Positions 1 to 64,000 of a stretch of DNA of 64,000 nt are shown here, piece after piece. The position numbers and the translations under genes are program-made. This DNA comes from Amphiscolops sp. MND2022. Lineage: Eukaryota. Positions within the stretch are counted from its first letter, which is position 1. Every line of letters starts with the position of its first letter. Under the pieces are notes generated by a model. That model saw nothing but the letters and a program-made list of their open reading frames with translations. It made no database searches and was not told the DNA's origin. The stretch covers positions 70,868,001-70,932,000 of the forward strand of contig OZ076409.1 of assembly GCA_964187785.1 (NCBI GenBank), written 5' to 3'.

Positions 1-3000
1 CTTCAGGGTGATTTTCATTTCAATCGTATTTCCTGACGTTGACTTTTATGTGACGCAATTAGGTGACAAATTGGGTGAAAAAACGCAATTTTGGTACTAT
101 AGGGCTCATAACTCGTTACAGAGTCAGTTTAGCAAGTTCATTTATATTTACGTTTTTGTTGTCTATCTATAAACAAACAATTAGGCAGAGACAAAATTTT
201 CTGTGAAACATCGTGAAAAAAAGATATCACAGGTGTAAAAAACGCAAAAAATGTACTTTTTCGGATTTCGTGGAAAAAATTCAAAAAAGTCACATCTACC
301 GGCTGTTTCAGGTAGCGGGGTTTTTATTGCAGTTAATAGCTTACCTTTAGCAGTCATTTACTTGGATGGTTTTTGATTTTGATGAATTGCATGAAAACTT
401 TCATTTTTTGCCTCACCAATATTGACACCCACGACTACAGTCGATTTTTCGAAATCACGTATTTAACTGGATATAACGTTTTTCCTGTGCGTTTTACGGT
501 CCTCACACAGGGGTGCAAAATTGTTCCCCGTCTTAAACAGAGGGCATATGGTGAGTTTAGAGTAATTTGAAACGTTTTTGAAATGTCCAGAGATGAACAA
601 ATTTACGGTTTTTTTGCCCACAAAACACTATTTTACGAAACCCAACACGTTTTGCCAAAAAAGACAAACTTCGTCCACACAACTTAGATTGCAAGTGGAT
701 GCATGCGAAGAGCACTTGAAATGACGAGAAAAATGAGCTATAGAACGTTCCTTTACGACCACCTGACGTGGACTTAAGATAATTTGAAAAATCACAAAAA
801 AGAACAACGGTTCCAAAACAATCAGTTTGTAGTAAATGGCCAAAAACTCCATACACAACCCTCCGCGCAAGATAGTGTACGAGTACGTTTTTATAACCAG
901 TGAGCAGTGCAACAAATAAGCAAAAGTAAAACTTTATGTAGAAAATCGTCGGGAAAAGAAAAACGGGATTTTATATCACATTTAGGTGACAAAATTCAAA
1001 AATCAGTCTATCCATGGCATTTTCCTTAATATTTTTCGACAATACACCCACACTGGGTAAAATCTGCCTAAAATTGTGCCTACTAATACTATTTGATCAT
1101 TTGGCCGCAAATTGAGCGTTCTAGTTTCCCCAGTCAAAAATTATGGGACTTCGAAATTTTTCAAAATTTTCATTTTTCAACAAAATTTCAACTTCAGGCC
1201 TCCCAAAGGTAAGAAAAACCCACACAACTAGGATTGCAAGTGGATGCATGTGGAAAGTACTTGAATAGACGAGATTAATGGGCTTTAGAACGTCTCTCTA
1301 TCGTATTTTGACGTTGACTTATGATGTTTTGAATGTGAGTTTGCTAAGGGGTCGAGAAGTCAAAGTGTAAAAGTGGAACATATGTCTCGTCGAAAACTCA
1401 TCGGTATACATGCAATGAACCCCAATCACCCTCAATTACAGATGACTAGTGCAACAACGTCTGTCAAGGACATTTTTTGATAAGTGTCGAAATCACTACT
1501 AAATTCAGTTAGTAAGAAACTCTTGGGTACATTCTCATCTCTCCCCATCGGGGGAGATGAGAATGTACTTGCTAAAACGGTATCTTTTGTTTTCATGCGA
1601 GACATTATGTGCTTCGGCACATAGAAAACTTTGTGTTGTCTGACTTTTCGTATATACGTTAATTTTTCATGAATTTTCTCGTCATTACGTAACAAAAACT
1701 TTCTACCATTCACCTTTAACTTTAGATTCCTAATAATAAATTTAGACTCCTGTCGTCGAAAAACATACTGAGGCATGTTTTTCGACGACGTATGCCGAAA
1801 CATAAATGCGAACAAAAGTGCTGAATTTCAGAATCAGTGACAAACAATTTTGACTATTTGACATATGGTAGCTTTTTATATGGATCTTACACATCACTGA
1901 TATTTCACAACATTCCAGCTGACGCCCACAATCCAACATCAACGCCCATCGTCTGTGGGCATGCCGAGGCATGCCCTTCGACGACGTATGGCTAATACCT
2001 TCAACGACGCCCCCACCTTCCCCCGTCTAGGTGGTCGGGGTTATTTCCCAGCCAATTTTGCCGCGCGGGGAGGGACCCGTTCAGCGGCCCAGGTCATTAT
2101 TTTTTTACATTAAAAAAAACGATACCCCGGAAAGCGATTTCGAAACCCACCCGTAGGATCCCTCTGAATTTTTGCATACACCTCCGTATAACAGTTCTAA
2201 GAAAAAGTCAGCAAGGGCGTTTTCAGTTCTAAACGGGGAATGTTGACCAAAAAGCGCAATTTATGTCCAAAAAAATGCAATTTTTCGACTTTTTTATTTT
2301 TGACGGCCAACAGCTCTTTTCCAGATGCCCGCCCAAGTCATAAACCGGAGAAAAGTTTTGTTGGGCACTTCGTGAAGAATCCTTAGGGTGATTTTCGTTT
2401 CAATCCTATTTCCTGACGTTGACTTATGGTTGGGTGAAAAAACGCAACATTTGTTACAAAAAGTGCTTTTGGTACTCAAGGGCCCATAACTCGTGACATA
2501 ATCAATTGAGCAAGTTCGTTTATAATTACGATTTTGTTGCCTATTGATAGGAGAACAAACAAGCAAGAACAAAATTTTCTGTGGGAAGACGTCAAAAAAA
2601 GATATCAAAGGTTTTATACTCAATAAAATGGTGTTTTTCGATTATCGTGGAAAAAATGTAAAAGGGTGGCATTTTTCGGCTGTTCAAGGTAGCGGGTATT
2701 TCATTGCAGTTAATAACTCACCTCTAGTAGTCATTTACTTGGATGATTTTCAATGTTGATAAATTGCATGATAAACTTCATTTTTTGCGTCACCAATATT
2801 GACACCCACGATTTCAGTCAATTTTTTCGCGTTCACGTTTTTGAGTGGATATAACTTTTTTCCAGTGCGTTTTACGGTCATCATCCAGGAGCACAAAATT
2901 GTTGGCCGTCTTAAGCAGAAAATATATGGTAAGTTTAGAGTCATTTGAAACGTTTTTGAAATGTCCAGAGATGCACACATTTACAGTTTTTTTGCCCACA

Positions 3001-6000
3001 AAACACTATTTTACGAAACCCAACACTTTTTGCCAAAAAAGTCAAACTTTGTCCACACAACTTAGATTGCAAGTGAATGCATGCGGAGAGTACTTGAAAT
3101 GATGGGAAAAATGAGCTATAGAACGCTCATTTACGACAACCTGACGTGGACTTAGGATAATTTGAAAAAGTACGAAAAAAAAGAACAACGGTTCCAAAAC
3201 AATCAGTTTGTAGTAAATGGCCAATAACTCCATACACAACCCTCCGCGCAAGCTAGTGTCCAAGTACGTTTTTGTTACCCGTGAACAGTGCAACAAATAA
3301 GTAAAAGTAAAACTTTATGTAGAGAATCGTCGGAGAAAGAAATAACGGGATTTTTTATCACATTTAAGAGACAAAATTGAAAAATTAGTCTATTCCTGGC
3401 ATTTTACCTAAACTTTTTCGACAGTACACATACAGGAGGTAAAATTCGTCCAATATCATGCCTAACAAAACTATTTGATCCATTGGCCGCAATTTGAGCG
3501 TTCCAATTTTCCCCAGTCATAAATTATGGGACTTCGAAAATTTTCAAAAGTTCCATTTTTCAACAAAATTTCAAATTCAGGCCTCCCAAAGGTAAGAAAG
3601 TTCCACACAACTAGGATTGCAAGTGGTTGCATGTGGAAAGTGCTCGAACCGACAAGAAAAATGGGCTTTAGAACGTCTCTCTATCGTAACCTGACGTTGA
3701 CTTATGATGTTTTGAATGTGATACTGCTACGTGCTCGAGAAGTGTAAGTGGAACATATGTCTCGTTGAATACTCATCGGAATACATTCAATGAACCCAAT
3801 CACCCTAAATTGCAGTTTCCTAGTGCAACAACGTCTGTCAAGGACCTTTTTTGATAAGAGTCGAAATTATTATTAAATTCAGTTAGCAAGAAACACTTGA
3901 GTACATTCTCATCTCTCCCCATCGGGGGAGATGAGAATGTACTTGCTAAAACGGCTTCTTTGTTTTCATGCGATGGATTCTGTGCCTTGCCACACATATA
4001 ACTTTGTTTTGTGTGACCTTGCGTATATACTTTGACTTGTCATAATAAATTTCTTCTCGTAAATTTACGTAAATCAACAATGCATCTACAATGCACCTTC
4101 AACGTCAAAGCCAAATAAATATAGCTGGCCACCGTCCGTAGGCAGAGCAAGGCATGCTTTTTGACGACGTATGCCGAAACACAAACGCGAACAAAACTGC
4201 TGAAAATCAGAAACAGTGACCAACAATTTTGACTGTTTGACATATGGTAGGTTTTTATATGGAACTTACTGATATTTCACAACATTTCAGCTGACGCCCA
4301 CCTACCACTATCAACGCGCACCGTCAGTGGGCATGCCGAGGCATGCCCTTCGACGACGTATGGCTAATACCTTCAGCGACGCCCCCGCGCTCCCCCGTCT
4401 AGGTGGTCGGGGTGATTCCCAGCCGTTTTGGCCGCGCGGGGAGGGACCCGTTCAGCGGCCCAGGTAATTCTAAAATGTACATTCAAAAATGACCCATGTT
4501 AAAAGCGATTTCGAAACCCACCCGTAGGATCCCTCTGATTTTTTGCATACACCTCCGTATAACAGTTGTAAGAAAAAGTCAGCAAGGGCGTTTTCAATTC
4601 TAAATGGGGAATGTTGACCAAAAAGCGCAATTTATGTCCAAAAAAATGCAATTTTTCGACTTTTTTATCTTTGACGGCCAACAGCTCTTTTCCAGATGCC
4701 CGCCCAAGTCATAAACCGGAGTAAACTTTTGTTGGGCACTTCGTGAAGAATCATTAGGGTGATTTTCGTTTCAATCGTATTTCCTGACGTTGACTTTTAT
4801 GTGACGCAATTAGGTGACAATTTCGGTAAAAAAACGCAATTTTGGTACTCAAGGGCTCATAACTCGTTAGAGAGTCAATTTAGCAACTTCATTTGTATTT
4901 ACGTTTTTGTTGCCTGTCTATAGGCAAACAATTAAGCAGAGACAAAATTTTCTGTGAATCATCGTCAAAAAAAGATATCACAGGTGTAAAAAACGCAAAA
5001 AATGTACTTTTTTGGATTTTGTGAAAAAAATATAAAAAGGTGGCATCTACCGGCTGTTTCAGGTAGCGGGTACTTTTTTGCAGTTAATAGCTCACCTTTA
5101 GTAGTCATTTACTTGGATGGTTTTTGATTTTGATAAATTGCATGAAAACATTCATTTTTTGCCTCATCAATTTTGACACCCACGATTGCAGTCGATTTTT
5201 CGAAATCACGTGTTTAACTGGATATACCTTTTTTCCAGTGCGTTTTACGGTCCTCACACAGAAGTGCAAAAATGTCGCCCGTCTTAAACAGAAGGCATAT
5301 GGTGAGTTTAGAGTATTTTGAAACGTTTTTGACATGTCCAGAGATGCACAAATTTACCGTTTTTTTGCCCTAAAAACACTATTTTACGAAACCCAACACT
5401 TTTTGCCAAAAAAGTCAAACTTTGTCCACACAACTTAGATTGCAAGTGGATGCATGCGAAGAGTACTTGAAATGACGAGAAAAATGAGCTACAGAACACT
5501 CATTTACGACAACTTGACGTGGACTTAGGATATTTTGAAAATCACAAAAAAAGAACAACGACTCCAAAACAATCAGTTTGTAGTAAATGGCCAATAACTC
5601 CATACACAACCCTCCGAGCAAGATAGTGTGCCAGTACGTTTTTCTTACCTGTGAGCAGTGCAACAAATAAGCAGAAGTAAAACTTTATGTAGAAAATCGT
5701 CGGGGAAAGAAATAACGGGATTTTATATCACATTCAAGTGACAAAATTCAAAAATTAGTCTATCCGTGGCATTTTCCCGATTATTTTTCGACAATACACA
5801 CACATGGGGTAAAATCTGCCTAAAATGGTGCCTATTAATACTATTTGATCCTTTGGCCACAAGTTGAGCGTTCTAGTTTTCCCAGTCAAAAATTATGGGA
5901 CTTCGAAAAATTTCAAAATTTTCATTTTTCAACAAAATTTTAACTTCAGGCCTCCCAAAGTTAAGAAAGTTCCACACAACTAGGATTGCAAGTGTATGCA

Positions 6001-6780
6001 TGTGGAAAGTACTTGAATAGACGAGAAAAATGGGCTATAGAACGTCTCTCTATCGTAAGCTGACGTTGACTTATGACGTTTTGAATGTGAGTTTGCTAAG
6101 GTGTGGAGAAGTTAAAGTGTGTAAGTGGAACATATGTCTCGTCAAAAACTCATCGGAATACATGCAATGAACCCCCATTACCGTCAATTGCAGTTACCTA
6201 GTGCAACAACGTCTTTCGAGGACCTTTTTCGATAAGTGTCGAAAACATTATTAAATTCAGTTAGCAAGAAACACTTGAGTACATTCTCATCTCTCCCCAT
6301 CGGGGGAGATGAGAATGTACTTGCTAAAACGGCCTCCTTTGTTTTCATGCGAGACATTATATGCTGTGGCACATAGATAACTTTGCTTTGTCTGACTTTC
6401 TGATAAACGCTGATTTGTCCTTAGTTTTACCGTCATTACTTTACGTAACATAAAATTTCTACCATTCACCTTTTACTTCAAAGCCACATCATTTTAGACT
6501 CCCACCGTTGAAAAACATACAGAGGCATGTTTTTCGACAACGTATGCCAAAACACAAACGCGAACAAAAGTGCTGAGTCTCAAAAACAGTGACAAACAAT
6601 TTTGACTAATTGACATATGGCATTTTTTTATATGGAACTTACACATCACTGATATTTAACAACAATCCAGCTGACGAACACATACCAATATCACCGCCCA
6701 CCGTCCGTAGGCATGCCGAGGCATGCCTTTCGACGACGTATGCCTAATCCATTCCTCCGACGCCCCCACTCCGCCCCTAG
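1..6780 (+). mobile_element. Family A units x3 (1-2030 partial, 2031-4402 = 2372 bp, 4403-6780 = 2378 bp)
   Basis: Mutually alignable, visibly diverged copies. Head GTGGTCGGGG; GAGTAC-type hairpin at 1527-1568, 3900-3943 and 6278-6321; internal duplication with ~545-bp offset; vestigial second terminal module ~195 bp upstream of the intact one. Confidence 0.7.
1957..1976. promoter_or_regulatory. Conserved 20-bp palindrome GGGCATGCCGAGGCATGCCC (first of 37 copies); hairpin and/or p53-family response element
   Basis: Present 39-55 nt upstream of every junction (e.g. 4329, 7986, 14410, 22768, 29999, 40041, 51241, 63116). 34 copies look identical; variants at 6709, 57160 and 32076. It has 9-bp arms and matches RRRCWWGYYY-RRRCWWGYYY at 19/20. 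Function is inferred. Confidence 0.55.
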
Positions 6781-9700
6781 GTGCCGGGATTTTCTATTCG
6801 ACAAGTTTGCGCGCCTTGGGGAGGGTCCCTTTGCGCGCTTTAAGATCCAGGTGTTTCCAACTCCTAAACGGGCATGTGATTTCGACGATCTCCTAAACTA
6901 GCCATACGATTTGGCTGAAATTTGGCACACGTACCCCCCTCGGCACGGTGAAGATGATTCCCTACTGACGTTTTTCCCGCTAAACATTTTTTGTTGACCA
7001 AAATAACGGTTTTTGGGGTAAAATTTTCAACTTTTTTTAAATTTCATCTTATATCTCGCCACGGGTACACGCTAGCGCTTCCAAACCTTGCTGACGAAAG
7101 TTTGCAAACTGTCTCAGGAATGCTGTGTGAAATTTACAGCTCAATCGGACTTAAACTCGAGGAGATATAGCGTTTTTCCGGAGCGGGGGGGTTTCATTTT
7201 TCTAACGGTCCAGCTTATCTTTGCCATTTTTTCGAAAATGCACTCGCCTAAAGGCCTCCCCTGGCCGGTTTTATTCCCAACAAAACCATTTGGCCCTAAA
7301 TACGGAGTTTCAGCGTTCCAGCATTTCCGGGCGAAAAGTTGTGGGACTTAGGAAATTTCAAAAATTTTCAAAAATTTTTTTTTTCGTTATTTGGCCCCCC
7401 AAAGTGGGGGAAAAGACCCCCCAACCAGTAATGCAAGTGAATGCATGTGCAAAGCCCTTGTTTGGACGAGAAAAATGCCGTTTAGAACGTCTTTTTATCT
7501 TGGCTCAACGTTGACTTTTGTCGTTTTGAAGGTGACCGTTAGATACGGAAAATTGATGTTTTGAGGTTTTATCCCACCTGAAAGCCATTGAGATACAACA
7601 TGTTTTGCTCAAAACGTGTTTCATTGCTGTTTCGCTGTCCATTAACACCCTTTGGTGTCTTTTGATGTAATTTTTTTTTCTATAATAACAATTTTTTTGT
7701 GTATTCATTCATTTTTTTCTCATCAAATAACTTGAAACAGTTGAGTACATTCCATCTCCCTTCCCGGGGGAGATGAGAATGTACTCGCTAAAGGTCAGGA
7801 ACTACGGCCTATATCTTCCACAAAACAAAAGGGATTGCAAATGGTTTCAGTTTGTCGCAGAAAACTTCTTTTTGCCCTCTGTGACTCGACAAAGTGAACG
7901 TTTCTTACTTACTTTGAAACTCAGCATACCACAACTCATCTCTAACGTCAGCGCCCCCCTACTTGCATCAACGCCCACCGTCCGTGGGCATGCCGAGGCA
8001 TGCCCTTCGACGACGTATACCGAAATATGCGTTAGCGCGGTAGCAGCTAGGTGCCGGGATTTCCATTCGATAAAGTATGTTGCGCGTGTGGGTAGGGTCC
8101 CTGGCGCGCTCCTGTGTTTTCGGTTTTCCTACTCCAAATTCACACCCCAGTTATCTCCGATCTCGTAAACTATCCATACGATTTGGCTGAAATTTGGCAC
8201 ACGTACCCCCCTCGGCACGGTGAAGATGATTCCCTACTGACGTTTTGCCCGCTAAACATTTTTTGTTGACCAAAATAACGGTTTTTGGTGGAAAATTTTC
8301 AACTTTTTTTAAATTTCATCTTATATCTCGCCCCAGGTTTACGCTAGCGCTTCAAAACCTTGCTGACGAAAGTTTGCAAACTGTCTCAGGAATGCGGTGT
8401 GAAATTTTCAGCTCAATCGGACTTAAACTCGAGGAGATATAGCGTTTTTCCGGAGCGGGGGGGTTTCATTTTTCTAACGGTCCAGCGTATCTTTGCCATT
8501 TTTTCGAAAATGCACTCGCCTAAAGGCCTCCCCTGGCCGGTTTTACTCCCAAAAAAACCATTTGGCCCTAAATACGGGGTTTCAGCGTTCTAGCATTTCC
8601 GGGCGAAAAGTTGTGGGACTTAGAAAATTTCAAAAAGTTTCAAAAAATTTTTTTCCGTTATTTGGGCCCCCAATGTGGGGGAAAGGACCCCCCAACCAGT
8701 ATTTTGAGTGAATGCATGTGCAAAGCGCTTGTTTAGAGGAGAAAAATGTCGTTTAGAACGTCTTTTTATCTTTACTCAACGTTGACTTATGACGTTTTGA
8801 AGGTGATGTAAAGAGGTGTGAAGCACGTGAAAAGTAAACGTTATGAGTATTTATTTGATCTGAAAGCCATTCAGATGCAATCTGATTTGCCCAAAACGTA
8901 ATTCATTTCAGTTTGGCAGTCAATCAACACCCTTTGTTGTCGTTTTACATATTTTTTTGTTGATATAATAAAAAATTTTGTGTATTTATTTATTTTTTTC
9001 TCATCAAATAACTTGAAACAGTTGAGTACATTCCATCTCCCTTCCCGGGGGAGATGAGAATGTACTCGCAAAAAGCCCCGAACTATGGCCCTTACCTTCC
9101 CGAGCTACGCAGTATAAAGATTGCATATTGGTTTCGACATTTTGATAGAGTTATATCTTGGTAATCTGTCTGGATATGCAGAAAAATCAGCACGTGCCTT
9201 TTTATACCAAGTTGCTCACAACGACAATTATTTTATATCAACGCCCCCATATTTATCAACGCCCCCCGTCCGTGGGCATGCCGAGGCATGCCCTTCGACG
9301 ACCCGCACCAAAATATACTCCCAAGCGCGGTAGCGGCTAGGTGCCGGTGTCTTTTTACACAATGGGGGAAGTTGCGCGGTTGGGGAGGGTCCCTGACGCG
9401 CTTCCGTGAGATCAGGATTTTCAACTAGTGAAATCGACAAAGAAAATTGAGATCTCGTAAACTAGCCATACGATTTGGCTGAAATTTGGCACACGTACCC
9501 CCCTCGGCACGGTGAAGATGATTTCCTACTGACGTTTTTCCCGCTAAACATTTTTTGTTGACCAAAATAACGGTTTTTGGGGTAAAATTTTCAACTTTTT
9601 TAAAATTTCATCTTATATCTCGCCACGGGTGCACGCTAGCGCTTCCGAACCTTGCTGACGAAAGTTTGCAAACTGTCTCAGGAATGCTGTGTGAAAATTT

Positions 9701-12700
9701 CAGCTCAATCGGACTTAAACTCGAGGAGATATAGCGTTTTTCCGGAGCGGGGGGGTTTCATTTTTCTAACGGTCCAGCTTATCTTTGCCATTTTTTCGAA
9801 AATGCACTCGCCTAAAGGCCTCCCCTGGCCGGTTTTATTCCCAGCAAAACCATTTGGCCCTAAATACGGAGTTTCAGCGTTCCAGCATTCTCGGGCGAAA
9901 AGTTGTGGGACTTAGAAAATTTCAAAAATTTTCAAAAATTTTTTTTTTCGTTATTTGGGCCCCCAAAGTGGGGGAAAAGACCCCCCAACCAGTAAATCAA
10001 GTGAATGCATGTGGAAAGGCCATGTTTAGAGGAGAAAAATGCCGTTTAGAACGTCTTTTTATCTTGGCTCAACGTTGACTTATGACGTTTTGAAGGTGAT
10101 GTTTGGAGGTGTAAAGCAAGTGAATAGTAAACGTTATGAGTATTTATCTGATCTGAAAGCCATTGAGATGCAATATGATTGCTCAAAACGTAATTCATTG
10201 CAGTTTGGCAATCAATCAACACCCTTTGTTGTCGTTTGACATACTTTTTTGTTGTTAAAATAAAAAATTTTGTGTATTTATTCATTTTTTTCTCATCAAA
10301 TAACTTGGAACAGTTGAGTACATTCCATCCCCCCCTTCCGGGGGAGATGAGAATGTACTCGCAAAAAGCACCGAACTACGGCCCTTACCTTCCCGAGCTA
10401 CGCAGTATAAGGATTACATATTGGTTCCGACATTTTCATAGAGTTAAATCTTGGTAATCTGTCTGGATATGCAGAAAAACCAGCACGTGCTTTTTTATAC
10501 CAAGTTGCTCACAACGACATTTATTTTATATCAACGCCCCCATATTTATCAACGCCCCCCGTCCGTGGGCATGCCGAGGCATGCCCTTCGACGACGTATA
10601 CCAAGATATTTTCGAGCGCGTTAGCAGCTAGGTGCCGGGATTTCTATTCGTTCGAGTATGTGGCGCGTGTGGGTAGGGCCCCTGGCGCGCTCTTTTATTT
10701 CGGGTACACCTACTCCAAATTCACGATGTGATTTCGACGATCTCGTAAACTAGCCATACGATTTGGCTGAAATTTGGCACACGTACCCCCCTCGGCACGG
10801 TGAAGATGATTCCCTACTGACGTTTTGCCCGCTAAACATTTTTTGTTGACCAAAATAACGGTTTTTGGTGGAAAATTTTTGATTTTTTTTAAATTTCATC
10901 TTATATCTCGCCACGGGTTTACGCTAGCGCTTCAAAACCTTGCTGACGAAAGTTTGCAAACTGTCTAAGGAATGCTGTGTGAAATTTTCAGCTCAATCGG
11001 ACTTAAACTCGAGGAGATATAGCGTTTTTCCGGAGCGGGGGGGTTTCATTTTTCTAACGGTCCAGCTTATCTTTGCCATTTTTTCGAAAATGCACTCGCC
11101 TAAAGGCCTCCCCTGGCCGGTTTTATTCCCAGCAAAACCATTTGGCCCTAAATACGGAGTTTCAGCGTTCCAGCATTCCCGGGCGAAAAGTTGTGGGACT
11201 TAGAAAATTTCAAAAATTTTCAAAAATTTTTTTTCCGTTATTTGGGCCCCCAAAGTGGGGGAAAAGACCCCCCAACCAGTAAAGCAAGTGAATGCATGTG
11301 CAAAGCCCTTGTTTAGAGGAGAAAAATGCCGTTTAGAACGTCTTTTTATCTTGGCTCAACGTTGACTTATGACGTTTTGAAGGTGATGTTTGGAGGTGTA
11401 AATCACGTGAATAGTAAACGTTATGAGTATTTATCTGATCTGAAAGCCATTGAGATGCAATATGGTTTGCTCAAAACGTAATTCATGGCAGTTTGGCAAT
11501 CAATCAACACCCTTTGTTGTCGTTTGACATACTTTTTTGTTGTTATAATAGAAATTTTGTGTATTTGTTCATTTTTTTCTCATCAAATAACTTGAAACAG
11601 TTGAGTACATTCCATCCCCCCTTCCGGGGGAGATGAGAATGTACTCGCAAAAAGCAGCGAATTACGGCCCTTACCTTCCCGAGCTACGCAGTATAAGGAT
11701 TACATATTGGTTCCGACATTTTCATAGAGTTAAATCTTGGTAATCTGTCTGGATATGCAGAAAAATCAGCACGTGCCTTTTAATACCAAGTTGCTCACAA
11801 CGACAATTATTTTATATCAACGCCCCCATATTTATCAACGCCCCCCGTCCGTGGGCATGCCGAGGCATGCCCTTCGACGACGTATACCAAGATATACATC
11901 GAGCGCGTTAGCCTAGGTGCCGGGATTTCCATTCGATAAGGAATTCTGCGCGTGTGGGTAGGGCCCCTGGCGCGCTCCTGTGTTTTCGGTTTTCCTACTC
12001 CAAATTCACACCCCAGTTATCTCCGATCTCGTAAACTATCCATACGATTTGGCTGAAATTTGGCACACGTACCCCCCTCGGCACGGTGAAGATGATTTCC
12101 TACTGACGTTTTTCCCGCTAAACATTTTTTGTTGACCAAAATAACGGTTTTTGGGGTAAAATTTTCAACTTTTTTTAAATTTTATCTTATATCTCGCCAC
12201 GGGTACACGCTAGCGCTTCCAAACCTTGCTGCCGAAAGTTTGCAAACTGTCTCAGGAATGCTGTGTGAAATTTTCAGCTCAATCGGACTTAAACTCGAGG
12301 AGATATAGCGTTTTTCCGGAGCGGGGGGGTTTCATTTTTCTAACGGTCCAGCTTATCTTTGCCATTTTTTCGAAAATGCACTCGCCTAAAGGCCTCCCCT
12401 GGCCGGTTTTATTCCCAGCAAAACCATTTGGCCCTAAATACGGAGTTTCAGCGTTCCAGCATTCCCGGGCGAAAAGTTGTGGGACTTAGAAAATTTCAAA
12501 AATTTTCAAAAATATTTTTTCCGTTATTTGGGCCCCCAAAGTGGGGGAAAAGACCCCCCAACCAGTAAAGCAAGTGAATGCATGTGCAAAGCCCTTGTTT
12601 AGAGGAGAAAAATGCCGTTTAGAACGTCTTTTTATCTTGGCTCAACGTTGACTTATGACGTTTTGAAGGTGATGTTTGGAGGTGTAAATCACGTGAATAG

Positions 12701-14475
12701 GAAACGTTATGAGTATTTATCTGATCTGAAAGCCATTGAGATGCAATATGGTTTGCTCAAAACGTAATTCATGGCAGTTTGGCAATCAATCAACACCCTT
12801 TGTTGTCGTTTGACATACTTTTTTGTTGTTATAATAAAAATTTTGTGTATTTGTTCATTTTTTTCTCATCAAATAACTTGAAACAGTTGAGTACATTCCA
12901 TCCCCCCTTCACGGGGGAGATGAGAATGTACTCGCAAAAAGCCCCAAACTACGGCCCTTACCTTCCCGAGCTACGCAGTATAAGGATTACATATTGGTTC
13001 CGACATTTTCATAGAGTTAAATCTTGGTAATCTGTCTGGGTATGCAGAAAAACCAGCACGTGCTTTTTTATACCAAGTTGCTCACAACGACATTTATTTT
13101 ATATCAACGCCCCCATATTTATCAACGCCCCCCGTCCGTGGGCATGCCGAGGCATGCCCTTCGACGACGTATACCAAGATATACATCGAGCGCGTTAGCC
13201 TAGGTGCCGGGATTTTCTATTCGACAAGTTTGCGCGCCTTGGGGAGGGTCCCTTTGCGCGCTTTAAGATCCAGGTGTTTCCAACTCCTAAACGGGCATGT
13301 GATTTCGACGATCTCCTAAACTAGCCATACGATTTGGCTGAAATTTGGCACACGTACCCCCCTCGGCACGGTGAAGATGATTTCCTACTGACGTTTTTCC
13401 CGCTAAACATTTTTTGTTGACCAAAATAACGGTTTTTGGGGTAAAATTTTTGATTTTTTTTAAATTTCATCTTATATCTCGCCACGGGTACACGCTAGCG
13501 CTTCGAAACCTCGCTGACGAAACCTTGCAAACTGTCTCAGGAATGCTGTGTGAAATTTTCAGCTCAATCGGACCTGAACTCGGGGAGATATAGCGTTTTT
13601 CCGGAGCGGGGGGGTTTCATTTTTCTAACGGTCCAGCTTATCTTTGCCATTTTTTCGAAAATGCACTCGCCTAAAGGCCTCCCCTGGCCGGTTTTATTCC
13701 CAACAAAACCATTTGGCCCTAAATACGGAGTTTCAGCGTTCCAGCATTCCCGGGCGAAAAGTTGTGGGACTTAGAAAAGTTCAAAAATTTTTTAAAAAAA
13801 AATTTTCCGTTATTTGGGCCCTCAAAGTGGGGGAAAAGACCCCCCAACCAGTAAAGCAAGTGAATGCATGTGGAAAGCCCTTGTTTAGACGAGAAAAATG
13901 CCGTTTAGAACGTCTTTTTATCTTAACTTGACATTGACTTTTGTCGTTTTGAAGGTGACCGTTAGATACGGAAAATTGATGTTTTGAGTATTTATCCCAT
14001 CTGAAAGCCATTTAGATACAACATGTTTTGCTCAAAACGTGTTTCATTGCAGTTTCGCTGTCCAATTATCACCCTTTGGTGTCTTTTCACGTAATTTTCG
14101 TTTCTATAATAACAATTTTTTTGTGTATTTATTCATTTTTTTCTCATCAAATAACTTGAAACAGTTGAGTACATTCCATCTCCCTTCCCAGGGGAGATGA
14201 GAATGTACTCGCTAAAGGTCAGGAACTACGGTCTATATCTTCCACAACACAAAAGGGATTGCAAATGGTTTCAGTTTGTCGCAGAAAACTTCTTTTTGCC
14301 CTCTGTGACTCGACAAAATGAACGTTTCTTACTTACTTTGAAACTCAGCATACCACAACTCATCTCTAACGTCAGCGCCCCCCTACTTGCATCAACGCCC
14401 ACCGTCCGTGGGCATGCCGAGGCATGCCCTTCGACGACGTATACCAAGATATACCTGGAGCGCGGTAGCCGCTAG
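6781..14475 (+). mobile_element. Family B units x6 (1270, 1290, 1291, 1285, 1287, 1272 bp)
   Basis: Boundaries at CTAG|GTG (8050, 9340, 10631, 11916, 13203, 14475). Head GTGCCGG; shared body CCATACGATTTGGCTGAAATTTGGCACACGTACCCCCCTCGGCAC...; GAGTAC-type hairpin (e.g. 7743-7786). Confidence 0.7.
7743..7786 (+). other. GAGTAC-type subterminal hairpin (representative; one per A, B, D and F unit)
   Basis: GAGTACATTCCATCTCCC-TTCCCGG-GGGAGATGAGAATGTACTC. The A version has perfect 15-bp arms, GTACATTCTCATCTC/GAGATGAGAATGTAC. Confidence 0.85.
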
Positions 14476-17400
14476 GTGGCCGTGTCTTTTCGACGTGCTT
14501 TTGCATTGAGGAGTGGGTAGGGCCCCGCGACGACCTAGAAGAATTGGATGCTCACCGAAACGTGCAGAATTCTACGAGATCTCATAGTTTGAGCCATACG
14601 ATTTTTCTGAAATTTGGCATGTGGCCTGGAATTGGTGAGTAGGTAAAACGTGTAGAAGGTAATTTTTCCCAAATTCCACTGTGAGAGGAGATATGGGCAA
14701 ATAACGGACCCAAAAATGGCAAAAATGCACATTTTTCAACTTTGTCAGCCAATATCTCTATTCCAGGTGCCCGTAGCCTTCCGCACGTGGACATCAATAT
14801 TGCTCAGCGCTGTTGGAGGAGTGCGTGGACAAATTTTGGTTTAAATCGGACTTAAACTTGACGAGAAATTAACGGTTTTTTGGGCGTTTCCGGGGTAAAT
14901 TTTTTAACGGTCCAGCTTATCTTTGCCATTTTTTCAAAAATGTACATGCCTAAAGGCCTCCCCCTGGCCGAATTTTCTCCCAGCAAACCCATTTGGCCCT
15001 AAATACGGAGTTTCAGCGTTCCAGCATTCCGGGGCGGAAAGTTGTGGGACTTGGAAAAATTTCAAAATTTTTTCAAAAAATTTTTTTCCCGTTTTCCGGG
15101 CCCCCAATGAAGGGGAACGACCCTCCAACCAGTATTTTGAGTGAATTCATGTGGAACGCCCATGTTTGGAGGAGAAAAATGCCGTTTAGCACATCTTTTT
15201 TATCTTAACTTGACATTGACTTATGACGTTTTGAATGTGATGTTAGGATATATGAAGCATGTTAAAAGTTGAAGTTTTGAGTCTTTATCTCATCGGAAAA
15301 CCATTGAGATACAAGCAGTTTTGCTAAAAACGATTTTCATTGTAGGTTAGCAGAGTATTAGTACACTTTGATGTCATTTGAGTATTTTTTTCTTCTATAT
15401 AATAACTGTTTTTATGTATTTATTCCAATTTATCTCATCTTTTAACATCAAGCAGTTGAGTACATTTCATCTCCCTTTCGGGGGAGATGAGAATGTACTC
15501 GCTAAAAACCTAATGCTATGGCGCCAATGTTTGGATGGGAAGTTTTCTATGCTTTGAAAAAAGTTATTTTTAATTACTTGATTTTTTAAAACAATAATTA
15601 ACATGAAGTACATTACTTGCTCCTACTACTACCACCATACATCTCTAACGTCAACGCCCCCTGCTTGCATCAACGCCCCATCGTCCGTGGGCATGCCGAG
15701 GCATGCCCTTCGACGACGTATGCCAAATGCCCAGTGCCACGCAGTCTTTCCCCGCTAGGTGGCCGTGTCTTTTCGACGTGCTTTTGCATTGAGGAGTGGG
15801 TAGGGCCCCGCGACGACCTAGAAGAATTGGATGCTCACCGAAACGTGCAGAATTCTACGAGATCTCATAGTTTGAGCCATACGATTTTGCTGAAATTTGG
15901 CATGTGGCCTGGAATTGGTGAGTAGGTAAAACGTGTAGGAGGTGATTTTTCCCAAATTCCACTGTGAGACGAGATATGGGCAAATAACGGTCCCAAAAAT
16001 GGCAAAAATGCACTTTTTTCAACTTTGTCAGCCCATATCTCGTTCCCAGGTGCCCGGAGCGGGACGCGTTAAGCTGATTATAAACTCTAGGGTGTTGAGG
16101 CTGTACGGGGAAGTCAGGCCCGTTCCGATCGGACTTGTAGTCTTGGAGAAATAACGGTATTTTTGGGGAACCTTTTCTAACGGTCCAGCTTATCTTTGCC
16201 ATTTTTTCGAAAATGTACTCGCCTAAAGGCCTCCCCCTGGCCGAATTTACTCCCAGCAAAACCATTTGGCCCTAAATACGGAGTTTCAGCGTTCCAGCAT
16301 TCCCGGGCGAAAAGTTGTGGGACTTGGAAAATTTTCAAAAATTTTCAAAAAATTTTTTTTTCGTTTTCCGGGCCCCCAATGAAGGGGAAACGACCCCCCA
16401 ACCAGTATTTTGAGTGAATTCATGTGGAAAGCCCTTGTTTTGACGAGAAAAATACCGTATAGAACATCTTTTTATCTTGACTCAACGTTGACTTATGACG
16501 TTTTGAATGTGATGTAAGGATGTAGGAGGCATGTGATAAGTTGATGTTTTGAGTCTTTATCTCATATGAAAGCGGTTGAGATGCAAGCTGTCCTGCTCAA
16601 AACGTCTTTCGTTGTAATTTTCCAGTGCACCAATACCCTTTGGTGTCATATGAACATACTTTTTGTCGATATATTAACAATTTTAATGTATTTATTCCAA
16701 TTTTTATTATCTTATAACTCAAAACAGTTGAGTACATTTCATCTCCCTTTCGGGGGAGATGAGAATGTACTCGCTAAAGACCTAGCGCCATGACCAAAAG
16801 TTTGAAACCCGCGTTTTTTATCTTCTTACAGACTTGTTTTTGTATTTTTTCGGAATTTTTTAAAAATTAATATACTTGAAATACATTACTTGACTTTACT
16901 ACTACAATCCACCTCCAACGTCAACGCCCCCCTGCTTGCATCAACGCCCACCGTCCGTGGGCATGCCGAGGCATGCCCTTCGACGACGTATGCCAAATGC
17001 CCAGTGCCACGCAGTCATTTTCGCTAGGTGGCCGTGTCTTTTCGACGTGCTTTTGCATTGAGGAGTGGGTAGGGCCCCGCGACGACCTAGAAGAATTGGA
17101 TGCTCACCGAAACGTGCAGAATTCTACGAGATCTCATAGTTTGAGCCATACGATTTTTCTGAAATTTGGCATGTGGCCTGGAATTGGTGAGTAGGTAAAA
17201 CGTGTAGAGGGTAATTTTTCCCAAATTCCACTGTGAGAGGAGATATGGGCAAATAACGGACCCAAAAATGGGGAAAATGCACATTTTTCAAATTTGTCAG
17301 CCAATATCTCTTTTCCAGGTGCCCGTAGCGTTCCGCACGTGGACATCAATATTGCTCAGCGCTGTTGGAGGAGTGCGTGGACAAATTTTGGTTCAAATCG

Positions 17401-19581
17401 GACTTAAACTTGACGAGAAATTAACGGTTTTTTGGGCGTTTCCGGGGTAAATTTTTTAACGGTCCAGCTTATCTTTGCCATTTTTTCGAAAATGTACATG
17501 CCTAAAGGCCTCCCCCTGGCCGAATTTACTCCCAGCAAACCCATTTGGCCCTAAATACGGAGTTTCAGCGTTCCAGCATTCCGGGGCGGAAAGTTGTGGG
17601 ACTTGGAAAAATTTCAAAATTTTTTCAAAAATTTTTTTTCCCGTTTTCCGGGCCCCCAATGAAGGGGAACGACCCCCCAACCAGTATTTTGAGTGAATTC
17701 ATGTGGAAAGCCCATGTTTGGAGGAGAAAAATGCCGTTTAGCACATCTTTTTATCTTAACTTGACATTGACTTATGACGTTTTGAATGTGATGTTAGGAT
17801 ATATGAAGCATGTTAAAAGTTGAAGTTTTGAGTCTTTATCTCATCGGAAAACCATTGAGATACAAGCAGTTTTGCTAAAAACGATTTTCATTGTAGGTTA
17901 GCAGAGTATTAGTACACTTTGATGTCATTTGAGTATATTTTTCTTCTATATAATAACTGTTTTTATGTATTTATTCCAATTTATCTCATCTTTTAACATC
18001 AAGCAGTTGAGTACATTTCATCTCCCCCCTTTCGGGGGAGATGAGAATGTACTCGCTAAAAACCTAATGCTATGGCGCCAATGTTTGGATGGGAAGTTTT
18101 CTATGCTTTGAAAAAAGTTATTTTTAATTACTTGATTTTTTAAAACAATAATTAACATGAAGTACATTACTTGCTCCTACTACTACCACCATACATCTCT
18201 AACGTCAACGCCCCCTGCTTGCATCAACGCCCCATCGTCCGTGGGCATGCCGAGGCATGCCCTTCGACGACGTATGCCAAATGCCCAGTGCCACGCAGTC
18301 TTTCCCCGCTAGGTGGCCGTGTCTTTTCGACGTGCTTTTGCATCGAGGAGTGGGTAGGGCCCCGCGACGACCTAGAAGAATTGGATGCTCACCGAAACGT
18401 GCAGAATTCTACGAGATCTCATAGTTTGAGCCATACGATTTTTCTGAAATTTGGCATGTGGCCTGGAATTGGTGAGTAGGTAAAACGTGTAGGAGGTGAT
18501 TTTTCCCAAATTCCACTGTGAGACGAGATATGGGCAAATAACGGTCCCAAAAATGGCAAAAATGCACTTTTTTCAAGTTTGTCAGCCCATATCTCGTCCC
18601 CAGGTGCCCGGAGCGGGACGCGTTAAGCTGATTATAAACTCTAGGGTGTTGAGGCTGTACGGTGAACTTGGGCCCGTTCCGATCCGACTTGTAGTCTTGG
18701 AGAAATAACGGTAATTTTGGGGAACCTTTTCTAACGGTCCAGCTTATCTTTGCCATTTTTTCGAAAATGTACTCGCCTAAAGGCCTCCCCCTGGCCGAAT
18801 TTACTCCCAGCAAAACCATTTGGCCCTAAATACGGAGTTTCAGCGTTCCAGCATTCCCGGGCGAAAAGTTGTGGGACTTGGAAAATTTTCAAAAATTTTC
18901 AAAAAATTTTTTTTTCGTTTTCCGGGCCCCCAATGAAGGGGAAACGACCCCCCAACCAGTATTTTGAGTGAATTCATGTGGAAAGCCCTTGTTTTGACGA
19001 GAAAAATACCGTTTAGAACATCTTTTTATCTTGACTCAACGTTGACTTATGACGTTTTGAATGTGATGTAAGGATGTAGGAGGCATGTGATAAGTTGATG
19101 TTTTGAGTCTTTATCTCATATGAAAGCGGTTGAGATGCAAGCTGTCCTGCTCAAAACGTCTTTCGTTGTAATTTTCCAGTGCACCAATACCCTTTGGTGT
19201 CATATAAACATACTTTTTGTCGATATATTAACAATTTTAATGTATTTATTCCAATTTTTATTATCTTATAACTCAAAACAGTTGAGTACATTTCATCTCC
19301 CTTTCGGGGGAGATGAGAATGTACTCGCTAAAGACCTAGCGCCATGACCAAAAGTTTGAAACCCACGTTTTTTATCTTCTTACAGACTTGTTTTTGTATT
19401 TTTTCGGAATTTTTTAAAAATTAATATACTTGAAATACATTACTTGACTTTACTACTACAACCCACCTCCAACGACAACGCCCCCCTGCTTGCATCAACG
19501 CCCACCGTCCGTGGGCATGCCGAGGCATGCCCTTCGACGACGTATGCCAAATGCCCAGTGCCACGCAGTCATTATCGCTAG
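14476..19581 (+). mobile_element. Family D units x4 (1283, 1269, 1285, 1269 bp) arranged as a duplicated dimer with a 2554-bp period
   Basis: Head GTGGCCGTGTCTTTTCGACG. Unit 1 is near-identical to unit 3 and unit 2 to unit 4, while units 1 and 2 differ internally. The central block (CCATTTGGCCCTAAATACGGAGTTTCAGCG) is shared with family B. Confidence 0.7.
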
Positions 19582-20870
19582 GTGCCGGTGTCTTTTTACA
19601 CAATGGGGGAAGTTGCGCGGTTGGGGAGGGTCCCTGACGCGCTTCCGTGAGATCAGGTTTTTCAACTAGTGAAATCGACAAAGAAAATTGAGATCTCGTA
19701 AACTAGCCATACGATTTGGCTGAAATTTGGCACACGTACCCCCCTCGGCACGGTGAAGATGATTCCCTACTGACGTTTTGCTCGCTAAACATTTTTTGTT
19801 GACCAAAATAACGGTTTTTGGGGTAAAATTTTCAACTTTTTTTAAATTTCATCTTATATCTCGCCACGGGTTTACGCTAGCGCTTCCAAATCTTGCTGAC
19901 GAAACCTTGCAAACTGTCTCAGGAATGCGGTGTGAAACTTTCAGCTCAATCGGACTCAAACTCGGGGAGATATAGCGTTTTTCCGGAGCGGGGGGGTTTC
20001 ATTTTTCTAACGGTCCAGCTTATCTTTGCCATTTTTTCGAAAATGCACTCGCCTAAAGGCCTCCCCTGGCCGGTTTTATTCCCAGCAAAACCATTTGGCC
20101 CTAAATACGGAGTTTCAGCGTTCCAGCATTCCCGGGCGAAAAGTTGTGGGACTTAGAAAATTTCAAAAATTTTCAAAAATTTTTTTTTCCGTTATTTGGG
20201 CCCCCAAAGTGGGGGAAAAGACCCCCCAACCAGTAAAGCAAGTGAATGCATGTGCAAAGCCCTTGTTTAGAGGAGAAAAATGCCGTTTAGAACGTCTTTT
20301 TATCTTGGCTCAACGTTGACTTATGACGTTTTGAAGGTGATGTTTGGAGGTGTAAAGCACGTGAATAGTAAACGTTATGAGTATTTATCTGATCTGAAAG
20401 CCATTGAGATGCAATATGGTTTGCTCAAAACGTAATTCATTGCAGTTTGGCAATCAATCAACACCCTTTGTTGTCGTTTGACATTTTTTTGTTGTTATAA
20501 TAAAAAATTTTGTGTATTTATTCATTTTTTTCTCTTCAAATAGCTTGAAACAGTTGAGTACATTCCATCCCCCCTTCCGGGGGAGATGAGAATGTACTCG
20601 CAAAAAGCACCGAACTACGGCCCTTACCTTCCCGAGCTACGCAGTATAAGGATTACATATTGGTTCCGACATTTTCATAGAGTTAAATCTTGGTAATCTG
20701 TCTGGATATGCAGAAAAATCAGCACGTGCCTTTCAATACCATGTTGCTTACAACGACAATTATTTTATATCAACGCCCCCATGTTTATCAACGCCCCCCG
20801 TCCGTGGGCATGCCGAGGCATGCCCTTCGACGACGTATACCAAGATATACATAAGCGCGGTAGCCGCTAG
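19582..20870 (+). mobile_element. Family B unit (1289 bp)
   Basis: Same head subtype (GTGCCGGTGTCTTTTTACAC) as the unit at 9341-10631; bounded by CTAG|GTG. Confidence 0.7.
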
Positions 20871-20903
20871 GTGCGGGGGGGTAACCCCAACAAATATATT
20901 GGA

Positions 20904-20927
20904 GGATTCGGGTAGGGTCCTGAATCC
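20904..20927 (+). other. Head stem-loop with conserved (T/G)AGGGN loop (representative; one per unit head)
   Basis: GGATTCGGG-TAGGGT-CCTGAATCC in family C; different but still pairing stems surround the same loop in the other families. Confidence 0.8.
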
Positions 20928-22381
20928 GATTTTAACTCTAATAGCTATCGATAGGAAATTAAGCAAAAATTTCGGGATCTCGTGATCTAACCATAGGATT
21001 TTAAAGTTGGAGCGGCCCCCACCAGATTTTCCGAAAATTAGCGCCCCCCACCGGGTTCCATACCCCGGAAAATTTTTTTCTGGCCACACGGGCGACCGTT
21101 AGGGGGTCATATTAGGGGTAAAATTCATATTTGGCCACATAACTTTTTTTCTGTTGATTTAAAACTTTGGAACCCTGCTAAAAGTTTCTTGACCGTATTG
21201 CAAGGGCTCCGGAGGTCCAAACCAAATTTTTCTATCTTGAAGCTATCTCCAAGTACCCCCCCGCTCAAACCGTTATTTTTCCGGAAACGCAGGTTTTTGA
21301 CCCGGAAGGAGTCGTCTGAGCGCGGGGTCGTTAGGTGATGTTTTGGGGACGGCCTTGAGACGAAGTGGGGGACATGTAGTTTGCCAACCTCAGTTTACCC
21401 CCCGGACGGGAAATGACCGTTATATGAGCGGCAAAAATGTCCCCCTCCACGTTTTACCGCTATTTCCGGTGTGAAGGAGTGGGAGTAGCGTGTCGGGTGC
21501 CATATATCAAAAGAAGGTTTAGACAAGGATCTATCGGAAACATGTGGTTTGGGACCCCCTGGACCAACCCGTTAGCAGGAAATGGGGCTTCCGGCCCGTT
21601 TTTTTACGGTTAAAAACGGAAAATGGGCATTGAGGGGTAAATATCTCGTCAACGCGTGGAGCTACGGTGTCCTTCACTACTACAAGGTTTCATACCCATG
21701 ATATGGTGCGTTCAGGGGGGCAAACAGATTTCCGCTATCTATCACCGTTACGGACTTGGCCCCCCAGCCTAACCGTTAAGTGACCGGAAATGTCATATTT
21801 TGAGCCCAAAGGGTCGGTCCCAGCCAGGGAACGTTAGGTAACTTATTGTAGTACTCATTGAGACGAGCTGGGGGACATAGTTTCAGTCACCCCCCGTTAC
21901 CCCTTAGGACCGGAAATGACCGTTATGTGAGTAAAATTGCCATTTTTGTCCTATTTGAAGGGCATTTAGATGCGGAAGGAGTAGTAATAGGTGCTTGGAC
22001 ACTATATCAGGTAAGGGAGGACGTGAGGCGAGCATTCAGACATAACCGTTATGTTGACCCTAAAGTCCCCCTGGTACCGTAAACGACCGGAAATGGTCAA
22101 ATTTTGTGTCTATTGGGTACAAATGTTTGGTATTTTGTAATTAAAAGTATCTATTAGGTGTTTCGACGGTTTGCAGTAGTGAACATAGTCATGAAACCTT
22201 GTGGGGGGTAACGGTATATAGCACCGGAAATCCGAACCGTTGGAGACAGGATAGGTTTTTTGGTTTTAAAATGTCTTTCGGCGTACTTTTGTCGACTATT
22301 ATGGACTATTTTTAAAAATTAAAGTTTTTCCATATAGTTTCAGAGACTCCGAAACCTCAACCAACATAACCGTTACCTTAT

Positions 22382-22425
22382 GATAGCCTTTCAAGTTGGC
22401 CTGGTGTCAACTTGGAAGGGCTATC
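22382..22425 (+). other. GATAGCC-type subterminal hairpin (representative; one per C, E, G, H and I unit)
   Basis: GATAGCCTTTCAAGTTGGC-CTGGT-GTCAACTTGGAAGGGCTATC. The unit E version pairs over 20 bp when two G-T wobbles are allowed. Confidence 0.85.
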
Positions 22426-22841
22426 CTTCAAAAATCGTTAATCAAGTGTGTTTTTGGGTATGTTTTTATCATTTTAGAATCAATTAGAGCTCCAAGAAAA
22501 GTTTGCCAACGACAAAAACTATGTCGTGATGATTCCGTTATTAGAATGATGGTTAACAAAATGTTGATAAAGTTGATTTTTTACATTTCAAATGTGTCCT
22601 AAAAGCCAGAAAACTTCTTTACCAAAAAAATGGTATTGATTGAATTGTATATAACAGGTAATAAAAGTTCAAATTGATTATTACGTTTCATTATTCAAGC
22701 TAAAACTTCATAACAAAGTTTAATTAACGTCCACGCCACATACTTTACATCAACGCCCACCGTCTGTGGGCATGCCGAGGCATGCCCTTCGACGACATAT
22801 ACCAAATACATACCTAACGACGCCCGTACATGCCGGGCTAG

Positions 22842-25438
22842 GTGCCGGGATTTCTATTCGATAAAGTATGTGGCGCGCCTTGGGTAGGGTCCCTTGCGCG
22901 CTCTTGGGTATGGTGTTCACCAGCTAGGAAATAGGGGTCGATTTTTCGGGATCTCCTAAACTAGCCACACGATTTGGCTGAAATTTGGCACACGTACTCC
23001 CCTCGGCATGGTGAAGATGATTCCCTACTAGCGTTTTGCTCGCAAAATTTTTTTTGTTGTCCAAAATAACGGTTTTTTGTGGAAAATTTTGAACTTTTTT
23101 TAAATTTCATCTTATATCTCGCCACGGGTTTACGCTAGCGCTTCAAAACCCTGCTAAAGAAAGCTTGCAAACTGTCTCAGGAATGCGGTGTGAAATTTTG
23201 AGCACAATCGGACTTAAACTCAAGGAGATATAGCGTTTTTCCGGAGCGGGGGGGTTTCATTTTTCTAACGGTCCAGCTTATCTTAGCCATTTTTTCGAAA
23301 ATGTACTCGCCTAAAGACCTCCCCTGGCCGGTTTTATTCCCAGCAAAACCATTTGGCCCTAAATACGGAGTTTCAGCGTTCCAGCATTCCCGGGCGAAAA
23401 GTTGTGGGACTTAGAATAGTTCAAAAAATTTCAAATTTTTTTTCCGTTATTTGGGCCCCCAAAGTGGGGGAAAAGACCCCCCAACCAGTAAAGCAAGTGA
23501 ATGCATGTGCAAAGCCCTTGTTTGGACGAGAAAAATGCCGTTTAGAACGTCTTTTTATCTTGGCTCAACGTTGACTTATGACGTTTTGAAGGTGATGTTT
23601 GGAGGTGTAAAGCACGTGAATAGTAAACGTTATGAGTATTTATCTGATCTGAAAGCCATTGAGATGCAATATGGTTTGCTCAAAACGTAATTCATTGCAG
23701 TTTGGCAATCAATCAACACCCTTTGTTGTCGTTTGACATATTTTTTTGTTGTTATAATAAAAAATTTTGTGTATTTTTTCATTTTTTTCTCATCAAATAA
23801 CTTGAAACAGTTGAGTACATTCCATCCCCCCTTCCGGGGGAGATGAGAATGTACTCGCAAAAAGCACCGAACTACGGCCCTTACCTTCCCGAGCTACGCA
23901 GTATAAGGATTACATATTGGTTCCGACAATTTCATAGAGTTAAATCTTGGTAATCTGTCTGGATATGCAGAAAAATCAGCACGTGCCTTTTAATACCAAG
24001 TTGCTTACAACGACAATTATTTTATATCAACGCCCCCATATTTATCAACGCCCCCCGTCTGTGGGCATGCCGAGGCATGCCCTTCGACGACGTATACCAA
24101 GATATGCGTTAACGCGTTAGCCTAGGTGCCGGGATTTCTATTCGATAAAGTATGTGGCGCGTGTGGGTAGGGTCCCTGGCGCGCTCTTGGGTATGGTGTT
24201 CACCAGCTAGGAAATAGGGGTCGATTTTTCGGGATCTCGTAAACTAGCCACACGATTTGGCTGAAATTTGGCACACGTACTCCCCTCGGCACAGTGAAGA
24301 TGATTTCCTACTGACGTTTTTCCCGCAAAATTTTTTTTGTTGTCCAAAATAACGGTTTTTGGGGTAAAATTTTGAATTTTTTTTAAATTTTATCTTATAT
24401 CTCGCCACCGGTTTAGGCTAGCGCTTCAAAACCCTGCTAAAGAAAGCTTGCAAACTGTCTCAGGAATGCGGTGTGAAATTTTCAGCTCAATCGGACTTAA
24501 ACTCGGGGAGATATAGCGTTTTTCCGGAGCGGGGGGGTTTCATTTTTCTAACGGTCCAGCTTATCTTAGCCATTTTTTCGAAAATGTACTCGCCTAAAGA
24601 CCTCCCCTGGCCGGTTTTATTCCCAGCAAAACCATTTGGCCCTAAATACGGAGTTTCAGCGTTCCAGCATTCCCGGGCGAAAAGTTGTGGGACTTAGAAA
24701 AATTCAAAAATTATCAAAAAAAATTTTTTCCGTTTTCCGCCCTCCCCCCCTAGGGGAAAAGACCCCCCAACCAGTAATTTGAGTGAATTCATGTGGAAAG
24801 GCCATGTTTAGACGAAAAAATTGCCGTTTAGAACGTCTTTATATCTCAACCTGAACTTGACTTATGAAGCTTTAAAGGTGATGTTTGGACGTGTGAAGCA
24901 TGTAAAAAAAGGAATTTTTTTGATTTTATTTCATCAGAAAGTCATTGAATCACACGCTGTGAAGCCCAGAGCGTGGTTTCTAATAGTTTGGTATCGTTTA
25001 AACGCATTTTGGTGTCTTTTTACTCTGTTTAAAAAACTTTTCTCCTGAAAATTAATAAATTTTGATTACTTTTCTTACTTTCCATTAATTTTTTTTTCTT
25101 ATATTTTTACTTGAAACAGTTGAGTACATTCCATCTCCCTTCCCGGGGGAGATGAGAATGTACTCGCAAAAAGCCGCGAACTACGGCCCATACCTTCCCG
25201 AGATACGCAGTATAAAGATAACATAATGGTCCAGACATTTTAATGGAGTTGTATCTTGGTAATATGTCTGGATTTGCAGAAAAATCAGCACGTGCCATTT
25301 TATACCAAGTTGCTCGCAACGACAATTAATTTAAATCAACGCCCCCCACAAAAATCAACGCCCCCCGTCCGTGGGCATGCCGAGGCATGCCCTTCGACGA
25401 CGTGCACCAAAATATGCCCCGAGCGCGTTAGCAGCTAG
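22842..25438 (+). mobile_element. Family B units x2 (1284 and 1313 bp; the second has a diverged 3' half)
   Basis: Shared head subtype (...GGGTATGGTGTTCACCAGC...); junctions at 24125 and 25438; GAGTAC-type hairpins present. Confidence 0.7.
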
Positions 25439-26827
25439 GTGGTTGGGGCGGTCCCCAGAACGCACAAGGAGGCGCGGGGAGGGTCCTGCGCCGACGTAGA
25501 ATAATTTCATATAATACTAGTATCCTACATGGGTGTTTTAGAAGCGATTTTGGAATCTAACCGTAGGATTTGGATAATTTTTTGCATGCGGCCATAACTC
25601 GAAATTCTAAGAACTTTTTCCTACTGTCATTTTCCCCGCAAATTGTTTTTTGTTGACTTATGGCCGAAAAACCGGAAATAACGTCCTTTTTAGACGTTAT
25701 ATCCGAAGTGTCGTCATAACTTTTTTCCAGGGCATGCTAGCGTTCTCGTTCACTCTTACACTTAGTTGCAGCATCTCAAAATACAACTGGTGGAAAATTT
25801 TGGTTGCATTCGGATCACCCCCCACCGAGATAGAAGGGTTCCCCCCTCCAGTTTTACCCCCCAAAGTTGCGAAAAAGCCAATTTTGAGCATGAAGCCGAG
25901 GATTTAGCGTAGCCGCACCCTTCTGATGTTTTGTTGTACGTATTGGGGTCAATCGGACGACATGTGTGGTTTTCACCCCCAACCCCCCCTGGGACCGGAA
26001 ATGACATTTTTTTGTGTTTTTTTGGCAGAAATTAGCCTTTTTCATTATTTGGCAGTCGTTTTAGGGACTCCTAGCAGGATATCGAAATTGAAATACAACC
26101 TGATCACAACCCAGTGACAACATGTTGGCCATTTGGAGGTACCATCATGACCGGAAGTGGGGTCAACCCCCCTTTTTGTGACCGCTTTTTGACCTTGTGA
26201 ACCAAAATGCCAACAACTTGAGGTTTAATGACGCATTCAAATCTGTACAAAGATAGAATGTTAGACAACCAAAGTCCCGGAAGATCTTTAGCATATACCG
26301 GAAGTTACCCCCCATGACCGGAAGTTACCCAATGTGACCGGAAATGGTCCAAAAAGTAATGTAAAGTTGAATTTTTCACTTTTTAAAGACCACTTCATTG
26401 AACATTTTCATTCCCAAAACTAGCGTACTGGCTTGTTTTGCTGAATTTATGCAAATTGATGAACTTCATCACCCCCGATAGCCTTCGAAGTTGACCTTGC
26501 GTCAACTTTGGAGGCTATCGATTCTGAAAATGAACAATAAAGTACATTGTTGCTCTCGCATTTTTCCGTTGTTTTTCCTCAAACACTCTTGAGACATATA
26601 CATGGCTGTTAGTTGAAATCAATATTTTAGCCCATGTTATAGCGGGAGTAGCTACGCCTTACACCGGCTAGTGTGGTTTTGAAATTACATTATTTAAATT
26701 AACTACTGACCGTCTTAGTCAAATCCACACATTCATGCCAACACCCACCGTCTGTGGGCATGCCGAGGCATGCCCTTCGACGACGTATGACGAATCCACT
26801 CCAACGACACCCGCAGTCCTCAGCTAG
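25439..26827 (+). mobile_element. Singleton unit E (1389 bp)
   Basis: Body unlike its neighbours but with the same layout: head hairpin GGCGCGGG-AGGGT-CCTGCGCC, GATAGCC-type hairpin at 26476-26520, core palindrome at 26756-26775, CTAG at 26824-26827. Confidence 0.65.
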
Positions 26828-28100
26828 GTGGCCGGAAATTTTTTTTTCATCAAAATCTTTGCCATTGGGGGAGGGGCCCCGGATGGCCAGTAGTACGGCA
26901 TAGCTCCCTACAGAATCCAGGCGGAAAAAACGTGATTTTGGAAACTAGCCGTCAGAATTTGCTCAAAATTTGCATACGGCTTCCTATGACAATCCTAAGA
27001 ACTAATCCCTACTGGCATTTTGCCCAAAAAACGCAAAACGTTGGTCAAAATCTTAGTTTTTTGGTCAAAAAATGGCGTTTTTTCGAAAAAAATTTTTTTC
27101 AGAGACAATTACTCGTAACTGGTTCACCCAGCGCAATAACGCCTAGCTGATTTATTGTTGGGCACTTCATGAGGAGTGCGTATACAAATTTTCGTCCAAA
27201 TCGGATAAAAGTTGATTGAGAAATAACTGAAAATTTGAGGCATTTTTTTGGAAATTTTTGAAATCCCAGTCTATCTCTGCCGTTTTTTGCCCAGATTTTT
27301 TTCCAGACACTCTCCTAAAGACCTCCCCTGGCCAGTTTACCTCCCAGCAAAACCATTTGGCCCTAAATACGGAGTTTCAGCATTCCAGCAAACCCCGGGT
27401 AAAAGATAAATGACTTAGAATTTTTTCGAAAAATTTTCAAAAAAAAATTTTTTTTCAAATTCAGGCCTCCTAAAGTAAAGAAACTTCCACACAACTAGTA
27501 TTGCAAGTGGATGCATGTGGAAAGTGCTTGAATAGACGAGAAAAATGAGCTAATATACGACTCTGTAGCTTAACTTGACGTTGACTTATGATAATTTTAG
27601 TGTGAGCTTCGTATGTGCTGAAAAAATCAAAGAAACCTAAAAGTCTTTTAAAAGTAATCAGAATACGTCCAATCAACCCCAGAGCTGTTAAATTGCCGTT
27701 GTGCAGTGGAGCAACACCATTTAGAGTATTTTGACCCATTTTGATAAGTTTTGATACCGTCTTGTTCATCTGATAGCACAAAACAGTTGAGTACATTCCA
27801 TCTCCCCCTTGTGGAGGAGATGAGAATGTACTCGCTAAAAGTCAGGTACTATAGCACCCATTTTGTTTTTTTCGACGCTAGTGATGCTATTGCACACGAA
27901 TACAATAGTTTTGTCAAATCATGTTTAACATGATGAATCTTACTATACCTTTAGTGTACGTTAACCTACTACTACAACATCGCATCCGTAACGTCAACGC
28001 CACATACTCGCATCAACGCCCACCGTCCGTGGGCATGCCGAGGCATGCCCTTCGACGACGTATGCCAAATAGCGCCACAGGGCGCAAACTTGTCCGCTAG
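26828..28100 (+). mobile_element. Singleton unit F (1273 bp), related to A and B
   Basis: Contains the B-like block CCATTTGGCCCTAAATACGGAG, the A-like block CCACACAACTAGTATTGCAAGTGGATGCATG, a GAGTAC-type hairpin (~27790-27833) and the core palindrome at 28031-28050. Confidence 0.65.
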
Positions 28101-30075
28101 GTGCGGGGGGGTAACCCCAACAAAGATATTGGAGGATTCGGGTAGGGTCCTGAATCCGATCTTAGTACCGTCAGCTATCAGTAGAAAATTTCCCTCAAAA
28201 ACCGGGATCTCGGGAACTAACCGTAGGATTTGAAAGTTGGAGCGGCCCCCACCAGATTTTCCCAAATAGATCGCCCCCCACCGGGCTCCATACCCCGGAA
28301 AATTTTTTTTTGGCCACACGGGCGACTGTTAGGGGGTCATTTTAGGGGTAAAATTCATATTGGTCCATATAACTTTTTTTCTGTTGGTTTAAAAGTTTGG
28401 GAACCCTACTAAAGGTTTTTCGACCATGTTGCAAGGGCTCCGGAGGTGCAAACCAAATTTTTCTATCTTGAAGCTATCTCCAAGTACCCCCCCGCTCAAA
28501 CCGTTATTTTTCCGGAAACGCAGGTTTTTGACCCGGAAGGAGTCGTCTGAGCGCGGGGTCGTTAGGTGATGTTTTGGGGACGGCCTTGAGACGAAGTGGG
28601 GGACATGTAGTTTGCCAACCTCAGTTTACCCCCCGGACGGGAAATGACCGTTATATGAGCGGGAAAAATGCCCCCCTCCACGTTTTACCGCTATTTCCGG
28701 TGTGAAGGAGTGGGAGTAGCTCGTCGGGTGCCATATATCAAAAGTAGGTTCAGACAAGGACCTATCGGAAACAAGTAGTTTGGGACCCCCTGACCCAACC
28801 CATTAGCGGGAAATGGGGCTTCCGCCTCCTTTTTTTGTGGTTAAAAACGGAAAATGGGCATTGAGGGATAAATATCTCGTGAACGCGTGGAGCTACGGTG
28901 TCCTTCACTACTACAAGGTTTCATACCCATGATATGGTGCCTTCAGGGGGGCAAACAGATTTCCGCTATCTATCACCGTTACGGACTTGGCCCCCCAGCC
29001 TAACCGCTATGTGACCGGAAATGTCACTTTTTGAGCCCAAAGGGTCGGTCCCAGCCAGGGAACGTTAGATAACTTATTGTAGTACTCATTGAGACGAGTT
29101 GGGGGACATAGTTTCAGTCACCCCCGTTACCCCTTGGGACCGGAAATGACCGTTATGTGGGTAAAATTGGGATTTTTGTACTTTTTGAAGGGCAATTAGG
29201 TGCGGAAGGAGTGGTAATAGTTGCTTGGACACTATATGATGGAAGGGAGGACGTGAGGCGAACATTCGGACATAACCGTTATGTTGACCCTAAAGTCCCC
29301 CTGGTACCGTAAACGACCGGAAATGGTCAAATTTTGTGTCTATTGGGTACAAATGTTTGGTATTTTGTAAATAAAAGTATCTATTAGGTGTTTCGACGGT
29401 CTGCAGTAGTGAACATAGTCATGAAACCTTGTTGGGGGGTAACGGTATATAGCACCGGAAGTCCAAACCGTTAGAGACGGGATAGGTTTTTTCGTTTTAA
29501 AATGTCTTTCGGCGTACTTTTGTCAACTAATATGGAATATTTTTTAAAATTAAAGTTTTTCCATATAGTTTCAGAGACTCCCAAACCTCAAACAACATAA
29601 CCGTTACCTTATGATAGCCTTTCAAGTTGGCCTGGTGTCAACTTGGAAGGGCTATCCTTCAAAAATCGTTGATCAAGTGTGTTTTTGGGTATGTTTGAAT
29701 CATTTTAGAATCAATTAGAGCTTCAAGAAAAATTTGCCAACGACAAAAACTATGTCGTGATGATTCCGTTATTAGAGTAATAGTTAACAAAATGTTGATA
29801 AAGTTGATTTTGTACATTTCAAATGTGTCCTTTATGCCAGAAAACCTTTTTACCAAACTAATGATTTTGATTGAATTGTATATAACAGGTAATAAAAGTT
29901 CAAATTGAATGTTACGTTTCATTTTGTAAGCTGAAACGTGATATTATAGTTTAATTAACGTCAACGCCACATACTTTACATCAACGCCCACCGTCTGTGG
30001 GCATGCCGAGGCATGCCCTTCGACGACGTATACCAAACACCCTCCATATCTACACCCACCCGCGGTAGCAGCTAG
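28101..30075 (+). mobile_element. Family C unit (1975 bp)
   Basis: Near-identical by eye to the unit at 42093-44066; bounded by CTAG|GTG. Confidence 0.7.
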
Positions 30076-32154
30076 GTGGTCGGTAGCTTTACCTAACTCT
30101 TTAGCGTAGTCGTGGCATCCCTTAGGGCAGGGTAGGGCCCCTGACCGTCACCAAGTATACCCTGGGGCCCCATTGGACAAAAATCCGAGTATGAGAAATC
30201 TACCCGTCAGAATTGGCTGAAATTTGGCATGTGGCCGCCTTATGGGAGAATATTACGATGTTCCTGCTGACATTTTGCCGAGAAAAGATTTTTTGTTGAC
30301 CAAAAATAACGTTTTTGACCCCAAAGAGACCGTTTTTTCACTTTTTTCAACTTTGAGAGCCCATATCTCGTCTCCAGTTGCCCGGAGCGGTTCGCACGTG
30401 GACAGCAATATTGATCAGCGGTGTTAAAGGAGTGTGTAGACAAATTTTGATCAAAATCGGACTGAAACTCAGCGAGTTATCATGCACCGTTACGGATTTT
30501 CCCCCCTGCCCCGGTCGTTATTTTACCAAAAATTGCACATTTTGACCAGGAAAGAGTCGACACAGCGCAAAGTTGTTGGGTAATGTTTTGTAGCGCATCT
30601 AGAAAAGTGTTGGGGGACATGTAGTTTGCCGACCCTGGTTACCCCCTCTGATAGGAAATGACCGTTATGTGAGTTTTAGAACTGCCCCCTCCAACTTTAA
30701 CCGTTATTTCCGGTGTGAAGGAGTGGGAGTAGCGTGTCGGGTGCTATACATCAAAAGTAGGTTTAGACAAGGAGCTATCGGAAACATGTAGTTTGGGACC
30801 CCCTGACCCAACCCGTTAACCGCTAATGGGGCTACAGACTCCATTTTTACTGTTAACACTGGAAAACGGGTCTCAAAAGGAAAATATCTCGTGAACGCGT
30901 GGAGCTACGGTGTCCATCACTTCTACAAGGTTTCATACCCATGATATGGTGCCTTCAGGGGGGCAAACAGATTACCGCTATCTATCACCGTTACCGACTT
31001 GGCCCCCCAGCCTAACCGCTATGTGACCGGAAATTGCACCTTTTGAGCCCAAAGGGTTGGTCCTAGCCGGGCAACGTTAGCTAACTTATTGTAGTACTCA
31101 TTGAGACGAGTTTGGGTTCATAGTTTCAGTCACCCCCCGTTACCCCTTAGAACCGGAAATGACCGTTATGTGGGTAAAATTGCACTTTTTATACATTTTG
31201 AAGGGCGTTTAGGTGCGGAAGGAGTGGCAATAGGTGCTTGGACACTATATGAAATAAGGAAGGACGTGAGGCGAGCATTCGGAAATAACCGTTATATTGA
31301 CCAAGAAGTCCCCTTGGTACCGGATATGACCGGAAATGGTCAAATTTCGAGTTTAAAAAGTACAATTGTTTGGTATTTCATGGATAAAAAAATCTGTTAG
31401 GTGTTAACTGCCTCCAGAAGTGATCACAATCATGAACAACCTTGTCGGATGTAACTGTAAATTGCACCGGAAGTCCAAACCGTTAGCGGCTGGATATTCG
31501 ACTTTTTTTACTTTCAAAACGACTTTAGGCGCTGCTTTTTTGTGTTGAATTGTACTAAATTTGACTATTATGGACCATTCTTAACAAATTGAAATTGTTT
31601 CACATAGTTTTAGGGACTCCAATACTTTTATCAACAATACCGTTACATGGTGTTGATAGCAAATAGGTGATAATTGAATTTTTTGATAGCCTTCTCAGTT
31701 GACCTAGTGTGTCAACTTGGGAAGGCTATTACTACAAGAACATGAAATCTTGTTAAATTGAGCAACTATCTTGTTCTCATCGTTTTTTTCGTATGGTTCA
31801 TTCTTACAGTTAGTTGATAGAACCAGTTCAATAATTTTTTCACAGTTTTTGACTACCTTGAACTCGACACACTTGAGTACAAAATGAGTCGTTTTGTTTT
31901 TGATAAACTATACGAATTAAAGCAGCTACATTGAACTTCAAACAAGTGATACAAGTGTTTGATTCATTGCATTAGATGGACCTCAGTTTTTGCAGTTATT
32001 CGGCGCTACAATCCTTCCTACATACAGACTCTTGTCACTACAACGCCACATACAAAATCAACGCCCACAGTCCGTAGGCATGCCGTGGCATGCCTTTCGA
32101 CGACGCGCGCCTAACCCGAGCGCGCCCGCCATCAATTTAGGCGGTAGCAGCTAG
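30076..32154 (+). mobile_element. Singleton unit G (2079 bp): D-like first ~400 bp, C-like middle, unique 3' part
   Basis: CTGAAATTTGGCATGTGGCC and CGCACGTGGACAGCAATATTG resemble family D; the middle aligns with family C. GATAGCC-type hairpin at ~31685-31730; variant core AGGCATGCCGTGGCATGCCT at 32076-32095. Confidence 0.6.
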
Positions 32155-34177
32155 GTGGTCGGGGTTTTCTCCCCACCTTTATTTGCGAGCGCGGGAGACG
32201 GGTCCTGTCGCGAGCCTTAGATACCAAAAATAGCCTATCCGCGACCGGGTCAAAAAAATGCGATCTCGAAAACTAGCCGTACGATTCGGCTGAAATTTGG
32301 CACACGGCTTCCTATAACAGTTCTAAGAAACATTTACTACTGACGTTTTGCTGGCAAAAATCGAAAAGTGGGTCAAAATAACGGTTTTTGGGGTAAAAAG
32401 TAGCGTTTTTTTGAAAATTTTGCATTTCACAGCCAATTACTCGGAAATGGTCGATCCAGCGCAGTAACGCCTTGCTGATTTATTGTTGGGCACGTCAAGA
32501 AGCGTACGTACACAAATTTTGGTCCATATCGGACTGAAACTTGGGGAGATATTAACGGTAGTTTGGGGGTTTCAAACCGCTATTTTACCGGAAATTGCAC
32601 TTTTTGACCGGGAAGGAGTTGTCTGAGTGCGGGGTCGTCTGGTAATGTTTTGTAGAGCATCTGGGGACGTAGTGGGGGACATGTAATTTAATGACCCCGG
32701 TTAACCCCTCGGACGGGAAATGACCGTTATGTGGGTTTTAAATGTGGCCCCCGCCAATTTTCCCCGTTATTTCCGGTGTGAAGGAGTGGTAGTAGCGCGT
32801 CGGGTGCCTTATATCAAAAGTACGTTTAGACAAGGACCTATTGGAAACATGTGGTTTGGGACCCTTTGAACGGACCCGTTAGCCGCTAATGGGGTGACTG
32901 CCTCCTTTTTTTGGGGGTAAAACCGTAAAAAGGGCATTGAAGTGAAATTAACTCGTGAACGCGTGGAGCTATCGTGTCCTTCACTACTACAAGGTTTCAT
33001 ACCCATGATATGGTGCCTTCAGGGGGGCGAACAGATTTCCGCTATCTATCACCGTTACGGACTTGGCCCCCCAGCCTAACCGCTATGTGACCGGAAATGT
33101 CACTTTTTGAGCCCAAATTGTCAGTCCCAGCGTGGCAACGTTAGGTAACATATTGTAGTACTCATTGAGACGAGTTGGGGGATTTAGTTTCAGTCACACC
33201 CTGTTGGCCCGTTAGGTCGGAAATGACCGTTATGTAGTGAAAAATGGGATTTTTATAGTTTTTGAAGGCCATTTCGGGCAGGAAGGAGGGGTAATATGAC
33301 TTTGGACACCATATGATGGAAGACGTGAAGTGTGACGAGCATTCCGGATTAACCGTTATGATGACCCGGAAGTCCCCCTGGCCCCGGAAATGACCAAAAA
33401 AATGTAACATTTTGTGTTTTTTGATTAAAAATGTTTGTTATTTAACCGAATAAAGTATATGTTAGGTGTTTCAATTTCTTCCAGAGGTGAATATAGTCCA
33501 ATTACATGGTGGGGGGTAACGGTATATTGCCCCGGAAGTCCAACCCGTTGGGTCTGAGTATGTTTTTCGGGTTTTAGAATGTGTCAAAACGTACTTTTGT
33601 GTAATAAATCTCTATTGTAGGCTAATAAGGACCATTTTTGAAGAGTTTAAATTTTTTCATAGTAGTTTGTGGAACACCAAAAACTTAAATAACATATAAC
33701 GTTATGATATATTATGATATCACACGTTATATTATGATAGCCTTTCAAGTTGGCCTTGTGTCAACTTGGAAAGGCTATCCTTCAAGACTTATACAACAAA
33801 GAAGTTTTTGGGTACATTTGTAATGCTTTAGTGTTGCAATTAGAGTATCAACAAGAGTATACCAAGCACTAAAACTATGTCTAGTTTCCTGAATATTTGT
33901 CGGAAATGCTTTTTTTAATCTCTTTTAATGTGGTCTAAATACTCTGAAAACACTTTATCGAACCAATTTTCTTGGATGAACCTTAGTAACAATACTAAAA
34001 ATCGTAGACAACCTTGCTTCGTTTAAATATATGAAGCTGAAACCGCACCTTACCGTTGCTCAAACTTCAACCCGACGCCCCATAGCATACATCAACGCCC
34101 ATCGTCTGTGGGCATGCCGAGGCATGCCCTTCGACGACGTATGCCAAATACCTTTAACCCGACGCCCGCAGTCCTGG
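32155..34177 (+). mobile_element. Singleton unit H (2023 bp): F-like first ~400 bp, C-like remainder; ends in CTGG
   Basis: GCTGATTTATTGTTGGGCAC and CGGCTTCCTAT are shared with unit F; C-like middle; GATAGCC hairpin at ~33736-33779; core at 34110-34129. Confidence 0.6.
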
Positions 34178-37100
34178 GTGCGGGGGGGTAACCCCAACAA
34201 AGATATTGGAGGATTCGGGTAGGGTCCTGAATCCGATCTTAGTACCGTCAGCTATCAGTAGAAAATTTCCCTCAAAAACCGGGATCTCGGGAACTAACCG
34301 TAGGATTTGAAAGTTGGAGCGGCCCCCACCAGATTTTCCCAAATAGATCGCCCCCCACCGGGCTCCATACCCCGGAAAATTTTTTTTTGGCCACACGGGC
34401 GACTGTTAGGGGGTCATTTTAGGGGTAAAATTCATATTGGTCCATATAACTTTTTTTCTGTTGGTTTAAAAGTTTGGGAACCCTACTAAAGGTTTTTCGA
34501 CCATGTTGCAAGGGCTCCGGAGGTGCAAACCAAATTTTTCTATCTTGAAGCTATCTCCAAGTACCCCCCCGCTCAAACCGTTATTTTTCCGGAAACGCAG
34601 GTTTTTGACCCGGAAGGAGTCGTCTGAGCGCGGGGTCGTTAGGTGATGTTTTGGGGACGGCCTTGAGACGAAGTGGGGGACATGTAGTTTGCCAACCTCA
34701 GTTTACCCCCCGGACGGGAAATGACCGTTATATCAGCGGGAAAAATGCCCCCCTCCACGTTTTACCGCTATTTCCGTTGTGAAGGAGTGGGAGTAGCTCG
34801 TCGGGTGCCATATATCAAAAGTAGGTTCAGACAAGGACCTATCGGAAACATGTGGTTTGGGACCCCCTGACCCAACCCGTTAGCGGGAAATGGGGCTTCC
34901 GCCTCCTTTTTTTACGGTTAAAAACGGAAAATGGGCATTGAGGGGTAAATATCTCGTGAACGCGTGGAGCTACGGTGTCCTTCACTACTACAAGGTTTCA
35001 TACCCATGATATGGTGCCTTCAGGGGGGCAAACAGATTTCCGCTATCTATCACCGTTACGGACTTGGCCCCCCAGCCTAACCGCTATGTGACCGGAAATG
35101 TCACTTTTTGAGCCCAAAGGGTCGGTCCCAGCCAGGGAACGTTAGATAACTTTTTGTAGTACTCATTGAGACGAGTTGGGGGACATAGTTTCAGTCACCC
35201 CCCGTTACCCCTTGTGACCGGAAATGACCGTTATGTGGGTAAAATTGGGATTTTTGTACTTTTTGAAGGGCAATTAGGTGCGGAAGGAGTGGTAATAGGT
35301 GCTTGGACACTATATGATGGAATGGAGGACGTGAGGCGAACATTCAGACATAACTGTTATGTTGACCCTAAAGTCCCCCTGGTACCGTAAACGACCGGAA
35401 ATGGTCAAATTTTGTGTCTATTGGGTACAAATGTTTGGTATTTTGTAAATAAAAGTATCTATTAGGTGTTTCGACGGTCTGCAGTAGTGAACATAGTCAT
35501 GAAACCTTGTGGGGGGCAACGGTATATAGCACCGGAAGTCCAAAACGTTAGAGACGGGATAGGTTTTTCCGTTTTAAAATGTCTTTCGGCGTACTTTTGT
35601 CAACTAATATGGAATATTTTTTAAAATTAAAGTTTTTCCATATAGTTTCAGAGACTCCCAAACCTCAAACAACATAACCGTTACCTTATGATAGCCTTTC
35701 AAGTTGGCCTGGTGTCAACTTGGAAGGGCTATCCTTCAAAAATTGTTGATCAAGTGTGTTTTTGGGTATGTTTGAATCATTTTAGAATCAATTAGAGCTT
35801 CAAGAAATGTTTGCCAACGACAAAAACTATGTCGTGATGATTCCGTTATTAGAGTAATAGTTAACAAAATATTGATTAAGTTGATTTTTTACATTTCAAA
35901 AGTGTCCTAAAAGCCAGAAAACCTCTTTACCAAACAAATGGTATTGATTGGATTGTATATAACAGGTAATAAAAGTTCAAATTGATTATTACGTTTTATT
36001 ATGTAAGCTGAAACGTCATATTATAGTTTAATTAACGTCAACGCCACATACTTTACATCAACGCCCACCGTCTGTGGGCATGCCGAGGCATGCCCTTCGA
36101 CGACGTATAACAAACACCTTTAATATCTACACCCACCCGCGGTAGCAGCTAGGTGCGGGGGGGAAACCCCATCCCTTATCTTGGAGGATTCGGGTAGGGT
36201 CCTGAATCCGAGTTCAGTGCCGCCAGCTCTCAGTAGAAATCTGGGAAATTTTTTGCGATCTCGTGATCTAACCATAGGATTTTAAAGTTGGAGCGGCCCC
36301 CACCAGATTTTCCAAAGTTATTCGCCCCCCACCGGGTTCCAGCGTGATTGAAATATTTTGTTGGGGTACACGGGCGACCGTTAGGGGTCATTTTAGGGGT
36401 AAAATTTATATCCGGTCGCATAACTTTTTTCCTGTTGGTTTAAAACTTTGGGACCCTGCTAAAAGTTTCTTGACCGAGTTGCGGTGGCTCCGGAGGTCCA
36501 AACCAAATTTTTCTATCTTGAAGCTATCTCCAAGTACCCCCCCGCCCAAACCGTTATTTTTCCGGAAACGCCGGTTTTTGACCCGGAAGGAGTCGTCTGA
36601 GCGCGGGGTCGTTAGGTGTTGTTTTGGGGACGGCCTCGAGACGAAGCGGGGGATATATAGTTTGCCGACCCCAGTTTACCCCCCGCACGGGAAATGACCG
36701 TTATATGAGCGGGAAAAATGCCCCCCTCCACGTTTTACCGCTATTTCCGGTGTGAAGGAGTGGGAGTAGCGCGTCGGGTGTTATATAACAAAAGTAGGTT
36801 TAGACAAGGACCTATCGGAAACATGTAGTTTGGGACCCCCTGGACCAACCCGTTAGCGGGAAATGGGGCTTCCGCCTCCTTTTTTTACTGCTAAAACCGT
36901 AAAATGGGCATTGAGGGGTAAATATCTCGTGAACGCGTGGAGCAATCGTGTCCATCACTACTACAAGGTTTCATACCCATGATATGGTGCCTTCAGGGGG
37001 GCAAACAGATTTCCGCTATCTATCACCGTTACCGACTTGGCCCCCCAGCCTAACCGCTATGTGACCGGAATTGTCACTTTTTGAGCCCAAAGGGTCGGTC

Positions 37101-40100
37101 CCAGCCGGGGAACGTTAGGTAACTTATTGTAGTACTCAATGAGACGAGTTGGGGGATATAGTTTCAGTCACCCCCCGTTACCCCTTGGGACCGGAAATGA
37201 CCGTTATGTGGGTAAAATTGCAATTTTTATACTTTTTCAAGTGTATTTAGGTGCGGAAGGAGTGGTAATAGGTGCTTGGACACTATATGAGGTAAGGGAG
37301 GACGTGAGGCGAGCATTCGGAAATAACCGTTATGTTGACCCTAAAGTCCTCCTGGTACCGTAAACGACCGGAAATGGTCAAATTTTGTGTCTATTGGGTA
37401 CAAATGTTTAGTATTTTGTAGATAAAAGTATCTATTAGGTGTTTCGACGGTCTGCAATAGTGAACATAGTCATGAAACCTTGTGGGGGGTAACGGGGTAT
37501 ATAGCACCGGAAGTCCAAACCGTTGGACACAGGATAGGTTTTTGGTTTGAAAATGTCTTTCGGCGTACTTTTGTCGACTATTATGGACTATTATTAAAAA
37601 TTAAAGTTTTTCCATATAGTTTCAGAGACTCCGAAACCTCAACCAACATAACCGTTACATTTTGATAGCCTTTCAAGTTGGCCTGGTGTCAACTTGGAAG
37701 CGCTATCCTTCTGAAATCGTTAATCAAGAGTGTTTTTGGGTAGGTATATATTGCATTAGTACCAATTAGAGCTTCATCAACAGTGTATCAACGACAAAAA
37801 CTATGCCGTCATGATTCCATTATCAGAATCATAGTGAGCAAATTGTTGAAAAAAATGGTTTTTTCCATACAAAATGTGTCCGAAATGCCAGGAAACCTAT
37901 TTACCTAACAAATGGTATTAATTGGAATGTATGTAACAGATTTATAAAAGTTCAAATTGAATATTACATTTCATTATGGAAGCTGAAACGTCATATTTTA
38001 GTTTAATTAACGTCAACGCCACACACTTTACATCAACGCCCACCGTCTGTGGGCATGCCGAGGCATGCCCTTCGACGACGTATACCAAATACATACCTAA
38101 CGACGCCCGTACATCCCGGGCTAGGTGCGGGGGGGTAACCCCAACAAAATTTTTGGAGGATTCGGGTAGGGTCCTGAATCCGAGTTCAGTGCTGCCAGCT
38201 TTCGTTAAGAAAATTTGGATAGGATTCGGGATCTCGTGATCTAACCATAGGATTTTAAAGTTGGAGCGGCCCCCACCAGATTTTCCGAAAATTAGCGCCC
38301 CCCACCGGGTTCCAGCGTGATTGAAATATTCTGACGGGGTACACGGGCGACCGTTAGGGGGTCATTTTAGGGGTAAAATTCATATTGGGCCACATAACTT
38401 TTTTTCTGTTGATTTAAAACTTTGGGACCCTGCTAAAAGTTTCTTGACCGTGTTGCAAGGGCTCCGGAGGTCCAAACCAAATTTTTCTAGCTTGAAGCTA
38501 TCTCCAAGTACCCCCCCGCCCAAAACGTTATTTTTCCGGAAACGCAGGTTTTTGACCCGGAAGGAGTCGTCTGAGCGCGGGGTCGTTAGGTGATGTTTTG
38601 GGGACGGCCTTGAGACGAAGTGGGGGACATGTAGTTTGTCAACCTCAGTTTACCCCCCGGACAGGAAATGACCGTTATATGAGCGGGAAATTTGCCCCCC
38701 TCCACGTTTTACCGCTATTTCCGGTGTGAAGGAGTGGGAGTAGCGCGTCGGGTGTTATATAACAAAAGTAGGTTTAGACAAGGACCTATCGGAAACATGT
38801 AGTTTGGGACCCCCTGGACCAACCCGTTAGCGGGAAATGGGGCTTCCGGCCCGTTTTTTTACGGTTAAAAACGGAAAATGGGCATTGAGGGGTAAATATC
38901 TCGTGAACGCGTGGAACTACGGTGTCCTTCACTACTTCAAGGTTTCATACCCATGATATGGTGCCTTCAGGGGGGCAAACAGATTTCCGCTATCTATCAC
39001 CGTTACCGACTTGGCCCCCCAGCCTAACCGTTAAGTGACCGGAAATGTCATATTTTGAGCCCAAAGGGTCGGTCCCAGCCAGGGAACGTTAGGTAACTTA
39101 TTGTAGTACTCATTGAGACGAGTTGGGGGACATAGTTTCAGTCACCCCCCGTTACCCTTTGGGACCGGAAATGACCGTTATGTGAGTAAATTTGCCATTT
39201 TTGTCCTATTTGAAGGGCATTTAGACGCGGAAGGAGTGGTAACAGGTGCTTGGACACTATATGAGGTAAGGGAGGACGTGAGGCGAGCATTCGGACATAA
39301 CCGTTATGTTGACCCTAAAGTCCCCCTGGTACCGTAAACGACCGGAAATGGTCAAATTTTGTATTTTTAGGGTACAAATGTTTGGTATTTTATGGAATAA
39401 AGTACATGGAAGGTGTTTCAAAGGCATCCAGAAATGAACATAGTCATGAAACCTTGAGGGGGGTAACGGTATATAACACCGGAAGTCCAAGCCGTTGGAC
39501 ACAGTATAGGTTTTTGGGTTTTAAAATGCTTATGAACGTACATTTGTGGGTTGAATTGTTCTAATATTGACTATTTTCGATATTTTTTGACATTAAAGGT
39601 TTTTCCAATAGTTTCAGGGACCTCCAAAGCTTCAATCAACATAACCTTTACATTATGATAGCCTTTCAAGTTGGCCTGGTGTCAACTTGGAAGGGCTATC
39701 CTTCACAAATCGTATATCAAGTGTGTTTTTGAGTAGGTTTTTATCATTTTAGTATCAATTAGAGCTTAATCATTAGTTTGCCAACGACAAAAACCATGTC
39801 GTGATGATTCCGTTAGTAGAAGAATAGTTAACAACTTGTTGACAAAGTTGATTTTTTGCATTTAAAATGTTTCCTAAATGCCAGGAAAACGATTTACGTT
39901 ATAAATGGTACTGATTGACCCAAATAACAGTTAAATAAAGTTAAACATTATTTTTTCGTTTCATTATAGAAGCTGAAACCTCACGTTTTAACTTAATTAA
40001 CGTCAACGCCACATACTTTACATCAACGCCCACCGTCTGTGGGCATGCCGAGGCATGCCCTTCGACGACGTATACCAAAATCCAATATATCTACACCCGA

Positions 40101-43100
40101 TTGCGGTAGCAGCTAGGTGCGGGGGGGTAACCCCAACAAAGATATTGGAGGATTCGGGTAGGGTCCTGAATCCGATCTTAGTACCGCCAGCTATCAGTAG
40201 AAAATTTCCCTCAAAAACCGGGATCTCGGGAACTAACCGTAGGATTTGAAAGTTGGAGCGGCCCCCACCAGATTTTCCCGAATAGATCGCCCCCCACCGG
40301 GCTCCATACCCCGGAAAATTTTTTTTTGGCCACACGGGCGACAGTTAGGGGGTCATTTTAGGGGTAAAATTCATATTGGTCCATATAACTTTTTTTCTGT
40401 TGGTTTAAAAGTTTGGGAACCCTTCTAAAGGTTTTTCGACCATGTTGCAAGGGCTCCGGAGGTGCAAACCAAATTTTTCTATCTTGAAGCTATCTCCAAG
40501 TACCCCCCCGCTCAAACCGTTATTTTTCCGGAAACGCAGGTTTTTGACCCGGAAGGAGTCGTCTGAGCGCGGGGTCGTTAGGTGATGTTTTGGGGACGGC
40601 CTTGAGACAAAGTGGGGGACAAGTAGTTTGCCAACCTCAATTTACCCCCCGGACGGGAAATGACCGTTATATGAGCGTGAAAAATGCCCCCCTCCACGTT
40701 TTACCGCTATTTCCGGTGTGAAGGTGTGGGAGTAGCGCGTCGGGTGCCATATATCAAAAGTAGGTTTAGACAAGGATCTATCAAAAACATGTGGTTTGGG
40801 ACCCCCTGACCCAACCCGTTAGCGGGAAATGGGGCTTCCGCCTCCTTTTTTTTCGGTTAAAAACGGAAAATGGGCATTGAGGGGTAAATATCTCGTGAAC
40901 GCGTGGAGCTACGGTGTCCTTCACTACTACAAGGTTTCATACCCATGATATGGTGCCTTCAGGGGGGCAAACAGATTTCCGCTATCTATCACCGTTACGG
41001 ACTTGGCCCCCCAGCCTAACCGCTATGTGACCGGAAATGTCACTTTTTGAGCCCAAAGGGTCGGTCCCAGCCAGGGAACGTTAGATAACTTTTTGTAGTA
41101 CTCATTGAGACGAGTTGGGGGACATAGTTTCAGTCACCCCCCGTTACCCCTTGTGACCGGAAATGACCGTTATGTGGGTAAAATTGGGATTTTTGTACTT
41201 TTTGAAGGGCAATTAGGTGCGGAAGGAGTGGTAATAGGTGCTTGGACACTATATGATGGAATGGAGGACGTGAGGCGAACATTCAGACATAACCGTTATG
41301 TTGACCCTAAAGGCCCCCTGGTACCGTAAACGACCGGAAATGGTCAAATTTTGTGTCTATTGGGTACAAATGTTTGGTATTTTGTAAATAAAAGTATCTA
41401 TTAGGTGTTTCGACGGTCTGCAGTAGTGAACATAGTCATGAAACCTTGTGGGGGGTAACGGTATATAGCACCGGAAGTCCAAAACGTTAGAGACGGGATA
41501 GGTTTTTCCGTTTTAAAATGTCTTTCGGCGTACTTTTGTCAACTAATATGGAATATTTTTTAAAATTAAAGTTTTTCCATATAGTTTCAGAGACTCCCAA
41601 ACCTCAAACAACATAACCGTTACCTTATGATAGCCTTTCAAGTTGGCCTGGTGTCAACTTGGAAGGGCTATCCTTCAAAAATCGTTGATCAAGTGTGTTT
41701 TTGGGTATGTTTGAATCATTTTAGAATCAATTAGAGCTTCAAGAAATGTTTGCCAACGACAAAAACTATGTCGCGATGATTCCGTTATTAGAGTAATAGT
41801 TAACAAAATATTGATTAATTTGATTTTTTACATTTCAAAAGTGTCCTAAAAGCCAGAAAACCTCTTTACCAAACAAATGGTATTGATTGGATTGTATATA
41901 ACAGGTAATAAAAGTTCAAATTGATTATTACGTTTTATTATGTAAGCTGAAACGTCATATTATAGTTTAATTAACGTCAACGCCACATACTTTACACCAA
42001 CGCCCACCGTCTGTGGGCATGCCGAGGCATGCCCTTCGACGACGTATACCAAATACATTTCATATCTACACCCTAACCGCGGTAGCAGCTAGGTGCGGGG
42101 GGGTAACCCCTACAAAGATATTGGAGGATTCGGGTAGGGTCCTGAATCCGATCTTAGTACCGTCAGCTATCAGTAGAAAATTTCCCTCAAAAACCGGGAT
42201 CTCGGGAACTAACCGTAGGATTTGAAAGTTGGAGCGGCCCCCACCAGATTTTCCCAAATAGATCGCCCCCCACCGGGCTCCATACCCCGGAAAATTTTTT
42301 TTTGGCCACACGGGCGACTGTTAGGGGGTCATTTTAGGGGTAAAATTCATATTGGTCCATATAACTTTTTTTCTGTTGGTTTAAAAGTTTGGGAACCCTA
42401 CTAAAGGTTTTTCGACCATGTTGCAAGGGCTCCGGAGGTGCAAACCAAATTTTTCTATCTTGAAGCTATCTCCAAGTACCCCCCCGCTCAAACCGTTATT
42501 TTTCCGGAAACGCAGGTTTTTGACCCGGAAGGAGTCGTCTGAGCGCGGGGTCGTTAGGTGATGTTTTGGGGACGGCCTTGAGACGAAGTGGGGGACATGT
42601 AGTTTGCCAACCTCAGTTTACCCCCCGGACGGGAAATGACCGTTATATCAGCTGGAAAAATGCCCCCCTCCACGTTTTACCGCTATTTCCGGTGTGAAGG
42701 AGTGGGAGTAGCTCGTCGGGTGCCATATATCAAAAGTAGGTTCAGACAAGGACCTATCGGAAACATGTGGTTTGGGACCCCCTGACCCAACCCGTTAGCG
42801 GGAAATGGGGCTTCCGCCTCCTTTTTTTACGGTTAAAAACGGAAAATGGGCATTGAGGCATAAATATCTCGTGAACGCGTGGAGCTACGGTGTCCTTCAC
42901 TACTACAAGGTTTCATACCCATGATATGGTGCCTTCAGGGCGGCAAACAGATTTCCGCTATCTATCACCGTTACGGACTTGGCCCCCCAGCCTAACCGCT
43001 ATGTGACCGGAAATGTCACTTTTTGAGCCCAAAGGGTCGGTCCCAGCCAGGGAACGTTAGATAACTTATTGTAGTACTCATTGAGACGAGTTGGGGGACA

Positions 43101-46100
43101 TAGTTTCAGTCACCCCCGTTACCCCTTGGGACCGGAAATGACCGTTATGTGGGTAAAATTGGGATTTTTGTACTTTTTGAAGGGCAATTAGGTGCGGAAG
43201 GAGTGGTAATAGTTGCTTGGACACTATATGATGGAAGGGAGGACGTGAGGCGAACATTCGGACATAACCGTTATGTTGACCCTAAAGTCCCCCTGGTACC
43301 GTAAACGACCGGAAATGGTCAAATTTTGTGTCTATTGGGTACAAATGTTTGGTATTTTGTAAATAAAAGTATCTATTAGGTGTTTCGACGGTCTGCAGTA
43401 GTGAACATAGTCATGAAACCTTGTCGGGGGGTAACGGTATATAGCACCGGAAGTCCAAACCGTTAGAGACGGGATAGGTTTTTTCGTTTTAAAATGTCTT
43501 TCGGCGTACTTTGTCAACTAATATGGAATATTTTTTAAAATTAAAGTTTTTCCATATAGTTTCAGAGACTCCCAAACCTCAAACAACATAACCGTTACCT
43601 TATGATAGCCTTTCAAGTTGGCCTGGTGTCAACTTGGAAGGGCTATCCTTCAAAAATCGTTGATCAAGTGTGTTTTTGGGTATGTTTGAATCATTTTAGA
43701 ATCAATTAGAGCTTCAAGAAAAATTTGCCAACGACAAAAACTATGTCGTGATGATTCCGTTATTAGAGTAATAGTTAACAAAATGTTGATAAAGTTGATT
43801 TTGTACATTTCAAATGTGTCCTTTATGCCAGAAAACCTTTTTACCAAACTAATGATATTGATTGAATTGTATATAACAGGTAATAAAAGTTCAAATTGAA
43901 TATTACGTTTCATTTTGTAAGCTGAAACGTGATATTATAGTTTAATTAACGTCAACGCCACATACTTTACATCAACGCCCACCGTCTGTGGGCATGCCGA
44001 GGCATGCCCTTCGACGACGTATACCAAACACCCTCCATATCTACACCCACCCGCGGTAGCAGCTAGGTGCGGGGGGGTAACCCCAACAAATATATTGGAG
44101 GATTCGGGTAGGGTCCTGAATCCGATTTTAACTCTAATAGCTATCGATAGGAAATCTTGCAAAAATTTCGGGATCTCGTGATCTAACCATAGGATTTTAA
44201 AGTTGGAGCGGCCCCCACCAGATTTTCCGAAAATTAGCGCCCCCCACCGGGTTCCATACCCCGGAAAATTTTTTTCTGGCCACACGGGCGACCGTTAGGG
44301 GGTCATTTTAGGGGTAAAATTCATATTGGGCCACATAACTTTTTTACTGTTGGTTTAAAACTTTGGGACCCTGCTAAAAGTTTCTTGACCGTGTTGCAGG
44401 GGCCCCGGAGGTCCAAACCAATTTTTTCTATCTTGAAGCTATCTCCAAGTACCCCCCCGCTCAAACCGTTATTTTTCCGGAAACGCAGGTTTTTGACCCG
44501 GAAGGAGTCGTCTGAGCACGGGGTCGTTAGGTGATGTATTGGGGACGGCCTTGAGACGAAGTGGGGGACATGTAGTTTGCCAACCTCAGTTTACCCCCCG
44601 GACGGGAAATGACCGTTATATGAGCGGGAAAAATGCCCCCCTCCACGTTTTACCGCTATTTCCGGTGTGAAGGAGTGGGAGTAGCGCGTCGGGTGCCATA
44701 TATCAAAAGTAGGTTTAGACAAGGATCTATCGGAAACATGTGGTTTGGGACCCCCTGGACCAACCCGTTAGCAGGAAATGGGGCTTCCGGCCCGTTTTTT
44801 TACGGTTAAAAACGGAAAATGGTCATTGAGGGGTAAATATCTCGTGAACGCGTGGAGCAATCGTGTCCTTCACTACTACAAGGTTTCTTACCCATGATAT
44901 GGTGCCTTCAGGGGGGCAAACAGATTACCGCTATCTATCACCGTTACCGACTTGGCCCCCCAGCCTAACCGCTAAGTGACCGGAAATGTCATATTTTGAG
45001 CCCTAAGGGTCGGTCCCAGCCGGGGAACGTTAGGTAACTTATTGTAGTACTCAATGAGACGAGTTGGGGGATATAGTTTCAGTCACCCCCCGTTACCCCT
45101 TGTGACCGGAAATGACCGTTATGTGGGTAAATTTGCAATTTTTATACTCTTTGAAGTGCATTTATTTGCGGAAGGAGTGGTAATAGGTGCTTGGACACTA
45201 TATGAGGTAAGGGAGGACGTGAGGCGAGCATTCGAAAATAACCGTTATGTTGACCCCAAAGTCCCCCTGGTACCGGAAGTGACCGGAAATTGTCAAATTT
45301 TGTGTTTTTAGGGTACAAATGTTTGGTATTTTGTGGATAAAAGTACCTGGAAGGTGTTTTAAAAGCCTCCAGAAGTGAACATAGTCATGAAATTTTGTGG
45401 GGGGTAACGGTATATAGCACCGGAAGACAAAAACGTTGGAGACATGTTAGGTTTTTTGGTTTTAAAATGTCTTTCGGCGTACTTTTGTCCACTATTATGA
45501 ACTATTTTTGAAAATTAAAGTTTTTCCATATAGTTTCAGAGACTCCCAAACCTCAACCAACATAACCGTTACATTTTGATAGCCTTTCAAGTTGGCCTGG
45601 TGTCAACTTGGAAGGGCTATCCTTCAAAAATCGTCAATCAAGTGTGTTTTTGGGTATGTTTGTATCATTTTAGAATCAAATAGAGCTTCAAGAAAAGTTT
45701 GCCAACGACAAAAACTATGTTGTGATGATTCCGTTATTAGAATAATAGTTAGCAAATTGTTGAGAAAATTGATTTTTTCCATATAAAATGTGTCCTAATT
45801 GCCAGGAAACCTATTTAACTAACAAATGGTATTGATTGGAATGTATGTAACAGAGTTATAAAAGTTCAAATTGATTATTACGTTTCATTATGGAAGCTGA
45901 AACGTAATATTTTAGTTTAATTAACGTCAACGCCACACACTTTACATCAACGCCCACCGTCTGTGGGCATGCCGAGGCATGCCCTTCGACGACGTATGGC
46001 AAATCCCTTCTAACGACGCCCGTACATGCCGGGCTAGGTGCGGGGGGGTAACCCCAACAAAGATATTGGAGGATTCGGGTAGGGTCCTGAATCCGATCTT

Positions 46101-48033
46101 AGTACCGTCAGCTATCAGTAGAAAATTTCCCTCAAAAACCGGGATCTCGGGAACTAACCGTAGGATTTGAAAGTTGGAGCGGCCCCCACCAGATTTTCCC
46201 AAATAGATCGCCCCCCACCGGGCTCCATACCCCGGAAAATTTTTTTTTGGCCACACGGGCGACTGTTAGGGGGTCATTTTAGGGGTAAAATTCATATTGG
46301 TCCATATAACTTTTTTTCTGTTGGTTTAAAAGTTTGGGAACCCTACTAAAGGTTTTTCGACCATGTTGCAAGGGCTCCGGAGGTGCAAACCAAATTTTTC
46401 TATCTTGAAGCTATCTCCAAGTACCCCCCCGCTCAAACCGTTATTTTTCCGGAAACGCAGGTTTTTGACCCGGAAGGAGTCGTCTGAGCGCGGGGTCGTT
46501 AGGTGATGTTTTGGGGACGACCTTGAGATGAAGTGGGGGACATGTAGTTTGCCAACCTCAGTTTACCCCCCGGACGGGAAATGACCGTTATATGAGCGGC
46601 AAAAATGTCCCCCTCCACGTTTTACCGCTATTTCCGGTGTGAAGGAGTGGGAGTAGCGCGTCGGGTGCCATATATCAAAAGTAGGTTTAGACAAGGACCT
46701 ATCGGAAACATGTAGTTTGGGACCCCCTGGTCCAACCCGTTAGCGGGAAATGGGGCTTCCGGCCCGTTTTTTTACGGTTAAAAACGGAAAATGGGCATTG
46801 AGGGGTAAATATCTCGTGAACGCGTGGAGCTACGGTGTCCTTCACCACTACAAGGTTTCATACCCATGATATGGTGCCTTCAGGGGGGCAAACAGATTTC
46901 CGCTATCTATAACCGTTACGGACTTGGCCCCCCAGCCTAACCGCTATGTGACCGGAAATGTCACTTTTTGAGCCCAAAGGGTCGGTCCCAGCCAGGGAAC
47001 GTTAGATAACTTATTGTAGTACTCATTGAGACGAGTTGGGGGACATAGTTTCAGTCACCCCCGTTACCCCTTGGGACCGGAAATGACCGTTATGTGGGTA
47101 AAATTGGGATTTTTGTACTTTTTGAAGGGCAATTAGGTGCGGAAGGAGTGGTAATAGTTGCTTGGACACTATATGATGGAAGGGAGGACGTGAGGCGAAC
47201 ATTCGGACATAACCGTTATGTTGACCCTAAAGTCCCCCTGGTACCGTAAACGACCGGAAATGGTCAAATTTTGTGTCTATTGGGTACAAATGTTTGGTAT
47301 TTTGTAAATAAAAGTATCTATTAGGTGTTTCGACGGTCTGCAGTAGTGAACATAGTCATGAAACCTTGTCGGGGGGTAACGGTATATAGCACCGGAAGTC
47401 CAAACCGTTGGAGACAGGATAGGTATTTTGGTTTTAAATGCCTATAAGCGTACTTTTGTGGGTTGAATTGTTTCAATATCGACTAATTTGGAAATTTTTT
47501 TGACATTGAAGGTTTTTTCAATAGTTTCAGGGACCTCCAATGCTTCAATCAATATAACCGTTACCTTATGATAGCCTTTCAAGTTGGCCTGGTGTCAACT
47601 TGGAAGGGCTATCCTTCAAAAATCGTTGATCAAGTGTGTTTTTGGGTATGTTTGAATCATTTTAGAATCAATTAGAGCTTCAAGAAAAATTTGCCAACGA
47701 CAAAAACTATGTCGTGATGATTCCGTTATTAGAGTAATAGTTAACAAAATGTTGATAAAGTTGATTTTGTACATTTCAAATGTGTCCTTTATGCCAGAAA
47801 ACCTTTTTACCAAACTAATGATATTGATTGAATTGTATATAACAGGTAATAAAAGTTCAAATTGAATATTACGTTTCATTTTGTAAGCTGAAACGTGATA
47901 TTATAGTTTAATTAACGTCAACGCCACATACTTTACATCAACGCCCACCGTCTGTGGGCATGCCGAGGCATGCCCTTCGACGACGTATACCAAACACCCA
48001 CCATATCTACACCCTAACCGCGGTAGCAGCTAG
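34178..48033 (+). mobile_element. Family C units x7 (1975, 1972, 1992, 1976, 1974, 1971, 1996 bp)
   Basis: Junctions at 36152, 38124, 40116, 42092, 44066, 46037 and 48033; highly similar but mosaic copies. Confidence 0.7.
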
Positions 48034-49323
48034 GTGCCCGGATTTCTATTCATTAAAGTATGTTGCGCGTGTGGGTAGGGCCCCGTGGCGCGCTCTTGTG
48101 TCCCTGTTCTCATAACTGCAATTTCCGGCAGCATTCTGAGCGATTTTCTAAACTATCCATACGATTCGGCTGAAATTTGGCACATGTACCCCCCTCGGCA
48201 CGGTGAAGATGATTTCCTACTGACGTTTTTCCCGCAAAATTTTTTTTGTTGTCCAAAATAACGGTTTTTGGGGTAAAATTTCGAACTTTTTTTAAATTTC
48301 ATCCTATATCTCGCCACGGGTTTACGCTAGCGCTTCAAAACCCTGCTAAAGAAAGCTTGCAAACTGTCTCAGGAATGCGGTGTGAAATTTTCGGCTCAAT
48401 CGGACTTAAACTCAGGGAGATATAGCGTTTTTCCGGAGCGGGGGGGTTTCATTTTTCTAACGGTCCAGCTTATCTTTGCCATTTTTTCGAAAATGCACTC
48501 GCCTAAAGGCCTCCCCTGGCCGGTTTTATTCCCAGGAAAACCATTTGGCCCTAAATACGGAGTTTCAGCGTTCCAGCATTCCCGGGCGAAAAGTTGTGGG
48601 ACTTAGAAAAGTTCAAAAGTTTTCAAAAAATTTTTTTTCCGTTTTCCGCCCTCCCCCCCTAGGGGAAACGACCCCCCAACCAATAATTTGAGTGAATTCA
48701 TGTGGAAAGGCCATGTTTAGAGGAGAAAAATACCGTTTAGATCGTCTTTTTATCTTTATTCAACGTTGACTTATGACGTTTTGAAGGTGATGTTTGGAGG
48801 TGTGAAGCACGTGAAAAGTAAACGTTATGAGTATTTATCTGATCTGAAAGCCATTGAGATGCAACCTGTTTTGCTCAAAACGTAATTCATATCAGTTTGG
48901 TAGTCAATCAACACCCTTTGTTGTCATTTGACATCTTTTTTTGTTGATATAAGAAAAAATTTTGTGTATTTATTCATTTTTTTCTCATCAAATAACTTGA
49001 AACAGTTGAGTACATTCCATCCCCCCTTCACGGGGGAGATGAGAATGTACTCGCAAAAAGCCCCGAACTACGGCCCTTACCTTCCTGAGCTACGCAGTAT
49101 AAAGATTGCATATTGGTTTCGACATTTTGATAGAGTTATATCTTGGTAATCTGTCTGGGTATGCAGAAAAACCAGCACGTGCTTTTTTATACCAAGTTGC
49201 TCACAACGACATTTATTTTATATCAACGCCCCCATATTTATCAACGCCCCCCGTCCGTGGGCATGCCGAGGCATGCCCTTCGACGACGTATACCAAAATA
49301 TATTCGAACGCGGTAGCGGCTAG
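48034..49323 (+). mobile_element. Family B unit (1290 bp), isolated within the C run
   Basis: B body with a unique head variant (GTGCCCGGATTTC); CTAG|GTG at both ends. Confidence 0.7.
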
Positions 49324-52300
49324 GTGCGGGGGGGGTAACCCCAACAAAATTTTTGGAGGATTCGGGTAGGGTCCTGAATCCGAGTTCAGTGCTGCCAGCT
49401 TTCGTTAAGAAAATTTGGATAGGATTCGGGATCTCGTGATCTAACCATAGGATTTTAAAGTTGGAGCGGCCCCCACCAGATTTTCCGAAAATTAGCGCCC
49501 CCCACCGGGTTCCATACCCCGGAAAATTTTTTTCTGGCCACACGGGCGACCGTTAGGGGGTCATTTTAGGGGTAAAATTCATATTGGGCCACATAACTTT
49601 TTTTCTGTTGATTTAAAACTTTGGGACCCTGCTAAAAGTTTCTTGACCGTGTTGCAGGGGCCCCGGAGGTCCAAACCAAATTTTTCTAGCTTGAAGCTAT
49701 CTCCAAGTACCCCCCCGCCCAAAACGTTATTTTTCCGGAAACGCAGGTTTTTGACCCGGAAGGAGTCGTCGGAGCGCGGGGTCGTTAGGTGATGTATTGG
49801 GGACGGCCTTGAGACGAAGTGGGGGACATGCAGTTTGCCAACCCCAGTTTACCCCCCGGACGGGAAATGACCGTTATATGAGCGGGAAAATGCCCCCTTC
49901 CACGTTTTACCGCTATTTCCGGTGTGAAGGAGTGGGAGTAGCGCGTCGGGTGCCATATATCAAAAGTAGGTTTAGACAAGGATCTATCGGAAACATGTGG
50001 TTTGAGACCGCCTGGACTAACCCGTTAGCGGGAAATGGGGCTTCCGGCCCGTTTTTTGACGGTTAAAAACGGAAAATGGGCATTGAGGGGTAAATATCTC
50101 GTGAACGCGTGGAGCTACGGTGTCCATCACTACTACAAGGTTTCATACCCATGATATGGTGCCTTCAGGGGGGCAAACAGATTTCCGCTATCTATCACCG
50201 TTACTGACTTGGCCCCCCAGCCTAACCGCTATGTGACCGGAAATGTCACTTTTTGAGCCCAAAGGGTCGGTCCCAGCCAGGGAACGTTAGGTAACTTATT
50301 GTAGTACTCATTGAGATGAGTTGGGGGACATAGTTTCAGTCACCCCCCGTTACCCCTTAAGACCGGAAATGACCGTTATGTGGGTAAAATTGCAATTTTT
50401 ATACTTTTTCAAGTGTATTTAGGTGCGGAAGGAGTGGTAATAGGTGCTTTGACACTATATGATGTAATGGAGGTCGTGAGGAGAGCATTCGGAAATAACC
50501 GTTATGTTGACCCCAAAGTCCCCCTGGTACCGTTAACGACCGGAAATGGCCAAATTTTGTGTCTATTGGGTACAAATGTTTCGTATTTTATGGATAAAAG
50601 TACCTGGAAGGTGTTTTAAAGGCCTCCAGAAGTGAACATAGTCATGAAACCTTGTGGGGGGTAACGGTATATAGCACCGGAAGTCCAAACCGTTGGTCAC
50701 AGAATAGGTTTTTTGGTTTCAAAATGTCTTTAGGCATAGTTTTGTGGGTTGAATCGTCATAATATCAATTAACACGGACTTTTTTCGGAAATAAAAATTT
50801 TTCACATTAGTTTCAGGGACCTCCAATGCTTCAGTCAACATAACCGTTACATTTTGATAGCCTTTCAAGTTGACCTGGTGTCAACTTGGAAGGGCTATCC
50901 TTCTAAAATCGTTAATCAAGAGTGTTTTTGGGTAGGTATATGTTGCATTAGTACCAATTAGAGCTTCATCAACAGTTTGCCAACGGCAAAAACGATGTCG
51001 TGATAATTCCGTTATAAAAATATTAGTAAACAAATTGTTTTCAAAGTTGATTTTTTCCATTAAAAATGTGTCCTAATGCCACCAAATTGAATAAAATAAT
51101 AAATGGTATTGACTAAAACTAAATAACAATGAAAAAGAAGATCAACATTTTTATTAGGTCTCATTATGGAAGCTGAAACCTCACGTTTTAGTTTAATTAA
51201 CGTCAACGCCACATACTTTACATCAACGCCCACCGTCTGTGGGCATGCCGAGGCATGCCCTTCGACGACGTATACCAAACAACCTCCATATCTACACCCA
51301 CCCGCGGTAGCAGCTAGGTGCGGGGGGGTAACCCCAACAAAATTTTTGGAGGATTCGGGTAGGGTCCTGAATCCGAGTTCAGTGCTGCCAGCTTTCGTTA
51401 AGAAAATTTGGATAGGATTCGGGATCTCGTGATCTAACCATAGGATTTTAAAGTTGGAGCGGCCCCCACCAGATTTTCCGAAAATTAGCGCCCCCCACCG
51501 GGTTCCATACCCCGGAAAATTTTTTTCTGGCCACACGGGCGACCGTTAGGGGGTCATTTTAGGGGTAAAATTCATATTGGGCCACATAACTTTTTTTCTG
51601 TTGATTTAAAACTTTGGGACCCTGCTAAAAGTTTCTTGACCGTGTTGCAGGGGCCCCGGAGGTCCAAACCAAATTTTTCTATCTTGAAGCTATCTCCAAG
51701 TACCCCCCCGCCCAAAACGTTATTTTTCCGGAAACGCAGGTTTTTGACTCGGAAGGAGTCGTCGGAGCGCGGGGTCGTTAGGTGATGTATTGGGGACGGC
51801 CTTGAGACGAAGTGGGGGACATGCAGTTTGCCAACCCCAGTTTACCCCCCGGACGGGAAATGACCGTTATATGAGCGGGAAAAATGCCCCCCTCCACGTT
51901 TTACCGCTATTTCCGGTGTGAAGGAGTGGGAGTAGCGCGTCGGGTGCCATATATCAAAAGTAGGTTTAGACAAGGATCTATCGGAAACATGTGGTTTGGG
52001 ACCCCCTGGACCAACCCGTTAGCAGAAAATGGGGCTTCCGGCCCGTTTTTTACGGTTAAAAACGGAAAATGGGCATTGAGGGGTAAATATCTCGTGAACG
52101 CGTGGAGCTACGGTGTCCTTCACTACTACAAGGTTTCATACCCATGATATGGTGCCTTCAGGGGGGCAAACAGATTTCCGCTATCTATCACCGTTACGGA
52201 CTTGGCCCCCCAGCCTAACCGTTAAGTGACCGGAAATGTCATATTTTGAGCCCAAAGGGTCGGTCCCAGCCAGGGAACGTTAGGTAACTTATTGTAGTAC

Positions 52301-55300
52301 TCATTGAGACGAGTTGGGGGACATAGTTTCAGTCACCCCCCGTTACCCCTTAGGACCGGAAATGACCGTTATGTGAGTAAAATTGCCATTTTTGTCCTAT
52401 TTGAAGGGCATTTAGATGCGGAAGGAGTGGTAATAGGTGCTTGGACACTATATGAGGTAAGGGAGGACGTGAGGCGAGCATTCAGACATAACCGTTATGT
52501 TGACCCTAAAGTCCCCTTGGTACCGTAAACGACCGGAAATGGTCAAATTTTGTGTCTATTGGGTACAAATGTTTGGTATTTTGTAAATAAAAGTATCTAT
52601 TAGGTGTTTCAACGGTTTGCAGTAGTGAACATAGTCATGAAACCTTGTGGGGGGTAACGGTATATAGCACCGGAAATCCGAACCGTTGGAGACAGGATAG
52701 GTTTTTTGGTTTTAAAATGTCTTTCGGCGTACTTTTGTCGACTATTATGGACTATTTTTATCAATTAAAGTTTTTCCATATAGTTTCAGAGACTCCGAAA
52801 CTTCAACCAACATAACCGTTACCTTATGATAGCCTTTCAAGTTGGCCTGGTGTCAACTTGGAAGGGCTATCCTTCTAAAATCGTTAATCAAGAGTGTTTT
52901 TGGGTAGGTATATATTGCATTAGTACCAATTAGAGCTTCATCAACAGTGTATCAACGACAAAAACTATGTCGTGATGATTCCGTTATCAGAATAATAGTG
53001 AGCTAATTGTTGACAAAAATAATTTTTTCCATTCAAAATGTGTCCTAAATGCCAGGAAACCTATTTTCCTAAAAAATGGTATTGATTGGAATGTATGTAA
53101 CCTATTTATAAAAGTTCAAATTGATTATTACGTTTCATTATGGAAGCTGAAACGTAATATTTCAGTTTAATTAACGTCAACGCCACACACTTTACATCAA
53201 CGCCCACCGTCTGTGGGCATGCCGAGGCATGCCCTTCGACGACATATACCAAATACATACCTAACGACGCCCGTACATCCCGGGCTAGGTGCGGGGGGGT
53301 AACCCCAACAAATATATTGGAGGATTCGGGTAGGGTCCTGAATCCGATTTTAACTCTAATAGCTATCGATAGGAAATCGTGCAAAAATTTCGGGATCTCG
53401 TGATCTAACCATAGGATTTTAAAGTTGGAGCGGCCCCCACCAGATTTTCCAAAGTTATTCGCCCCCCACCGGGTTCCAGCGTGATTGAAATATTTTGACG
53501 GGGTACACGGGCGACCGTTAGGGGTCATTTTGGGGGTAAAATTTATATCCGGTCGCATAACTTTTTTCCTGTTGGTTTAAAACTTTGGGACCCTGCTAAA
53601 AGTTTCTTGACCGTGTTGCAGTGGCTCCGGAGGTCCAAACCAAATTTTTCTATCTTGAAGCTATCTCCAAGTACCCCCCCGCTCAAACCGTTATTTTTCC
53701 GGAAACGCAGGTTTTTGACCCGGAAGGAGTCGTCTGAGCGCGGGGTCGTTAGGTGATGTTTTGGGGACGGCCTTGAGACGAAGTGGGGGACATGTAGTTT
53801 GCCAACCTCAGTTTACCCCCCGGACGGGAAATGACCGTTATATGAGCGGGAAAATTGCCCCCCTCCACGTTTAACCGCTATTTCCGGTGTGAAGGAGTGG
53901 GAGTAGCGCGTCGGGTGTCATATATCAAAAGTAGGTCTAGACAAGGACCTATCGGAAACATGTAGTTTGGGACCCCCTGGTCCAACCCGTTAGCGAGAAA
54001 TGGCGCTTCCGCCTCCTTTTTTTACTGCTAAAACCGTAAAATGGGCATTGAGGGGTAAATATCTCGTGAACGCGTGGAGCAATCGTGTCCATCACTACTA
54101 CAAGGTTTCATACCCATGATATGGTGCCTTCAGGGGGGCAAACAGATTTCCGCTATCTATCACCGTTACCGACTTGGCCCCCCAGCCTAACCGCTATGTG
54201 ACCGGAAATGTCACTTTTTGAGCCCAAAGGGTCGGTCCCAGCCGGGGAACGTTAGGAAACTTATTGTAGTACTCAATGAGACGAGTTGGGGGATATAGTT
54301 TCAGTCACCCCCCGTTACCCCTTGGGACCGGAAATGACCGTTATGTGGGTAAAATTGCAATTTTTATACTTTTTCAAGTGTATTTAGGTGCGGAAGGCGT
54401 GGTAATAGGTGCTTGGACACTATATGAGGTAAGGGAGGACGTGAGGCGAGCATTCGGAAATAACCGTTATGTTGACCCTAAAGTCCCCCTGGTACCGTAA
54501 ACGACCGGAAATGGTCAAATTTTGTGTCTATTGGGTACAAATAATTATTATTTTGTAGATAAAAGTTTCTTTTAGGTGTTTCGACGGTCTGCAATAGTGA
54601 ACATAGTCATGAAACCTTGTGGGGGGTAACGGGGTATATAGCACCGGAAGTCCAAACCGTTGGACACAGGATAGGTTTTTGGTTTGAAAATGTCTTTCGG
54701 CGTACTTTTGTCGACTATTATGGACTATTATTAAAAATTAAAGATTTTCCATATAGTTTCAGAGACTCCGAAACCTCAACCAACATAACCGTTACATTTT
54801 GATAGCCTTTCAAGTTGGCCTGGTGTCAACTTGGAAGCGCTATCCTTCTGAAATCGTTAATCAAGAGTGTTTTTGGGTAGGTATATATTGCATTAGTACC
54901 AATTAGAGCTTCATCAACAGTGTATCAACGACAAAAACTATGCCGTCATGATTCCGTTATCAGAATCATAGTGAGCAAATTGTTGAAAAAAATGGTTTTT
55001 TCCATACAAAATGTGTCCTAAATGCCAGGAAACCTATTTACCTAACAAATGGTATTAATTGGAATGTATGTAACAGAGTTATAAAAGTTCAAATTGAATA
55101 TTACATTTCATTATGGAAGCTGAAACGTCATATTTTAGTTTAATTAACGTCCACGCCACATACTTTACATCAACGCCCACCGTCTGTGGGCATGCCGAGG
55201 CATGCCCTTCGACGACGTATACCAAATACATACCCAAACGACGCCCGTACATCCCGGGCTAGGTGCGGGGGGGAAACCCCAACAAAATTTTTGGAGGATT

Positions 55301-58300
55301 CGGGTAGGGTCCTGAATCCGAGTTCAGTGCTGCCAGCTTTCGTTAAGAAAATTTGGATAGGATTCGGGATCTCGTGATCTAACCATAGGATTTTAAAGTT
55401 GGAGCGGCCCCCACCAGATTTTCCGAAAATTAGCGCCCCCCACCGGGTTCCATACCCCGGAAAATTTTTTTCTGGCCACACGGGCGACCGTTAGGGGGTC
55501 ATTTTAGGGGTAAAATTCATATTGGGCCACATAACTTTTTTTCTGTTGATTTAAAACTTTGGGACCCTGCTAAAAGTTTCTTGACCGTGTTGCAGGGGCC
55601 CCGGAGGTCCAAACCAAATTTTTCTAGCTTGAAGCTATCTCCAAGTACCCCCCCGCCCAAAACGTTATTTTTCCGGAAACGCAGGTTTTTGACCCGGAAG
55701 GAGTCGTCTGAGCGCGGGGTCGTTAGGTGATGTTTTGGGGACGGCCTTGAGACGAAGTGGGGGACATGTAGTTTGTCAACCTCAGTTTACCCCCCGGACA
55801 GGAAATGACCGTTATATGAGCGGGAAAATTGCCCCCCTCCACGTTTTACCGCTATTTCCGGTGTGAAGGAGTGGGAGTAGCGCGTCGGGTGCCATATATC
55901 AAAAGTAGGTTTAAACAAGGACCTATCGGAAACATGTGGTTTGGGACCCCCTGGACCTACCCGTTAGCAGGAAATGGGGCTTCCGGCCCGTTTTTTTACG
56001 GTTAAAAACGGAAAATGGGCATTGAGGGGTAAATATCTCGTGAACGCGTGGAGCTACGGTGTCCTTCACTACTACAAGGTTTCATACCCATGATATGGTG
56101 CCTTCAGGGGGGCAAACAGATTTCCGCTATCTATCGCCGTTACCGACTTGGCCCCCCAGCCTAACCGCTATGTGACCGGAAATGTCACTTTTTGTGCCCA
56201 AAGGGTCGGTCCCAGCCGGGGAACGTTAGGTAACTTATTGTAGTACTCAATGAGACGAGTTGGGGGATATAGTTTCAGTCAACCCCCGTTACCCCTTGGG
56301 ACCGGAAATGACCGTTATGTGGGTAAATTTGCAATTTTTATACTCTTTGAAGTGCATTTAGGTGCGGAAGGAGTGGTAATAGGTGCTTGGACACTATATG
56401 AAGGAAGGGAGTACGTGAGGCGAGCATTTGGAAATAACCGTTATGTTGACCCTAAAGTCCCCCTGGTACCGGAAGTGACCCGTAATGGTCAAATTTTGTG
56501 TTCAAAGGGTACAAATGTTTGGTATTTTGTAGATAAAAGTATCTATTAGGTGTTTCGACGGTCTGCAGTCGTGAACATTGTCATGAAACCTTGTGGGGGG
56601 TAACGGTATATAGCACCGGAAGTCCAAACCTTTGGAGACAGCATAAGTTTTTTGGTTTTAAAATGTCTTTCGGCCTACTTTTGTCGACTATTATGGTCTA
56701 TTTTTGAAAAATAAAGTTTTTCCATATAGTTTCAGAGACTCCGAAACCTCAACCAACATAACCGTTACGTTATGATAGCCTTTCAAGTTGGCCTGGTGTC
56801 AACTTGGAAGGGCTATCCTTCAAAAATCATTAATCAAGTGTGTTTTTGAGTATGTTTGTATTACTTTAGAATCAATTAGAGCTTCAAGAAAAGTTTGCCA
56901 ACGACAAAAACTATGTCGTGACGATTCCGTTATTAGAATAATAGTTAAGAAAATGCTGATAAATTTGATTTTTTACATTTCAAATGTGTCCTAAATGCCA
57001 GAAAACCTCTTTACCAAACAAATGGTATTAAGTGAATTGTATATAACAGCTAATAAAAGTTCAAATTGAATATTACGTTTCATTTTGGAAGCTGAAACGT
57101 CATTTTGTAGTTTAATTAACCTCAACGCCACATACTTTACATCAACGCCCACCGTCCGTAGGCATGCCGAGGCATGCCTTTCGACGACGTATACCAAATT
57201 CCACCCACACAACACCCCCGAGCGCGGTAGCAGCTAGGTGCGGGGGGGAAACCCCAACAAAATTTTTGGAGGATTCGGGTAGGGTCCTGAATCCGAGTTC
57301 AGTGCTGCCAGCTTTCGTTAAGAAAATTTGGATAGGATTCGGGATCTCGTGATCTAACCATAGGATTTTAAAGTTGGAGCGGCCCCCACCAGATTTTCCG
57401 AAAATTAGCGCCCCCCACCGGGTTCCATACCCCGGAAAATTTTTTTCTGGCCACACGGGCGACCGTTAGGGGGTCATTTTAGGGGTAAAATTCATATTGG
57501 GCCACATAACTTTTTTTCTGTTGATTTAAAACTTTGGGACCCTGCTAAAAGTTTCTTGACCGTGTTGCAGGGGCCCCGGAGGTCCAAACCAAATTTTTCT
57601 ATCTTGAAGCTATCTCCAAGTACCCCCCCGCTCAAACCGTTATTTTTCCGGAAACGCAGGTTTTTGACCCGGAAGGAGTCGTCTGAGCGCGGGGTCGTTA
57701 GGTGATGTATTGGGGACGGCCTTGAGACGAAGTGGGGGACAAGTAGTTTGCTAACCTCAGTTTACCCCCCGGACGGGAAATGACCGTTATATGAGCGGGA
57801 AAAATGCCCCCCTCCACGTTTTACCGCTATTTCCGGTGTGAAGGAGTGGGAAAAGCGCGTCGGGTGTTATATAACAAAAGTAGGTTTAGACAAGGACCTA
57901 TCGGAAACATGTAGTTTGGGATCCCCTGGACCAACCCGTTAGCGGGAAATGGGGCTTCCGCCTCCTTTTTTTACTGCTAAAACCGTAAAATGGGCATTGA
58001 GGGGTAAATATCTCGTGAACGCGTGGAGCAATCGTGTCCATCACTACTACAAGGTTTCATACCCATGATATGGTGCCTTCAGGGGGGCAAACAGATTTCC
58101 GCTATCTGTCACCGTTACGGACTTGGCCCCCCAGCCTAACCGCTATGTGACCGGAAATGTCATATTTTGAGCCCAAAGGGTCGGTCTCAGCCAGGGAACG
58201 TTAGGTAACTTATTGTAGTACTCATTGAGACGAGTTGGGGGACATAGTTTCAGTCACCCCCCGTTACCCCTTAGGACCGGAAATGACCGTTATGTGAGTA

Positions 58301-61197
58301 AAATTGCAATTTTTATACTTTTTCAAGTGTATTTAGGTGCGGAAGGAGTGGTAATAGGTGCTTGGACACTATATGAGGTAAGGGAGGACGTGAGGCGAGC
58401 ATTCGGAAATAACCGTTATATTGACCCTAAAGTCCCCCTGGTACCGTAAACGACCGGAAATGGTCAAATTTTGTGTCTATTGGGTACAAATGTTTAGTAT
58501 TTTGTAGATAAAAGTATCTATTAGGTGTTTCGACGGTCTGCAATAGTGAACATAGTCATGAAACCTTGTGGGGGGTAACGGGGTATATAGCACCGGAAGT
58601 CCAAACCGTTGGACACAGGATAGGTTTTTGGTTTGAAAATGTCTTTCGGCGTACTTTTGTCGACTATTATGGACTATTATTAAAAATTAAAGTTTTTCCA
58701 TATAGTTTCAGAGACTCCGAAACCTCAACCAACATAACCGTTACATTTTGATAGCCTTTCAAGTTGGCCTGGTGTCAACTTGGAAGCGCTATCCTTCTGA
58801 AATCGTTAATCAAGAGTGTTTTTGGGTAGGTATATATTGCATTAGTACCAATTAGAGCTTCATCAACAGTGTATCAACGACAAAAACTATGCCGTCATGA
58901 TTCCGTTATTAGAATCATAGTGAGCAAATTGTTGAAAAAAATGGTTTTTTCCATACAAAATGTGTCCTAAATGCCAGGAAACCTATTTACCTAACAAATG
59001 GTATTAATTGGAATGTATGTAACCTATTTATAAAAGTTCAAATTGATTATTACGTTTCATTATGGAAACTGAAACGTCATATTTTAGTTTAATTAACGTC
59101 AACGCCACACACTTTACATCAACGCCCACCGTCTGTGGGCATGCCGAGGCATGCCCTTCGACGACGTATACCAAATACATACCTAACGACGCCCGTACAT
59201 CCCGGGCTAGGTGCGGGGGGGAAACCCCTTCCCTTATCTTGGAGGATTCGGGTAGGGTCCTGAATCTGATCTTAGTTCGCCCAGCTCTCAGTAGAAATCT
59301 GGGAAATTTTTTGCGATCTCGTGATCTAACCATAGGATTTTAAAGTTGGAGCGGCCCCCACCAGATTTTCCAAAGTTATTCGCCCCCCACCGGGTTCCAG
59401 CGTGATTGAAATATTTTGTCGGGGTACACGGGCGACCGTTAGGGGTCATTTTGGGGGTAAAATTTATATCCGGTCGCATAACTTTTTTTCTGTTGATTTA
59501 AAACTTTGGGACCCTGCTAAAAGTTTCTTGACCTTGTTGCAGTGGCTCCGGTGGTCCAAACCAAATTTTTCTATCTTGAAGCTATCTCCAAGTACCCCCC
59601 CGCCCAAACCGTTATTTTTCCGGAAACGCCGGTTTTTGACCCGGAAGGAGTCGTCTGAGCGCGGGGTCGTTAGGTGATGTTTTGGGGACGGCTTTGAGAC
59701 GAAGCGGGGGATATATAGTTTGCCGACCCCAGTTTACCCCCCGGACGGGAAATGACCGTTATTTGAGCGGGAAAAATGCCCCCCTCCACGTTTTACCGCT
59801 ATTTCCGGTGCGAAGGAGTGGGAGTAGCGTGTCGGGTGTTATATAACAAAAGTAGGTTTAGACAAGGACCTATCGGAAACATGTAGTTGGGGACCCCCTG
59901 GTCCAACCCGTTAGCGGGAAATGGGGCTTCCGCCTCCTTTTTTTACTGCTAAAACTGTAAAATGGGCATTGAGGGGTAAATATCTCGTGAACGCGTGGAG
60001 CAATCGTGTCCATCACTACTACAAGGTTTCATACCCATGATATGGTGCCTTCAGGGGGGCAAACAGATTTCCGCTATCTATCACCGTTACGGACTTGGCC
60101 CCCCAGCCTAACCGCTATGTGACCGGAAATGTCACTTTTTGAGCCCAAAGGGTCGGTCCCAGCCGGGGAACGTTAGGTAACTTATTGTAGTACTCAAGGA
60201 GACGAGTTGGGGGATATAGTTTCAGTCAACCCCCGTTACCCCTTGGGACCGGAAATGACCGTTATGTGGGTAAATTTGCATTTTTTATACTTTTTCAAGT
60301 GCATTTATGTGCGGAAGGAGTGGTAATAGGTGCTTGGACACTATATGATGTAATGGAGGTCGTGAGGAGAGCATTCGGAAATAACCGTTATGTTGACCCC
60401 AAAGTCCCCCTGGTACCGTTAACGACCGGAAATGGCCAAATTTTGTGTCTATTGGGTACAAATGTTTGGTATTTTATGGATAAAAGTACCTGGAAGGTGT
60501 TTTAAAGGTCTCCAGAAGTGAACATAGTCATGAAACCTTGTGGGGGGTAACGGTATATAGCACAGGAAGTCCAAACCGTTGGTCACAGAATAGGTTTTTT
60601 GGTTTCAAAATGTCTTTAGGCATAGTTTTGTGGGTTGAATCGTCATAATATCAACTAATACGGACTTTTTTTCGGAAATGAAATTTTTTCACATTAGTTT
60701 CAGGGACCTCCAATGCTTCAGTCAACATAACCGTTACATTTTGATAGCCTTTCAAGTTGACCTGGTGTCAACTTGGAAGGGCTATCCTTCTAAAATCGTT
60801 AATCAAGAGTGTTTTTGGGTAGGTATATGTTGCATTAGTACCAATTAGAGCTTCATCAACAGTTTGCCAACGGCAAAAACGATGTCGTGATAATTCCGTT
60901 ATAAAAATATTAGTTAACAAATTGTTTTCAAAGTTGATTTTTTCCATTAAAAATGTGTCCTAATGCCACCAAATTGAATAAAATGGTATTGACTAAAACT
61001 AAATAACAATGAAAAAGAAGATCAACATTTTTATTAGGTCTCATTATGGAAGCTGAAACCTCACGTTTTTGTTTAACTAACGTCAACGCCACAAACTTTT
61101 TATCAACGCCCACCGTCTGTGGGCATGCCGAGGCATGCCCTTCGACGACGTATACCAAACAACCTCCATATCTACACCCACCCGCGGTAGCAGCTAG
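49324..61197 (+). mobile_element. Family C units x6 (1994, 1971, 1974, 1975, 1973, 1987 bp)
   Basis: Junctions at 51317, 53288, 55262, 57237, 59210 and 61197. Confidence 0.7.
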
Positions 61198-63192
61198 GTG
61201 CGGGGGGGTAACCCCAACTTTTTTCTTGGAGGAATCGGGTAGGGTCCTGATTCCGAGCTTAGTGCCGCCAGCTATCGTTAAAAACCCATACCTTTTAAAC
61301 CCGATCTCGGGAACTAACCACGCCCCTTCTTTAATTTTTTGGCCCCCACTCACTTTTTGAGAGTAGATCGCCCCCCACTGGGTTCCAAGTTGGGCAAAAA
61401 TGGAGGTCATGGGTAACGGGGACCGTTAAGGGGTAACTCAGGGGGTAAAATTTATTTTTTGCGTCAAATCTTTTCCCCCCGTGGATTTAGCGCTTCCGGT
61501 CAGCAGACAAAACCTCATGTACGTGATACGGGGCCTCCGTAGGTCCAAACAAAATTTTTCTATCATGCACCGTTACGGACTTGCCCCCCCGGTCCAACCG
61601 TTATTTTACCGGAAATTGCACTTTTTGACCGGGAAGGAGTCGTCTGAGCACGGAGTCGTTTGGTAATGTTTTGTAGTGCATCTAGAGACGTGTTGGGGGA
61701 CATGTAGTTTGCCGGCCCCAAATTACCCCCCGGACGGGAAATGACCGTTATGTGAGTTTTAAAATTACCCCCCTTCAATTTCCCCCGTTATTTCCGGTGT
61801 GAAGGAGTGGGAGTAGCGCGTCGGGTGCCATATATCAAAAGTAGGTTTAGACAAGGACCAACCGGAAACTTGTGGTTTGGGACCCCCTGACCCAACCCGT
61901 TAGCCGTTATAAGGGTGATCGCCTCCTTTTTTTGCACTCAAAACCAGAAAACGGGTATTGAGGGGTAAATATCTCGTGAACGCGTGGAGCAATCGTGTCC
62001 ATCACTACTACAAGGTTTCATACCCATGATATGGTGCCTTCAGGGGGGCAAACAGATTACCGCTATCTATCACCGTTACGGACTTGGCCCCCCAGCCTAA
62101 CCGCTATGTGACCGGAAATTGCACTTTTTGAGCCCAAAGGGTCGATCCTAGCCGGGCAACGTTAGGTAACATATTGTGGTACTCATTGAGACGAGTTGGG
62201 GGATATAGTTTCAGTCACCCCCCGTTACCCCTTGAGACCGGAAATGACCGTTATGTGAGTAGAATTGCAATTTTTATACCTTTTGAAGGGCATTTAGGTG
62301 CGGAAGGAATGGTAATAGGTGCTTGGACACTATATGATGTAATGGAGGTCGTGAGGAGAGCATTCGGAAGTAACCGTTACGTTGACCCCAAAGTCCCCCT
62401 GGTACCGTTAACAACCGGAAATGGCCAAATTTTGTGTTTATAGGGTACAAATGTTTGGTATTTTATGGATAAAAGTACCTGGAAGGTGTTTTAAAGGCCT
62501 CCAGAAATGAACATAGTCATGAAACTTTGTGGGGGGTAACGGTATATAGCACCGGAAGTCCAAACCGTTAGTTACAGAATAGGTTTTTTGGTTTCAAAAT
62601 GTCTTTAGGCGTAGTTTTGTGGGTTGAATCGTCATAATATCAACTAATACGGACTTTTTTCGGAAATAAAATTTTTTCACATTAGTTTCAGGGACCTCCA
62701 ATGTTTCAGTCAACATAACCGTTACATTTTGATAGCCTTTCAAGTTGGCCTGGTGTCAACTTGGAAGGGCTATCCTTCTAAAATCGTTAATCAAGAGTGT
62801 TTTTGGGGAGGTATATGTTGCATTAGTACCAATTAGAGCTTCATCAACAGTTTGCCAACGGCAAAAACGATGTCGTGATAATTCCGTTATAAGAATATTA
62901 ATTAACAAATTGTTTACAAAGTTGATTTTTTCCATTCGAAAAGTGTCCTAATGCCACCAAATTGAATAAAATAATAAATGGTATTGACTTAAACTAAATA
63001 ACATTGAAAAAGAAGATCAACATTTTTATTAGGTCTCATCATGGAAGCTGAAACCTCACGTTTTAACTTAATTAACGTCAACGCCACATACTTTACATCA
63101 ACGCCCACCGTCTGTGGGCATGCCGAGGCATGCCCTTCGACGACGTATACCAATTACATATATATCTACACCCTAACCGCGGTAGCCGCTAG
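61198..63192 (+). mobile_element. Divergent C-like unit I (1995 bp)
   Basis: The first ~500 bp are diverged from C, including a compensatory base-pair change in the head hairpin (61231-61254); the 3' part matches the C units at 49324 and 59211. Confidence 0.65.
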
Positions 63193-64000
63193 GTGCCGGG
63201 ATTTTCTATTCGACAAGTTTGCGCGCCTTGGGGAGGGTCCCTTTGCGCGCTTTAAGATCCAGGTGTTTCCAACTCCTAAACGGGCATGTGATTTCGACGA
63301 TCTCCTAAACTAGCCATACGATTTGGCTGAAATTTGGCACACGTACCCCCCTCGGCACGGTGAAGATGATTTCCTACTGACGTTTTTCCCGCTAAACATT
63401 TTTTGTTGACCAAAATAACGGTTTTTGGGGTAAAATTTTCAACTTTTTTTAAATTTCATCTTATATCTCGCCACGAGTACACGCTAGCGCTTCCAAACCT
63501 TGCTGACGAAACCTTGCAAACTGTCTCAGGAATGCTGTGTGAAATTTTCAGCTCAATCGGACCTAAACTCGGGGAGATATAGCGTTTTTCCGGAGCGGGG
63601 GGGTTTCATTTTTCTAACGGTCCAGCTTATCTTTGCCATTTTTTCGAAAATGCACTCGCCTAAAGGCCTCCCCTGGCCGGTTTTATTCCCAGCAAAACCA
63701 TTTGGCCCTAAATACGGAGTTTCAGCGTTCCAGCATTCCCGGGCGAAAAGATGTGGGACTTAGAAAAGTTCAAAAATTTTCAAAAAAAAATTTTTCCGTT
63801 ATTTGGGCCCTCAAAGTGGGGGAAAAGTCCCCCCAACCAGTAAAGCAAGTGAATGCATGTGGAAAGCCCTTGTTTAGACGAGAAAAATGCCGTTTAGAAC
63901 GTCTTTTTATCTTAACTTGACATTGACTTTTGTCGTTTTGAAGGTGACCGTTAGATACGGAAAATTGATGTTTTGAGTATTTATCCCATCTGAAAGCCAT
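63193..64000 (+). mobile_element. Family B unit, partial (cut by the window end)
   Basis: Same subtype as the units at 6781 and 13204 (head ...CGACAAGTTTGCGCGCCTTGGGGAGGGTCCC; GAAGGTGACCGTTAGATACGG). Confidence 0.7.

Follow-up and report, generated by a model that had tools for sequence, protein, structure and literature searches.

A mixed, co-oriented array of non-coding units joined at a 7-nt core, with features of variant Helitron-like elements

The DNA analysed here (the window, a single stretch of 64 kb) is made up of head-to-tail repeated units joined, in all but one case, at CTAG followed directly by GTG. The question raised by this locus is whether such ends, which lack the TC start of described Helitrons, belong to a rolling-circle element, and how units of different families came to be joined at one exact site. 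An examination of the sequence alone (the sequence-only reading) had proposed a variant rolling-circle family.

Array layout and the junction core

The window was found to be an uninterrupted, co-oriented chain of 38 units of 1.27-2.38 kb, which fall into eight families, with the first and last units cut by the window edges. Using family labels assigned here, the order on the + strand is AAABBBBBBDDDDBCBBEFCGHCCCCCCCBCCCCCCCB. The units are non-coding by ORF length, as the window includes just seven ORFs of at least 120 aa, the longest being 160 aa. An Rfam search of positions 20000-36500 gave no matches, and a tRNA/tmRNA search found none.

1-64000, + strand: whole array of 38 non-coding units in eight families
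1-6780, + strand: three A units (2.37 kb)
6781-14475, + strand: six B units (1.27-1.29 kb)
14476-19581, + strand: four D units, a duplicated dimer
19582-20870, 22842-25438, 48034-49323 and 63193-64000, + strand: other B units
25439-28100, + strand: E unit (1389 bp) and F unit (1273 bp), one copy each
30076-32154, + strand: single G unit, 2079 bp
32155-34177, + strand: H unit, one copy, 2023 bp
34178-36152, + strand: one C-family unit, 1975 bp (16 units in the family, identity 79-99%)
34174-34180, + strand: variant core CTGGGTG between the H unit and a C unit; the remaining 36 cores are CTAGGTG

The sequence CTAGGTG occurs 36 times in the window, always on the + strand (mean 4.0 and maximum 9 in 100 shuffles), and has no copies inside units. 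All 36 complete units begin at the core and none is truncated. The 36 CTAG junctions and one CTGG variant counted in the sequence-only reading were recovered, all on one strand, and GTG does follow at each of the 37 junctions. The next base is G or C in every case and the base three positions further is always G, and the tail preceding the CTGG variant is shorter than the related E and D tails. The junction is a real site-specific joint, and the unit boundary lies within CTAGGTG. A metagenome scan for the termini identified one locus outside the window (L001; 1.17 kb, non-coding), which supplies a 38th junction with the core CGAGGTG. CTRR, previously taken as the rule, is present at all 37 window junctions, but the CGAG in L001 breaks it.

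Mixed junctions, at which the family changes, account for 14 of the 37. Four of these follow the single-copy E, F, G and H units, leaving 10 for which the upstream tail has a same-family reference. At all 10, the tail was that of the upstream family and the head that of the downstream family, indicating that the switch occurs inside the 7-nt core and not in the shared block of ~60 nt that includes the palindrome described below. The heads become family-specific at their fourth base, and junction types that recur (three C-to-B and two B-to-C) have a different tail and head each time.

Neighbouring units are not copies of one another. Identity between neighbouring and distant units was 90.3% (12 pairs) versus 89.8% (108 pairs) in family C and 88.6% (6 pairs) versus 87.1% (39 pairs) in family B, with no identical units in either, hence the array is not one rolling-circle concatemer. 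It is mixed and built unit by unit, a point absent from the sequence-only reading. However, same-family neighbours are enriched (23 of 37, versus 9.7 when shuffled), so local duplication also shapes the array. One dimer of D units has been duplicated, with 99.0% identity between the first and third units, 98.7% between the second and fourth, and 85% between neighbours. Same-family units are mosaics, and modules are common to B and D (80% over 698 nt), C and G (81% over 1138 nt), and F and H (77% over 296 nt).

Structures at the unit ends

Hairpins are conserved at both ends of the units. Those in the 3' part, and the sequences around them, are as follows.

34110-34129, + strand: invariant 20-nt subterminal palindrome (stem of 8-9 bp), with TTCGACGAC directly after it at 34130-34138; in every one of the 37 units and in L001
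34139-34173, + strand: family-specific variable tail of ~30-46 nt, from the palindrome block to the core, belonging to the upstream unit
28072-28085, + strand: hairpin GCGCC-ACAG-GGCGC of unit F, 11 nt before the core at 28097
33736-33778, + strand: long internal hairpin of type II (C, E, G and H), 300-425 nt from the 3' end
3901-3942, + strand: long internal hairpin of type I in A units, 460 nt from their 3' end; B, D, F and L001 have related forms
4129-4178, + strand: degenerate second subterminal palindrome block inside A units, with no core after it

The distance from the palindrome to the core is 39-55 nt in all 37 units, in agreement with the sequence-only reading. The palindrome folds with z-scores of -3.2 to -4.6, carries a paired G-C to A-T change at its base in three of the 37 units, and has a slight stability advantage on the - strand in five of six groups.

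The hairpin in unit F, which had been described as a classic Helitron arrangement, exists at the place given for it but is not evidence for a Helitron, as such hairpins are at chance level across tails. A perfect stem of at least 5 bp ending 6-14 nt before the core was found in two of the 37 units (F and G), or in 2 of 32 distinct tails where 1.5 are expected from shuffled tails. Any 5-bp stem was found in 10 of 32 tails (4.2 expected), five of the ten being variants of one C-type hairpin. The motif GCCCG-N7-CGGGC, said to abut CTAG in several C tails, is indeed present in six of 16, but overlaps the core, its last C being the C of CTAG. As judged by eye, 19 of the 37 tails end in CGCG(G/T)-N-CTAG, like the 3' ends of Hel-2 Helitrons.

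The following features were found in the heads.

34184-34195, + strand: small G/C hairpin directly after GTG; in C, A, E, G, H, L001 and one B variant
34211-34234, + strand: head hairpin; its loop G(T/G)AGGG(T/C) is conserved and its stems covary from family to family; weak in D, G and H
34291-34322, + strand: conserved head module at ~+113 to +145; best kept in B, D, G, H and L001, more diverged in C

The small hairpin is missing in most B heads and is not above shuffles. The larger head hairpin begins ~30 nt in, away from the terminus. Both sides change at 8 of its 11 pairs and 67.8% of positions are paired (58.7% when shuffled), although this count leans to that structure because the 11-pair register was set by hand from C and E and applied to 13 of 22 distinct head segments. 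RNAalifold on 13 heads retained just three loop-proximal pairs with no two-sided change. The hairpin is more stable on the + strand in nine of nine family means, by 0.4-2.1 kcal/mol, an asymmetry that in part reflects G-richness. A hairpin across the junction was inconsistent, forming at some of the 10 junctions folded (z-scores +0.1 to -4.7). As the 7-mer has no internal copies, a hairpin requirement in targeting stays only a candidate.

The best-kept forms of the head module match the 5' part of canonical Hel-2 non-autonomous Helitrons. A 17-nt word from the L001 head and a 12-nt word from the B, D, G and H heads were found there on the CTAG strand, though the words are short and AT-rich, and both they and the comparison paper were chosen after the fact. 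Similar modules also occur in other animal repeat classes; one check, of supplements that may contain little sequence, found no such words. The matched Helitrons have 5'-TC and CTAG-3' ends (insect Hel-2, PMC4344730). The presence of the module on the CTAG strand backs both a Helitron link and the + orientation. A minus-strand reading, in which CTAG is the 3' end of a reverse element, is less likely, and was rejected on its lower CTRR fit (36 of 38 junctions versus 37 of 38 on the + strand) and the position of this module.

Comparison with known elements and alternative explanations

The favoured reading, given a probability of roughly 0.55, is that the units are variant non-autonomous Helitron-like elements that inserted at each other's junctions and were then reshuffled by ordinary recombination. 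The earlier proposal of a variant rolling-circle family is thereby retained in part on the strength of the site-specific joint, the lack of TIRs (terminal inverted repeats) and poly(A) tails, the structured ends and the Hel-2-like module, but without the F hairpin and the CTRR rule.

Canonical HLE1 elements (insect Hel-2, PMC4344730; Helraiser/Helibat, PMC4778049) share with the array non-coding units, a 3' CTAG (36 of 37 junctions), a subterminal palindrome, the lack of TIRs or target duplication, and precise end-to-start junctions; with Hel-2, the 5' module and, in 19 of 37 tails, a similar last 15 nt are also shared. However, the array lacks 5'-TC, its junction being CTAGGTG instead of CTAG|TC, and TC follows CTRR at none of the 37 junctions; nor was a conserved internal A|TC seen in the heads when checked by eye. 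HLE1 elements insert between A and T. The HLE1 hairpin lies ~10-12 nt before the 3' end, whereas the conserved hairpin of the array lies at 39-55 nt, and the array has in addition a conserved 5' hairpin and the CGAG junction outside the window.

A nick at some other position in CTAGGTG is no less likely than one at CTAG|GTG, and the true 3' end may include the G after CTAG. Described Helitrons follow a 5'-T rule; if it applies here, the nick would fall at CTAGG|TG, the sole position followed by T in all 38 junctions, giving elements of the form 5'-TG...CTAGG-3' instead of GTG...CTAG.

Like HLE2 elements (Helitron2, PMC3627910; FoHeli3-5, PMC5148889; HINE/DINE-1, PMC4067079), the units have hairpins at both ends and a 3' palindrome well inside the end. 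HLE2 elements have a 5'-T terminus and a T|T or T|C target, and the array would have 5'-TG, as in FoHeli3-5, only if the nick is GG|TG. The array differs in lacking T-rich ends. The asymmetric inverted repeat of 8-15 bp characteristic of HLE2 was not found, perfect matches being at most 6 nt (own mean 4.6, versus 5.4 across families); the signal from imperfect end-to-end pairing was weak at the family level (p 0.025 by score, 0.085 by energy).

Tandem arrays of Helitrons were reportedly described in plant centromeres by Xiong in 2016. Others are known from the D. pseudoobscura Y (Helitron-1_DPe, 10.1101/2021.06.02.446622), Xenopus (PMC12001565) and Hydractinia subtelomeres (PMC11934779). As far as these accounts describe them, such arrays are likewise long head-to-tail runs of Helitron-related units, but they are single-family, often partial, and ascribed to rolling-circle concatemers, whereas the present array alternates between complete units of eight families and adjacent units are not copies of each other. 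Telomere-targeted Helitrons of Paramecium, a third clade with its own ends that inserts into telomeric repeats (10.1101/2025.11.06.686955), also show strict orientation and many ORF-less derivatives crowded in one compartment, but the array has no spacer or telomeric repeat between units.

The shared core is also compatible with the short direct repeat of Cryptons (PMC3212892) and Replitrons (PMC10288648), both of which resemble the array in lacking TIRs and in oriented insertion. It is possible, though unlikely, that the units are Crypton-like tyrosine-recombinase cassettes, in which CTAGGTG would be a crossover core or direct repeat of 6-8 bp and circles would integrate at an existing core. 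The core length fits, and Cryptons carry terminal direct repeats of 4-6 bp and no TIRs (PMC3212892). However, the recombinase-type inverted arms of 11-13 bp in the same definition were not found (about 3 of 12 matches, maximum 7, over five registers), the CTGG and CGAG variants fall within the would-be overlap, and a search of the opposite strand for an inverse core, as attC has, gave no matches. Animal Cryptons are moreover reported without terminal repeats (PMC3212892), and the heads carry the Hel-2-like module.

The array could instead be an old satellite from one element, diverged in separate arrays and mixed solely by homologous or microhomology exchange, with the core enzymatically inactive today. 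Modules common to different families (B/D, C/G, F/H), same-family mosaics, the duplicated dimer and clustering of same-family neighbours all favour this. It predicts, though, exchange in the ~60-nt palindrome block and thus junctions with the downstream family's tail, seen at none of the 10 testable junctions. The different tails and heads at repeated C to B and B to C junctions, and terminal hairpins that stay paired as the sequence changes, also make this explanation improbable.

It is slightly more doubtful that the units are Replitron-like or other Y1 HUH elements, which would work in the way favoured here but with a different enzyme and a core serving as a short terminal direct repeat, present whole at both ends of solo copies. 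Replitrons have terminal direct repeats of 6 bp, insert in one direction, carry a palindrome at the right end and have non-autonomous partners, but are known from algae, plants, stramenopiles, cryptophytes and haptophytes (PMC10288648), while the Hel-2-like module suggests an animal element. Replitron-1 has fuzzy ends and variable duplications, whereas every one of the 37 array junctions is exact. A stack of cut-and-paste elements that duplicate a CTAG target, or of retroelements, at a single site would explain the palindromic tetramer common to neighbours, but this very improbable reading is largely refuted by the lack of TIRs and poly(A) tails (perfect inverted repeats between the first 20 nt and the last 130 nt of a unit reach at most 6 nt, and A runs in the last 60 nt at most 4), by the co-orientation of 37 of 37 junctions and by the absence of 5'-truncated units.

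A possible route of insertion and searches beyond the window

If the units are Helitron-like elements inserting at each other's junctions, they are probably inserted singly, by a Rep (HUH) transposase whose gene lies elsewhere, at the end-to-start junction of a resident element. The enzyme would nick the GTG end, peel off the + strand and stop past the palindrome, at the core, after which the circle would close, by analogy with Helraiser, which forms precise end-joined circles able to reinsert (PMC4778049). The genomic junction, having the same sequence as the circle junction, would be a natural substrate, and strand transfer from circle to junction would add one whole unit without duplication. 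Ordinary unequal exchange would afterwards cluster and mix same-family copies. More tentatively, the array may have been built by the HUH enzyme of a separate animal rolling-circle clade with its own junction as main or only target, read via the two hairpins and the 7-nt core, and with unrelated families stacked one way; this, if true, would be an integron-like layout in a eukaryote.

The usual explanation of a Helitron array is rolling-circle concatenation of a single element. Here the junctions record the addition of complete units, from eight families, at a single precise position, which suggests that insertion is site-specific and directed to junctions of the elements themselves. Should a Rep partner be identified, it would represent a Helitron-type enzyme that uses new termini and has a defined target, and through it target choice by rolling-circle elements, and their assembly of large repeat blocks, could be tested directly; if none exists, the array is an orderly element-derived satellite of modest interest. 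Structure-based Helitron finders that require TC...CTRR or short inverted repeats (PMC11417382) would miss these units.

No published multi-family precise Helitron array, or such ends, were found among the openly accessible papers examined. No Rep, helicase or other gene was found in the units or linked to these ends, judged by ORF length in the window and by viral, prokaryotic and metagenome scans. Scans of viral contigs with three terminus patterns and two terminus scans of prokaryotic genomes gave no matches, and plasmids and phages had no match to 33900-34500. A looser terminus pattern gave five further loci (L002-L006) with no BLAST similarity to the units, which were taken as chance. A sequencing-run search found one matching run (share 0.17), and no RNA run was among those listed. 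Comparison with 26 records over 24040-34260 (10.2 of the 64 kb) revealed no solo flank, and none of the six loose ends listed, of 25, was at a junction.

L001 has the head hairpin and junction position of the array, and its palindrome block is identical to that of one C unit over 51 of 51 nt, while the bodies are merely ~70% alike. In a contig from run X1 (depth 2.1), a D-type tail was joined to a B-type head at the core, a combination absent from the window.

Junctions, unit families and unit structure

The 7-nt core CTAGGTG was found 36 times in the window, on the + strand only (mean of 4.0 copies in shuffled sequence), and a variant, CTGGGTG, was present at 34174, as described in the sequence-only reading. 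These 37 sites split the window into 38 units with no sequence left over. No credible gene was found in the window's units, no tRNA was detected in the window, and there was no Rfam match within the 16.5 kb scanned. The CpG observed/expected ratio for the whole window was 0.98, i.e. there was no CpG depletion, and when five close C copies were compared, CpG transitions accounted for 9 of their 72 singleton changes. A related 1.17-kb non-coding metagenome contig, L001, matched the units in its palindrome block, its head hairpin and the position of its junction, where the core read CGAGGTG, leaving C-x-x-G-G-T-G constant over 38 junctions (37 in the window plus L001).

Unit families and features of a unit
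Family A: 3 units, 2.37 kb
Family B: 11 units, 1.3 kb
Family C: 16 units, 1.97 kb
Family D: 4 units, 1.28 kb
Families E, F, G and H: one unit each
Order in unit, 5' to 3', + strand: GTG, small hairpin, head hairpin, module, body, long internal hairpin, ATCAACGCC-type repeats, palindrome, tail, core
+113 to +145 of unit, + strand: head module
3901-3942 (A): internal hairpin, one type, also in B, D, F and L001
29613-29655 (C): internal hairpin, other type, also in E, G and H

The small hairpin after GTG, found in most families, was no more stable than shuffles. The head hairpin (about +30 to +60) has a conserved loop and family-specific stems, with two-sided change in 8 of 11 pairs when the register was set by hand for 13 sequences; 67.8% of cells were paired, against 58.7% when shuffled and 34-52% when the register was slid. 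Unit bodies are modular, with patches common to different families. G and H (30076-34177) are family-level chimeras: in both, the body is C-like, while the 5' part is D-like in G and F-like in H, with the switch point near +340 to +420.

The long internal hairpin lies 260-460 nt from the unit 3' end, and its two types are mutually unrelated, with stems of about 18-19 bp at a similar position. One or two ATCAACGCC-type repeats separate it from the invariant 20-nt palindrome, which in every one of the 37 units ended 39-55 nt upstream of the core, where the sequence-only reading had placed it. A units carry a degenerate second palindrome block (1752-1789 and 4129-4178), set back about 240 nt from the end and with no core after it, which is possibly a bypassed or ancestral terminus; in the first A unit the block forms an inverted repeat of greater length, and the left arm of this repeat pairs fully with TTCGACGAC.

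Family switches and growth of the array

Different families met at 14 of the 37 junctions. The tail was that of the upstream family at all 10 mixed junctions where the upstream unit had a same-family reference (the 4 after single-copy E, F, G and H being left out), and from base four on the head belonged to the downstream family; the family switch is therefore confined to 7 nt. One contig from sequencing run X1 (depth 2.1) joined a D tail to a B head, a combination absent from the window. Copies of CTAG (65) and AGGTG (101) within units do not serve as junctions, and as the full 7-mer occurs nowhere inside units, it might on its own be enough to define a target.

Adjacent copies were no closer than distant ones (90.3% versus 89.8% identity for C units, 88.6% versus 87.1% for B units) and no adjacent same-family pair was identical, excluding a single rolling-circle concatemer. 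A pure insertion model is opposed by the over-representation of same-family neighbours (23 observed versus 9.7), by the D units (14476-19581), a duplicated dimer with copies 99% alike, and by many B and C units being mosaics of other copies. Growth of the array requires both joining exactly at the core and ordinary within-family exchange. The four D units are nearly identical over their first 130 nt, yet form two types 85% alike overall, and the nearest neighbour changes along the unit in clear C mosaics at 51318-53288, 55263-57237 and 59211-61197.

Comparison with Helitron-type elements

Canonical Helitrons (HLE1) are described as TC...hairpin...CTRR with insertion between A and T, and Helraiser as having a hairpin 11 nt from its end and precise end-joined circles able to reinsert (PMC4778049). 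The units lacked a TC start and, as a general feature, a near-terminal hairpin. The hairpin 11 nt before CTAG in unit F, taken in the sequence-only reading as classic, is present, but no more than 2 units out of 37 had such an arrangement (for distinct tails, 2 of 32 versus 1.5 by chance); the hairpin said to abut CTAG in several C tails occurs in 6 of 16 C units but takes in the C of CTAG. Helitron2 elements are described with asymmetric inverted repeats of 8-15 bp, two hairpins and a 5'-T (PMC3627910), and HINEs with subterminal repeats of 12-15 bp (PMC4067079), whereas the units lacked inverted repeats of this kind. HELIANO detection, as described, relies on these Helitron/Helitron2 end marks (PMC11417382).

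A 17-nt word of the L001 head, CGATTTTAATGAAATTT, and a 12-nt word of B, D, G and H heads, TGAAATTTGGCA, both short, AT-rich and selected post hoc, match the 5' part of insect Hel-2 elements on the CTAG strand. Head modules of this kind occur beyond HLE1. As the positive link to Helitrons, the words support a rolling-circle type found in animals, in the + orientation, but not HLE1 membership. The Hel-2 elements holding them are described with TC...CTAG ends, and 19 of 37 unit tails resemble the Hel-2 last 15 nt (PMC4344730).

The first base is always T in the Helitron-type elements described in PMC4778049, PMC3627910, PMC5148889, PMC4067079 and PMC4344730, FoHeli3-5 beginning with TGCCT (PMC5148889). 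The core has T at positions 2 and 6, and that of L001 lacks the former; if the 5'-T rule holds, this one outside junction would place the cut between CTAGG and TG, making the 5' end (TG) less odd and the 3' end (CTAGG) odder. In the stretch beyond the CGCAGTC word, the tail before the CTGG core falls 5-8 nt short of the related E and D tails, so CTGG may mark an end that has been shortened and not a CTRR variant that is tolerated.

Mechanism and alternatives

Helitron tandem arrays (10.1101/2021.06.02.446622, PMC12001565, PMC11934779, PMC13404089), a telomere-targeted clade and variant ends (10.1101/2025.11.06.686955) and self-insertion (PMC5148889) have been described. A search of the open literature, outside subscription papers, Repbase and Dfam, turned up neither several families combined in an array with a single exact joining point nor unit ends of this type. 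We regard the array as real and its self-targeting mechanism as putative. Somewhat better than evenly (probability about 0.55), we favour a putative Rep, supplied from elsewhere, that would mobilise units as circles and transfer them into genomic end-to-start junctions resembling its own circle junction, the array being reshuffled afterwards by within-family exchange. The sequence itself establishes the unit boundary, the polarity, the hairpins, the mosaicism and the fact that neighbours differ, while the enzyme, the circles, the nick position and the targeting are inferred.

Recombinase cassettes are an unlikely explanation, as the units lack arms of the tyrosine-recombinase type (defined in PMC3212892) around the core. 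A satellite shaped by recombination only is slightly less probable: homologous exchange would be expected in the near-identical block of about 60 nt, common to all units, just upstream of the switch, yet the switch falls within the core. Elements resembling Replitrons, which are marked by direct repeats (as described in PMC10288648), are more doubtful again, and cut-and-paste or retro elements are very improbable.

Two words in the C, E, G and H bodies were strand-biased, CCGGAA(A/G)T (79 on + versus 20 on -) and ACCGTTA (125 versus 47), in copies that are not independent. These words resemble ETS and Myb binding sites, and could also be enzyme-binding repeats.

Follow-up and report, generated by a model that had tools for sequence, protein, structure and literature searches.

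Organization of the array and its units

The window analyzed in this study is a stretch of 64,000 nucleotides of the Amphiscolops sp. MND2022 genome (C1:70,868,001-70,932,000 of 1.07 Gb). It is filled by a mixed head-to-tail array of short units (Table 1) that runs beyond the window on both sides; from + strand tails and RepHel genes, the whole array spans about 6 Mb, from about C1:70.5 to 76.5 Mb. The units run GTG...CTRG, and the eight clusters in the window have little in common except unit ends. Of 37 junctions between units, 36 read CTAG/GTG (the slash marks the boundary) and one, at 34174, reads CTGG/GTG. No ORF longer than 165 aa was found within the 64-kb window. The window units are non-autonomous rolling-circle transposons, and elements of this kind occur in thousands in the genome, in head-to-tail arrays of up to several Mb.

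Neighboring units were no more alike than distant ones (90.3% versus 89.8% in family C), which fits unit-by-unit insertion, unlike a concatemer copied from one template. A simple satellite and a single-template concatemer were ruled out by the mixed families and the lack of extra likeness between neighbors. The pairs U9-U10 and U11-U12 (window 14476-19581) form a duplicated dimer, with 99% identity across and 85% within the dimers, indicating that recombination, read-through, or unequal exchange also shapes the array. Family A units (window 1-6780) contain an internal inverted repeat of 43 to 44 bp and two copies of a segment of ~120 bp that is common to the 5' regions of other families. At L034:3297-9720, two arrays that run in opposite directions meet, within about 2.3 kb.

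A tail palindrome, present in 37 copies in the window, sits about 40 to 55 nt before the CTAG or CTGG end. A 29-mer from the tail has 4,239 exact copies in the genome, distributed over many arrays. The same heads are also joined to several tail types that lack the GCATGC palindrome and end in CCTCCACTGG, CCATCGCTAG, or CCACGTCTAG (L042, L040, L038, L090, and L122), so the heads are common to more elements than the tails are.

Table 1 Positions of the array, its units, and their terminal structures in the window
Feature	Position	Strand	Basis
Mixed head-to-tail array	1..64000	+	Two partial and 36 whole units; the whole units measure 1.27-2.38 kb and form eight sequence clusters
Variant head of family H, AGACGGGT loop	32155..32225	+	Unit map, tail-anchored count, folding
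Tail palindrome GGGCATGCC-GA-GGCATGCCC, which precedes the CTAG of the upstream unit by 53 nt and is likely a terminator hairpin	61121..61140	+	Copies; predicted hairpin
Junction CTAG/GT, where the upstream unit finishes (3' end) and the following one starts; also a copy of the insertion target and the predicted nick site	61194..61199	+	Array edges, empty sites, nested insertions
Family I non-autonomous unit, 1,995 bp, GTG...CTAG, without coding capacity	61198..63192	+	Unit map
Small first hairpin GGGG..CCCC	61204..61215	+	Predicted by folding
Main head hairpin GGAATCGGG-TAGGGT-CCTGATTCC (loop 61240-61245); likely ssDNA origin recognition hairpin	61231..61254	+	Sequence; covariation and strand tests
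Tail palindrome of the unit starting at 61198	63116..63135	+	Copies, predicted hairpin

Ends and insertion target

At one pair of array edges, the sequence reads host CTAG/GTG at the start of the array and CTAG/host at its end. A solitary unit was found inside a repeat, 19 uninterrupted copies of which read CTTG/GT at the empty site; the inserted unit is flanked by CTTG on either side. In addition, a B unit on C8 carries two nested insertions, located at its only two internal CTDGGT sites and reading CTTG/...CTAG/GT and CTGG/...CTAG/GT; the solitary unit L197 reads CTTG/...CTGG/GT, and the solitary unit L190 also agrees with this boundary. Because the tetranucleotides differ between the two sides in the nested units and L197, the 3' tetranucleotide is the element's own and no duplication is involved. 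A 4-bp target duplication as a rule was thus ruled out by the nested insertions and solitary copies. The unit L033 has CTTG on both sides, and a short duplication is therefore possible there.

All six left host junctions that were found without requiring the tetranucleotide (L033, L035, L049, L089, L112, and L190) were CTDG, and three further left host junctions came from selection by the CTDG pattern. At host junctions, the bases following CTRG were GT, AT, TT, and AC, in a set enriched for non-GT. The elements are inserted 3' of CTDG (CTAG, CTGG, or CTTG), with GT next in the best-resolved sites, and insertion is oriented and occurs without target duplication in clean cases. A circle junction would have the same sequence as an array junction. 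A - strand reading with the head as a 3' terminator was rejected, as CTAG stays on the tail side at array edges and nested sites. A search for an empty site of the array at C1:29.5 Mb gave no match. At L190:3000-5010, the solitary unit, located at CTAG/AT, splits a sequence that appears tRNA-like by eye; ARAGORN called no gene on this interrupted locus.

Conservation of the head hairpin

The motif GGKAGGGNCC occurs 36 times in the window, always on the + strand, against an expected number of 1.23 and a largest count of 4 in shuffled sequences. What stays constant in the head is a loop of 6 nt that has GGG at positions 3 to 5 and is closed by G-C pairs; in 38 head clusters, including those of other arrays, the loop starts 39 to 59 nt past the junction, and 23 of 50 loops begin GAGGG. 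Folding of the 38 head clusters predicted the small first hairpin in many, not all, head families. The junction-plus-head pattern was found 4,855 times genome-wide and 0 times with a reversed control, and the core hairpin alone gave 5,576 matches versus 660 in the control. Comparison of 5,576 minus 660 with the 4,855 matches in junction context shows that nearly all the excess copies are tied to junctions.

A preliminary description of this DNA had reported hairpins at 61231-61254 and 2060-2088 and a GAATCT variant in the unit at 59211, all of which match the sequence exactly. It had also placed the loop at the start of every unit, with a looser variant in family H. The family H variant was found as described, in the head at 32155; the other 36 of the 37 heads in the window carry GG-(T/G)AGGGN-CC. 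The head loop is not invariant genome-wide either: in a count anchored on tails (n = 183), the strict head came next in 165 cases, variant loops in nine (TTGGGT, TCGGGT, AGACGGGT, and other), a second head type without the loop in five, and host or internal sequence in four. The second head type, GTGGAGG..., which lacks the GGG-KAGGGN-CCC loop, follows normal tails at L043:700-5200, L044:6060, and L091:1360.

When 16 C and I units were selected by their junction, variation was 0.008 in the hairpin columns versus 0.071 overall, and 5.8% of 24-column windows matched the conservation of the hairpin. Of 40 C and I copies, a set chosen partly on the 5' arm, 36 were canonical, three had a double swap, and one had a G-T change.

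Covariation and strand preference of the hairpin

Covariation was examined in 51 heads, in which the two innermost pairs were fixed by the search pattern used to pick them. Pair 12-25 was kept in 44 of these heads, with 14 double changes, whereas pair 13-24 was G-C in 35, G-T in 15, T-C in one, and A-C in none; the covariation score, uncorrected for kinship, was reached by none of 500 shuffles. For an arm-swap control, 29 heads thinned to 60% arm identity or less were used. The native arms gave a mean of -7.8 kcal/mol versus -4.4 kcal/mol for swapped arms and were better in 27 of the 29 heads. The double changes and the arm swap bear out the earlier observation that stems differ between families while the loop is kept, and the pairs at 13-24 agree with the earlier remark that non-Watson-Crick pairs are often G-T on the + strand. 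CpG decay was rejected as the source of the G-T pairs (CpG observed/expected 0.88-1.13, no uniform strand skew in the units).

The + strand folded better than the - strand in 23 of the 29 thinned heads, and in 24 with a neutral loop. The same preference was seen in 30 of the 38 head clusters, with DNA and with RNA parameters alike. When only the outer arms were shuffled, z was below -1.64 as DNA in 27 of the 38 clusters. Whole-head z-scores were modest (-2.4 to +0.9 for seven + strand heads), and the hairpin of family D folds weakly (z = -0.1; whole head, +0.9), yet family D is multicopy. RNA parameters gave stronger hairpin folds than DNA parameters, and folding discriminates neither DNA nor RNA as the form of the hairpin. 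The hairpin is real, covaries between families, and prefers the + strand, and the covariation, arm-swap, and strand tests together support the suggestion of the preliminary description that selection acts on a folded + strand.

The autonomous partner

At C1:24.00 Mb, within another array, a head is followed on the same strand by an ORF of 2,373 aa. A Pfam scan of this ORF detected Helitron_like_N (E = 5e-10), PIF1 (E = 6e-11), and, below the cut-off, GIY-YIG; its motif III contains two tyrosines. The RepHel proteins are 2,100 to 2,600 aa long and consist of an HUH-Y2 nuclease and a PIF1 helicase, often with GIY-YIG, which a crude pattern detected in 11 of 20 own RepHel loci. A search of the genome with the Rep region gave at least 126 matches (122 of 454 candidates were scored), many of them in open frames above 2,100 aa; L051:1548-8669 is one example of an intact copy. 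Among the matches listed, identity ranged from 100% down to 30%, with a cluster on the + strand at about C1:70.5-76.5 Mb. This roughly 6-Mb same-strand array contains numerous intact RepHel genes, which belong to five or more divergent lineages and lie among the non-autonomous units. Further clusters are located at C2:102-103.9 Mb, C3:2.5-3.7 Mb, and C1:3.48-3.64 Mb, near contig ends.

A CTNG/GTG head was present upstream in 19 of 20 RepHel loci and a junction downstream in 18 of 20; at L097, no head was found within 17 kb of the RepHel gene. RepHel elements with close ends measure 12 to 17 kb. In six of the 19 loci, the head lies 8.9 to 15 kb from the Rep match, and the bounds are less sure there because an unseen junction may intervene. 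The head lies upstream on the sense strand, at a distance of 1 to 3.5 kb or more from the first ORF. Given this position and strand, the head marks the element's 5' end relative to RepHel. From base 1, window family D matches the 5' end of L095 (88% over 734 bp), family C that of L101 (87% over 1,067 bp), and family B that of L104 (72-73%), and the first 1.06 kb of the family I unit at 61198..63192 has 81.5% and 76% identity to the RepHel 5' regions of L099 and L101, respectively. The autonomous partners share arrays and heads with the window units. In the autonomous relatives of families C and I (L101/L163 and L099/L161), tandem repeats of ~500 bp lie between the head and the ORF. A retrozyme or Penelope partner was rejected: Rfam detected no hammerhead, and the partner in the arrays is RepHel.

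A second ORF, downstream of RepHel, is conserved in 13 loci that were aligned. Its structure model (pLDDT 78) matches the OB folds of RPA (E = 9e-6), MCM10 (Z = 9.6), Teb1, CST, and TEBP, and these matches are generic (Z = 7-9.6). The model suggests that the product is a predicted OB-fold ssDNA-binding protein. In some autonomous elements, an ORF of 206 aa is located between RepHel and the OB-fold gene (L052:3360-3980, - strand); it has a GASN motif reminiscent of SGNH hydrolases. The two accessory ORFs had no match in Pfam.

Relatives and phylogeny

A profile search identified 419 clusters of relatives at E ≤ 1e-30, one of them from hagfish. Among 18 relatives scanned, 13 had GIY-YIG and none had DUF6570; some relatives carry an OTU domain. 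For a relative with 30% identity, two metagenome contigs diverge exactly at CTGG/GTAG and CTAG/GTAG, and a similar downstream ORF was seen by eye. A hairpin in this relative is doubtful, as DNA folding gave none and a 6-nt AAGGGG loop appeared in one RNA fold length only. No relatives of P0112 with DNA context were found in metagenomes, only P0048 giving loci, and none with DNA context were found in viral contigs, prokaryote genomes, or phage records. The ESM Atlas returned generic Helitron_like_N clusters at 0.91 to 0.95, which supports the superfamily and does not place the clade.

Two quick, unrooted trees with long branches and no outgroup were constructed, in which 38 rows (Rep; SH-aLRT 99) and 41 rows (helicase; SH-aLRT 100) of this group were split from the references. 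The genome also has conventional HLE1-like and HLE2-like RepHel genes (L168-L178), which served as Pfam-classed references: two HLE1-like and eight HLE2-like for Rep and six HLE2-like for the helicase. The Rep tree excludes nine relatives that failed the motif II pattern and three near-identical own copies, and the helicase tree excludes the HLE1-like references and others without the Walker A pattern. DUF6570 was absent from P0001 and three near-whole own proteins and present in eight of ten references. The Rep profile matched Helraiser with an E value of 0.18 only. From these sequence comparisons, the transposase appears to branch apart from the HLE1- and HLE2-like references.

Comparison with known systems

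Helitrons comprise two main groups, which are classed by their ends and insertion sites. The present elements have the features of the Helitron superfamily, namely, an HUH Rep with two tyrosines fused to PIF1 and oriented insertion without duplication (L033 alone being ambiguous) and without the need for terminal inverted repeats; the longest exact match between the ends of the 36 units was 5 to 8 nt, against a shuffled mean of 6.7. HLE1 is described as having TC...CTRR ends and inserting at A/T, and HLE2 as having short inverted repeats (12-16 nt), a T/T site, and DUF6570 (PMC11417382).

The HUH-Y2/PIF1 RepHel, the origin end upstream of its ORF, the RPA-like gene downstream, and the lack of target duplication in clean cases resemble HLE1 as described (PMC4778049, PMC11417382). 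A 3' hairpin followed by a CTRR-like end is also shared, but the palindrome is ~40 to 55 nt away here versus the 11 nt given for Helraiser. Unlike HLE1 as reported, all heads start with GT, not TC; insertion occurs after CTDG, not at A/T; the 5' hairpin is conserved; and RepHel has 2,100 to 2,600 aa, often with GIY-YIG. Moreover, motif II is E(F/Y)Q-x4-N-x2-HxH, two residues longer than the reported HLE1 motif ExQ-x-RG-x2-HxH and without RG, and the Rep does not group with the two HLE1-like references in the quick unrooted tree. The likeness to HLE2 lies in the large RepHel, the hairpins described near both ends of Helitron2, and OTU in some relatives, and one HLE2 family with a captured GIY-YIG has been reported (PMC11417382); by contrast, there is no T/T site or DUF6570, and the group forms a separate branch in the Rep and helicase trees.

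A third Helitron clade, described from Paramecium and possibly akin to the present group, shares very long transposase ORFs, a position outside HLE1 and HLE2, oriented sequence-specific insertion, and non-autonomous derivatives (PMC13085455). Its reported CCAA ends and telomeric-repeat target differ from the CTRG ends and non-telomeric flanks found here, and GIY-YIG, RPA, and OB-fold proteins are not mentioned in the main text of that report. The bacterial element IS91 is reported to have a tetranucleotide target (CTTG or GTTC) by the origin, a CTCG terminator end, subterminal palindromes at both ends, no duplication, and a Y2 HUH enzyme (PMC13181058), and the host CTTG beside its origin is described as essential (PMC13181058; model in PMC5714925). 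However, IS91 is described as having no fused helicase and a transposase of separate origin (PMC10288648), whereas PIF1 is fused here, and a Pfam scan detected no IS91 transposase family. The likeness to IS91 is one of end logic, not of membership. Among invertebrates, Helitron-like repeats are also known to form tandem arrays of megabase size at the subtelomeres of Hydractinia and Nematostella; the description there is of single families, with an internal unit of 372 bp, and no such ends, target, or partner appear in the accessible part of that report (PMC11934779). In a search of mainly open-access literature, we found no Helitron clade with a CTDG/GT target or such a head; members of the group may already be catalogued in Repbase/Dfam.

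Discussion

Taken together, the analysis indicates that the head is the 5' end of a Helitron-like element and that its hairpin probably acts as a + strand origin signal bound by the element's own RepHel. HUH enzymes are described as often recognizing DNA hairpins (PMC10288648), and Helraiser is reported to need its left end, to be cut as ssDNA, and to be nicked at the 5' end, which cannot be lost (PMC4778049). The preliminary description had left two forms for the folded strand, a transcript or displaced ssDNA; a + strand ssDNA fits a Helitron-like 5' end with an HUH nuclease-helicase partner, while an RNA or ribozyme was unsupported.

By analogy with Helraiser and IS91, RepHel would grip the hairpin in the unwound + strand, nick CTDG/GT about 40 to 60 nt upstream of the loop, and remain attached to the 5' G. 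Next, the PIF1 helicase would peel off the + strand, which the OB-fold protein would coat; the tail palindrome would pause the enzyme, the second tyrosine would cut after CTRG, and the strand or its circle would be joined to a new CTDG/GT. With GT at its start and CTRG at its end, each inserted element turns one target into two. Every existing junction would accordingly be a target with signals for the bound enzyme on both sides, which could give mixed arrays one unit at a time, and it is likely that mixed arrays arise through target recreation at each insertion. By means of the shared loop, several divergent RepHel lineages would be able to recognize one another's ends.

We consider it unlikely that the hairpin instead functions as RNA, as a protein-binding loop or processing signal at transcript 5' ends that controls RepHel expression, with the non-autonomous units inheriting it. 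The G-T(U) pairs, the bulged stems, and the stronger folds with RNA parameters are typical of RNA, the head precedes the ORF on the sense strand, and UAGGG(A/U) is an hnRNP A1-type site. Nevertheless, non-coding units of every family retain the hairpin, at a fixed distance from a DNA junction, the first ORF is far from the head, and the core shows no excess away from junctions. Nor is there an Rfam family: the check for known structured RNAs proposed in the preliminary description gave no match to Rfam 15 at gathering score in the 64 kb, and at E ≤ 1 only a mir-4435 match on the tail palindrome was obtained, which is far below the cut-off and likely due to chance.

A role in second-strand priming appears quite unlikely. 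In this case the hairpin would be unneeded for the nick; on the released + circle it would attract a primase and an OB-fold protein that binds G-rich ssDNA, either that of the element or host RPA/CST. The + strand preference would suit this role, as would the commonest loop, TAGGGT, which resembles the animal telomere repeat, but nearly half of the loops begin GAGGG. The OB-fold model matches Teb1, CST, and TEBP as well as RPA, although in a generic manner. Helraiser is described as making circles, double-stranded ones of which transpose (PMC4778049), but the tight junction spacing of the hairpin is better explained by a nicking enzyme.

It is very unlikely that the hairpin serves mainly on the acceptor side, marking a junction as a landing pad and being kept since arrays are safe sites. 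Array membership is the rule and most tails are followed by a strict head, even though CTDGGT is a common hexamer; however, CTDG sites that lack a downstream hairpin also receive solitary and nested insertions, and every incoming element supplies a head of its own. Acceptor-side marking may be a secondary function of the hairpin and not its main one. Finally, a duplex-DNA binding site within an imperfect palindrome, the arms of which match through template switching or conversion rather than selection on the fold, is scarcely probable: inverted repeats can self-correct, and a 5' GGG fixed for sequence reasons could give G-T but no A-C at pair 13-24, but divergent heads have family-specific bulges and arms that pair far better when native than when swapped, a neutral loop does not abolish the + strand preference, and neither CpG depletion nor a uniform strand skew points to a C-to-T bias.

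Beyond the + strand origin signal, we tentatively propose a broader reading, which we regard as possible rather than probable. The elements may represent an undescribed, widespread third Helitron-like lineage, characterized by its diagnostic motif II, in most cases a C-terminal GIY-YIG nuclease, and an OB-fold partner, with IS91-style CTDG/GT ends, a target recreated at insertion, and a 5' ssDNA loop that steers elements into their own junctions. This one code would be common to at least five divergent autonomous lineages and to dozens of non-autonomous families, which together would build cassette-like safe-harbor arrays of several Mb.

The element breaks the end and site rules of both Helitron groups while keeping the enzyme architecture, and its end logic converges on that of bacterial IS91. 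Arrays of this kind would escape annotation tools that rely on TC...CTRR ends or inverted repeats. Repeated self-insertion would be a route to megabase mixed arrays that is unlike satellite amplification. Because intact copies exist, the ends are short, and the target is defined, origin recognition and target choice of a Helitron are testable with oligonucleotides, and, if the proposal is true, a self-targeting safe-harbor system could be a site-specific DNA writer.
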